DNA of 59,438 nucleotides, counting the filler, from Dugesia japonica (Eukaryota): assembly GCA_001938525.1 (NCBI GenBank). It is 6 parts of 6 records of this genome, joined end to end, with 100 filler letters (N's around TTAATTAATTAA, not from the genome) between each part and the next. Parts side by side here need not be neighbours in the genome. Positions count along the whole stretch, not along the records: positions 19,581 to 28,882 come from MQRL01648284.1; 5 more parts are not named here. One strand, written 5' to 3'. Below, piece by piece: positions 1 to 59,438 of the stretch. The first letter of the stretch is position 1. The number at the start of each line of letters is the position of its first letter. The notes under the pieces were generated by a model. It was not told the origin of the DNA, searched no databases, and saw only the letters and a list, made by a program, of their open reading frames with translations. The position numbers were made by a program, and so were the translations under genes.

Positions 1-552
1 TTAAATATTTTATGATTTTTTTAGCTTTGAAATAAAAATCTACAATAGGATTTTAACGGACTATACTATTTTTTATTATTTTTAGTTTTTATTTTCAAAC
101 ACCCACGACTACGCATTAATGATAATAATAAATAAAACCAAAAACCAATTTCAATTAAAAATTATTTTAATTTAACCTTTCAATTTAGTTGCATAATCTT
201 GATTGCTATTCACATTTATTGTTATATTTTAAATTTATACTTTTGTACTTAATTACTGATGATTAATATTTTTAGTTGTCTTACCAAAATTTCACGTGAT
301 TTCTATTGACTTTAGTTCATTATATAATTATTATTTATAAAATGAAAATCATTATAATTGCGGTACTTTTATTTTAACAATCAACTTCCGAAATAAATTT
401 AGAAATTTCGAGTATATTTATACTAAAATTAACCTGTTTCGATAAATTAAGTATTATTATTGAAATATTACAATCCAATTCTATTTATAGTAAAAACGTT
501 ATTTGGATCTAAACATGGTTTTTAATTTTAGACAATTTTAACCAATTGAATT

Positions 553-2420
553 ATGACAAATACCAGTATAAATAGAGTTGACATTAATGTTCCAATTACA
601 AATTCATTTATTAATAATAACGATTCTGAAAAGGAAATTAATAAAAAATTTTCCAAATCCATTGAAATGCGAATTGATAATTCCTATTTAACTGATGTTC
701 AACGTTTGAAATTGATGTTTCGTGGTTCAGTTTTGGACATTTATAAAACTGACGAATGCAGAGATCTGATGAACTTTCTTCGACATTACAGTAGTTCTTT
801 ATTAACCGATAAAACTTGTGCCGACATCACAGATATCACAGATAATGATAATTGTATCGAATTTTTTCGTAGTTATTTGATTATCGCTAATGAAAACTGT
901 TCTCATATGTTGGAAAATATATCACAACGACAGTATATTAATTTAATAAAATTTGTTATGTCTTTATGGAATATGAGTGATAAATTCGAATCGCTATGTG
1001 GTCGAATGGTTACAGCTGATATTCATATTTACCTTATTAGATTATTAGGAAAAATGAAAGTAACTTCAGCATTACTTGAAATCAAACAAATTTTGTTATT
1101 AACAATGTCAATTGTTGGAATTCTGCATAATATCAATAGAAAACTGCAATACACGCGTGCTCAGTACCGTAATGAAAATTTAGTTCAATATCTTATGCCA
1201 TTGGCTGCCTTAGAAACAACAAAAGATTTGATTGGCCTAAAAACTGCGGCTTTATTGTTATTAGCATTTTTAGTTAATGAAAATGAAAATAGTATTTTGA
1301 ATGCAAAAGACGATCATATAATTTATATTCTTACTACTCTCAAAGCTTCTGTTGAATCTTCAGAGTTTTATTCTAGATACTATGGATATCATTGTCTTGA
1401 AATATTACACAGTTTACGGCACATAGCTGCCCCAGACAGCAATAAGCGTAGTCTCATTAATAATGGGATTTTGTCTCTTATAGGATTAGTTATACAACCT
1501 GAAAATGAAGAAAAATATTCAGAAGAAATTGTTGCAGCTTTAGAATTGCTTTGGTCGTTGAGTTTTTCCAAAGAATGTATTTTAGCATTAAAAATTGAAG
1601 GGTGTGAATTGAAAGCTCGAGTAGAAGAATTGGCTAATCATTCAAATCAAAATATTATTTTATCAGCTAGAGGCATTTTATGGAATATCAATAATGCCAA
1701 AAAATCTCTCAGTCTCAATAATTTAATAAGAAATGATTCAAAAACACCAAATATCAATGGCCATGTAATGATTAGTTATCAACACAGTACACAAGCTGTT
1801 ATGGTGCAAATAAAAAATAAACTAATCAGTTCTGGATATAAAGTGTGGATGGATGTCGATTATATGAGTAAATTCTTTATTTGAGTATTCTCAAATTATT
1901 ATATTGATTTCTTTTCAGAAGGATCTTTTGTTGATGCAATGGCTGAAGGAATTCAACATGCTGCTGTTCTTCTTCTTGGAATGTGTCAAGCTTTTAAGAA
2001 TTCACCACATTGCCGACAAGAAGTAAAATATGCTTACACTCTTGGTATACCATTGGTACCAATCATGTTAGAACCAGGATTTACACCAGACGGTTGGCTC
2101 GGGCTAATGTGCGCTACTCTAATTTACACGGAATTTATCGAATCTGAAAAATTTGATATGAATACTACACAATTAATAAAACAACTTGGAACACTGGGTC
2201 ATTCATCCAATACTCCACTATCCAATCGCGATTCGTTAGATGAATCATATCCTATTTCAAGTCATCAGAAACTTAGTGGTAATTTAATATTATTATTTGT
2301 TCATAATATTTTGATATTGTATCAGAATCATTTAGAAATCTTTTTGATNNNNNNNNNNNNNNNNNNNNNNNNNNNNNNNNNNNNNNNNNNNNNNNNNNNN
2401 NNNNNNNNNNNNNNNNNNNN

Positions 2421-2484
<64 letters not shown>

Positions 2485-5400
2485 TGTTAGATTAACCTGT
2501 AACATTCATCTTTGCATTATAAACAGGAACACTTTTCATTCTAAGATTTATTCACAGCCAAAACCAAGAAAACAAACTATCAGTTTGCTTTTTAAACAAA
2601 TTTTTAAAACTAGCGAACCTTTTTATTTAATTCTGACCGAAATTATTTTAAAATATTTAAAAAATGATAAATTTAAAAAATAATCATTTTACCAAATTAA
2701 ATATTTAACAAAATATTTTCAATTAAATCTTTCAACTTTATTACATGAAGTTAATTTCTTTATTTACCAAACAATTTTCGTTAACAACTTCGGTCGAACT
2801 ATCAAAAAATTTAACTGTCTATAAGTATACTTACAATAATAATAATATTTGCGAGGATGATATAGTAAAGAAAATTTTTTAAAAGCGGATTTTGAGAAAT
2901 AATTTAGGTTGAATTTTTGTAGAATAATCATAGAACGTTTTGTAAGAGATTTTGAATTATTTATCTTGTAAATTTTGTAATTGATAAACTGTAAACCTTT
3001 TACTGTAATATCTAATTAACTGTAAAAGTTATTTTAAATTTTGATAATTGTTGCTTGATGTATATTGATAAATCTTCTAATTGTGTTTAATTAAGATTTA
3101 GTTAATTCCGAGGTATGTATGGTTAATAATATTTATAATAATATTTTAAATTGATAACAAATATATCACGTTAAAATTTTATTAAGATGGTTCTAACTTT
3201 TCAATTTATATTTAGTGATGCATTTCGAGAAGTTCGAAAGTCAATACATAATCAATATTTTAAACATATATATTGAAATCAATGTTTAATAAAATTTAAA
3301 TTAAAATAATTGCATTCATACAAATATGCTGAGAAAAAAATTTAAATAAAATTTATTTTCAATTGCAAAGATCAAATTGATGTTTTTCTATTTTCATAGA
3401 TGGTTCAATATTTAGGCTATGCCTTTTTCATGAACAACTATTGCTCAATTTATTCTGTTTAGAAATGTTTAAATAGAAACACCATTTAAATTAATCTGAT
3501 TAAAATCAATTTTCACTGGTCACTAATCGTAACATTAAATTTCCAATTTATTAAACATAATTTCGGTAAAAAATGGTGCAAACCATTAAAAAATTTCTTT
3601 TTATAAACTTCAATCTTAAAACTTTCATTTTAAAAATTTAATTTCATAAAATTTAACTTTACCATTGATCTGTGTTTTAAACAAATATTTTGAAAAATAA
3701 ATTTAAATAAAATTTATAGATGGTTCAATATTTATTTAAATAGTTTTAAGCTTGAAATTTGTCAAAAGAAATTACATTATGTTTGTTAAAATATAGTTTT
3801 ATTCCTAATAGTGGCAGTTTCACAATATAGGAGATTCATTGCATAGTTTTCAAAGTATTTTAAATTTTAAACCGCTATTAAAGGTCTTATTTGTCGCTTA
3901 TATTCTCATTTCCTTTATACATTATAAAAAAATAATTTGTTAAAATTTACTGTATTTTATAAAATATTGAAATTATTGAGAAATAAAAATGAAATCATAT
4001 TTCAATTAGGAGCTAAGATTATTTACAGTCAATGTAAAGCTGTATTTGTTGACAAGTAATTTTTGCTAGTCCCAGTGAAGTACCTTGCGGGTCGCGTGTT
4101 TGCAACCCCTGTATTAAGGTGTCAATCATTAATAGTTAATCACTTCTAGTTAAATCCCGAAGACATTAAAATACTAACAACTAAAAAAATATAGAAAATA
4201 TAAAAAAGCAACATTTTGATCCAAGCTTTTAATTTAATGAAACTTCCATCTATGTATCTTTATTGTAATAATTTGTAAATTTTAAAAATTTTAAAATAGT
4301 TCTAAACAAACTACTTTCAATTTGTAGTAAACTAAATATAAGAAAAAAAATTAGTCATTTTAAATTTAGAAGATTTTCACAATTATTTCAAATTCGTCAA
4401 AGTAGATTTTCGTTTGTAATTTATTTTATTACTTAATTGTACGAATTTTCAACATGTAAATAAAAGTGTCTCCTGAAAAAAAATCAGTGGTATAGCGAGG
4501 GTAGGGGTCTATCATGCCCGAGGCGTTACCCGCAGACAAACAAAATTTCTTTTGGCAAAGGTTCTGGGACCGATAAAATTTGGGAACCACTGCTATATAT
4601 TATATTATTATGTTTTTCGAGTTTTCAAAGGGTGGGGACGGGCGCCAAAAAAGTATTGTGGCCTTGGTGCCAGTTATTCTCGCTACAATTGATTATTTAT
4701 GTCAGTAGTTTGAGTATTTAACTTTTAAAATTTTTCTTTGATAATTTCTCCAAACATTTCAGGCTAAATTTTAATGTTAGATTTGTTAATTGGTAACTAT
4801 TTTTATAGTAGAAATATTATTAATGATTTTAATTACTTTTAAAAATATATTAAAAAAAAATTCTTTTTACGTTTTTTTATGCAATACAAAAATAATATGA
4901 TGTTGTTAATACAAGCGTTGTAGAACTACCGAACTCAACTATTATAGATAGATTACAAAATTGATGCAGTTTATTAATAGATAATTAATAAATATGTAAG
5001 TATAGAATATTGAAATTAATTAGTTTTTTTAATATTAAACCGGTTACGAATAAAAAAATTATTTAAAATTTTATATATTTATTGTTATTAAATGTTGATT
5101 AAATGTTACTTGATAGATTTGCAATGTTGTCAAGAAAGTGTTATCATACCACGCCATTCAGCACACATAAGCTTCCTAGCACCAAATAAAAGTTTTTCAG
5201 ATTCTACCGATAATGTGATCAGTTTCAAATCAGATCATTCATCATGTTTAAATAATGTACAAAGCTTTTTCTCTGAACCATCTGAGGATCGTAGATCGAG
5301 TAGTGGTGACTCGAAAGAATCTAAAAAGCATTTATCAGACTGTTGTATTTGTAATGAAAAAGAACTTCAAGTTCTTCTTTGGCCTCAATCTCAATGTACT

Positions 5401-5598
5401 TCCTGGCTCAATGCAAATTTTATTCCAGTAGAAACATATGGATATCCTTTGTCAGCACTTGATGGTCCATTGTTACTGGAATTAGCAGAAATGAGAATCG
5501 TCGCACCAGAAATGTTTTTCAAATCAGCAAAAGAAGATTTGAAATTAGATTTTCTTCATACTTTGCATTTAAGTCGTGCACTTAAAGGACTTAAATAA
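553..5598 (+). CDS. ARM-repeat / TIR / SAM-like protein (SARM1-like domain set in ARM-TIR-SAM order); join(553..1867,1919..2278,5117..5598), 718 aa
   Basis: Exon 1 is helical and ARM-like (ALELLWSLSF, ARGILWNI) and ends in the TIR start HVMISYQHS..GYKVWMDVDYM. A 51-nt GT-AG intron (1868-1918) restores MKGSFVDAMAEGI..SPHCRQEVKYA..DGWLG (TIR_2 type). Phase-1 donor 2279 matches the phase-1 acceptor ending at 5116. C-terminus WPQSQCTSWL..LDGPLLLEL is SAM-like. An AG acceptor at 530-531 suggests an upstream exon. Confidence 0.85.
2421..2483. repeat. (AAT)n microsatellite in intron 2, next to an N gap
   Basis: Perfect TAA array; explains the poly-Asn tail of ORF 1939..2490. Confidence 0.95.
4485..4688. 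mobile_element. Degenerate MITE-like fragment
   Basis: GC-richer island starting CAGTGGTATAGCGAG with an inverted match CTCGCTACA near 4679-4687. Confidence 0.35.
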
Positions 5599-6406
5599 TC
5601 TATTTTTTAATTTTTAATGGGAAATCCTCATGAAAATTTCGTCTTTCTGTATATTTTGTGTTTAATTTAATAGTCATATGAATATTTCTTATTTGTTTTG
5701 TTATATCAAAGATTTTGATTTTAGGCTTACAAAAGCCGTGCTCTGTATTTTATAAATGCACTGGTTTACCATATATTGTTTCAACTTGCCAAGATTTTAG
5801 ATTCAAATTATATATTAAAATCCAGTTTAGATATTTATACAGTGTTTATTTATATGTTCAACAAACTTTTGTTTTGCTAATAATAATAAACGCCTTGTTC
5901 TCAATTTTTTTATATATAAAATTAAATGGATAATTGATTTATACTATTTTAGATATTTTAGAAATTTACAAATGATAAAAAAACCTTTGCTTATGTTTTA
6001 CAATTATAACTTTAGTTTGATATCTAAATTTGGAAATAAAATCTTGTTTCATTATGGGTATGCGTGATTGTTTGCATCCTAACGATCGTCGTTCAACGTT
6101 GCCCGCTCACATCTGTAGTGTATTCCAACTTAAATAATCATTATTTTATTATTTATTCACCCCAGAGGATATATATATATATATATATTTATATATATCC
6201 TATTAAAATTGTTGAAAACTTTACGTTAATTAAGTAATAAATTTGGACATTATCGATTTATTATTAAATAGTGGTGAAATTATAATTAATAGTAATTTAC
6301 AACATAATAAGTCATTAAAAACTAAGTTATTATGATAAAAAAATTAAACTATTACTATAAAACTATACAAAAAATGGGTTAAAATGAGTAGATGGTTACG
6401 GGTAGA

Positions 6407-6585
6407 ATGGAACAAAGGATGCATCCATAAAGTAGCCCTGAAATTTCACACTTTAATGTATACTGGAACAAAGAATGCCGCTACACAGTAGCTGTAAAAT
6501 TTAACACTTTAATCAACGTTTGAATTTTTAATATGTGTAGACTTGGAACAAAGGATTCCGACACATAAATTCCACACTTTAATGT
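6407..6585. repeat. Three degenerate ~50-bp direct repeats
   Basis: TGGAACAAAG(G/A)AT...AAATT(T/C)(C/A)ACACTTTAAT recurs at ~6407, ~6464 and ~6544. Confidence 0.8.
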
Positions 6586-6794
6586 ACACTGTGACATCTG
6601 ACGTGTAATTTTTTTTTCTTTATATAAACGTTAAACAATTATATCTATGGTGCGAAATTTACACATGTGCCGTCAATTTTCACACATTAAATTAAAAATG
6701 GATGTTAACATTTTTTATTATATCTTAACAGGAGGAATTCAATTTTATTGTTTCTTAGTAGAAATTTCACACAACAGTCCAGATCATTCACAGT

Positions 6795-8140
6795 AGATAG
6801 ATAGTAGCGCACAAGAACAGCAAATATTTGGTAACCCTCCCCGTGACGTAATCGGATTATTACATAAGGTTTTTTGTATTTTTCTAATGTAAATAGGCGG
6901 CGGCACACATTTGTGCGTATTACATAATGTAATTAATTTTGTCGCGACATTATTACGTTACTGTTTTTAAATTTCCCTGTGTATTTAGTTGAGGAAATAT
7001 TTTAGGCTTATTAAGCGGTTAAATTTTTTAGGCTTTGTAGTTAGGACTTTATTCGGTGAGGTCAAATGAGGTCAATTTTTTATTGGTTTTAGGTGGTTTT
7101 CGTTCAAAATTTCCTCGATGAGGTCGAATAAGGTCAATTTTTGGTTGGCTTAGGTGAATTTAATTGTATTTTTTCTCAGTAATAGTTAATTTGGTTCATT
7201 TTTGGACGATTCAGTCGAATTTATCTTCAGGGATTGGTAATATTTGTGTGATTTAGGTGAAATTGGTTAAAAATTTCTTTGATGAGGTCGAATAAGATCA
7301 AGTTTTGGTTGGTTCAGGTGAATTTGGTCGAATATTTCCTCGGGTTTGATCAGTTTGGGCAAACTTGGTCGGTTTTAGATAATCTTTGGGTAATTTGGTT
7401 AAATATTTCCTTAGGATTGGTCAATTTTGGTAATCTTTCATTGACTTTAGGTGATTTTTGTCCTAAACTTCCTCAGTGAGATCGAATAAGGTAAATATTT
7501 AGTTAGTTCAAATGAATTTGGTCCAATATCTCCCCAGGATTGTTCGGTTTAGGTATTGTTGGTCAATTATTTACTCGGTATGGGTAAGCTTGGTTAATTA
7601 TTTGCTTACAAATGTATTTTATATGTGAATTTAGTCAAATATTTCTTCAAAAATCGTTGATTTGGTTCATTTTTGGACGGTTCAGGTGAATTTGGTTGAC
7701 AAGTTTTTCGGTGAGGTCGAATGAGGTCAATTTGTTTCCTCATAAGGCTAAGTTTGAGAATTTGAATGATAATTTACTCGGCTAGACATTTTGGTCTGAA
7801 TTTTAAGGAAATTCATGTAAAAAGTTGAATTTGTTTAAATTTTCCAGTTTTTTAAAATTTGTGTATGGGAATCCGTGCAAACTGATCATGTTGTTTAAAG
7901 AATATGAAAATTATTAAATTTTTTAAATGAAGTTTTTTATGGGAATCCAGGACAAGTTTTTGAAAAAATATGTTCTATATATCAGATTTAAAAGATTTTC
8001 ATGTATCAAACCGCTGAGAATTTTACGGCGATCATTTCTCACAAATTAAAATCTTTCGAAAACATTTTCCTTCTCAAATAAGTTAAGAAGGTATTTATTC
8101 GATAGAGAATTTTTCGCTGATTCCAAATATGTCAATCTAA
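6795..8140 (+). repeat. Interspersed repeat starting AGATAGATAGTAG; probable Polinton-type terminal repeat with expanded internal subrepeats
   Basis: Reverse-complement homology to 33645-34305 (shared TAGATAGATAGTAG end, TTATTACATAA, AATGTAAATAGGCG, TTCCTTCTCAAATA, GCTGATTCCAAATAT). 7050-7800 holds repeated GAGGTCGAATAAGG / AGGTGAATTTGG units. Confidence 0.65.
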
Positions 8141-10189
8141 AATCGTCAAAGTTAATACTCTATAAAATAAAATGGGTTTTATGGTGACAAAATCTCAAAG
8201 TTTGAATTTTTATACTCAATTTTCTCTGTGTACATAACTCGTATGGTTTCAAATTTGGTATAATTTTACTCAGGAGGAAAAAGTGACGGTGCAAATTTTA
8301 AATATCGTCTCGGTAATATGTTTTCTTACGAATATGTACAGCCGCCCTCCCGGATTTGGTGACATTTTTCGAAAATATAAAAAAGAACTCAAAATTTATC
8401 GAAATTGATACTATTTGATGGGAAATTTTACGGTAAATACGAATAACCCCGTTTAAAAATCACTAAACTTTATCGATAAAAGTTATACTAAAAAACAAGT
8501 TTTTCATTTTGAGAGTTCAATAATTTACTCGATTCATCCTATTTTTGTATTGTTTTCCCACACCGCACTAGTATTCAGTTATCAAAGCTCTGATCACAGT
8601 GCTCTGATTGCTGTGCACTAGATTTCAATAATCTCATTGCTGTGCACTGGATTTCAGTCATCAATGATCTTACTGAACACTGGTATTTTCTATTACTTAC
8701 TGGTTTTAATCCACTATTTGCAGATTTTGACTAATAGTAAATGTACTATTTTATTAATATTTAATTATTTAATATGTTATAAATTTTCACTTGTAATTTT
8801 GATTAATGTTTAATTTACAATAGGAATATTTTATTTAGTATTGGTAATTTTGAAAAAATTTGTAATTATTTATGGAAAATATCTCCTTTTATTGATTGAA
8901 TAAATTAAGTATGATGAATTGATTAATTTTCAATGTGTAATTTGATTAAAACTTTACTTTTGTAAGTAAATGTTTAGACGTTTTTTGAAAATAAATTAGA
9001 TTTCAATTATATATTTTTATGATTAAATTTAAAATTTTTTACGGTTAAATTAAAATTATAATAGACAATGTTTATTAATTATTGATGAAATTTTGAAATA
9101 TTTTAAAATCACATTAAATTTCACATGCACTTTTTAATTAATGTTTAATTTATAATAGAAAATTTTTATTAAACATTGATTCATTAAAATAATTTCTAAA
9201 CAATTATTGGAAATAACTCATATAATTGATAAAGTATAATGAATTTAATAATTTTAAAATAATTATCAGTAAAAGTACATACAACTTGAATTTATGTAAA
9301 AACACATTAATTTTAGAAAAATCGTTCAAATAAATAGTTAAATTATGCTTTTATAAATTAGAGTNGAGGATTAATAAAANATAAAAACTTAAATCAAATT
9401 TAAACATCAAAGTAACTATTAGATAGAGAATTTAATGCTAAGCAAGAATAACATGGTTAAAAATCGTCAATCTTTAACCTTAATGAATATAGTTAATTTC
9501 AAACTTTAATTATAATAATTGAAATTTTTATTAAGCATTAAATAATTTTAAATATTTATTGAAAGTGACTAAAATAATTGATTGAATAAAAAATTTTCAA
9601 ATAATTATGAGAAAATATCTAAAACTTTAATTTTAAATGTAAAATACAATAATTTTAGACATTTTAAATGAGAAGTGAAAGTTTAAGCTTTTTCACAAAT
9701 AAATGCATAATATTGGTACTACTTTATAAAATTTAAACTTTTACAATTATAAAGGGGAAAAATCTTTACAATTTATGGTTTNNNNNNNNNNNNNNNNNNN
9801 NNNNNNNNNNNNNNNNNNNNNNNNNNNNNNNNNNNNNNNNNNNNNNNNNNNNNNNNNNNNNNNNNNNNNNNNNNNNNNNNNNNNNNNNNNNNNNNNNNNN
9901 NNNNNNNNNNNNNNNNNNNNNNNNNNNNNNNNNNNNNNNNNNNNNNNNNNNNNNNNNNNNNNNNNNNNNNNNNNNNNNNNNNNNNNNNNNNNNNNNNAAA
10001 GACAAATAATAGGTTTAATTAGATAAAAGTTTAATGATTGAAAAAATTTATGTTCCAAGTAGGTGAATAATTGATTAATAAACACATTAAAAATATATTG
10101 TTTAACAGATATTACTTTATTAAGGTGAATAATCAATCGGTTTATTCGGGTTATTAGGTGTAAAGTATATATATTAAGTGTGAATAATA

Positions 10190-10289
10190 NNNNNNNNNNN
10201 NNNNNNNNNNNNNNNNNNNNNNNNNNNNNNNNNTTAATTAATTAANNNNNNNNNNNNNNNNNNNNNNNNNNNNNNNNNNNNNNNNNNNN
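10190..10289. other. Artificial scaffold spacer N44-TTAATTAATTAA-N44
   Basis: Same 100-nt structure five times; the core gives stops in all six frames. Confidence 0.95.
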
Positions 10290-10395
10290 AAAAAATCCCA
10301 TGGAAAGTTTTTAAAAAAATTGAAAATTTAAACAAATTCGACTTTTCACATGAACTTCATTAAAATTCAACCCAAATTTACCATTCCCGAGAAAG
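10290..10395 (-). repeat. Third, partial copy of the 6795-8140 / 33645-34305 repeat
   Basis: TTGAAAATTTAAACAAAT..TTTT(C/A)CAC matches 33920-33970 directly and 7800-7870 in reverse complement. Confidence 0.7.
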
Positions 10396-10399
10396 AAAG

Positions 10400-10750
10400 A
10401 AAGTTCGAAATTTCCCGAACGAAACCTAACGAACCAAATTCAGTTATCGCAAATTCTCTGTACGCCAGAAATAATTTTCTTCTTACATGTGCGGCATTTA
10501 TAATTTTTCGCTAACAAAATAATAGAACATGTCGAAAATGCATTTTCTCGTCATCCTTGTCAAATATCCCACCTAAAAATAATTTGATATATTAAAACAA
10601 ATTTACCTTTAAATCAAAATAGATTTGTAAATTGTTGTAATGAGTATTTTTTAATTTTTAATTTAATAAGTTCAAACTGTCTTTGGTGCTTTAAATTAAG
10701 AATAAAACATGGACACAAAAAGCGAAATTACTTTCCAAACAACCAAATAA
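10400..10750 (-). mobile_element. Mariner transposon relic: left TIR and N-terminal HTH of the transposase
   Basis: Minus strand gives EKMHFRHVLLFC*RK..(fs)NAAHVRRKL..(fs)WFVRFRSGNFEL, matching the mariner consensus HFRHILLFYFRKG-NAAQA-WFARFRSGNFDL. TIR-like TATTTGGTTGTTTGGAAAGTAATTTCGCTTTT at ~10717-10750. Confidence 0.75.
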
Positions 10751-11029
10751 AATGTGTGAAATTAATCGTTTTGATATTGAAAAGTATTCGGATTATTTTC
10801 CTAAAAATAGGTATTTATAAGTAAAGCAATTTCTTTAAATACCTAGCGATATTTAAAGCATATGTATAAAATTTTCCTTTACCAGCTAATAAAAGTTTAA
10901 AAATAAATTAAACTTTTCCAATTATTTGTAATTATATAAAATTAAATTCTTTTAAGCAATACCATTTCAAATTAAGTAAGTGTGATAGAAAACTTTAAAA
11001 GCGAATTAAATTATTTTAATAAAGCTTAC

Positions 11030-14000
11030 CAAGGTAGCATTTTGACTCCGTCGATCTTCTTTAGCAGTAGAAAAGATTTTCTTTTTTGCTAAATTAGCTG
11101 CTTGTCTACATGGTTTAGAAGGCATATTTTGAATTATTTGCAAAATTTTTTGATTAGCAGTTTTTCCAAATTCATTTTTATTGTTATCATCAGATTTTTG
11201 AAGAGAGAAAACAATTTTTTCAGAATGAAAAGAACTACCTTCTAACTTTGACAAGTCTTCATTAGTTGATTTAAAAAGTTTAATTTTAATCGGTTTCTGA
11301 TATTGAGAATCATCATTAGATCGAGATTCTGAGGTTAAATGAGATATTTCTTGATTTAAATAATTTCTTAAATCTTGATTAGTATTATAAACATCAGAAC
11401 AAACTGTATCATGATTTAAAGAGTATTTCCTTTTTCTATTTTTGCGTTTTATTTCATTATTAAGTTCAGCTAGTTTTTCATATTCTTCAGAAGAATTCAT
11501 TTTATAAGTTATATCATCAGATCCAATTATACTACTAAGAAAATGCCTCAGTTTCTTACGCTTTTTCGAATTTTTTTTATGTTTTTTAATATTCGTTGAT
11601 TCTTCTAATTGATCAGGATCTTTTTTTTGAACTTTAATTTTTAATGAAAATGAACCATAATTCCTAGAAAAAGTTTCAACGTTATTCGAATCTAAATACG
11701 TGTTAAATTCATGATTTGGAGAATCATTTTCAACATTAATGGATTCATTATCATCATTATCAAGATTTTCATTGTAATCTTTAGATTGTAAAACTAGATG
11801 CGTAATACTATCTTTTAATAATTTGACATTTTTATCTAATTTGCCAGAATAATTTCTATAACAATTCAAAATAATTTTAGATTTAGATTTTAATTTATTC
11901 TTGAAAATTCTGTGAACACTTTTTCTCCATAAAGATTTTTTTATAATTTTGTAAACATTAACTTTAGTTTTAATCTTCTTCAAAATAGACCCTTTTAATT
12001 TTTTAAAAACATTTCTTTCAATTTCTTTTAAATTAATTGAATTTATAACATCAATCGCAGAGGTCTTAAAATTATTTCTGAATGAATTTTCTAAATTTGA
12101 ATCAATTTCCTCTTTGTTATTAATCATATCACTGTTAACTGAATTAGACGATACACTTAAATTAGCAATTATATCATTATGGGATAGTTTTTCAATAGAA
12201 CAAATTGGCGTTTTTAATTTAATATTATTTATAAGATCATTATCATTCTCTAAATTAATATCATGATGTATTTCTGATTTTTTGCACAATCGATTAAATA
12301 ATGGTCTTTTTATTTTTTCTTTCCGTTTTACAAAATTAGTTTTTTGTCGGCATTTGGTTCTTAAGGAATATGTTTTTTGAAAATCTGATACTTCATTTTG
12401 TTTCTTTACAATTGGTTTCTCAAAATTTTTTGATTGATTCGACATATTTGATAAATTTTTATTTTCGCTTAAGTTACTATCAATTAAATTATCATATTCT
12501 TTCCTTTTTATATGACTGCTGTGATCAGAAATTTCATCTATTTCAACGATAACTAACGGAGCATCTAAACTTTCAATATCATCTGTATCTGAAATCGGTT
12601 CATCAGTATTATTAAAACTCTGAATTTCAATAGTGGCACTATAAGAATCTGGAATAAACTGATTATACATCGAAGTATTAATCAATATATTGCTAGGTTT
12701 TATAACTTTTGCAAATTGACTGCAACATTGAAATCTACAAGGAAAATCGTTTAGACTCATATCTATCAAAGATGCATATTTTATATTGTCGTTTTTCACG
12801 TTTGATTCTAAGCCACTGTAAATTCTCAGTTTTTTATTAATTTTTCGAACTGGATAAAACTTTTTATTAATAAACTCTGAGGTGTGATTATAAGCGTAAC
12901 GCTTATTTTCCACAAAATTTGCAGTCTGGCAGACATTAACGTTAACCGTTGGATATAAAAAATTCTCTATCACAGATTCAATAATTATAGCTTTATTTTC
13001 AAAGAAAGCTAAATGGAAATCTATGTTTTCATATTCATCTGCATTATTTTTTATCATAGCATTGTTAATATTGTATTGCAGGAGTTTGGTTTTTCTGAAT
13101 TTCCTCATTCTCTTAAATTGATTAAGTTTACTATTACTTTTTAAAGTATCTTTTTTATTAATCTCTGACATATTTTGGACATAATTATTTTTACTTCTTT
13201 GAATTTTCACATAAGAGTTGTGTTCTATAAAGTGTTCATTTTCACGCTTAATTGAAATGCTATTCTTTCTTAAATTGTATTTTCTGATAACGTTTGAGTT
13301 TTTATAATCAGATTTAAATTGATTTAGAATAGTTTTTGAGAAAGGAGGTATTTTTATGTTTGAAAGACGAACATCAATATCATCATTTGTTACAATATTT
13401 GAATTATCAATTTGAGTCTGTAGATTGGATAGTTGATCGATATCTGTACAAGAATTAGAATTACTAATCATATTAATATCGATAAAATTTTCACTTGATT
13501 TTTTTTCTGATAATTCATGAGAATTTAATGAAATTAAATTCAATGAAATTTCTTTGTTAGAAATATTCTTTTGTGGAACTTTGCTTTTTGAATTCGAAGA
13601 AATTTTGTGTCTTGAAATTGCCTCATAAAATGAGTCAAAGGATTTAGATATAGAACCTTTGGAACGAGTGCATCGCTTAAAATCTGTACTTAACTTTTGC
13701 TTTTCTGAAAATTCAGCCTTTCGCTTAGAATTCATTTTTTTATCAATAGCTATAGAAAATTTATTTTCAATAAAATTAATAGATTGATAAATGGCCAATT
13801 TTTTAGGAGGTTTTCTAAGACGCCTTTGCCTATCTCTTGGAATATCAAACATATTTTCAATTTTATTAATTTTAAATTCTTTAGGAGGATGAATTACTTT
13901 TTCGGATTTTTTCCCTTTCTTCTGTTTTTTTAATGTACTACATACTGTATTTTTAACTTTGTATTTCTGTGATTTATTTATGGGACAATAATCAACATCT

Positions 14001-17000
14001 AACTCATCAGTTCTAATCTTTTGGATTTTATCTTTAACATTATCTTCAATGAAACTTGTAGACATGTTTTCAAAATCTTTTGTAATATCACAATTCATTT
14101 TTGTACAAATCATATTTGTTTGATTTCCAATTAAAATTGTTTTTTCATTATTATTTTCGATGTTGCTTTCTAACACTACTAACATATTAAAATCATTTTC
14201 CGTTTTATCATTTAATTTTGTATTACAAATTACATCATCAACATTTTTAAAAGAAATCGAACCATCTTCCGACGATTTTGTCAAATTGTGAAAATCCTCA
14301 ATTGACTTACTTTCACAACAAACATTGTCATTTAAAACATGTTCTTCGCTTCTTAAATTTACTTTAGAAAATATATCGAGTATTTTAAGTTCGTCATTAC
14401 CAATATACCAATTTTTAGACTGATTTTGAGTTAAGTCATATTTTTGAAAAAGTTTTAAACTTGGTGTATTTTTTATAAAATCATTAAAGTACAATTTTTT
14501 AGTGAGATCAAATTGTATTTTTTTCATTTTATTTATTCTACTATTAAAATAATTAAACCTTGAAAATTTAAAAGCATATTCATCGATATCTTCATCCTCA
14601 CTTTCATTATCTGATTGTATAGGTGTAGCATCTGATATATCTTCTAAAATAGGTGGTTCAATATATTTGTTGTCATCATCAATAATAGTATTTGCTGATT
14701 CATGATTTAAGGTTTTCATATTTAAAGAAATTTCTCCATCTGTGCAAAACTCAAATAAACCAAAATCATCTAATGTTTTAGACTTTAATGCAGAATCAGT
14801 AACGTAGAATGATGACTCGTTGTTACGCTTTGAATCGAAATTTATTGACATCAAGCATTGAGTTTTTTCATCTAATAATGCATCATTTGTAGAAGAATAA
14901 ATAAGCTCTATAGAAGTATTAGGAATAGTACAAAAGCTAATAGTATTATTAGTATTATTACTAAAGTTTGCTTCCGAAATATGATCATTTTCTTTAGAAA
15001 AAATATCTATTTTACTTTGACCATCCGAGCTTTCACACATACTATAAATCTTAGACTTAAGTGTTGCTTCGGAATCTTGTTGTGAAGAACTACATGATAT
15101 TTCAATTTGTTTGGCAATCTCCGAAAGTTCGTTAGATTCTTTTATATTCAAATCTATTTCCTTCTCTGAATCTTCAATTATTAAATTAGATCGGCAATTT
15201 GAATCTATGTCTTTAAGAATGTTATCATTAATTTTTGAAATTATAGGACATTCAATAGTTGTCGGTAAAGAAACAGGAATCACAGATTGAGAATCGCATC
15301 TTATAAGTTCATTTTGATGACTACCACTATATTGTGCGACAAATTTATCAAGAAAAGCATTCTCTTCTTTTTCAAGTTCAGTCAACATATCTTCAGTATT
15401 GAGATTAACAACTTCAGCAATTTCAATGCACTGTGGCATTTCAATATTGGATGAATTATTTGAATAATTATTTAAATATGTAGAAGTTGTTACTGATGGT
15501 AAAACTGTACTACACGGGGGTAAGGTAGTGAAAGAAGATGCATAAGATACTCTGGAATCAATGTTTATCTGGGTTGTGGAACACCTAGTTAGTTCTGTAA
15601 TATCATCCTTTTGAATATTTTGTAAAAATTGGTCGAGAATTTCACTTGACACAAAACCATCTGTACCCAAGTTGCTGGCATCATATAAATTGTACGCAGT
15701 TGTAAAATCATCAGTATTACTTAACTCTGCATTAGATATTTCCCAAGCCAAGGAAAGAAGATCTTTTTCGCCAGAATCAGAATTATCCAATAGAGTATTT
15801 GAATTAATTTCGTTAAAAGAATGTGATATAGCAACATGCGGCTGATTTAAATAATCTGATGAATCGTTATTTACATAATAATTGCATTGATATGTACTAC
15901 GGGTATTCAAAGAATTATTGCAGTTTTGTTTCAGTGAATTATTTTCATTATACTGACATGCCTCTTGACTATCTATACTATGCGTTGAAGAAGCATAGCT
16001 GGAATTTTTATGGGATTTTGCTGGAGCACCTCTCTTACGACCAGATTTTTTACCTTTATTACCTTTGCGTCTGCCAGGACCGGATGGGGCCGGAAGCGTG
16101 GAACTATTCAAGCTATCTTGATTGTTAATTGATGTATTTGGACTACTCGTTTTGGGAGCAATTAACGGCTGGCGATATGTTGGTTTAGAAGGTTTTGGAG
16201 CTATAGCTCTCATTTTTTTACCAGCTGTTATATTAATATTTGAGGACGGACTATAAAGTGAAAGCAACTGATTTGACATTAGTTGACCAGTATTCATATG
16301 TATTGATATAGGATTAACACCAGATGGTTGAGAAACTGGAGTTAGAGGTAAATTTAAAGGTAAAGTTATTGGCTCACCAGGTTTGAAATTTGAAGGAATA
16401 TGAAGCAAAAAATTCCCAATACCTGGTAGTTGAACCTGAACAGATTGTTGAGACATGCTTAACGTATTTATTGACTCCACATTTTGTAATGTAGAATTTG
16501 TGATCTGATACTGTGACAAAGTATTGTTCAATGAATCATCAGGATGCTAAACATTTAATTAATAAAAATGATATTCAAAATAAATAAAAATTTAAAAAAT
16601 CTCAAAATTCGTCATTAAACGATTTATTTATTTAAATTAATTAATATTAAAATGCTGAATTAGTTTCGAAAAATTCAAACAGTTAAAATTTCCTTCTTTT
16701 AATTCTAAATGATGATTTAATCGAAAATAATTCTATATAATTTTTAAATTAAAAAAAATTGAATGTCTAAATAAGGAGTCAGCATCCATTTTTTAGCTGC
16801 GGATCAAAGTAAAAAAAATGTGACTATTAAGAATACTATTCGGGTCACTGGATATATATACACATTAATAAAAAATCATCTTTTTGTTTTTTTTAAATAA
16901 CTCAAAGATTATTCTCGTGTTGCAATGAAGTTTAGAATGTAATGTAATTGAGATTAACCAAAAATAAAAATATATAAATTAAAAGAATTGTGCATAAAAA

Positions 17001-18981
17001 AGTAAAAAATAATTATCTTCAATGGTACTGTGATCTTTATTTCTGTTAGGAACAGTGCAAAAGTTGTTGTTTATGCTGTTGTGTAATCAAATATCAAAGA
17101 AAAATGCGGTCGGCATTTTTCTTTCGGTGCATGTGCATCAATTCACACTGTAGAGTTAATATATTTTTGTCTAATTTATTTTTAAAGCTACAGATATTTT
17201 TAGGTAATTATTTAACTGATCCATTGATTTTATTTTTCAATATAAAATGTTAAAAATAATGGTATTTTTTTCAAATAAATAGAACACGATTTTTTAAAAT
17301 ATTTATTAAGTGCGATTAATTTCGACGATATAACCGTCATCATCAGGCAATTTAAAAATAATAAAACAAACTATTTACTATGACTATATAATTTCAATTA
17401 TGCAATCTCAATAAACAATCAATAAAATAATTTTAAGAGCGATGTTGAACTGGACATTAATTTAAAATAATAAATCTTAATTTTTTCAAGTTTTTGATAA
17501 AAATTAAAAGAATATTTTGATTTAAGCTCTTTACTTTTACTTATATTTTGAAAATTTTTTTGATCACTTACATTTTCTAAATCTGTATTTTGTGTCGAAT
17601 AGTCTGATTGACAATAAAGAGCCGTATTACCATTTGAATTAATATTTGAACCATTGGAAGATATTATAGAATCATTTGAGAAATAATATGTACATGGAAC
17701 TTCTTTATTTTCATTTAATTTTATCTGATTTCTTTGAGAGTAAATTATACTTTCAGAAGTCACTAAAGATTGATTACATTGTCTGCAAAATATTGATAAA
17801 AATCATATTTCCATTATATATTTTTTAAAATTAAAATCTCATTAATGAAATTATAATATGAACAGATTCAAAATTACAAACAAGTATTTATTAATACTTA
17901 TATTTTTTAATAATTATTTTATCCAAATATAAAAATGTGGAATATTAAATATTTAAAAAATATTTAGTGATTTCATAAAAAATTTCAAAAATAGTGCAAT
18001 TATGTTAACAGATTAATGATAAAAATTAAAGTGCTAATTTTTTTAAACGATTTATTGCAGAATTTACGATTATGTATTGCTTAACATAATAATGTATTGC
18101 TTAAAGATAATTCTCTAAAACATTTAAAATATTACCTCAAACAAGTCTTAATTAATTAATCCATTTATTTACTTTAATGGTGCATAAAAATCTAGCTTCT
18201 TAACAAAAATGTTCTCGGAAACTTCAATTATCGAAAAGAAATAGGTTAAATAAGTTTAAATTTCATCAGCAAATAAAACTAAATAAAAAAATTATTAAAT
18301 AGAAGCTTGATTAATTTTTTCATTATTAGAATATTACATTCACTATTAAAAATGACTTTAACGTTCCATAAAAATAAAAAATTTCAAACTATTATAATTT
18401 TAAATTAATAATTAACATATATCATTTAACTCTTTACTGTTTAATGCTATTATAATTATGCAACAATCAGAAAGAACTATAGAAGAACTTCAAATTATGC
18501 TTATGATATATTTAATATTAAATTAATTAAGCAAAAATCACATAAATAAACTCTAAAAAAAGTATTAAACAAACTTAATCGTATTTAGTGACTTTGTAAC
18601 TTGTTCAGTTAACGTAATGTCCTCTACCGATTTTATTGTATTACTTGTAAGCATTTCTCCACTTTCAGTCAAAGCTTCACATTCCTGTTTTAATTGGATT
18701 ATGGCAAAAATGTTAAAATAATTTACTGTTTTCTCTTTAAGTTTGGCCTTATTAGATATTGCAGATGAAAGAGCTTGATCTACCATAGTCTTGACTTTCT
18801 GATCACTACTTCTATGAGATAACGCCAACGTTACAACTTGATTCATGTCTCCCCTCATAACAGCTTCAACAATTGAATTAAGCAGTGAAGATTCACCAGC
18901 GGCTTCCATTTCATTTATTTTACTATTTACAGTATGATCGCTTTTATTTGAGATTTCTTCATCATTACTTTCTTTAGACAT
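11030..18981 (-). CDS. Large (>2000 aa) N/S/K-rich, probably nuclear protein of unknown family; exons 18981..18575, 17782..17572, 16546..11030; probably 3'-incomplete
   Basis: Phase-consistent junctions: AA|gtttgt to ttgcag|A (phase 2) and AAT|gtaagt to tttag|CAT (phase 0). Uninterrupted 5.5-kb ORF. Strong donor TTG|gtaagc at 11029; read-through would stop at 11006. Basic NLS-like clusters GRRKGNKGKKSGRKRG and KKHKKNSKKRKK. Confidence 0.75.
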
Positions 18982-19480
18982 GTTTTACGGTTATTATATA
19001 CAAAAGAGAAAAATCATTTTATAATTGATGGTAGATAATTCTCTAAAACTAATAACTTGACATAATTTCAAATTAAAATTGTGATAAAAGTTAAATAAAT
19101 ATTAACTAATTATGCAATAATAAATTTTGATAATATAAAATATTTATAATAAGAACTCCATGATTTGTATTAAATTTGCGTTGTTTACTTTATAAAGATA
19201 AACAAAACAGTAAACAAATATGTTTGTTTAATTATTTGAAAAATTAAATACAAAATTTCAATTAAAATAGTTTAAATTTTGTTATTATTTCGATAAATTT
19301 GTATGTAGTAAAAACAATTTTTTTACATGAATTTAAGTAATTTAAACATTCAAATTTAAAATACTTTAACAAGGAAATATTAAAAATTAATTATGAAAAT
19401 TTTTTAACCAATAAAAATTGATTAAAATAATTTTATATTTGGAAATAATATTTTATTATTTTATTATAATATTTTATTAT

Positions 19481-19580
19481 NNNNNNNNNNNNNNNNNNNN
19501 NNNNNNNNNNNNNNNNNNNNNNNNTTAATTAATTAANNNNNNNNNNNNNNNNNNNNNNNNNNNNNNNNNNNNNNNNNNNN
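19481..19580. other. Artificial scaffold spacer N44-TTAATTAATTAA-N44
   Basis: Same structure as 10190-10289. Confidence 0.95.
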
Positions 19581-22500
19581 TGCACCAAATATGTTTAATA
19601 AAAATAGGAATAATAAATCAAAAAGTTCTGAAAAAACCGAAAATGGATAACTGTGGGTAAACAAGAAACAAGAACATGCTTTACATGTGGTAAAAAAAGG
19701 CCATATAGCTAGAGATTGCAATATCAAAAAATGTTTAAGGTGTGTAGGCGATCATCTTAAAAGAAATTGCAAATGAAACAAGCAATCTAAGATATTATTA
19801 TGAAGAAGACGAGCAAACAGAATCCGTAATCAATGAGAAACCAGGAGAAGAAGATTACAGCGATCAAGTGAATACGATAAGTGAAAATAAATCATCTTGG
19901 AAGATTCAAAAATATACTGAACTAATTAAAACGTTTAAACCGTCACTTGAAGATAAGTATGTCAATTTTATCGAAGGAAATGAAGCAAGGCCCAGACAAC
20001 ACTTAAAAATATGAACTAACACTAATATCAGTGTCAAGGCCAGAAAAAGCAACAAATAAACCAATTTTTGAATGTCAGGTTGCAGGGATACCAGTAAAAA
20101 CTGTTTGACACGGGCGCTGATTTGAATGNTATAAGCCAGGAATTAGCCGATCGTATCTGCAAAAAGAACCCTGATGTTAGAATTTTTAAATCTTTGACAA
20201 AAGTAACATGCGCAAATGGTACAACAGAGGAATGTTTTGGGAAGATACAATTAAATACATCAATTGCACTTGTAATGACAGCACACGAGTTTGATATTAT
20301 ACCGAATATATTTCCACGTCTATATAATGGATTAAGAAGCATGAAGAAATACGAAATAATGGTGGATGCAGCAAATGATGGAATAATAATACNNNNNNNN
20401 NNNNNNNNNNNNNNNNNNNNNNNNNNNNNNNNNNNNNNNNNNTTTTAAATCTTTGACAAAAGTAACATGCGCAAATGGTACAACAGAGGAATGTTTTGGG
20501 AAGATACAATTAAATATGTCAATTGCACTTGTAATGACAGCACACGAGTTTGATATTATACCGAATATATTTTCACATCTATATAATGGATTAAGAAGCA
20601 TGAAGAAATACGAAATAATGGTGGATGCAGCAAATGATGGAATAATAATACAGAATATTAAGATTCCATTTATTTCAAAAACAGTTCTACCTGAGTCAAT
20701 ATTAAAATAACACCGACCGTGTTAATGAGTTGTAATACGGGATTCGAAAAATTAGAGACTCGTGAGATTTATAATGATAATCAATGTTATAGAATTGCGG
20801 TATCTGAAAACGTAGATTTAAGTAGAATTAGTGAATATTTTATCAGAGGCATGATAATAGACCACTCAGATCAGAAAATTACTTATGATACGAGTAAAGA
20901 ATGGATTTTCACTGGACATAAAGAGAAAATAGAAAAAACACAGATGGAACTGCAATCGAAAATAATGGATACATGTGGGTAAGAATATATATGTTAGAAG
21001 GCGGATGTAAATCTTTACACACCGGAACTACACTCGAATATGTAGAAGAATTTAATCAAAATGAAAAAGTGTTTGAAAAAGTATCACTTAGACAATTTTC
21101 CTATGAAAAATAAAGAACAGAGGAAGAAATTACAGACAATATACTGCAGAAAATTAAAAATGCTATGGAAGTTACAAACAATTACTACGATATAGTCAAA
21201 ACATTAGTAATCCTTGAAAGGAATAAATATGTATTTAGTCGATATAAGATGGATGTGGGTAAAACTTATATGATTGAACATAAAATAGAAACAACCGATA
21301 GCAGATCAATGGAAGCCACGAAGAATACCGAAAGGACTCGATGAAGAAGTAGAACATATGGTTAAAGATTGGATAGATATTGGTGTTGTAAAGCCGAGTA
21401 CTTCTCCATGAAACTGTCCAATTGTAGTGGTGACAAAGAAAAACGGCGATAACTGTATGTGTATCGACTACAGGGCACTGAATGCTAAAACAAACCGACC
21501 AATATTTCCAATACCATCATCAGAGGAAATACTTGACAGTATTGCTGGAACTAACTATTTTTCAACTCTAGACCTTTTGAGTGGATAACACCAAGTGCCG
21601 ATAGCTAAAAAAGATCAGGAAAAAACAGCATTCCGCACAAAGTTTTGACAAAACGAATTTGCCAGAATGCCGTTTGGATTATGCTCAGCACCAGTGACAT
21701 TTCAGTGGCTTATGAATATTGTATTGCGAAATGAAAATTGGAACAAGTGCGTAATATAAATAGACGATGTTTTAATATTTGGTAAAACTGTAGAAGAGCA
21801 TAATGAAAAACTAGATCAAATATTAAGAAGAATAAGAAAAGCTGGACTTAAATTAGCAGGAAAAAATGCAATATCTCGGACATACAATAACTAAAAATGG
21901 AATCGCAACAGATCCTGATAAGATAATGGCAATCCAAAAATGGGAGATTCCTTAATGTCNNNNNNNNNNNNNNNNNNNNNNNNNNNNNNNNNNNNNNNNN
22001 NNNNNNNNNNNNNNNNATTCATAAAGAATTATTCAAATTTATTAGAACCTCTCAGTTCAATGCTAAAGAAAGAAAACAAATTTCAGTGGAAAGATGAAAA
22101 TAAAAAATATTTTTACAAGCTACGTAAAATGTTGACAGAACCACCAGTGCTAGCTTTGCCAACAGGATGGAAAATATATCTTGAATACAGATGCTTCTCG
22201 CAACACAATTAGTGCGGTACTTTCTCAAGTATAAGATGGCGAGAAACGAGTATTATACTATGCATCGAAAACACTAACAAAAAGTCAGAAACAGTACTAC
22301 ATCACAAAAAAAGAGCTTCTGACAATATATGTGTTTGTCCTCAAGTTTAAGCACTATTTAATGGGATCAAAATTTGTGGTATGAACAGATCATCAAGCAT
22401 TAAAATAGATGCTTAATTGGNNNNNNNNNNNNNNNNNNNNNNNNNNNNNNNNNNNNNNNNNNNNNNNNNNNNNNNNNNNNNNNNNNNNNNNNNNNNNNNN

Positions 22501-23045
22501 NNNNNNNNNNNNNNNNNNNNNNNNNNNNNNNNNNNNNNNAGATTGCGACTAGTGTTTAATAAAAGATGAGGATCCAAAAAGGAAAAGAAACGTTAAAATA
22601 TACATATATATAAAATTACAGTGCACAACAGACAAAGATGAGGAACAAAGTATACGCTTAGAAAAAGTTATAAATAAAATATTTCAAGAAGTCAAATGGG
22701 AACTAAGAAAATATATAAATATATGAATAATATTACAGGCTCTAGAAAGAAACGAGAGAACACTTCGTGACATATAGGTAAATAAGGAAATACAATCGTA
22801 TTTGGATAAAAATAAAGAACTGCGAATACTAGGTGAGAGGCTATATTTAGAAAAGGATGAGAAATATCTTCTTATTGTGCCCAGACATAAAAGAGAAGAT
22901 GTCATTTTGAAATATCATAAGTCAAAGGTGACCCAGGAGTAGAGAAAACAATAGGAATTATTAAATATGAGTATTATTGGCCGTGTATGGATAAAAACAT
23001 AAGTGAACAACTATCAAAATGTAAACAGTGCAATGCGCATAAATA

Positions 23046-23300
23046 TGTTGGGGTTCCACCTGAGTTAGATGGAGAAAAGTGTGACTGGGGAATGAAGGCG
23101 GTGACATCATCGTTATCGTCCCAAGGGACCCAATCTGGGTTGCCAATCTGGCGAGAAAGATCGGCGATATATTGTTTTAAAAATTCGATCTTTCTCAGTA
23201 GCAATTGCTTGGTTTCGACTTCCAATGCTTTGGTTTGGACTGCTAGATCGTTCTGCTTCTTCACGATTCAGTCCAACCTCTTTATCAATCTATCCGTCTG
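23046..23300 (-). pseudogene. Coiled-coil-like ORF running off the element terminus
   Basis: QTDRLIKRLD*IVKKQNDLAVQTKALEVETKQLLLRKIEFLKQYIADLSRQIGNPDWVPWDD..GGTPT reaches the end at 23046 without a stop. Confidence 0.4.
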
Positions 23301-23611
23301 GGTCTGTCTTACGCTTCAAGTGGCGTTATAACAACAGTCGGCGCATGATGCGATGACATCGGTGAAGACTGTTAGGAAAATTGATACGAGGCACTGAAAG
23401 AAATTAGATTAATATATAAGCAATTAACTGCGAAACTCAGATAAACAATAGAATAAAAAGTCTGAACTCATAAAACCATTGAATAATAGATTTATTTANN
23501 NNNNNNNNNNNNNNNNNNNNNNNNNNNNNNNNNNNNNCCCTTCTCGATCATCAATGGCTCGAGAGGTATTTTTTCCCGGAGTAGTAAGATGTCGTTAACC
23601 AGTTTATTTTC

Positions 23612-23874
23612 TCAGTCATGGCTGGACCGGATAATTTCCGAAAAAGATTCAACCTGCTTCTTCCAGGTTCGTTCCTGCAGGTGTGAGGCTTCAGCTTCCT
23701 TTTTGAAAGCGATGCATTTCTTCCTATATCTAGTCACTTTACTATTGGCAGCTGCTATTTCCGCCTCCCAACGACGTTTGGCTAACTTATACAGATCCCA
23801 GGTGAGATCAAGGTCTTCACTGGTTTCCCGCAGCTTTTTATTTGGAGCCTGTGATTTAGACAGGGAGGAATGCA
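23612..23874 (-). CDS. Coiled-coil-like ORF or exon of the TG...CA element
   Basis: Open frame of ~87 codons with heptad character (LAKRRWEAEIAAANSKV..FKKEAEASHLQERTWKKQVE) following a TTTCAG acceptor at 23876-23875. Confidence 0.4.
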
Positions 23875-24034
23875 CTGAAATATGATTTTTTATTAATTAC
23901 GAAGATAAAAACAAGACAGCAACTTAATGTTACTGGAAACAGAAATTTATCTTAATCTACGCGTGAAGATATAATATAATTGAACTCTAAACAAGACACC
24001 TATTTATTCGTATTCTAAAACAAAACAGCATTCA

Positions 24035-24388
24035 TTAGGGATTATTATTAGTGTCAACATTTGGTGCTGTATTTTCACTATCGGACACTCTAGTTGGCAT
24101 CTAACCCCCCCAGAGAAGGTTAGAGATGAAGGCCTGTAACGCTGGAGCTAGGAGTGGCATTGTAGGCTGATATTGGAAAGGTGTCGCAAGGGTGCGATCA
24201 GGACCTGTCCAGGTTTGATACTGTTGTCGCTCTCCGAAATCCCGTATTCGGGTGACGATAGACTCGACATGGGGTAGGTTGGACCTATCGGCCAAAATAC
24301 CCGCGTCACGGTTGTGTGGGTTGTGATGTCGCCGGAAAATTACTCGACGGGTTCTTCTATCCACTACCCTCTTCCATATAGACTCCAT
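24035..24388 (-). pseudogene. Unknown ~117-aa protein MESIWKRVVDRR... with one internal stop (24103-24101)
   Basis: Homolog at 35428..35784; similarity continues past the stop (SDSENTAP vs EDSENTAP); TTTTTCTAG acceptor 2 nt before the ATG. Confidence 0.65.
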
Positions 24389-24532
24389 ATCTAGAAAAAC
24401 GAGAAGAAAACGGTAAAATTCGAATAAAACAGCATTAATAAGTAAAGACAATTTATATATATGGTTAAGACAACATTACAAAGACTTTTTACAGATTCTC
24501 TCTTGACAATGGAGTGCTAACAAGACGAAAAA

Positions 24533-24715
24533 TCACTCCTCATCTAAATCCACTCTGCTGACCTGGGAAAACGTTACTGCGAGGCAGCATAGGTCAGTCT
24601 CATCCGGATGCTCAATCCCCCCTTTCGTCAGTAGATGAGCTATCAACTGTTTTGTCTGGGCAATTTGACGCTGCTTCTTTATCCAACGTAAGGTGTGACT
24701 CAATTCCGTTGGCAT
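24533..24715 (-). CDS. Small unknown protein MPTEL... (60 aa) of the TG...CA element
   Basis: Intact ORF; same-length homolog at 35927..36109 (MPTEL..LRWIKKQR..AH.LTKG.IEHP.ETDL.CLA..F....VDLDE); pyrimidine tract and AG 3 nt before the ATG. Confidence 0.65.
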   Translation of the reverse strand: MPTELSHTLRWIKKQRQIAQTKQLIAHLLTKGGIEHPDETDLCCLAVTFSQVSRVDLDEE

Positions 24716-27680
24716 GAGCTAAAGAATTGAAAATATCAACCACAGTATGTAATTTATGACTTATTCCCCCGAACAATTAGTCGTCACTGACTGTTATAAA
24801 AGGAAAATAATAATTAATGGCGTGATGCTAATTATGTTCATAGAAACCTCGTTAGGCAAATAATGATAGCCATAACATAGTAATAATAGGTATTATAATA
24901 CCAATAGCAGTGGAAATGAAATTATTTTGGTAATAATACGAATAACCAACATAATGCACGAAGATATAATGATATTATTGCTAATAGTACGGTTAGTAGT
25001 AATTATACAAGCAATCCGAGCTACTAATAAATCGAACAAATTTGCATATACTAATAAAATCCCTAATAATATTAATAGAGGCCAAACTAATCCGGATACA
25101 CCGCTAATCATCATAATTATGATCATCCCACTATCCGTTATAGTAATAATACCATTAATAGTAATTATGGTGATCATAATAAGAATTTACAGTTAACCTA
25201 GATAATAATTATAAAAGCAATTTTATAATAATAATAATTATAATAAGATTAATATTTCTGATATTGATAATATTGATAAAAATAATATTCTTTTATAAAA
25301 TTCTGCCTGTTTATAAAATTTCGTCTATGAGCTCAATTCCGAGTTTTGAAAAATTCCGCTGTTTATGGTTGCCTAGTAGTGGTAACCACTTTCTGATACT
25401 ATCGGATTACACACTGAAAAGTTTGTGTGTGTGTTAACACTTTATCGTATTCACTGAAAAATATATTTTGGTAATCTTGTCATAAATTTCTCTCACTGTC
25501 ATTATGAATAGTACATATTTAGCATCCATGCATGATTGGATTAAGGAAAAAATTATAAAAGCGTGAAACTGAATTACGCTCATAAAAGTTCGGATTGCCT
25601 TTTGAATCATCGGATCATGTGGTTACTAATAAATTTATTTAACTAATAAAGTTGTCCTGCATTCCACTTACTATCAAAAATATTTGGCTAAGAATTTCTG
25701 CAACGGGTTATCTATTCCTCTATTGAAATTTATGATCGATCTTTGGATTGTCGAGAGCTTCAACTGTTCAAAACGATTTTTCTAATTAATTTATACTTCT
25801 GAACAATTTAATTACTATTTACGATGCCTCGGATAACTGGTACGCGATAACTGGTTGTATTTGGGTTTCTTGATGAATATTGATAAATTTGCAGTTACAA
25901 TTTTTTGCGGATAAAAAGATAAAAAACTTTGTGTGTTTCTCTAAATTCCGAGGTCCTTTTATAGGATTTTCTTCACACCCCAACTTCTTCCAGATTTGTT
26001 GGTTATTTTTAGATTGAATTTTTTGACTTTTTATTGGTTCCAGTGCCAATTCTCTAAAATATTCTTCAAGTTTTTTTGCCACGATTGGCAGCTATTTTTA
26101 GAGTGACACATGAAAATTGTGTCTTTTTTTAATTTTATTTTTAGATTTCTTATTGGCCCGATCTTGAGGACCTTGCAGCAACCTTCTGGATGGTGGTAAG
26201 TTTTTTCTTCTTAGCAAGTTCGATGCGTCTTGTTATTTTCTTTCCGTATTTTCTTACCCGGATTCTTTCTGATTTCCTTGAGCGAAGTTATTCGGGTAAA
26301 ACGGATTTTTAACTAATTTTTCTTCTTTTTTATTTCAAAATTAATTAATATTTTTTTGTTAATTAATTATTTTCCTTTAATGATTTCTTAATTTCTCCTT
26401 ATGAATTTAATAATTCTTTTTAATTCCCGTACTGATGTAAGATAATTTTATCTTACCCGGTCCGTCGTATCCATGTTTAATTGTATTTTATTTTTTTCTA
26501 CGGGTTATTTCCATTATAACCCCCTTGACTATGATTGTATTTCCTTTTGGATTTCCTTGTGGGCAGATATAGCGCCTTACTGTTCTTCTTTGCTGATTTG
26601 GGTTTCTTCGGTCTTATTTTTCTTCTTTAATGGGTGTTTCACCCCAACAAATATATTAACGGAAGAATTAAAGCACCATTACAGAATATATCCGAAAAAG
26701 AACCATTTCAAAGTATTGCAATANNNNNNNNNNNNNNNNNNNNNNNNNNNNNNNNNNNNNNNNNNNNNNNNNNNNNNNNNNNNNNNNNNNNNNNNNNNNN
26801 NNNNNNNNNNNNNNNNNNNNNNNNNNNNNNNNNNNNNNNNNNNNNNNNNNNNNNNNNNNNNCATTGGATATCCAAGTTTGGAATACCTAGTCGAATTCAC
26901 TCGGATTGTGGTAGTAATTTTAGTTCAGGTGCATTTGAGAAATATTGCAAGCAATTGGGAATTGTGAAAACATTTTCATCTCCATATTACCATCAAGGAA
27001 TCGGATTAGTAGAAAGATTATTTAGACCAGCGAAACCTATGATTAGTGCAGTACTAGAAGACAGACAAATTCAAGATTGGAGTACGGTGCTACCAATAAT
27101 AGAATATAGATTATGAACAACAACACAAAAAACGACTAAGTACACTCCGTATGAAATAGCATTTTGAAGAAACCTAGAATCAATATGTGGAATGCTGGAA
27201 AGAGGGAAACGAACATCACAAATAACTCTGATCAATATGTAGAACAATTAAAAAGAAATATTATGAATATTCATGGTCATGTAAGAAAAAATATTGAAGA
27301 ACATAATGAATTTACAGCAGCTAAATATGACAAATATCGGCGGAGAGATGAAATTAAAATTGATGATAAAGTTCTGATAAAAAACAATGTACATGATGGT
27401 TTTAAAAGGCGATTTATTGGACCATTTAAATTAATAAAGAAAATTAATGAATGGACTTACACTTTGCTTGATGAAAATAGAAACACTTTAATTCAAAGAA
27501 ACTACAACCAAATCAATAGAATACCAAGAGATGAACTTTCCTACAAGTCCTGGAGCACACAAATATCAGTAAGTAAACAGAAAACAGCCTTACCAGTACA
27601 ACCTGGCCGACAAATTGAGAGTGATATCAGAAGACGTCATCCAGAAAGAATGACAAGGAATCCGAATCCTCAATATCGAT

Positions 27681-27859
27681 AAAGCAAAGAGAGGAATGTG
27701 ATATATTTAAATNNNNNNNNNNNNNNNNNNNNNNNNNNNNNNNNNNNNNNNNNNNNNNNNNNNNNNNNNNNNTTTGATTTGTTTTAATATTGCTATTTTA
27801 TAAAATATAATTTTAACTTGTTAAATATCTTATTATTTAATATCTAGATTTATATAACA
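27681..27859 (+). repeat. Polypurine tract (27681-27696) and 3' LTR (27697-27859) of Gypsy A
   Basis: AAAGCAAAGAGAGGAA directly followed by TGTGATATAT...TATATAACA inverted termini; the LTR contains an N gap. Confidence 0.7.
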
Positions 27860-27860
27860 A

Positions 27861-28013
27861 TACGTAACTCAACTTCCTAACTTAGATGATTTGAAGGAAC
27901 GTATTTTTGAAGCATCTAGAGTAGTAACAGTTGAAACATTGCAGAATGTTCGTCATGAATTTGGAAATCATTGCTTATTTCAAAATGGTGCTCAATTTGA
28001 ACATTTATTATAA
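27861..28013 (+). pseudogene. C-terminus of a Tc1/mariner-superfamily (DD37D/DD41D-like) transposase into which Gypsy A inserted
   Basis: YVTQLPNLDDLKERIFEASRVVTVETLQNVRHEFGNHCLFQNGAQFEHLL* matches the conserved VY..P....LK.RI...NG.HFEHLL terminus and begins right after the LTR. Confidence 0.75.
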
Positions 28014-28697
28014 GGTAATACTTTTTTATTTGCATAGCCGGACTGTTTTAAAATNNNNNNNNNNNNNNNNNNNNNNNNNNNNNNNNNNNNNNNNNNNNNN
28101 NNNNNNNNNNNNNNNNNNNNNNNNNNNNNNNNNNNNNNNNNNNGATGAAGATTCAGAACATAATACATTATTTTTCTTTCATTATTGACATTTACCTGTG
28201 TTACAATATTTATTACAACACTAAAAACAAAGATAATGCACAAATTAAACATTTTTTAAAATCGTCTTGAATCTTGCGAACTGTAAAATTTTTCACGAAG
28301 GGTCACATAAGGCCACCTCCTGGCATAAACAAAGGTTAACAGCATTTTAGTGAAATTTAGTCGATTTGATTTACCAGTATAATTTTGATACATACAAACA
28401 CAAACACACATACATATGTGTGTGTGTATTACATAATGTAGTTAATAAGTTATATCAATAAGAGAACAACCTTTTTATTAGAGAAAATATGATTAACGTT
28501 CAGTCAAAATAAAAAAGGAATAAAGCATTAAATAAAACCCGAAAAAATAAATAAAAAATACATAATTATTTACTACTAGCTGACAAAACCGCACTACAGA
28601 GTATTGATATGTATTCAACAGTGAAACCGGATTACCCTTAATTTTATTTGGAAGGTTTGAGCATTACCAGAACGGACATGATAGCGACTTGCAATCA

Positions 28698-28833
28698 TTA
28701 TTGGGGAGCAACTTTCAATAAATCTGTTCGAGCAGCTACAAGTAATTTAAAAGCATCATCACTACCCGGAGCGATATTTTTATCTGGATGAAGAATCACA
28801 GCAAGTTTTCTATAGGCACGATTGATGTCATCT
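28698..28833 (-). CDS. DNAJC27: Last coding exon of DNAJC27/RBJ (Rab-like GTPase with C-terminal J domain); upstream exons are off the scaffold
   Basis: TTCCAG acceptor, then (R)[47 protein letters not shown] motif and close match to the DNAJC27 C-terminus (AYRKLAVLLHPDKCVAPGSEDAFK..ARTALLK). Confidence 0.8.
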
Positions 28834-28882
28834 CTGGAAATAAATAAATTGTGTTCAATGAGAAGATTCTCTTTTTCGTTGA

Positions 28883-28982
28883 NNNNNNNNNNNNNNNNNN
28901 NNNNNNNNNNNNNNNNNNNNNNNNNNTTAATTAATTAANNNNNNNNNNNNNNNNNNNNNNNNNNNNNNNNNNNNNNNNNNNN
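28883..28982. other. Artificial scaffold spacer N44-TTAATTAATTAA-N44
   Basis: Same structure as the other spacers. Confidence 0.95.
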
Positions 28983-29269
28983 AAGTTTGTTATGCATTCG
29001 GGCCAGGCGGACCACGATTCGGCATTGATATAAAATTAAATGGACAAAAAGTTAACACACTTCTAGATACGAGATCAACACTATCCATAATAAATAATAG
29101 CAGTTTATCCAATGAACAACGAAAAGAGAAACTTATCAGCGATCATACAGCTAGAGCAGTAGATTGAGTATCAGTCAATTTAATCGGAATATTACCCTGT
29201 GAGGTATCTTACAAGGGAAAAACAGTATTACACTTTTGACAACAAGAGAGTTTCAAGATAGTAGGGTAA

Positions 29270-31013
29270 CAATGTCAAAAGGTATTTTTCCGTATAATTA
29301 TAAAACCAGTTTGCAAGTTCTGGTTGAGACAGTTGAGATTCCATTAATATGGGATGATGTGAAGGAGGAAAATACAACAAGGCAATCAAGATGTGGAGAA
29401 TAATGGGTTGTCAAAATTTGTTAGATTATATGATGATTTATCTAAAGCTTGACATGTTTCTGTTAGCGGACTTCTTTCAGCAGTTTAGAAGAAAATCATC
29501 GTCTCATAATAGTCTGGAGCCCCTGACTTTTATCGGAATACCAGGGATGAGTTGGACATCATCGCTGATGCCATTAGATGAGCCAATGAAACTGTTAAAA
29601 GATAATGAAATGTACACCTTTGAAGGGGGAGTTAGAGGAGGGCTAACATTTGTCAACAAACCTCATGTTGCCTCCAATGAAAACACAAACCTATTATATA
29701 TCAACATTAATAATCTGTATGGGTGGGCATTAAGCCAGAAGCTGCTCTATGCGGATTTCGAGTGGGTTCACAATGGATTAAATGAAATTTTGGAAGAATG
29801 TAAGATGGCGGACCTTGAAACGTTGCCATACAGATACTCATTGGAGGTGGATATGATGATTCCATCATAAACACAGGATTATCTAAACAATCTCCCAGTA
29901 GTAGCGGAACACTAAAGCGCTCCAGGAAGTAAAGTGAAAAAATTAATGTTAACACATTATCCGAAGAACAACTACATCATTCACTGGAGGCTGCTACAAA
30001 GGTATATACAGTTAGGTGTGGAGGTTAGAAAGATAGACAGAGGAGTTCAGTTTAGACAGGGACAAATTTTCAAAAAATATATCGATGCGAATACCAAACT
30101 GCGGTCAGAATCTGAAACCGAATTAGATAAAAATTATTATAAAATGCTCAACAATAGCCTATATTGGAAAACGGTTGAGAACCTAAAGAAACGAATAAAT
30201 TTGCACTTGTGTAATTCAGCCAAGAAGTTAATAACATATGCATTGAAAGCTGGATTTCAAAAATCAATAAAAATGATGATGATCTGATAGCTGTTCTTCT
30301 CAATAAGGAAATTGTATGTTTATATCGTCCGAGCTACATTGGACAGACGATACTTGACTTCTCAAAGTTAAGAATGTACCAACTACAGTACATCGAGTTG
30401 GAAAAGGATCGTCAAGAAGAGAATTGTAAAAAGGGTATTGTAGCTTGCAATACGGATAGCCTTTTCCTCGAAGTTGCAGATATAAGTTTGGAAAAGCTAA
30501 CCGGTATGATGCTGAAGGATCAGTTGTTGGACACCTCAAATTACAACACAAGCCACCCCCTTTACAGTAACAGTCCCAACTCTGCTATTAGAAAATTTTA
30601 GGATAAAAGTAAAGGAGTTAAGTGCAAAGAATGGATTATATAGCCTTTTGAGTGATAAAACAACAATGAAGGCAAAAGGCATAACAATAAAGAATAGTAA
30701 TTTAAAACATCAGTCATACCTTGNNNNNNNNNNNNNNNNNNNNNNNNNNNNNNNNNNNNNNNNNNNNNNNNNNAGTGATAAAACAACAATGAAGGCAAAA
30801 GGCATAACAATAAAGAATAGTAATTTAAAACATCAGTCATACCTTGATTGTTATGAAAATAATTTGCCAGTTTCAATAGATTAATTTAGAATTAGTTCGA
30901 TAAACCACCAGCTATATAGTTTTAAAAACAAAAAAGTCGCACTCACTAATAACGACGATAAGCGAGTGTGGACTAAAAAAACATATCAGTACTATATTGG
31001 CATTACACATTAA
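29270..31013 (+). pseudogene. Protein-primed family B DNA polymerase (Polinton/Maverick or beta-adintovirus type), disrupted
   Basis: KGIFPYNY, YLKLDMFLLADFFQQFR (exo III), GGVRGG, YININNLYGWALSQ (motif A), YKMLNNSLYWKTVEN (motif B), NTDSLF (motif C), KAKGI and NDDKR; several stops and frameshifts. Confidence 0.9.
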
Positions 31014-31429
31014 GTAGCATAGTAGTATCTTCCCTACATATAGACAAAGAAGAAATGATAGTTGGTATATTTTTTATATTAGCATTAATGTTACTTATAA
31101 TTTTAACTTTAGATCTCAATTGTATATGAATACAATCAATGTCCTCCGTCAAATTTATAAGTTCAAAATGATTTATTTATTTTATTACGTAAATTTCATT
31201 TTTAATATAGTTATACCGAAAAAATGTAAAAAGAAAAAAAATTAAAAGAAAATCAAAAGAAAATTGCAAATATTTTAATAAAACCTATTTCTTTATTTTT
31301 TTCTTTATTATTTCAACCTATCTATTTGTTTCTTTTTTTTCTTAAATAAAAAAAAGTAAAATAAATTCCAACTTTTAAAGTAAAATCTATTTAAAAAACT
31401 TTTATTTTTTATGAGTTTCGGACTCTTTA

Positions 31430-31975
31430 TTAAGACAAACAGGATCTAAAATAAATTATGAAAAACATATATGTAATAATAATAAATTTACCTGCATAGT
31501 TATCCAACTTACAACCTTGAATTTCGCTTAATGCCTCCGCCTTAGCAATTAAGTTCAAATCATCCAATATTTGATTTTTTACTTGTTGAGGAATTCTAGG
31601 GACATTTAATTTTATCATTTTCTTTACTGGTTATAAATATCTTTCGTTATATGTCGAAACTGCTTTTGTTTCTAGCACTATCCCTATCGAATTTGTAAAT
31701 TTACCAAGAAGAATGTTTTCTAATTTGTCCGAGTCGAATGACATTTTTTCTTCCTCATCATTATATTTTGTACATATATCGAGAGAGTCTAAAATTTGGG
31801 CTTGAATTGTAGCCATAAGTCCATCTTGGATTTTTTTCTCCAATTCCCAGGGTTTCAAAATTAATTCGGAGTTAAAGATTTTGGCAATGTGGTTAACAAA
31901 ATTGTTTAATGGATATCTTTTATCCATTTTCGTTCTTCTTGCCACCTTGCATGTTTTCAAATACTTAAAGTTCAA
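31430..31975 (-). pseudogene. Unknown ORF(s) inside the Polinton-like relic
   Basis: Two adjacent ORFs (114 and 62 aa) of coding-like composition between polB and the small Polinton ORF; no motif recognised. Confidence 0.35.
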
Positions 31976-32776
31976 CGTACAGGTACCCCTTGTTTTTGTC
32001 CATATTGTTGGAAGTTTGAATTTGTATTTTATATCTACCTATTTATATAATCAATGTGGTAAAATGTGTCAAATTGTGTATAAATTACACATATATTAAA
32101 TGACTATGTATATAATAAATGTAGCATAATTAGTGACTAGGCTTACTCTATTAAATATTTTCTGGTAAAATATGGGAAAATTTGGCAAAATATGAGAAAA
32201 TTGGGCAAAGTCAGGCAAATCAGGGTAAAATCATGGTAAACTTTGATTATAGATTTAATATCTATTACAAAACAATCATAGACTTTGTTCCAATAGCTTT
32301 CTTGATTCCAATTTTGAGTTAGTTTCTTTAGATTTTTAAATTTACTTTCCAAAATGGTTTTTATAATTTCTAATAAATTAATTAATATAGTTAATAAAAA
32401 TAAACCATACCTTTCCCTTCAGTATATATAAATTCATTGTTTTCAGAATCAACATACCAATTTTAATCATCTGATTTTTCTACAAAATTTAAATATTCTC
32501 TTTCGTCTTCGCTATAATTAGGCCATGATTCTTTTTCCATTAAATTTCTAATTTGTTTGCTCATTATTCTTATATATTCTAATAATAATTCGATTTAGTT
32601 TATAGTTTCTGAAAACTAATATTATAAGTTTAATTGTTTTAATACAGTGTTTGCATGAGATGAAAAACTTTAAAATTTATTTAAATAATAATAACAATAA
32701 TCATTATAATAATTATCAAACCTTTTTCAAAGACATATTAATCTTCAATATACTCTTCATATTTTTACACATAGAT

Positions 32777-33073
32777 TTATTGTATTTGAAAGTTTGATAA
32801 ACCTAATACAGCTAATGATATTGGTAGTAATGTTGCTATAAAACCACAATCTTCTTCATTCAAAACATTTTTTATTTACAATTGTTAACAATGTCTTTTT
32901 ATGTTTCTTCAATGCTTTTGTTCTTATTTCGCTTAAAATTACATTACCACGAACAATATTTATAATAATCTCGAGAAAATCATCTATAACAAATGATGAA
33001 AATGATTGGAGAATTTTCATTCTTTTCTATCTATCAATGCATTAAAAAATGAAAGACTTCTCTCTAAATTCAT
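32777..33073 (-). pseudogene. Small basic Polinton/adintovirus-type protein with hydrophobic C-terminus
   Basis: MNLERSLSFFNAL..FLEIIINIVRGNVILSEIRTKALKKHKKTLLTIVNKK..(fs)CGFIATLLPISLAVLG, resembling the Polinton ORF pattern NIL.GNVPL..LK.HK..L..L..GGFL..LL. Confidence 0.6.
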
Positions 33074-33519
33074 TTGCATTTGAATAGATAAAATAAAATT
33101 GTTTATTAAATATTCATTGTCTATTGTTTAATATTCCATGAGGAATCACTTGAATTTTCATTGTTTTAAATAAATTTTTAGTCATTTATTGGTTGAAATG
33201 TTTCTTTCTTAATTTATCTCTTTTAACCTGATTTACCATATTTTTGCTCTATTTTGCCCTATTGTCGACAATTTTCTATATTTTCCCCTCTTTTGCCTAA
33301 TTTCCCTAATATTTTGCCAGATTTTCTTTGTATTTATGTATTAAGTGTCAAATGATAAATCAACCAAATGATAAACTCATGGTTGATTTTATTGAATAAA
33401 TGATTAAGTCCATTAATATTTGAGTTCAATATAGAATTCAACATGAAAATAATAGTACTATCTTATGAAATAGAGGTATTCTTTGAAATAAATTCCTTCA
33501 CTTTTTGCCTTCATATTTG

Positions 33520-33615
33520 CTTGATCCTAGACATCCAACTGAGATCGTCTCAAGGTAGACATTCCAATTTCGAAGATTACGTTTGATCTCTTCCTTGAGC
33601 GTTGTGTATTTCCTG
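33520..33615 (-). pseudogene. Possible fragment of a non-LTR retrotransposon restriction-like endonuclease C-terminus
   Basis: RKYTTLKEEIKRNLRNWNVYLETISVGCLG resembles the K..KY..L....V...I.VG.LG motif; short and isolated. Confidence 0.35.
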
Positions 33616-33644
33616 ATATTGTTGTTTATATATTGTTGATTATA

Positions 33645-34305
33645 GGTTAATATATTTGGAATCAGCAAAGAATCTTCTATCGAATAGATACTTTGTAAAC
33701 CTATTTGAGAAGGAAAATAATTTTGAAAACTTTTTATTTGTGAAAAATGATTGCAGTAAAATTCTCAGCAGTTTGGTATAAAAATCTTTGAAATCTGAGA
33801 TATAGAACATATATTTTTAAAAATGTGTGAAAAAATTTCATTTAAAAAATTTCATATTATGTAAGCAACATAGGCTGCTCACCTGGATCTCATAAAGAAT
33901 CTTATAAAAAATTTTTAAAAAACTTGAAAATTTAAACAAATATAACATTTTACACGAATTTCCTTAAAAATCATCCAAGCTGACTAATTCTGAGGAAAAA
34001 TTAGACCAAATTCACCTAAACTAGTCAAAAATTGACCACATTCTATCTCACCGAATAAATTCACAACTAAATACACAAAAAAATTTCTTCCGCTTAAAAA
34101 GCCTAAAAAATTCTCCCAACTAAATACACATGAAAAATAAAAATACTTACTTAATCCGATTACGTAAATTTCTCGACGATGAAATTAATCTTGCACACAT
34201 AAATTTTGTTCGTCGCCTATTTACATTAAAAAATACTGGATCACTTATGTAATAAGCCGAATTCGTAAAGGGGGAGAGGATTATCCAGTCCACTACTATC
34301 TATCT
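33645..34305 (-). repeat. Probable right terminal repeat of the Polinton-like element, ending ...CTACTATCTATCT
   Basis: Homologous in inverted orientation to 6795-8140 with the same simple-repeat AG end; lies downstream of the polB cluster. Confidence 0.55.
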
Positions 34306-34809
34306 ATTAATTTCATTAGAATAAATAAATACTTCATATAATTGTTGATGTGAATAAAAATAAAATTTATTTATAAAATATAAGTAATATATTTAAAACA
34401 AATTATTATTCAATCTATATCTTGAGAGGTAACAGTAATTAACTTAATAAAAAAACTGTTATAATAATTTTAGCATGTTTTATTGAGAAACCAACCAAGA
34501 TATTACTGGGGACTTAATTTATACCCTTTGCAAATATAATATTAAAACGTATTGAAAACCTTATAAGAGTCTCTTGGTATTTTATTTATCTTGAAGAAAT
34601 CTTCTTCGCGATAAAGTAGTGGGTTATAATAATGAATTTACCCTTATGATATTAAAAATTAATGAAAGAAAAACTAAATAACTTCTTTGCAAAAAACTAT
34701 TGAACAATCAATTACTTAACGACTTGTAACCACAAGTGTTATTATAAGATTTTCTCTCTCTCCTTTTTTTATTTTTGTTAATCATATATATATATATATA
34801 TATAAAATT

Positions 34810-35009
34810 TGAATCAAATTGATCCGATTTTTTGACAATAAACAACACAAACAACACACGGATCGAACTGGTTCAGTTTTTAAAAATAATAATAACACTA
34901 ATGAACAGATCAAATTGATCCAATTAACAAACAAAATAATCGTAATAATAACAATGAAACTAACGGATCAAAGTTTCAAGATAATTATAAAATAATAATA
35001 ATAAAAAAA

Positions 35010-35040
<31 letters not shown>

Positions 35041-35338
35041 TTTGGATCAAATTGTTATCGGTTTTTGAAATAATAATAACAATAATCTCGGATCAAAATT
35101 TTTGACAAGTAATCTGGCCCATTTTTTGCCAGATCAATTAAGAAATTTTAATTATAATAATGATAATGATAATTAATAATAATGAAAATAATAATGAAAA
35201 TAATAATGATAATAATTATAAATCAATCAATAAATAATAATTTACATAATTTAACAAAANNNNNNNNNNNNNNNNNNNNNNNNNNNNNNNNNNNNNNNNN
35301 NNNNNNNNNNNNNNNNNNNNNNNNNNNNNNNNNNNNNN

Positions 35339-35371
<33 letters not shown>

Positions 35372-35390
35372 TAATAATAATAATATATAT
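34810..35390. repeat. Degenerate GATCAAA-anchored repeats merging into an AAT microsatellite
   Basis: GATCAAA-like cores at ~34812, 34861, 34908, 34967, 35045 and 35091, each followed by AAT/AAC-rich spacers. Confidence 0.7.
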
Positions 35391-35427
35391 TTTAGACCAG
35401 ACAATTTTATTATAGTCAACCGATAAG

Positions 35428-35784
35428 TCACGAAGGAGGAGTTGATACATCCGGTACGGGTGCGGTATTTTCGGAATCTTCACTGCCCGAGGGCTCCCTT
35501 ATGCCTCAGAGCAGGTTAGTAATGAAAGCCTGTACCGCGGGAGCTGGAGTTGGGGTGTGAGGCTGATAATAAAAAGAAGTCGCCAGAGTGCGATCAGGAC
35601 CTGTCCAAGCCTGTTATCGTTGACGCTCGCCATAATCTCTGATGTGCTCGTCGATGGATTCCACCGGAGGCAAATTAGACCTGTCACCCAAGATTCCCGC
35701 GTCCCGATTGTGAGAGTTGTGATATCGTCGAAAGATTATTCGACGACTTCTTCTGTCCACTACCCTTTCCCATTTGAATTTCAT
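35428..35784 (-). pseudogene. Unknown ~118-aa protein MKFKWERVVDRR..., copy 2, with two internal stops
   Basis: Frame continues through the stops: QAWTGPDRTLATSFYYQP..QAFITNLL*G..DSENTAP. Confidence 0.65.
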
Positions 35785-35926
35785 CTCTGAGAATAACAAA
35801 AGAATGGTAAACTCACATAACAAAGTATCAAGATGTAATAAATAATTTATTTTTAAATAGTTAATACACACAAAAGAAAGAAAAAAAAATCTATTTATTG
35901 TCATAAGGGTCTCAATAAAACAAGAG

Positions 35927-36109
35927 TCATCCCTCGTCCAAGTCCACTTTCCTCTCCAAAGGAAACATCTCGGCGAGACAATAAAGGTCTGTTTCATATG
36001 GGTGCTCAATTTTCCCTTTTGTCAGCATATGAGCCAACAACTGCATGGACCGACTAGTTCGACGCTGCTTTTTTATCCAACGCAGGACACGGAGCAATTC
36101 CGTCGGCAT
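35927..36109 (-). CDS. Small unknown protein MPTEL... (60 aa), copy 2
   Basis: Intact, aligns without gaps to 24533..24715; TTTCTTTCTTTAG acceptor 2 nt before the ATG. Confidence 0.65.
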   Translation of the reverse strand: MPTELLRVLRWIKKQRRTSRSMQLLAHMLTKGKIEHPYETDLYCLAEMFPLERKVDLDEG

Positions 36110-38116
36110 GGCTAAAGAAAGAAACTATTAATCGCATTGTTTATCTCAACACGCGGTTCCCAAAAGCAAATGGTTTTTCTTGGAGGACATTATTATTAAG
36201 GGAATTATAACCAAGTATCAGTGGCGTTTAAGAAGACGTTCAATTAAGACCATAATAATCTAAGTAACATAATAATAATCTTTACGACACATATCGACAT
36301 GACCCTAAATAGTAGCACAATTATTGTGATAGAACTACTATTAATAAAATTTATTCTTTATAATTGCGTGAAAACATAGTGATAACTTTGATATCGAACT
36401 ACAACCATCCTAGTTCCGACCATTAATCCCTTGAATAATTTTATATATAAGGCTGTAATCCATGATAATGTAAGGTGAATACTGATTTGTTATAGGTGGA
36501 TAAAGTAAAAATTTTTATAGACGGCTTTTTACTAATAATATCTCTAGTAAAAGTAATAATAAAAACCCATAAAATTACTATTAATAATCATAAAATAAAG
36601 TACCATGATTAAATTAAAGATTTCATTATATTTAATATTTTAAATTTTTTCACGTTATCGTTACATAGCGACGGTTTCCTTAGTAAACTGGTCATTACCA
36701 AATTTTTCCAAGTTTCTGTGCGTGAACACCACTTCCTTATAAGTGTGTATAAGAATCTAATTTATACATAAATACCAAATTGATGCCATGATTATCTCAG
36801 GGAATCTACACACACCATCCCATGATTCGGCGATTAATGCTAATTCTGTCGTTATTTCCAATTTAATCACTATCACTATTAGAAAATAAGATGTTTATTT
36901 CGACTCTAATAGTGGATTTGGTGAAACATAAAAGAAAAGGAGTTTCATGAACGAGTGGAAATTAGCTGAATAGAGTGTGTTACCCTCCGATACCTGACTA
37001 TGGAGATTCTTGAATTGAAAATCAACCGAGGTAAAATATATATATTTTTTAATAAACGGTTGAAATCTTAGTTTCTCTTTTAATCATAATTCAGTAAAAA
37101 GAAAAAAAACAAAATTGTTCATGTTTCTAGTTGATGGTGAACCGGTAATCTAATTGTGGTTCAATGGTTTAGCTTCATCATTTTTTCTCGTGCGCATCAT
37201 TTTCATTTTAACGAGCAAGGGGCGGAACATGCCTTCGTTTTTCTGTTTTCTGTAATTCACTAACTAATGGATCGAAAATTTATAATACCTAATTTATCAT
37301 TTAGATAAACTATCTGTTATACTTAAGATCTTTGGTAACAAAATCACAAGTTAAGATTTCTAACATCGATACATTTATTGAAGTATTAATATTTAAATTT
37401 TTTTAGCATAACATTTTTTACAATCAAAATAAAACTTTACTTTTTTAGAACAAATTTAGGAATTTCTTCAACAGTTCAAAAGGGATTGCCGATGCTAAGT
37501 GTATTCTTTATTTGAGTAATGGTTTTCTTTGGTGGTGATTCTCTTGTCCTTGAAATAATGTTAATCAATACTCAATGAATAGTAATTTNNNNNNNNNNNN
37601 NNNNNNNNNNNNNNNNNNNNNNNNNNNNNNNNNNNNNNNNNNNNNNNNNTAGCTAATAAGAATATGTCGTTTGTTAGTTAGTTTGTTAGTTTGTTTGCTA
37701 AATTCCGGGGGGTTTTTTATACAATATCTAAGACACCCCGACTTGTTTGCCATTGGTCAGTTATTTTTAACACATTTCCATTGGCGTTGCTGCTACTTCT
37801 CTGAAATTTTGTAGAGTTTTCTGTGATTCCGTTGGTCCTTATTTTTGGATTATCAGGTGAGCTTTTTTCAGGTTCTCATTGGCTCAATCTTCCAACACTT
37901 GTGACGGTCCTCCTAATGGTCGCAACGTTTTCGGACTAAGAAATTTTGTGGCCCGATACCAATCTTGATTCAAATTCTCTTTCTCCGAGTACTTGTGACT
38001 TTCTGGGGTAAAGTTATTTGAAGAAAACGGATTTGGGTTTCATTTTCATTGAATTTTTCCGCTTAAATAATTGATATGTTCTTATAGTAGGGAGCTTAAA
38101 CTAGTTAAGCTTAAAC

Positions 38117-38448
38117 CAGTGGCGCACTTTGATTTAAGCAGTTATCGAGGGGGACCCCCCACCGCCGGAGGGGGGGGGGCTAGGAAACACATTACGCTTG
38201 ACCAGCGTTTTTTAACTATGATTTTTGGGTTGGTTTTTTTTTCTTAGATTTTTGGGATCAAAGAATTTTTGATCGGGTCAAATTTTTTTTGAGGAGGGAT
38301 TTTTTTTAATTGTTATTTTTTGGCGGGGAATTCAAAAATTTTTTGGCGGGAAATTCAAAAATTTTTTTTTGGCAGGAAATTTAAAAGTAATATTTTGGTT
38401 GGAAATTTAAAGTTTTTTATTTCAATCAGGGGAAATCTTTTTAATATA
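38117..38448 (+). mobile_element. End of a CAGTGGCG-type non-autonomous DNA element with ~22-bp subrepeats
   Basis: Starts CAGTGGCGCAC; TTTTTGGCGGGAAATTCAAAA-like unit three to four times at 38316-38412; truncated by the spacer. Confidence 0.45.
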
Positions 38449-38548
38449 NNNNNNNNNNNNNNNNNNNNNNNNNNNNNNNNNNNNNNNNNNNNTTAATTAA
38501 TTAANNNNNNNNNNNNNNNNNNNNNNNNNNNNNNNNNNNNNNNNNNNN
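38449..38548. other. Artificial scaffold spacer N44-TTAATTAATTAA-N44
   Basis: Same structure as the other spacers. Confidence 0.95.
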
Positions 38549-39381
38549 TATTATTCGTATCCACAATAATTTTATCAATTGTTTCGTAAGAAATTAACAA
38601 TTTAATTTTTTGATCTAATCAATGTTTTTAAAATATAAACGCTATACGTCTGTTGCTAAAATAATCATAGGAATGCTTTTTATAATTTTGCTCTCAGGTT
38701 CTGGATTTTTTGTGGTACCCCAAAGTGGCAGAATTTTGTCTTTATAATATTGATAGTTTTTGTTGTATTTGTCCGAGTTTTGATTTTTTATCCTATAGTT
38801 CATATGTGAATTTATATTCACCGGTTTATAATCTATTTCTTTAATCGCGCTTTGAGTAGGGTTAGGTATTTTATAGAATTTTGTNNNNNNNNNNNNNNNN
38901 NNNNNNNNNNNNNNNNNNNNNNNNNNNNNNNNNNNNNNNNNNNNNNNNNNNNNNNNNNNNNNNNNNNNNNNNNNNNNNNNNNNNNNNNNNNNNNNNNNNN
39001 NNNNNNNNNNNNNNNNNNNNNNNNNNNNNNNNNNNNNNNNNNNNNNNNNNNNNNNNNNNNNNNNNNNNNCGGAAGCGCGAGTTACGAAATCAAATCCTCC
39101 AACCCAATTAATAGTAGTTACATATTTAGAGCTAGGGTTTTATCCGGTATGTTCGATGTACTTGCCTATACCATTAAATAATCCCCTACTGTTATATACA
39201 GGTATGTAGGTCTATAGAAGGTGTTATGTGGAGGAATTTCAAATGTATATTTATGTGAATATATACCTATTTCTATCGTAGGCCAAGAGCCTTTCCTAGG
39301 TGATAAATACGTGAAGTCTGCTGAACAGCTTGTTATAATCGATAATAATATTAGTGACATGATTGGTAATGAATTTTGTGA

Positions 39382-42300
39382 TTATGATCTGAGATGATAT
39401 TTGTATGGTTTTGGGGTTATCATTTCTGTTTCTGCTAATTTGCACCTATTGACTGCAACTACTGTAGGATCATCATTTTTGTTCTTTATCACTTGTAAGT
39501 TTGTATCTGTTACTTTCACTAATTCGAAAGGTCCTTTAAATGGTCTGGCCAGTTTGTTTGTTAAACCCTTTTTTGAATTTGGAGTCTTTATTTGCACTTT
39601 ATCTCCAACTTTAAATTGATGTGGTTTCGCACTTTAGTCATAATAATCTTTGTACTGTTCTTGTTTGAATTTTACTCTCAATTCAGCTTGTTTATAAACT
39701 TCCTGTAATCTTTCCTGCATTTTCGTGACATAATCCGGATTTTCCATGTATTGTGATACAATAGGCTCGAATGTAACATCTATCGGATTGTGATTTTTTC
39801 TCAGGTACATTAAGTAGAATGGTGAATATCCGGTTGCTTCGTTTTCTGTTGTATTATGAGCAAATAGTGCTGGTTTGATAAATAAATCCCAATCATTTTG
39901 ACTTTTGTTGACAAATACTGATAGTCTGTTGCATAGTGTATTATTAAATCTTTCCACAAGACCGTCTGTCTGTGGGTGGTATGCTGAAGTATTTATTTTT
40001 TGAATATTAAAAATTTCGTTGACTCTTTTAACTGTTTCGCGGAAGAAATTTCTACCTCTGTCTGACAGTAAATTTTTTGGGTGCTCCATATTTAAAAATA
40101 ATTTTCTCTACTAACAACTTTGCAACTGTTTCCACTGATTCGTCTTTGGTGGGAAATGCTTCGGCCCACTTTGTAAAATAATCGCTAAATACCCAAATAT
40201 GTTTATTTCCTTTTATCGTAGTTGGTAATTTGCTTAGGAAATCTATAGTGTATATCTCCAATGGGGCTGGCATTGGATGAAGTGGTACTTTTGTTTTTGT
40301 TCCAGTGTTCTTTCTAGTTGCACATATAGAACAAGCTTTGCACCATTGTTTTACATCTTCTTGTAAGTTTTGCCAATAACATTTTTGTAAAATTCTAGAT
40401 GCTGTTTTTCTACTTGACAGATGTCCACCAAGAGCACCATCGTGATATTGGAGAAGTAACATCTGCTTTAATGAATAAAGTACACCCCATAAATATTTTC
40501 CCATATTGTCATACACAAGCAGATCCTTGTATATCTTATATTTTGTATTTTCATTGAGAATATTTCGTATTGATTTGATGATTTTATCTTTTCTTTGTTC
40601 ATCTGAGAAAGTTTTATCGTTTATACCTTCGGCTATCATAGCCATTAGTTCTATTATTTCTACTTCTTTTATATTAGGAATTCTTGATAATGCATCAGCA
40701 TTTCTATTAGCTCTTCCGGGTTTATATTTAATTTTTATATTCATATCTTGGATTTTCATAGCCCATTTTAGTATCCTGCTGGATGTATCCTTGTTTTTTC
40801 ATAGGCCTTCAAGTAGTTTATGATCTGTTCGTATAGTAACTTCTGTTCCATAAATAAATGGTCGAAATTCTTTCAATGCGTATATTATTATTATTATATT
40901 ATTATATCCACTTACGTCTGTCATGATTATAAATGGTTTGTTGAAATCTGGATATCTCAATATTGGTGGTGTTATTAATTTTTCTTTTAACATTCCAAAG
41001 GCTTTCTGTTGATTATTCCCCATAATTTTTGTAACTTTGATGAGCTTTCATCTATTTTTTCGGTAATCATCACATTCTTACTTTCTCCTTTTGTTTTTAA
41101 TCCTTTTGTTAATTGCACTAATGGGGCGTATATTTTGGCAAAATCTTTTATAAATCGTCGACAGTAACCAACTAATCCGTTATAACTCTGTAGTTGTTGC
41201 ACTGTTTTTGGTATTGGGAAATGTTTTACTGCTTCTATTTTGTCTGGATTTGGTTGCAAACCTTTTGATGAGACAATATGACCTAAAAATAATACCTGTT
41301 CCTCCGCCCATTTAAATTTTGTTAGTTTCAGTTTTATATTTGCTTTTTGTAATCTGGATATCATGTTTTCTATGTTTATCAAATTTTGTTCAAATGATTC
41401 TCATACGATAAGAATATCGTCCATATATACTATTACATGTTCCACATCTATNNNNNNNNNNNNNNNNNNNNNNNNNNNNNNNNNNNNNNNNNNNNNNNNN
41501 NNNNNNNNNNNNNNNNNNNNNNNNNNNNNACCGTCTTCTGTTACAAATGCAGTTTTTTCTCTATCTTGTAATAACACTTTTAGACCATAAAAACCTTTGT
41601 TAGTATCGAATATAACAAACCATAATGCTTTACTTAATTTATTAAATTGCTCTTGTATTTTCGGGAAAGGGTGTGTATCTTTCTTGGTGACTTCATTTAG
41701 TTTTCGATAATCTACACACATTCTGATTTCTCCATCCTTTTTCTTCACTGGCACTACTGGTTATGCCCATGGAGAGAAACTTTGCACTATTATTCCGTTG
41801 TCTTTCAATTCTTTTATTTGTCGCTTAATTTCTCTCAATTTATTTGGTGCAACATATGGCCATTGTTTAATTGGTTTAGCATTACCTGTGTCAATGGCAT
41901 GTTGTATAATATCTGCTTCACCCATATCAAATTCATGTTTTGCTAAAACATCTTCATATTTATCTATTACTGCTTGTAATTGTTGTCGTTGACACGCTGT
42001 TAGATTACTATTGGTTATTTTAGTTTTATCATAAAACTTGGTTTGCTTAGTTATGATTTTGTCATAAATTATTGTCTCTTTTACTATTTAATTTTGTTTT
42101 CTAGGGTTATTATCGTTAATTGTAATTTCATTTATTTCACAATCTTCGTTTTTTACATAAAGTTTACCTAATTTTATACCTGGAAGAAGATTAACGTCTT
42201 GATTATTATAATTAGCAATTCTTATGGGCATGTTTCTCTCTTTTGGTACAAAGCATCTGGGTACTATTGATATATTACATTTTTGCTCTAATTGATAATT

Positions 42301-42750
42301 TGGTTCGAAAAAATAAGTATTTTAACTACGGAACCCTAATTTTGCAGGCATTCGTATGAATATTCTATTTTCGCGTTGGACTTTAGATATAAATCGTTAT
42401 TTGCTTTTTCATTATTTACGGAAGCTGATTTTCGTAATTTATTGTTTTGTAGATCTATAACGTATCCTGTCAATTTTGATAATAAATCCATTCCCAAAAT
42501 ACAATCTTGTACCCCTTGATCTACAACTCGGAATGGGTGTTGTATATTTTCATTTTCTACAGTCTATTATCCCTTTTATATGTAATTTGTGACCCGTGAA
42601 TGATTATTATTCCTCTGACAGTCTCGTATCAAGATTCTCTTGTTGTTTTTTGTTAAGAAGTACCTCTTTAATTATTGAGCATGCTGCTCCAGTGTCTATT
42701 AATGAAGATATGTTATATCCGTTTATTGATATTATCATCGTAGGTCTAGG
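39382..42750 (-). pseudogene. pol: pol of Gypsy B (PR-RT-RNase H-IN with GPY/F motif)
   Basis: ORF fragments 42607.., 41401.., 40987.., 40799.., 40052.., 39634.. and 39382.. carry the canonical motifs in Gypsy order. Confidence 0.92.
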
Positions 42751-42979
42751 AGTATCTCCATTTATTGCATATATCTCGTGAGAGTTTTGTGGTGCAGTAT
42801 ATCTTATTATTTTTTTGTGTTCAAGGTTTGATTTTAATTCATTAAGTTTATCTGTTTCTGATTGATTAGGTTTGTTAATGTAATTGTTTAGTTCTGTATT
42901 CTCATCTCTGTTTGATAGATCAATTGTGTATGTTTGATTTTGTATTTCTAATTTGCTGATTATATCCTGGTGTTTTTGC

Positions 42980-44650
42980 ATGATTAAATGTTTTGCAATA
43001 AATGGGCATATACATGCTGCTAATTTCCATGTAACNCCAAATACTGAATGAAATTGTTTTAATGATATTAATTGATGGCATGCTAATTTCAATAAAATTG
43101 ATACATAATATATTAATAGGAAAAACGAAAATATACCACCGATTGTTTGTGCTTTGCCTAAAAGTTTATCAATAAAACCTTGTATGGCTCTTTTGTAGTG
43201 ATCTACATGTAATAGTGACTCAAAATTAATATCATCTGCTTGGCTTCCTTTATTAATTCTGTCAATCATAATTGATATTATCTTTTCCCTTACTTTAGGA
43301 AACAGGACATGTTTTCTGGCTTTCTATATATCTTCTTGAGTATATATGCCAGCATTTTCCATATTGTCTTGTCTATCGAATATCACTTTTCTCTGTAGTT
43401 CCATCATTTCTAATACGGCAGACATTTTCGCTGTTTTACGATCTAAGGCTGTGATCCATATATCATCATTTATTTTGTATAATGGATCGAGAACATTGCT
43501 ACATTTGTTAATTTCTTTTGGTTTATAATTTTCATCAGTTAAAATTCGTGTCACAGGTAATAGGAAGACCTTTTTATTGTTATGTATTACTGGTAATTCA
43601 TTTGTACATTTTGGGTGATCTGTTAACGTAACCTTTGCTATTTTACATTTAAAGGTGCTTCACCCACGATTCTTCCAAAAGTTCCCGTTTCCTTGAACAA
43701 TAGTGGAGTCATTAAATCTGGATTAGTGCAAGCTAGTGCCATCTTTGTGCGCAGCAATTCTATATTTACTTTACAATCTCTAGATAATGTTTCATCATAT
43801 AGTTTTTCCATTTGATATATTAAATTATGGTATGCACAATCACGTTTATTATTAAAATATGAAGCTAATTTGATGTCTAATTTATCTACTAGATCTTTAG
43901 AGGCTTTAATAAGTTTGGTCGATATATATAATCCATTATAGTTGGTTTTCTTTACTACTGTTGTACATTTGATTGTTTCTCCTTTGTCAATAAATCTCAT
44001 AAGATCCTTAGAAGAATTTGTTACATATATTGTAGGAGTTGCTTTCTCTTGTATTACTGTTAATTCTCTCTTTTGATCTCTTGNNNNNNNNNNNNNNNNN
44101 NNNNNNNNNNNNNNNNNNNNNNNNNNNNNNNNNNNNNNNNNNNNNNNNNNNNNNNNNNNNNNNNNNNNNNNNNNNNNNNNNNNNNNNNNNNNNNNNNNNN
44201 NNNNNNNNNNNNNNNNNNNNNNNNNNNNNNNNNNNNNTTGACTGAATCAAATGAATCTTTTAATTTCCTCAATTCTACATAATACATCCGTCTTACTACT
44301 AAATTACTCCTTGTTTCTCCCCATAGATAATAGTCACATCCTTTGCACCATCTTCCTCCGGATGACCATCCGATTATATTTTTTGATTGTCTTACTTTCA
44401 CTCCAATTCTCGCTTCTAATTTAACTTTTTCATGTACTGTTATTTCTTTGTTTTCAAACGCTTTATCGCAATCTTCAGCTGATATATTTACTGCTTCTGG
44501 AAATATTATGTTTATATTATGTAGTTTATTTATTTTACTTTTAAATGTTGTGTTAATGTGTTTCTTTTATATATTTATTAAAGTATTCAATACAAAACTG
44601 TCAAAAGAATCCTTATATAATTTAGCATTTAGTTGCAAGGTTACGCTTTA
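42980..44650 (-). pseudogene. env: Chuvirus-like / gB-type (class III) envelope glycoprotein, disrupted, N-terminus missing
   Basis: GRWCKG..SNLVV, KTNYNGLYI, YFNNK, DCKVN..TKMALACTNPD, GRIVGE..KC, CTNELPV..VFLLPVTRIL, C..LDPLYKINDDIW, AGIYTQEDI*KARKHVLFP, then a TM region GGIFSFFLLIYYVSILLKL..FHSVFxVTWKLAA. Motif order matches chuviral G and its retroelement-borne homologs. Confidence 0.82.
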
Positions 44651-44857
44651 AATTCTCAAAAGTTTTTCGCAACTTTAACTATACTGTGAATTTCGTTTCA
44701 ACTCACGAATCTAAATTTCTAATTTCGTTTCAAAAACTATCTTATTCAAATTTCGCTTATATCAAAAGTTTTATTGGGTTTTATTTCAATTTTATTTTAT
44801 TTAAAATTTCGTATTAAACACTTGTATATTTGAATATATATATTATTTGAATCGGCT

Positions 44858-44874
44858 CCTCACTCGGGGCACCA
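44858..44874 (-). promoter_or_regulatory. Primer-binding site, probably for elongator tRNA-Met
   Basis: Minus strand TGGTGCCCCGAGTGAGG; plus strand CCTCACTCGGGGCACCA resembles the 3' end of metazoan elongator tRNA-Met (CCTCACACGGGGCA-CCA). Confidence 0.75.
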
Positions 44875-45692
44875 AATTTTTTGAGATACCTTGGGGGATT
44901 TGACCAAGACAAGTCAACAATACGTGAGTTTAAGTAATTGATTTTATAAAACTATTGAAATACCAATTTATACTAGTGTTATAGTGTGAAACCTTTATAT
45001 AGCTAATATAAATATAATGATATAATATAAATACACTATATAGTTTTCTTTGTCTTTTACAAAATAAATTACTTCAAATGAAATTTTATTAAAAAAATTG
45101 TCAATTACACGTTATTATTTTGGCCCAGTTGTGAATTGAACGCAATCCAAACTGTTGTATGGCTTAATAATTTGGTGTTTAAAAGGAAAAGTAATCCACT
45201 ATTTATACTAGTGGCTTATGAAAATCATACACATAAAATAAACGTAAAATTTTCCATAATTTACGTTAAATATAAAATAAAAAAAAATTTTCCATTATTT
45301 ATAAAAATNTTCATACATTTACAATAAAAATTAATAAAATTTACCGATTAAAAATGAGATTTTCCGTTGTTTATTTTTATAATCCAAATTGATTTATGAT
45401 CGATAAACTTTAATTTAATGTACTTTATTTTAACTTTGTAATTTTAATGTGAAAATTCAAAAATTTACATAATAAAAAAAAAGAAATTTTTCAATAAAAT
45501 TTACAACTTGTTCACACAAATAAAAATAAAAATTCAAATAAATAATAAATAAATAAATTATTTGTACAGATGGAGTTCCCAGTATGTTTAGAAAAAAAAC
45601 AGAGGATTTGCTACTCTTTTACTTCAGGCCAATCCCTGTGTAATCTTTGCCAAAGTGTTCATTTAATACATTATTAAAATAGTATTTCTACC

Positions 45693-45952
45693 TGTTAGGA
45701 ATTTAAAAATAAACTCCCATTTCTAATTTTCAAAAATCATCATTTTAAAATAATTCTGATAAATTTTATATTGATTATTATAGCCAGTAAATTTGTCAAC
45801 ATTAAAATAATTTACCTTTGAGGAACTTTGTCTAAATATTCTGAATTAGAATATTAATTTTTATTGTTAATAAATCTTAAAGTTATTGAAATTATTTTAT
45901 GGATATTGAAACTGAACCCAATAACTTAATGACAGGTAACATGGCGACCACT
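45693..45952 (+). repeat. 5' LTR (45693-45941) and PBS (45942-45952) of Gypsy C
   Basis: TGTTA...TAACA inverted ends directly followed by TGGCGACCAC (tRNA-Arg-like PBS). Confidence 0.65.
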
Positions 45953-46392
45953 ACCAAGGATTTATTATTTACAGATTATTATGGAGATATTCTACAGAGG
46001 GGATAACCTAGAAGAATTCATTACAGATTGCCTTCGACTTTTCAGTGTCACCAATACAAATCTGAAGATGCAGGAAATTTTGGTAACTACCTTATTGGAT
46101 AAAGCATTATTGGAGAAACATGAAAATGCATAAGGAAAATCTTTGGAAGAAAAGCTTAGAAATGCCTTCCAAAAACCAAGTTCCTTAATAGAAGATCAGA
46201 AAGAAGCTTTAAGTTATGAGCAAGGCAACGATTCGACAGAGATATTCATCGATAAAATCAAAAAATTGACAAAAAAGTTAATTATTCATAAATGGGACGA
46301 AGAAGAAATAGAAAAATGCTTATTAATTAATTGTGTTGGAGATAAAAATGTAAAAAAAAAAGAAATAGAAATGCGAGAATTAAGAACATCAG

Positions 46393-46934
46393 TGAAAGTG
46401 TGTTTAGAAAAGCGAGTTAAAATTTTTGTGTGATTGGTGACCATATTTTTAAAATCTTTTGTTTAAAAGAAAGATTTAAAGTATTGATGAAGAATTTAAA
46501 TAACAAATATTGTTTTTAATGATAAATTAAAACTTTTGAGTAAAGGGAAATTTTTCTTAAATTTTAATTAACTAAATAAAATGTTTGAAATAAATTAAAT
46601 TAAATTAATTTTAAATAAATTAAGTTTCAATTTAAAAAAAATTCAAAAATGATGATTGGATANNNNNNNNNNNNNNNNNNNNNNNNNNNNNNNNNNNNNN
46701 NNNNNNNNNNNNNNNNNNNNNNNNNNNNNNNNNNNNNNNNNNNNNNNNNNNNNNNNNNNAAATTTAAATAAATAAATTACAGTTTTCGATTTTGAAAAAT
46801 GATCACCAATGAAAACACAGGATTTTAATTTGTCTAAATAAACAAATAGTATTAAGCATAGTTTGTATTTGAAATAAATTTTATGGAATTGAATTTTGAT
46901 GTTGATAATCCAAGTTCTCAAAACTCATCTAACA
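46393..46934. mobile_element. ~540-bp TG...CA insertion (solo LTR) with 5-bp TSD inside gag of Gypsy C
   Basis: ATCAG|TGAAAG...CTAACA|ATCAG. Removal restores in-frame ELRTSEQIRSTIMKVEKV, joining ORFs 46143 and 46960. Confidence 0.85.
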
Positions 46935-49900
46935 ATCAGAACAAATCAGATCAACAATAATGAAAGTTGAAAAGGTAAATAAAGCAATTGGTCATATCAA
47001 TGTTCTCAGAACCTTAACAACCAAGAATTTACGAAGTTATAGAGACATGGTACAGAAGAGACAGTTGAGAGATACAGATATGAAAATAAATAAATATGAA
47101 AATAGACGAATTCNNNNNNNNNNNNNNNNNNNNNNNNNNNNNNNNNNNNNNNNNNNNNNNNNNNNNNNNNNNNNTTTTCAATGCTATGCATGTGGAGCAG
47201 TAGGACACATGCGTAGAGAATGCCCAAGAATTCAGTGTGGAAGATTTCTTTTGTGGGAATATAAAACAACAGAATTTTACACAAATTTAAAAAGAAGACA
47301 GAAAGAGAGAATAGTTGATAATATAAATTATAAGAGACATGATAATGTCAGAAATCAGAGTAATGAAACTAGAGATTTCATGAACAAAAATCAACAGAGA
47401 AACAGACAAAATCAAAAGATTACAGCAGCAATTGGTTCTAATGGCATACACCAGCAGAAGAACAAACCAATGAACTAACTGATGTATTTGAAGCAATAGA
47501 GTACCCAATAGGTTATGCTCCTTCCAGAGAGGCGATGGTCGGAGCAATTTATTAGGTAATTTTGATGTAGATATTGGCTATAATAATGTAAATAAAATAG
47601 AGTATTTTAATTTTAAAAAATTTATATTAAAAATTCATCTAGTAAAAAATTAAGTAACATGTATAGTACTAATTTTTTTAATTCTATACATGATAATTAT
47701 CTTGTAAATAATAATGATGACAACAATAATGAATAAAATATAACGTTAGATGATAATGAGTATATTGATTTGAGAGTTACAGAGAAGATTTATAAATTTA
47801 TTAAGAAAGATTTTGATGTAAATGAAAATGAAATAATAGAAGGTGCATATGATTATATCGATCAGCAAATTTTAACTATAGACAAAAGGAAACGACCAAG
47901 AATAACCTATAATAAAATGCAAGGCAGACCAAGTATAACGATAAGTATTTAGTGTCGTGAGATGGAGTGTCTATTAGATAAAGGTGTCAGAGTTAACGTA
48001 TTATCATAAACAATACTAGATAAATTAGAAGAAGTAGAAATAGTTAAAGCGAATGAATTATTAAGATGTGTGAATGATAGTAAATTAGAAACAATGGGTA
48101 AAATTCATATTAATGTCAAATTAAAAAATGAAGAAAAGAAAAAAACATTTATAGTAGTAAAAAGTATTTTTCCGGATATTATTGGAGGTATTGAGTTTCA
48201 AAATAAATTCGGTATAAAACTGACGTGGATAGAGAAAACAAAAGAAAGGACAGAATATTTTATTAGTGATATAGAAGTAAAGTATGGCAGGAATTTCATG
48301 GATGATGAAAGATTACGATGTGCAACAGAACTTTTGAAATTGAGCAAAAATAATAAATTAATGGAAATCGCGCAAAGAAATAAAAATTTCTTCATGGCAG
48401 AAAAGTGGGATATTAAGTGCACGGCTTTAGTTGAACACAGAAGTAAAACGAATGGAGGACCGATAAAAATAAAACCAAGTAGGCAGGTTGTAAATTTAGA
48501 AGGAAAAATAAATGAGGCTAAAAAATTTAGAGGACAATGATATAATCAGGAGATGCAATTCACCTTGGAATACACCTTTGGTATGTGTTTGGAAAAAAGA
48601 AAAGAAAGATATCAGATTGTGTCTAGATTTTAGACAATTGAATCAAATTACGGAAAGACAAGCATTCCCTATGCCAAATGTTGAAGAGATTTTGGATACA
48701 TTATATGGTGCTAAATATTTTAGCTCTATCGATCTTGGCAGCGCTTATTACCAAGTAAGGTTTGATAAGGAATCACAAGAAAAAACGGCTTTTCCACAAA
48801 GGAGAGCCAATTTTGTTTTAATAGAATGCCATTTGGCATTGCGACAGTTTCTGGAACATTCCAAGAATTGATGAATAAGATATTAAAAGAGATGTGGAAG
48901 GATGGANNNNNNNNNNNNNNNNNNNNNNNNNNNNNNNNNNNNNNNNNNNNNNNNNNNNNNNNNNNNNNNNNNNNNNNNNTTTTGAAGACAATTAAAGACG
49001 CAGGATTAAGAATTAATCCAGAAAAATGCTAACTGTTAAAAAGAGAAGTTAAGTTTTTAGGTCATATAATAAATGACGAAGGCATTCAAATGGATTCGAA
49101 TAAAATAGAAATTATCCAGTTATTTCAAAGACTAAAATATCTAAAAAAACTTGAGGAGTTTCTTAGGCATATATAATTATTATAAGAAGTTTATTAGAGA
49201 TTATTCAAAGAAATAAAAATCATTAGAAGCTATGTGTGGGGAAAATAATTCAAAATTAATATGGTCTGATTTGTGTGAAAAAGCATTCGATGAAATTAAA
49301 TTAGCATTAATAAGCTCTCCAATATTGATATTCTCAGATTTCCGAAAAGAATTTATACTCGACACCAATGCAAGTTTTGATACAATTGGAGCGGTATTAT
49401 CTCAAGAGGATGAATACGGACATGTAATAGCATATGGATCTCATTCTTTGAATGATCATGAACGGGGTTACGGTATTACTAGAAAATAATTGTTGGTGAT
49501 CTACTATTTCTGTCGGCATTTCAATCACTACTTATATGGTAAACAATTTACACTACGCACACATCATAAAACGACTACATTCATGCTAACTACTAATAAA
49601 CCAATAACGGCACAGTTCCAAACATGGATAAATTATTTAAATAGCCTGGATATTAAGAGCCAATATGGAATTTAGAAAAGGTGTAAGACACGGCAATACA
49701 GATATCTTTTCAAGAAATACATGCAGAACATGCGTACAATGTCTGTTGGATCATTATCAATCAAAAGTAGGGCGATTAAAAATGAGATTGATAACCATCA
49801 TGGCGGAAGATAATGGTGAAAATTGGCAAAATAATTCCAAAGAAATACAGAAACTAATTGAGGGGTTAAATAGACAAGAGACTGCTAAATTTATTGTTGA

Positions 49901-50541
49901 TAACGGTATTGTTTACACAAAATATAACAAGACAATAGACAAGAAATTATTAAAAAGACTCATGTTTTACAGTGTCAGGCAGGAACAGAAAAACAATGAA
50001 ATATATTAAAAATAATTTTGATATAAAGGATTTGGTTGTTGAAGTAAAAAGAATTATATCAGAATGTGATCAATGTNAAAAGACAAAGATAGTAACGACA
50101 AAGGTAAAAAGAAGACACCAAAGTAGTAGTGGCAATGAACCGTTCGAGAAAATATAAATGGATATATGTGGACCGTGAAAGAAACACTAAAACGAGAGAG
50201 ATAAATTTGTGCAATTATCGACCACTACAGTAAATATATAGTATTCANTGCTATAAATAAACAAGATGAAAAGACAATAGTCCAAGTTTTACTGAATATT
50301 TGGATACTAAAATTTGGAGCACCGAAGGAATTAAATGTAGATTGTGGGGAAAGGTTTGAAGCAAAGGGTGAAAAGGAAGTGACAAGTGCAGTAGTAATTG
50401 AGCTAATATTCTCTGGTTCATACTATCACAATATCAATGGCATGGTTTAAAGACAGTTTCGAACCATTAGAGAATACATAAATGCATCATTAAAAAAATA
50501 TATTACCAGAAATTGAGTACAGTTTGAATTCGACAACTCAG

Positions 50542-50641
50542 NNNNNNNNNNNNNNNNNNNNNNNNNNNNNNNNNNNNNNNNNNNNTTAATTAATTAANNN
50601 NNNNNNNNNNNNNNNNNNNNNNNNNNNNNNNNNNNNNNNNN
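50542..50641. other. Artificial scaffold spacer N44-TTAATTAATTAA-N44
   Basis: Same structure as the other spacers. Confidence 0.95.
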
Positions 50642-51589
50642 TGCTTAATTTTTTATTAGAATTTTAAACTGACAAAAACTGAATTCAATCGATAATGAGT
50701 TAAGAGTGTGTTTGTCAAACAAGCGACCTTATATGAAGGCGATATGCCAAAAGCACTAAGGTTAAATTTCACATTAATATTTTATAAAAAGATTTTTTTT
50801 AATTTTTATTAAATATTTTTCTTTAAGTATTGAACTTACAAAACTTGTTATTTTCATATCTGGAAACTTAATATAATAATGGTAAGGTGTCCTAAAGTTT
50901 TCAAATTTTCCGTTAGGGTGTCACCATTAAAAAGGAATTTTGAGAACCACTGTTTTAGAATATTATAACTTTAAACTCAAGGAAAATTTATAAGCTTTTT
51001 AACTTAAAATGAACAAATTCTAGTAATATTCCATTATTATTGATTTCTATTTATATTTTCCGGATTTCCATAATTAATTTAAAATTCCTTATAGTTTAAA
51101 ACTGTGTTTCCCTAATTGGACGATACCGCTCCCTAGGGAACTAGAATAATTTCCGGGGCGATAGTAACCTAGGATGCATTAGGGGCGAATAAAAATAAGA
51201 AAGCGATCCAAGTATAGAGAAAGAGGGACGATTAAACGCATTTGTACATTTATAATGTAAAGATATAAAGAACAACTGCTAAAAACTAAATTTTAGAACT
51301 TAAGTTTGATTTAATTCANNNNNNNNNNNNNNNNNNNNNNNNNNNNNNNNNNNNNNNNNNNNNNNNNNNNNNNNNNNNNNNNNNNNNNNNNNNNNNNNNN
51401 NNNNATTATAGAACACTGCAAAATTATGGTACCTATTAACTACTACTACTACTACCTCACCTAATATGGTTTTTATTTTGTTTATACCTACTTTAGTTTA
51501 TATAATATTATATATTTAATATTGAATATACTTAAATTTTAATATAACATAAAATAAAAATATATATATAATATAAATATGTTTTATTT

Positions 51590-53220
51590 TTTTATCAATT
51601 CTCATAAGATAAGTTTTAAGGAAACAAAATTCATTAATTGACTAAGATTTGACGTGGCAGAAAACACTCCTTCACTCTCCGTAGATGTCGGCTGAATAAA
51701 ACTAAGAGCATTTAATATTTATTTCTAAATTTGGTCTCATCTTACAGTCCGTTCGTAAAAAAACATTTCTTTTCTTAATATTTGGTTGAAGTTCATAGTA
51801 GAAGTAGTTGGAGTAGGTACACAATTTTTTTTTATTTTGATACTTCAAATGTATTTTGTAATTTTCTTTTTAATTCTACTTCTGTCTCTGTAGTTGAAAT
51901 TGAGTTCGATATAATATTGCTGATAGTAACAATTTCATTTTCATTATCATCATCATTATCATTTAAATTTTCATTTTCTCTTTCTAGTTCTACTGTTTCT
52001 ACATCCTGCTCCGTTTCATTTTCATCATAAAAATATTTGCGAAGAGTTCCTTTACTAATAGCTTTATGGTTATTTTGAAGTTGTTGGAAAGCTAACATTT
52101 ATAATAAGTGCTTGTGGACAAAAATTTGAATTTTGAAAATATTTAATTAATGAAATAAAATCCATATTTCTTCTTTTTATTACTCTTCTTTTGATTGCTT
52201 TAATAGTTCGTTAGAAATATTAGAATTATTTTCTTGGAAAGTATTATAAAGAAATTTTAATATTCCTTCACAAATTAAGAGATTATCATTGTGTCTTTCC
52301 AAAGCCTTAATCGCTAGCTTTATTGGTATTTATGCATCCACCAAATCAGGAATTGTTGTCATATAATCGTCGTTAAAATAATTTCTGTAATCTAAATCTC
52401 TTAAAGCTTTTTTAATACTAACGTATAGTTTGATAAATTGTTCTAGCATAACCACTTTGCTATCTCACCTAACTTTAAAGTCAAGTATTAAATTTAATTT
52501 TTTTCCATGTTGAAGTTTTACATTATTTTGTAACTATTTTGAACTATTTTCATTGTCAAAATTTCCTCTTCTTGATGTTTTCTTTTATTAATAATGTTGT
52601 ACAATGTTGTGCCACTAGTCGATGATCCTTTACAGCTGATTAGTTTTTCACATTTGTTGCATTTTGCATATTCATCGTTAACCTTTGAAAAATATTTCAA
52701 TACTTCAGCGAATTTCACTCTCTTTTCTTTTTTATTTTCATTAGAATTTTATTTCAAATATGGGGTTTATTAAACGAGAAAGTTGTTTGTAATTGTAATA
52801 TGAATATCCTATAATTTGAATATTAATCAATAACTTGCATATGAACAATGATTTTTAATAACTTACATGTAAGCTTCCATTGAAATTTGAAGTTTAAAAT
52901 GAATAAGGTATTTTTATTATTTGTAACTACATATATTGAAATGTAGCTACAATNCTACAATATTTAAACTGGTAAATATTGAATTGAAATTCTCAAGAGT
53001 AAAATGCAAAATGTTAATTATCATTTGTCAATAAAAAAATATCAAAGTCAGTGATGCCAATTTGTTTTTTATCAGAATTTTGTGCAAAAGTAGTAAATTT
53101 TACTTGAATTCTTGCCAATAAATGTTATCACAAAGAAAATTCCGTAAAAGATTTCTGAATTCCTGTGATTCGGGAAATGTAAAACTAAGTAGTTTCCCGG
53201 GAAATCCATGAGTAACACTA
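51590..53220 (-). mobile_element. hAT DNA transposon relic (internally deleted BED-finger transposase)
   Basis: BED finger VLKYFSK..AKCNKCEKLISCKGSSTSG; LNLILDFKVR*DS..ML; dimerisation motif IQPTSTESE-VFS. Possible end TAGTGTT with CCCGGGAA subterminal motif at 53195-53220. Confidence 0.8.
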
Positions 53221-55214
53221 ATTATTATATAGTTTTCTGAGTATACTATAGCTTTTTAGATACTCAACGATTTAAGGATACTCAATGATTTTCTAATATT
53301 TCATATCTTTTTAGAGTTTTCTATGGTTTCATGAATTGTATAGGGTTGGATTGGATACAATATTTTTATTGGATATGATAGGTTTAACTGGTTTATTAAG
53401 AGTTTCATAAAGAAAAATAGCAATGTAATATAAACTTGATTAACTCATACAATAAATTTATTACTTATTAACCTATTATACACATTTTTCATATTGCAAA
53501 TTTTCATAAATATACAGTATTTTCTTCAAAGTATAATCACGGTTTCATGTCAATAGACTGAAATTCATTAAAACATACTCATTTTCATAAACTCGTAACC
53601 AATCGTTTAAATTTAAGCAGTAATACACTATATTTAATACAACATACACTATTGACTTATACCAATAAAATATGCATTAAGTATAATTTATACGCTAATG
53701 TTATTAGGAACCTTATAAATTCCATTAATTTTATTCAAATTTTAATAAGTGTACACTAAAAAATATGTATACATTATAAAAATATAGGCAGAATCCATAA
53801 GTATATATTAAAGTACTATTATTATTACTAATGACCAAAACCAAAAGACTTAGAATCTTAAATCTTTTCGTAAATTTGAAATTCTCCTAGGACTTGTATA
53901 AATAATCACAATCGATTAATTAATTAATATAATNNNNNNNNNNNNNNNNNNNNNNNNNNNNNNNNNNNNNNNNNNNNNNNNNNNNNTTTTTTCCAATGCT
54001 TGTCGTCTGTCTTTGCTTAAAGTTACGATACCGTGAACGACATTTACAATATTCTCAAGTAAATCATCTCTAAAAATGATTGAAATGACTGTAACATTCT
54101 CATTCTCATAATGGCTGGAGATTTTATCAATGCTGTTAAAAACGGACGACTTCTTTCTAAATTCATTATTATTTAAATAAATACAATGAATTTTTATCAC
54201 TTTATTCATTTTCCAGTTGAAAGTGTTTTTCCATACATTTTCAATAGCATTTCAAATTAAACTTGTAACCATTTATATGTAAAGTTTAGTAAGCAATGAA
54301 TAAATTGTAACTACTTATGNGTNAATTACAATTATCTGTGTACGAATTGTGACACTTTGTGTGTAAATTTTCAATATCAATTGAACATTGAGGCAATAGT
54401 TAAAAGTTTTTTTGGATAACAGGATTTGATAAATTCATATAGATTTTCTAAAAATATTAATAAATCTTTAAGTAATTTGTTTAAAATGTATAAACCCACG
54501 ATTAAAATAGAGACTAATTTTTATTAAGATTTCATTAAAATAAAGAAAAAGCTTCGATCAAAATAAAATGTATTTATAAAGAAATTCAAGTTTTCGGCAC
54601 TTGTCTTCTTCAGGAATGATGACTTTTTGAAAGATTCAATCGATTTTATCGATATTTTATTGGTCTATTTAAATTATAAATTTTTTTAAAAAATAAATCT
54701 TAAAAATCCATTTTAATTACATTTAATTGAAAATATCTTAAATACTTTTTTTAAAAAATAAATTAATGCATTAAAGTATTATTAAAATATTTAGATACGT
54801 ATTTTATTAATATTAAAATTTTACAATATTAAAACTCTAGTTTTTTATTAAACTTTTTTAATTATTTTAATTATTGAAAATCTCGTTAATCTCAAGTTTC
54901 TCTTCTTTAATTAATATTCGTTTATGCTTTTTTTCTGTGAAGTGTAGAAATGTAGTCTGTTCCTAATATTTCAGTAAAGCTAATTAAATTTAAATTATTT
55001 CACTAAATTTCATAGAATGTAATAGGTTAAATAGATTTATAGTATTCATTAGGTATCCTCTATTGTCTTTGTTTGATAGAATTCAGCAGTTGTATTTACA
55101 TAGTAAAATCATGGTTATAGTAAAATAGTAGAAAACCAAGTATAATAATAAAGACCAATTTCATTAAGATTAATTAAATTTCAATTATTTTCTTTAATTT
55201 CTCTAAGTTTAATA

Positions 55215-55545
55215 AATTTCACAGAGTTTAGCAAGAAATACAGAAAGCCTGTGAATGCTGTTATTAAGTGGATAGAGTAAACAAATTGATACAGAAAACC
55301 GATCCGATTCAGTAAAATCCATATGTTACAGAAAACAAGTGTGTAAAGCCCATGTGATGAAATAAAACCCTCGAGTTGCAGTAAACCAATGTAACAAAGT
55401 AAACCTATGGGATACAGTAAAGACCGTGTTTTACAGTAAATACAATGTGTTTCAGTAAAATAATGGATAGAGTAAGCCAGTGTAGCACAGTAATGCCCAT
55501 ATTTTTCAATAAAACTCATATGTTTCAGTAAAACTAATGAATAAA
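55215..55545. repeat. Degenerate short-period tandem repeat
   Basis: Recurrent CAGTAAA / CAGAAAA / AGTAAAC units. Confidence 0.6.
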
Positions 55546-56099
55546 GTATGCAAACTAACACCACACATTATATTACTTCTGGTATTTTATCATAGTGTTT
55601 GATCGAATCAGTCAATTATAGTAAATTATTATATTTAATTTTAGACTGTTAATAGATTTCAAAGTCATTATGATCAACGAAAGATACAATATGATTTGAA
55701 ATAAATCTTGTAATATAAATCATATGTATGATTTTAGTATTATTTGAATGTAAATTGAGTTATTTCAATGTTTTAAAATTTTATAAAGATAATTTTATTA
55801 CTGAAAAAGCTTTACAATTACAAATAGAATTAATTTAAAATAATTTCAAAATTTGAATTTTACCTAATTATTTAATTATTATTTGTTATTATCCTTATAT
55901 TTTTTATTATGATCATTAATTAAATTCAAACCCTCACAACTCTCCATAGGTTTTTATTTATTATCACAATTGTTTGATTAAAGTTTAAAAAAGATGAAGA
56001 ATAATCAATAATATTTAAAAAAGTAATCTCAGAAATTTAAATTTCATTTTTAATTCATTAATATAAAATATTTAAAATATTTTGATTTTCTATTTAACA

Positions 56100-57312
56100 A
56101 AATACATGTAGCAATGCGATAGCATACACTATGAATCCTTTTCTTTCGAATTCGTGCATATTCTAGTTCAATGGCTGCTTTTAATTCATCGACTGTTTCA
56201 ATTATTGTAGCATAAACTCTGTCTTTTAGCTAACCTCATAAAAATAAGTCTAGTGTTGTGAGATCTGGTGAACGCGGAGGATATTCTACAAACCCCTTTC
56301 TGCCTATCCACTTGTTTGGTATGATCTCATCTAGGTACGCTCTGACATTTTGATTGTAGTGCGGCGGTGCCCCATCTTGTTGAAAATAAAATACCTTATC
56401 TTTAAAAGCTTTTCTAATGTTTTGCATGATAAACTGTTGCAACATGTTGAGATAAACGAGACCAGTCACAGGGGCGTCAAAAAAGAATGATTCAATTAAG
56501 TCTCTTGATGACATACCGCACTATGTGGGTATTCCTGATAAATTGACATGCTGCACAATAGTAATATGATGATTAACAAGTCCCCAATAAATGCAATTGT
56601 GGCGATTAACGAATCCATTTAATTTGAAATGAAGCCTAATCACTCCATATAATCTTTGTTGGAAAATTTGCCTCCTTGACGCACTGTGCCAAGTACCATT
56701 CGCAATACTCTACCCTTCGGTCCAAATCATCTTCATTAATGGCATGCATTAATCTTGGAATATAATTTTTNCAATGAAAGCGTTTCAAAAAGCGTTGAAC
56801 AGAAGCCTTTGATATACCAAACTCATGACTAGCTCAGATTTCCTTGGACTTCCGTAAAAAATTTCTTTTACTTTTTCTTCCTTCGTTGGGCTTGTTCCAT
56901 CAGCCTCAAATTTATCGCGAATACCGCTAGTAGTAAGCCGCGTTGGTGGATAAATTGTTTCCTATATTCTCTTTGTATTTGAGCTGCATTTTCAATGACA
57001 TTGTAAAATGAATTTTTTTTTCAAAGTTGAGCCTGTTTTCAATAATTATTGCTGTTAGTTGATCATGGAAAAAATACTAAATTAGATTTTTCAATGCGTA
57101 AAGTTGTACTCATAAAACTTACTTATTATTGAAATATTAAAATAAATGCTAAAATTAATTTAATCAAATTGATATTGTTAGCAAAAAGTATTAAAAATTG
57201 AAATTTTATTTATATTGCATCCTATTTCACTTTGAAAATAAAATAAACTTTAATAAACAATACTTATTATTATTATTATTTAAATGTGTATACATAGTTT
57301 TGAGACATCCTG
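56100..57312 (-). mobile_element. Tc1/mariner-superfamily DD41D (rosa/Visitor-like) transposon relic
   Basis: TA|CAGGATGTCTCAAAACTATGTATACAC TIR at 57312; [13 protein letters not shown]; [13 protein letters not shown]; QQDGAPPHY..YPPRSPDLTTLD with 41 residues between the second and third Asp (hand count); stops and frameshifts. Confidence 0.85.
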
Positions 57313-59438
57313 TATGTTCAGTTTTGAGTTCAAGCATATTAAATTTGTTTGATTAACATAAGTTTTCCAGAGTAAATAATTTATTTCATTCAAGTTGAGA
57401 CATAGTACCCGGTAATTATTTTAGGTATTTGATAACAAATATGACATTAATAAATATCAATTGTTATCAAATACCAAAAACAAAACAAAAATTTTGATCA
57501 AAGCTTTATTTTAAATGAATTATGTTAAACGATTAATGGTTATGTCCAACACTTATTCTCGCAATAATTGCAATTTTAAAAGTATATACAAGGCAATATT
57601 TGAGAAAACCAAAGCTAATATGTAATAAATCACCTCAAATCCGGAATATAATAAAATGTGATGTAATAAATATTGTGTAATAACTTAATTTATTGTAAAT
57701 TTTTCTCCATAAGAACAAATAAAACAATAACTGATTGAGTTTTTTGAAATTGTCAGTCAAATTTAATTACTTACTATGGTATTCAATAAATTTTCATTAC
57801 AGATTTCTCGTTAAAAATCTAAATCTCCTTTAGCTTCAGTATTGATGATCAAAGCTACATTATTATTTCTAATAAACTAAATTACTTACCTTCAAATTTT
57901 CAAAAGCAAAATAGTTAATATTAATCATCTAATCCCGTATCAATCATTTGCTAAATGAAATGAAATAAATGTCATCCCTTGACGAAATGAAAAAATAGGA
58001 ATACAATGATAACTGCTTAAACAAATAATTAAATGATAATTTTGTATTTTAAAGAAATGAAATTAAAAACGAAAAATTAAAATTAAATAAATTTTATTTA
58101 CTATAAAAAATTTTACATGAAAATTAAACTAAAAAAAATTATTATCAAAATAAAAACTAGAATTCAAGTCTCATAATTAATGAAATATATTTTAATTAAA
58201 AAACTTTATTACTAAACCTATCTAATTGAATATTTTTTTTCACAATTAAATTAATTAATGCGTTGATTAATGATGCTGTACCATTTTAACGTCAAAATCT
58301 TCGATTTCCAGCCTGATAAGTCAGTGCTAAAATAATTATTCTAATGACATTTATTTGTTTAAATGGGTCATATTAAATTAATATATTAACCGGAACAAAA
58401 TCAGTAATAGAAATTCATACACAGAAACATCTGGGGTCACTTAAAATTTCAACCATGAAAAGACCGAGTGAATGATAATAACAATAATAAAAGAATAAAG
58501 TTGCACAAAATACAATTGATTAAAGTGTAATTATATTATTTAACGTAAGTTATTAATAAATATTGCTTGTAAGTAAATATTGTTTTATTCCGGATTTCTA
58601 AAAATAAGTTGTCTCCATTTAAAAATTAAAGTTGATATCAACAAATTAGAAATATATTTTGTTTACAAAAAAAACCATTATTAAAAAAGATTATCTTAAA
58701 TAAAATTTTAAAATGCACGCATTTCGTAGTATTTCTTTTGATTCAGTTGCATGTTTAATTCGAAGAATTTATTCTTCATTCTTAAAAGTATTGCATTTCT
58801 AAATCACTTATCACCTTTAAACTTGATTTTCTTTATATTTTCATATTTTACATCCACTTTTTTGACAAACTATTTGACAGTAACGATGAGAAGGTCTTCA
58901 TTTCTCGCTTACATGCTCTGACCACGATCACCAATATTTTACGATGTTTTCTTACTTATTATCAACTTATAATAATCAAAGGTTTTCAGTATGTATACTA
59001 ATCACAGTTAGTTTTAACATTAATACATTATTATCAAATTATTTTTTGTTTACAACCTCAAAATTAATTTCAGAGAGTTTCTCTGTTAAAGTTTTAAATA
59101 TTTCATTTTATGACTTCTGTAAATATTTTAAAGATAAGATTTATGACAATGNCACCCTCTCCACAATGGCACCTACCTTTGAAGTCCCTCATAAGCCGGT
59201 CATGCAATATTTATCGTCAACCAATAAAAATGATTGATTCTAATACCGGTACAATTAATTCGTAATTTTTAAAGTCAGTACAACTTTAAATCTTCACGAA
59301 TCCTCATTTTTCCATTATTAATTTAGATTTATATAATATTGCTTATCAATTGGTCGCTGTTTACTTTACGATATTCGGAAATAATATTTACATTTTATAA
59401 ATTTTGATCATCATCATCATCGTCATCATCAATTTTTT

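Follow-up and report, generated by a model that had tools for sequence, protein, structure and literature searches.

We found that a 3604-bp insertion in the genome of the planarian Dugesia japonica is likely a solitary long terminal repeat (LTR) of a Ty3/gypsy-type retroelement, and that two of the small open reading frames inside it, ORF-A and ORF-B, are under purifying selection. In the reading that we propose, a TATA promoter within this solo LTR would produce one RNA, the leader of which would be spliced in cis to alternative acceptors to give one mRNA per accessory gene. We regard this complete reading as evenly poised between right and wrong. All positions refer to the window, the whole stretch of 59,438 nucleotides that was analyzed (assembly GCA_001938525.1; filler letters included).

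The insertion interrupts a gypsy integrase on the plus strand, which breaks off after its zinc finger at 23045 and picks up again at 26650:

22921 to 23045, plus strand: zinc-finger (H2C2) part of the host gypsy integrase, cut by the insertion (Pfam Integrase_H2C2, E 2e-08)
23046 to 26649, minus strand: the insertion, a likely solo LTR of 3604 bp, with ends TGTTGGGGT / ACCCCAACA and a flanking 4-bp direct repeat, AATA
26650 to 27679, plus strand: continuation of the host gypsy integrase (…APLQ…EPF…, rve core, SH3-like tail), itself decayed

Read across both flanks, the integrase has 4 + 8 = 12 residues from its Cys pair to PL, the same as in the other integrase of the window (counted from CSIC). 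The ends of the insert, TGTTGGGGT and ACCCCAACA, form a 9-nt perfect inverted repeat; they read TGTTGGG and CCCAACA and match the LTR consensus TGTTRNR...YNYAACA (PMC3601003). The AATA target-site duplication is present on both sides of the insert, at the break of the integrase frame, and its length of 4 bp is within the 4- to 6-bp range of Ty3/gypsy-type LTRs. Of 309 TG..CA pairs in the window, 7 combine inverted ends of 9 nt with a repeat of 4 nt, versus 3.0 in shuffles, and this insert is the only one of the seven that fits the consensus. The motif TGTTRNR alone is common and is not enriched in the window. The ends of the insert convince only through their position in the integrase break. 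A solo LTR is the best reading of the insert, and we infer both its origin and its orientation as an LTR. No full-length parent element, primer-binding site, or polypurine tract for it was seen in the window.

The insert contains a TATAAAA promoter with CCAAT and GC-box-like motifs, as expected of the internal Pol II promoter of an LTR; its activity is predicted. This region has a counterpart in a second copy of the sequence (copy 2), which is 70% identical to the insert (copy 1) over 639 nt. The elements are as follows, with a slash at predicted splice points:

25957 to 26090, minus strand: core promoter with CCAAT boxes (26088, 26037), a GGGGTGT box, and TATAAAA at 25963, aligned with copy 2
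25672 to 25935, minus strand: predicted non-coding leader exon, with no ATG, ending in A; start site placed about 30 nt below the TATA
25666 to 25671, minus strand: splice donor GTAAGT, the sole perfect one on the minus strand of 23046 to 25960
37715 to 37885, minus strand: copy 2 promoter, with CCAAT at 37882, 37784, and 37756 and TATAAAA at 37721
37435 to 37441, minus strand: copy 2 donor-like A/GTAAAG, aligned with the donor of copy 1 to within 1 nt, and weaker

The TATA, GGGGTGT, and CCAAT motifs align between the two copies. From the TATA at 25963 to 25662, copy 1 is free of ATG, and gaps of at least 290 nt make up only 14 of the 1912 inter-ATG gaps in the window. The predicted leader of about 265 nt ends at A/GTAAGT (25671), 9 nt ahead of the first ATG; this was the one perfect GTAAGT among 10 donor-like sites scanned. 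In copy 2, the A/GTAAAG sits behind a 16-nt anchor common to both copies. It fits only 2 of 4 intron positions, and the donor scan did not list it. An intron of a host gene in the window (the ARM/TIR gene described below) uses the donor GTAAAT. The terminal base of the leader is A in both copies. Copy 2 has no matching or recognizable termini, lacks the segments described below as C and D, and ends in simple repeats and gaps; both copies are decayed. A main promoter at this TATA would give a transcribed part (R-U5) of 2.9 kb, which is unusually long for an LTR. Several AATAAA signals lie downstream of the TATA, as expected in AT-rich DNA, and none is assignable to R/U5. At 23411 to 23418 on the minus strand, about 23 nt above the TTTCAGTG motif of segment D, there is a TATATATT. 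This could be a second promoter that makes D the R/U5 region, an alternative layout of the LTR.

Downstream of the leader are two small reading frames, found in both copies:

24533 to 24733, minus strand: acceptor and ORF-A of copy 1, 60 aa, a predicted two-helix hairpin
24032 to 24405, minus strand: acceptor and ORF-B of copy 1, 95 aa to the first stop, with a conserved in-frame tail to codon 117-118
35927 to 36126, minus strand: acceptor and ORF-A of copy 2, 60 aa, intact
35428 to 35801, minus strand: acceptor and ORF-B of copy 2, with internal stops at codons 57 and 93 and the last stop at codon 119

ORF-A has the same length of 60 aa in the two copies, with 63% identity and a dN/dS of 0.129 between them; for ORF-B (about 95 to 118 aa), the identity is 73% and the dN/dS is 0.118. 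The two other sense frames of A and B gave values of 0.8 to 1.7. Codon third positions of A and B are 54% and 49% identical, and first and second positions are 74 to 83% identical. A dN/dS of 0.13 and 0.12 between the copies indicates purifying selection, and therefore ORF-A and ORF-B are genuine genes; selection and conservation here rest on two copies and one outside protein. This protein, P0001, came from a representative protein library; it is a homologue of B, with 94 aa, 38% identity, and an E value of 2.7e-10, and it begins at the same Met. The first stop of ORF-B is at codon 96 in copy 1, and the tail stays in register between the copies to a shared stop at codon 119. Since the tail is in register beyond the earlier stops, both ORF-B copies are probably decayed. 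Alternatively, the B protein may terminate near codons 93 to 96, like the 94-aa P0001.

Further searches yielded few relatives. The library search gave four matches in all, and the other three (P0002 to P0004) are repeat-rich proteins that we judged spurious. A profile of B matched only P0001 among 128 candidates, and a protein search with B alone gave 0 matches among 1 candidate. There was nothing in Pfam for A or B, no usable match for either in the ESM Atlas, and no match to profiles of A and B among PDB sequences. None of 10 window proteins had an exact match in a protein sequence collection. No loci related to the genes of the insert were found in metagenomes or viral contigs, and each of the 8 metagenome matches to a motif was attributed to chance. 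AlphaFold modeled A as two helices (best pLDDT 78.8; four other models 57 to 66). Foldseek with this model gave no match at an E value of ≤0.001 and six weak ones (E 4 to 9); five of the six were to histone folds of the CENP/MHF kind, a likeness that we did not accept. The N terminus of B has a WW-like look, to which Pfam gave no support. Neither A nor B has an evident transmembrane stretch. A and B match no known protein family. If their roles resemble those of retroviral accessory genes, they would most likely act as regulators, either of the host cell or of element RNA.

A preliminary description of this DNA had drawn attention to splice acceptors just ahead of the ATGs of these frames, and all four are present on the minus strand: TTCTTTAG/CTC ATG (24715) and TTTTTCTAG/AT ATG (24388) in copy 1 and TTCTTTAG/CC ATG (36109) and TTCTCAG/AG ATG (35784) in copy 2. 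The further TTTCAG acceptors that it placed ahead of coiled-coil frames, at about 23876 and 23395, are also there, directly preceding 23874 and 23393 (segments C and D). Its point that the acceptors are kept although the intergenic DNA has diverged held in part. The AG is kept; the spacers, which are 64 to 69% alike, have diverged but are still alignable and homologous, so that AG retention is less surprising. The A-B spacer is 69% identical between the copies versus 58% for shuffles, and 0 of 300 shuffles matched its score. YAG within 0 to 3 nt before an ATG is common in the window (177 of 1964 ATGs, 9%). Requiring at least 10 pyrimidines in 12 makes it rare (12 of 1964, 0.6%), and of the 153 ATGs that open at least 50 codons, only the four A and B sites carry it; this pyrimidine threshold was set after the sites had been seen. 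A branch-point-like YTRAY lies 19 to 24 nt upstream at 5 of 8 acceptors and 45 to 48 nt upstream at 2, and it is absent at 1. The spacers have 23 to 29% GC and 43 to 51% T, and A, B, C, and D have 45 to 52% GC. All four minus-strand TTTCAGTG motifs of the window fall in the insert, and there are 8 on both strands versus 2.1 expected; the motif was picked after inspection and also resembles an initiator.

These acceptors could be served by the predicted leader or by a spliced leader (SL) supplied in trans. The upstream promoter, ATG-free leader, and 5' donor expected of cis splicing from a common leader are clear in copy 1 and weaker in copy 2. An SL operon is expected to have an outron free of donors, whereas a perfect GTAAGT stands at 25671. 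Thus, the promoter, the ATG-free leader, the sole perfect donor, and the aligned donor-like site in copy 2 favor alternative cis splicing of one leader over SL trans-splicing. It is unlikely, in our estimation, that the gene row of the LTR is instead resolved like an operon by host SL trans-splicing at each acceptor, alone or beside cis splicing. The distances of 2 to 3 nt from acceptor to ATG and the AU-rich spacers of about 140 nt would suit operons, and flatworms and nematodes are groups with SL. The spliced RNA of Caenorhabditis elegans Cer1 bears SL1 (PMC3315495), and a flatworm SL ends in AUG (PMC12582326), a codon that would match the frame of A in copy 1 and the best frame of D. However, such an AUG would miss the frame at 3 of the 4 A and B sites and at C, the perfect donor upstream would be left unpaired, and the stretch between A and B has no conserved poly(A) signal. 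Cis donors are also said to out-compete the spliced leader (PMC4558846).

The preliminary description had left the choice between SL trans-splicing and splicing of a common leader open; common-leader cis splicing is now the favored of the two and SL the disfavored, with splicing itself predicted. Its proposal of a polycistronic unit of separate small genes is supported by the own ATG, the conserved stop position, the purifying selection, and the lack of a shared in-frame donor. It had also guessed at viral accessory genes, a context that the LTR-like insertion provides; it had missed the insertion.

Beyond ORF-A and ORF-B, three more stretches of the insert follow a TTTCAG/TG:

23538 to 23880, minus strand: TTTCAG/TG and coiled-coil ORF-C, without an ATG of its own; 1 stop in 111 codons, running into an N gap
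23046 to 23399, minus strand: TTTCAG/TG and GC-rich segment D, the coiled-coil-like frame of which stays open up to the final base of the insert
24770 to 25419, minus strand: TTTCAG/TG and a stop-ridden hydrophobic frame (M), a doubtful gene, 27% GC

In GC content, C and D are on a par with A and B; they have no ATG at their acceptors, and both start TTTCAG/TG. With A as the last base of the leader in either copy, joining this A to the TG of the exon would create an ATG at the junction. The frame opened in this way is the best frame of ORF-C (1 stop in 111 codons, versus 5 and 14). In insect gypsy, the start codon of env is made by splicing, as AT/G (PMC2585583; bioRxiv 2023.08.03.551782). Segment D does not clearly fit the A/TG model by its sequence: its best-kept frame (2 stops in 116) starts at the junction and differs from the A/TG frame (5 stops). 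D may belong to C as a second exon, the end of C lying hidden in the gap, or it may be the beginning of gag, continuing into the missing internal region. The second layout, in which the frame of D runs unbroken to the edge of the insert as if on into gag, would be Ty1-like. Pfam gave only sub-threshold coiled-coil families for C, and a protein search with C gave 0 matches among 4 candidates. The similarity of M to copy 2 is not significant (12 of 200 shuffles were as good). As M is also AT-rich and stop-ridden, we do not count it as a gene.

The proposed sequence of events runs as follows. Insertion into the older gypsy integrase would have left an LTR with small genes inside. From its TATA promoter, one RNA with a non-coding leader would be made, and this leader would be joined in cis, from the donor at 25671, to alternative acceptors. 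Every accessory gene would thereby receive an mRNA of its own. For ORF-C, the final A of the leader and the TG of the exon would supply the start codon.

The stretch from the donor to ORF-A contains at least 14 ATGs, and unspliced RNA is therefore unlikely to express A or B easily. These ATGs, which would block scanning, weigh against the idea that A and B are genuine genes whose RNAs are unspliced or initiated separately, with the pyrimidine-AG a by-product of T-rich spacers and the TTTCAGTG motifs initiators. We consider this idea distinctly unlikely, more so than SL trans-splicing. It draws on spacers with 43 to 51% T that are 64 to 69% alike between the copies and on the 9% of ATGs with YAG within 3 nt. 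In addition, sORF1 and sORF2 of the MDG1 group are expressed without splicing (bioRxiv 2025.03.14.642691), the Oikopleura Tor3b/4b env has internal promoters (PMC4402516), and TTTCAGTG resembles an initiator, for which the consensus is TCAKTY (PMC3601003). Against it, C has no ATG near its start, and we noted no suitably spaced TATA for the A or B sites.

The least probable alternative is that the insert is a non-autonomous cut-and-paste element with Ginger-like ends, or a captured multi-exon gene whose GC-rich blocks are exons of one protein: TGTNR ends and a 4-bp duplication of an AT-rich site are also features of Ginger2 and are found here, no internal retroelement genes are attached to the insert, C and D could be ordinary coding exons, and at about 7 of 8 acceptors (the exceptions are A1 and D) the longest or ATG frame is opened 2 nt in, but the inverted repeat is 9 nt versus the terminal inverted repeats of about 40 to 270 bp needed for Ginger (PMC2836005), and no Pfam match to an integrase-like transposase was found in A, B, C, or M. 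The AG-to-ATG distance for A is 3 nt in copy 1 and 2 nt in copy 2, a difference in phase that an upstream exon read in frame would not allow. Together with a stop of A common to both copies and the lack of a conserved strong donor, it led us to reject A and B as exons of one protein; the tail of B is also conserved at the protein level to a shared stop. By these sequence features, A and B are separate cistrons.

The proposed LTR with spliced accessory genes resembles several known systems in part. HIV makes its accessory genes from one major donor, and MMTV carries sag in its LTR. These complex retroviruses share with the proposed layout of the insert one 5' donor for many acceptors just ahead of short ORFs (HIV) and an ORF within an LTR (MMTV); unlike them, the insert has several ORFs in one 3.6-kb LTR, downstream of the promoter, and there is no homology. 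The Drosophila gypsy and springer-subclade errantiviruses have an LTR-driven leader spliced to a downstream ORF, a junction-made start codon, and ends of the 4-bp duplication type. In contrast, theirs is one env ORF in the internal region with a split AT/G, whereas the insert has several small ORFs in a presumed LTR, a proposed split A/TG, and no env similarity. Planarian Burro and GYPSM1 and plant Ogre have very long LTRs (1.9 to 6.5 kb in Ogre) and accessory ORFs of unknown function, and Burro and GYPSM1 have an AT-rich animal host, probably of the same kind as here; the likeness to the insert is by description only, and the accessory ORFs that PMC6431247 describes lie in the internal region or polyprotein. 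C. elegans Cer1 and the Echinococcus ta-TRIM solo LTRs are gypsy-type elements in SL-using hosts with spliced RNAs, transcribed and cis-spliced solo LTRs, and 4-bp duplications, but the spliced RNA of Cer1 uses internal exons and SL1, and the ta-TRIM LTRs are short and non-coding. The MDG1-group sORF1 and sORF2 are two small accessory ORFs upstream of gag; they are unspliced and outside the LTR, and sORF2 is a membrane protein, unlike A and B. Long LTRs, accessory ORFs, transcribed solo LTRs, and the splicing of env to an LTR leader (PMC4402516) are already known. Our literature search found no LTR with several selected, spliced small ORFs, each behind its own acceptor, and only the MMTV listing surfaced; the primary Burro description and Repbase, outside the scope of this search, may describe such an LTR.

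The window as a whole is AT-rich (mostly 20 to 32% GC) and gapped and contains host genes and many mobile-element fragments. Linkers of the form N44-TTAATTAATTAA-N44 at 10190, 19481, 28883, 38449, and 50542 are scaffold joins, and adjacency across them is therefore uncertain. A decayed element of the gypsy type occupies 39380 to 44880 (minus strand). Its fusion glycoprotein, which is of mononegavirus type (PF24664, E 4e-15), lies upstream of its protease, RT, and integrase (ENV-POL order), and a TGGTGCCCC near 44873 resembles a primer-binding site. The order GAG-ENV-POL has been reported for Nematoda, Bryozoa, and Platyhelminthes (PMC13524379). Right behind the integrase of this element, at 38642 to 39360 (minus strand), is an extra broken ORF with a signal-peptide-like start. 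We found no link between the ENV-POL element and the insert. We also rejected copy 2 as the 3' LTR of this neighboring element, to the 5' end of which it has no similarity; a scaffold linker lies in between. A third decayed gypsy-like element, with a zinc-knuckle gag, a protease-like part, and later pol pieces, is at 46933 to 50009 (plus strand). Pieces of a DNA polymerase B of the protein-primed kind (PF03175), similar to that of Polintons and adintoviruses, are at 29358 to 30884 (plus strand), and a further ORF without an assigned family is near them at 31631 to 32038 (minus strand). An inverted pair of a repeat family of about 70% identity (6839 to 8144 and 33638 to 34273), with internal subrepeats of about 60 nt (GAGGTCGAATAAGGTCAA), is likely a non-autonomous transposon. 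Near-identical duplications across gaps, at 20184 to 20651 and 30651 to 30846, are probably assembly artifacts. The host genes comprise the ARM/TIR gene (553 to 2346 and 5092 to 5598, plus strand), which has a long helical-repeat exon, a TIR_2 domain split by a 51-nt intron (GTAAAT..TTTCAG), and a probable last exon, and a gene with a single open exon of 1816 aa and low complexity (11006 to 16546, minus strand). A scan of the window found no tRNA genes.

If the splicing is not confirmed, the insert is still long and LTR-like and still contains two small protein families that are new. The insert would also offer a natural test of the competition between a cis donor and a spliced leader. A broader possibility, which we hold only tentatively and think rather doubtful, is that the LTR of this retroelement lineage is a self-contained multi-gene unit with one promoter, a leader whose last base is the A of a start codon, and alternative splicing to four or five genes that belong to new protein families. 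Each solo LTR would then be a complete accessory-gene cassette, in which the choice of acceptor would both select a gene and switch it on. If the proposed model is confirmed, an LTR, usually treated as a non-coding control region, would bear several selected genes and a retrovirus-like splicing program. The split-start-codon device of insect gypsy env would be extended to several ORFs in another lineage, and solo LTRs derived by recombination could go on expressing element proteins in host cells.

Follow-up and report, generated by a model that had tools for sequence, protein, structure and literature searches.

The question that this locus raises is whether a gypsy retroelement of Dugesia japonica joins its envelope glycoprotein to its enzymes in a polyprotein that begins with env, the 'Env-Pol' architecture claimed for it in an earlier note on this DNA, or whether an env-first order arose by damage to one copy of a differently built element. 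The window, i.e. the whole stretch of DNA analysed (59,438 nucleotides, filler included), has a GC content of about 27% and contains 2269 N in 42 runs. We conclude that the lineage very probably encodes a single Gag-Env-PR-RT-RH-IN polyprotein, and that the window holds a decayed, likely internally deleted copy of it, with a gB/chuvirus-type env in the frame of the protease (PR).

Layout of the decayed copy

The retroelement copy lies on the minus strand. Pfam and tblastn both give the order env, PR, reverse transcriptase (RT), RNase H (RH) and integrase (IN), in agreement with the gypsy PR-RT-RH-IN order previously claimed downstream of env. At its start is a primer-binding site (PBS) at 44858..44874 (-), with the motif at 44874 and the end of the 5' LTR just upstream, above 44874. 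This PBS is most like the tRNA-Met(CAU) type: in the tRNA table given as part of supplementary file 1 of PMC13524379, two Met_CAU entries differ from it at 1 of 12 nt. Two entries that the same table classes as 'others' are likewise 1 mismatch away. The PR-RT-RNase H-IN order and a tRNA PBS following the 5' LTR are both features of Ty3/gypsy elements. Next comes an AT-rich, non-coding leader at 44498..44857 (-), which by its GC content, stops and profile comparison contains neither gag nor the signal and N-terminus of env, and which abuts env in the middle of the ectodomain.

The env region consists of four collinear pieces, all on the minus strand and all matched by PF24664 (Monjiviricetes_fusion). 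The first, a domain I piece at 44240..44497, matches positions 102-185 of that profile with E 0.022 and a profile built from the relatives with E 4e-13. Beyond a 154-N assembly gap within env (44084-44237) is a domain II-III piece at 43659..44072 (PF24664 242-377, E 4e-15), and past a frameshift follows a domain IV-V piece at 43324..43656 (PF24664 381-484, E 9e-17), which ends in a stop. The last piece, at 42607..43323, is an open frame that runs from the membrane-proximal region of env through the transmembrane segment (TM) and a linker into the N-terminal half of PR with its DTG, and it matches both PF24664 (487-630, E 1e-13) and RVP (E 0.001).

The pol part is heavily damaged. Two stops (42609-42604) interrupt PR, as does a frameshift near 42560; the remainder of PR, the PR-RT spacer and RT (RVT_1, E 1e-9) occupy 41100..42606 (-), where a 78-N gap adds to stops and a frameshift, and many further stops and frameshifts are scattered through pol. 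RNase H, integrase (H2C2 and core) and a GPY/F-SH3 tail lie broken at 39430..41017 (-), identified by Integrase_H2C2 (E 2e-17), by weak matches to rve and rve_3 and by tblastn with the relatives P0003 and P0033. A signal-peptide-like hydrophobic segment at 39319..39372 (-), with a hydropathy of 2.19, shares the frame of the integrase and is separated from it by one stop; the tblastn HSP of the relative P0002 reaches 39301. The broken rest of the post-integrase extension, with a stop and a 185-N gap, covers 38642..39318 (-). A 3' LTR, sought as a repeat of the 5' flank, was not detected in the window, where N gaps lie downstream of the copy and a neighbouring element upstream. Having neither gag nor env signal and carrying many stops, the copy is a decayed and dead Ty3/gypsy element.

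The neighbouring element is a second gypsy element at 45942-50200 (+) that points away from the first; its own PBS-like motif lies at 45942, and it contains PR, RT and a gag piece with zf-CCHC at 46933-47478. The zf-CCHC ORF at 46933-47478 was considered as the gag of the env-bearing element and rejected, as it is on the plus strand and part of this second element, which has its own PBS, PR and RT. Since the two PBS sites are about 1.07 kb apart, both 5' LTRs must be short or truncated. Elsewhere the window contains a host gene with a TIR_2 domain across two ORFs (550-2490, +) and a low-complexity open frame of 1846 aa (11006-16546, -) that has no Pfam match and is probably a large host exon. 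More gypsy remnants and fragments lie on the plus strand at 20098-23067, 26631-27682 and 29358-30884; some fragments in the 20098-30884 region resemble B-family DNA polymerase by eye, and the one piece scanned gave no Pfam match. Near-identical duplicates flank 50-N gaps (20184-20392 and 20443-20651; 30651-30723 and 30774-30846) and are likely scaffolding artefacts. Two repeat copies, 24108-24739 and 35504-36131, are 70% identical and contain a short ORF with no Pfam match.

The junction between env and protease

The minus-strand ORF at the junction extends from stop to stop over 43323..42607 (238 aa), with its first ATG at 43269, and bears out the uninterrupted course described earlier from the glycoprotein through the TM and an Asn-rich linker to LIDTGAACS. 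It comprises the membrane-proximal region, the TM (43146-43075), an amphipathic stretch, an Asn-rich linker of about 80 aa and the protease motif LIDTGAACS at 42702-42676; a single N at 43036 falls on a third codon position and leaves the frame unaffected. The one stop formerly placed within GIYTQEDI*KARKHVLFP is indeed present, at 43326-43324. One tblastn HSP, from residues 529-876 of the relative P0026, bridges the env-PR junction of the copy.

Across env, linker and pol, the contigs of two public runs, both of one organism, have depths of a similar order of magnitude, and none of these contigs covers the whole element in one piece. The pair of stops that ends the ORF is absent in the other copies found among them. 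From the env-TM-linker-PR topology it is reasonable to suppose that Pol would be tethered to the env tail.

Relatives and the polyprotein of the lineage

When the env-PR ORF was compared with longer proteins by shared words, none of 1310 candidates matched; an exhaustive phmmer search, with the env-PR frame as query and its single stop written as X, then gave 295 matches at E <=0.001, of which 150 were listed. A retropepsin follows env in one ORF in all of the 10 best matches and in 15 of the 150 listed (14 by motif, P0132 by Pfam), fragments and stand-alone glycoproteins some 650 aa long making up most of the remaining listed matches. The fusion is thus a family trait and not the chimeric join that had been named as an alternative to it. 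Four relatives (P0026, P0033, P0132 and P0176) carry env-PR-RT-RH-IN unbroken, and the Pol matches are all of gypsy type by Pfam and domain order. An intact member of the window's exact family was absent from the sequences examined; among the matches listed, the env of the closest protein relatives is just 32-37% identical to that of the window (phmmer).

Ahead of env, Gag-type CCHC knuckles occur in 4 of the 11 relatives in which the start of env could be located, and P0034 gives a weak match to Retrotrans_gag (E 2e-4). In the other 7 of these 11, whose ORF calls may begin downstream of gag, the part ahead of env lacks a CCHC knuckle. Mature env starts with (A/G)(Y/F)DC after a hydrophobic, signal-like segment in all 11, and because at least 148 residues of the ORF precede this start in each of them, the env signal of the relatives is internal.

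The RT of the window is 37-44% identical to that of the fused relatives. In a tree of 28 RT sequences (IQ-TREE), built from unnamed elements, without a BEL reference and with the +48 kb copy left out, the window groups with P0003, P0026, P0176, P0177, P0002, P0033 and P0035 (UFBoot 90), i.e. with six env-fused or signal-tailed relatives and P0177; P0132 falls outside this clade with weak support. P0033 and P0002 carry source labels of bacterial MAGs (Flavobacteriaceae and Turicibacter, respectively), and both are gypsy polyproteins, probably from mis-binned eukaryotic contigs.

Several relatives have additional regions. Tandem retropepsins are found in P0176 (7 stretches in 4844 aa) and P0028 (several), and P0026 has 3 motifs, one of them past the integrase; P0176 also contains ankyrin and C2H2 fingers. 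Ahead of the env signal, P0037 has a Bcl-2-like region (residues 9-70, Pfam E 0.00096), as reported for Burro, and a GGW motif like that of this region is seen near residue 106 of P0029 and near 1309 of P0048. In P0003, residues 47-235 form a signal-ectodomain-TM module right before PR, in place of a gB-type env. This module is 27% identical (E 2e-4) to the protein's own post-integrase module, and may be a different surface protein occupying the env slot.

One DNA ORF need not mean one protein: splicing, or initiation at an internal start, could bypass env and yield a Pol that is never tethered to it. An obligatory 1:1:1 ratio of Gag, Env and Pol, which is unusual among retroelements, speaks for such a route. 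Skipping env would not, however, require an open frame, and the linker between the TM-proximal motif and the PR motif, which varies from 129 to 389 aa, keeps its frame open in 16 of the 16 relatives measured; a frame preserved over so variable a linker favours read-through. Among the joints listed none is RNA-supported, a weak point against skipping, with RNA depth below 10 over the element. The RNA reads there (X15, X18) are few, mostly less than 95% alike and of uncertain library polarity, and give no firm signal of expression, strand or splicing. We regard env-skipping expression as improbable, and read-through into a single polyprotein remains the preferred reading.

Identity and fold of the glycoprotein

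The env had been called a class III fusogen of the chuvirus G / herpes gB kind. Two lines of evidence uphold this: the PF24664 matches of the window's own pieces, and a fold comparison for the relative P0037, whose model (pLDDT 83.6, from an alignment of 73 sequences) matches HSV gB with E 1e-13 and chuvirus G with E 5e-44. The assignment to the gB-type class III is accordingly supported, the modelled fold being that of P0037 and not of the window's protein.

Compared by eye with Smed_errantivirus_3, the domain I piece is identical at 42 of 86 positions and the domain II-III piece at 31 of 52, the latter count being limited to the stretch given in the supplement of PMC13524379; together these make 73 of 138 (53%, domains I-II). 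Among themselves the six Smed elements have a median identity of 33.5%. The likeness to Smed_errantivirus_3 ends at the same point as the profile match.

Loss of gag and of the env N-terminus

The glycoprotein had been traced upstream to 44650, a limit that has to be moved: homology begins only at about 44497. The relatives' env profile matches the window from position 110 onward alone. With a profile limited to its first 140 columns, each of the window's six frames came out below 0 bits, against 67-118 bits for 4 relatives held out of the profile. The window's env lacks about 80 conserved residues of the ectodomain, several cysteines among them. The 360-nt leader between PBS and env has a GC content of 22%, against 30-34% in the coding parts, and 10-15 stops per frame. 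At the join of leader and env, contig depth in the two runs falls 13- to 43-fold below the adjacent env bin, to 324 and 455, a dip that could alternatively reflect a fast-diverging AT-rich leader. The simplest reading is that an internal deletion has likely removed gag, the env signal and some 80 ectodomain residues from this copy, a deletion deduced from missing homology without a full-length sister copy.

As this deletion would have taken gag together with the start of env, the apparent 'env-first' layout is a property of the damaged copy. The term 'Env-Pol' does not hold for the lineage, in which relatives have Gag upstream in the same ORF (CCHC knuckles in 4/11). HSV/gB-type errantiviruses are defined by an intact gag-env-pol, and since this copy lacks gag and the env N-terminus, it is classified as a deleted derivative of the lineage and not as an intact errantivirus.

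The missing gag might instead be an artefact of assembly, in which a collapsed repeat brought together leader and env from two different copies. The draft state of the assembly (42 runs of N, 2269 in all), the high copy number of the family and the depth dip at the join all fit such an event. The join lies, however, within an N-free stretch (44238-45308), and many private joints in single contigs of the family make real deletions seem common; the artefact is therefore held to be highly improbable, and would leave the conclusion on the family unchanged either way. A genuinely gag-less Env-Pol family, or a non-autonomous subfamily, in which env would start at an ATG near 44628 and Gag would be supplied in trans, is scarcely credible. 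Within about 250 nt of the PBS there is indeed an ATG with a short stretch of hydrophobic residues (hydropathy 1.55), and the depth at the join is low yet non-zero. This stretch, however, runs into stops and does not resemble env N-termini, the leader is riddled with stops in every frame, an env lacking those conserved residues and cysteines could not fold, and relatives carry Gag in frame.

A membrane module behind the integrase

Among the relatives that extend beyond the integrase, 6 of 8 have a second signal-like segment there, which is found in none of 12 other gypsy Pols. It is absent in P0001, and P0177 ends 19 aa past the integrase; in this survey 9 of 29 proteins were skipped for want of the anchor motif. 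Downstream of the second signal, 4 relatives have a clear C-terminal TM and 5 an FN3 E-F-type motif. The segment at 39372-39319 of the window is the counterpart of this second internal signal, at the same position as in the 6 relatives, and the piece downstream of it (38642..39318) gave no Pfam match, no atlas match and no significant match to the relatives' extensions. As judged from the sequences, a post-integrase membrane module probably exists in the relatives.

Atlas FN3 clusters score 0.88-0.90 for the module with only 141-156 shared features, which is at the level of a lead, and Pfam fn3 gives E 0.003 in 1 of 5 modules. A single-sequence model reached a pLDDT of 39.9, and its fold search (best Z 5.4) was uninformative; the word search returned no homologues and PDB no sequence match. 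Given so poor a model and these blank searches, the FN3 identity is treated as a lead only.

In herpesviruses the attachment partner of gB is gD/gH-gL. We suggest, tentatively and as a doubtful possibility, that the same polyprotein contains a second surface protein, in which an internal signal is followed by one or two FN3-like domains and by a TM, and which would be the attachment or receptor-binding partner of the lone gB-like fusogen; the attachment role itself is a guess. If true, the polyprotein would span the membrane several times in the manner of a flavivirus precursor, Pol forming a loop between two glycoproteins, and the module would be a concrete candidate for the attachment step missing from the Gag-Env-Pol group. 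A published signal/FN3 module behind the integrase was not found in the literature covered, outside which lay several figures, Repbase, Sacco 2022 and Grohme 2018.

Proposed mechanism

The hydropathy layout of the relatives is Gag, signal, gB-like ectodomain, TM, linker, PR-RT-RH-IN, signal, small ectodomain and TM, and hydropathy is the sole basis for the topology and cleavage proposed here. Gag would be made first, in the cytosol. Led by the internal signal, the ectodomain of env would then pass into the ER lumen, and signal peptidase would cleave there, ahead of the conserved (A/G)(Y/F)DC start. The env TM would halt transfer, so that linker and Pol remain cytosolic and attached to the tail of env. 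This would anchor Gag and Pol alike to the membrane at the budding site until they are released by the element's own protease, the dimerisation of which env trimers may aid, and the second signal past the integrase would export the small ectodomain with its own TM anchor. The window copy is incapable of any such step, since gag and the env signal are gone and stops are many.

Comparison with known systems

That the layout might be undescribed, a point which the earlier note left unconfirmed, is not the case: Burro elements (PMC6431247, 2019) and GAG-ENV-POL gypsy elements in three phyla (PMC13524379, 2026) precede it. Parallels exist among BEL/Pao elements. Anakin, described in PMC7642597 and named in PMC12440569, has a chuvirus-type glycoprotein in an LTR element; it is BEL/Pao, whereas the window element is gypsy. 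Atlas virus makes a single Gag-Pol-Env polyprotein and, according to the text of PMC9094657, is likewise BEL/Pao and not gypsy, with an env that comes after pol and is a class II fusogen. Troyka, also considered as a parallel, is not relevant on what PMC12440569 says of it.

The nematode endogenous retroviruses (NERV) have nematode hosts, and are likened to the window by description, not by sequence. The elements of Sacco et al. 2022 reportedly have a continuous gag-env-pro-pol ORF. An ENV before POL is cited for NERV in PMC13524379.

Planarian Burro elements, giant gypsy elements described in PMC6431247 (Arkhipova and Yushenova 2019), encode one polyprotein in which env, which resembles mononegaviral glycoproteins, sits in frame between gag and PR. 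Of this arrangement in Burro / GYPSM1 the window copy shows the env-PR frame, its gag side being gone. The region that would correspond to the giant Burro ORF with its BCL2/BIR/MATH and ankyrin cargo is missing from the window copy, which is compact on the pol side, with one protease and no ankyrin seen; Burro-type cargo does occur in the window's relatives, as a Bcl-2-like region, ankyrin and an ORF of 4844 aa (P0176). A dUTPase-like segment, which is a Burro trait, was considered at 42321-42091; this stretch has no Pfam match and aligns with the PR-RT spacer of P0033.

The nearest published systems are the GAG-ENV-POL gypsy elements with gB-type env of Nematoda, Bryozoa and Platyhelminthes (Chary and Hayashi, eLife 2026, PMC13524379). 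These elements are not monophyletic according to that paper, which gives their mechanism of cell entry as unknown, and the words 'polyprotein' and 'fused', fibronectin and accessory domains do not appear in its main text. In the Gag-Env-Pol group, capsid, fusogen and enzymes all derive from a single precursor threaded through the membrane, a retrovirus-like design. With the Platyhelminthes C1a HSV/gB-type errantiviruses of that paper, Smed_errantivirus_3 in particular, the window shares a gB-type env upstream of a gypsy pol; unlike Smed_errantivirus_3, the window copy is not intact, with no gag, a shortened env and stops. Their 53% env identity suggests a sister family of Smed_errantivirus_3 and not the same element, a placement drawn solely from the by-eye comparison of env. 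The window element is one more decayed family within a published group, and as such its addition matters little beside the design of the group itself.
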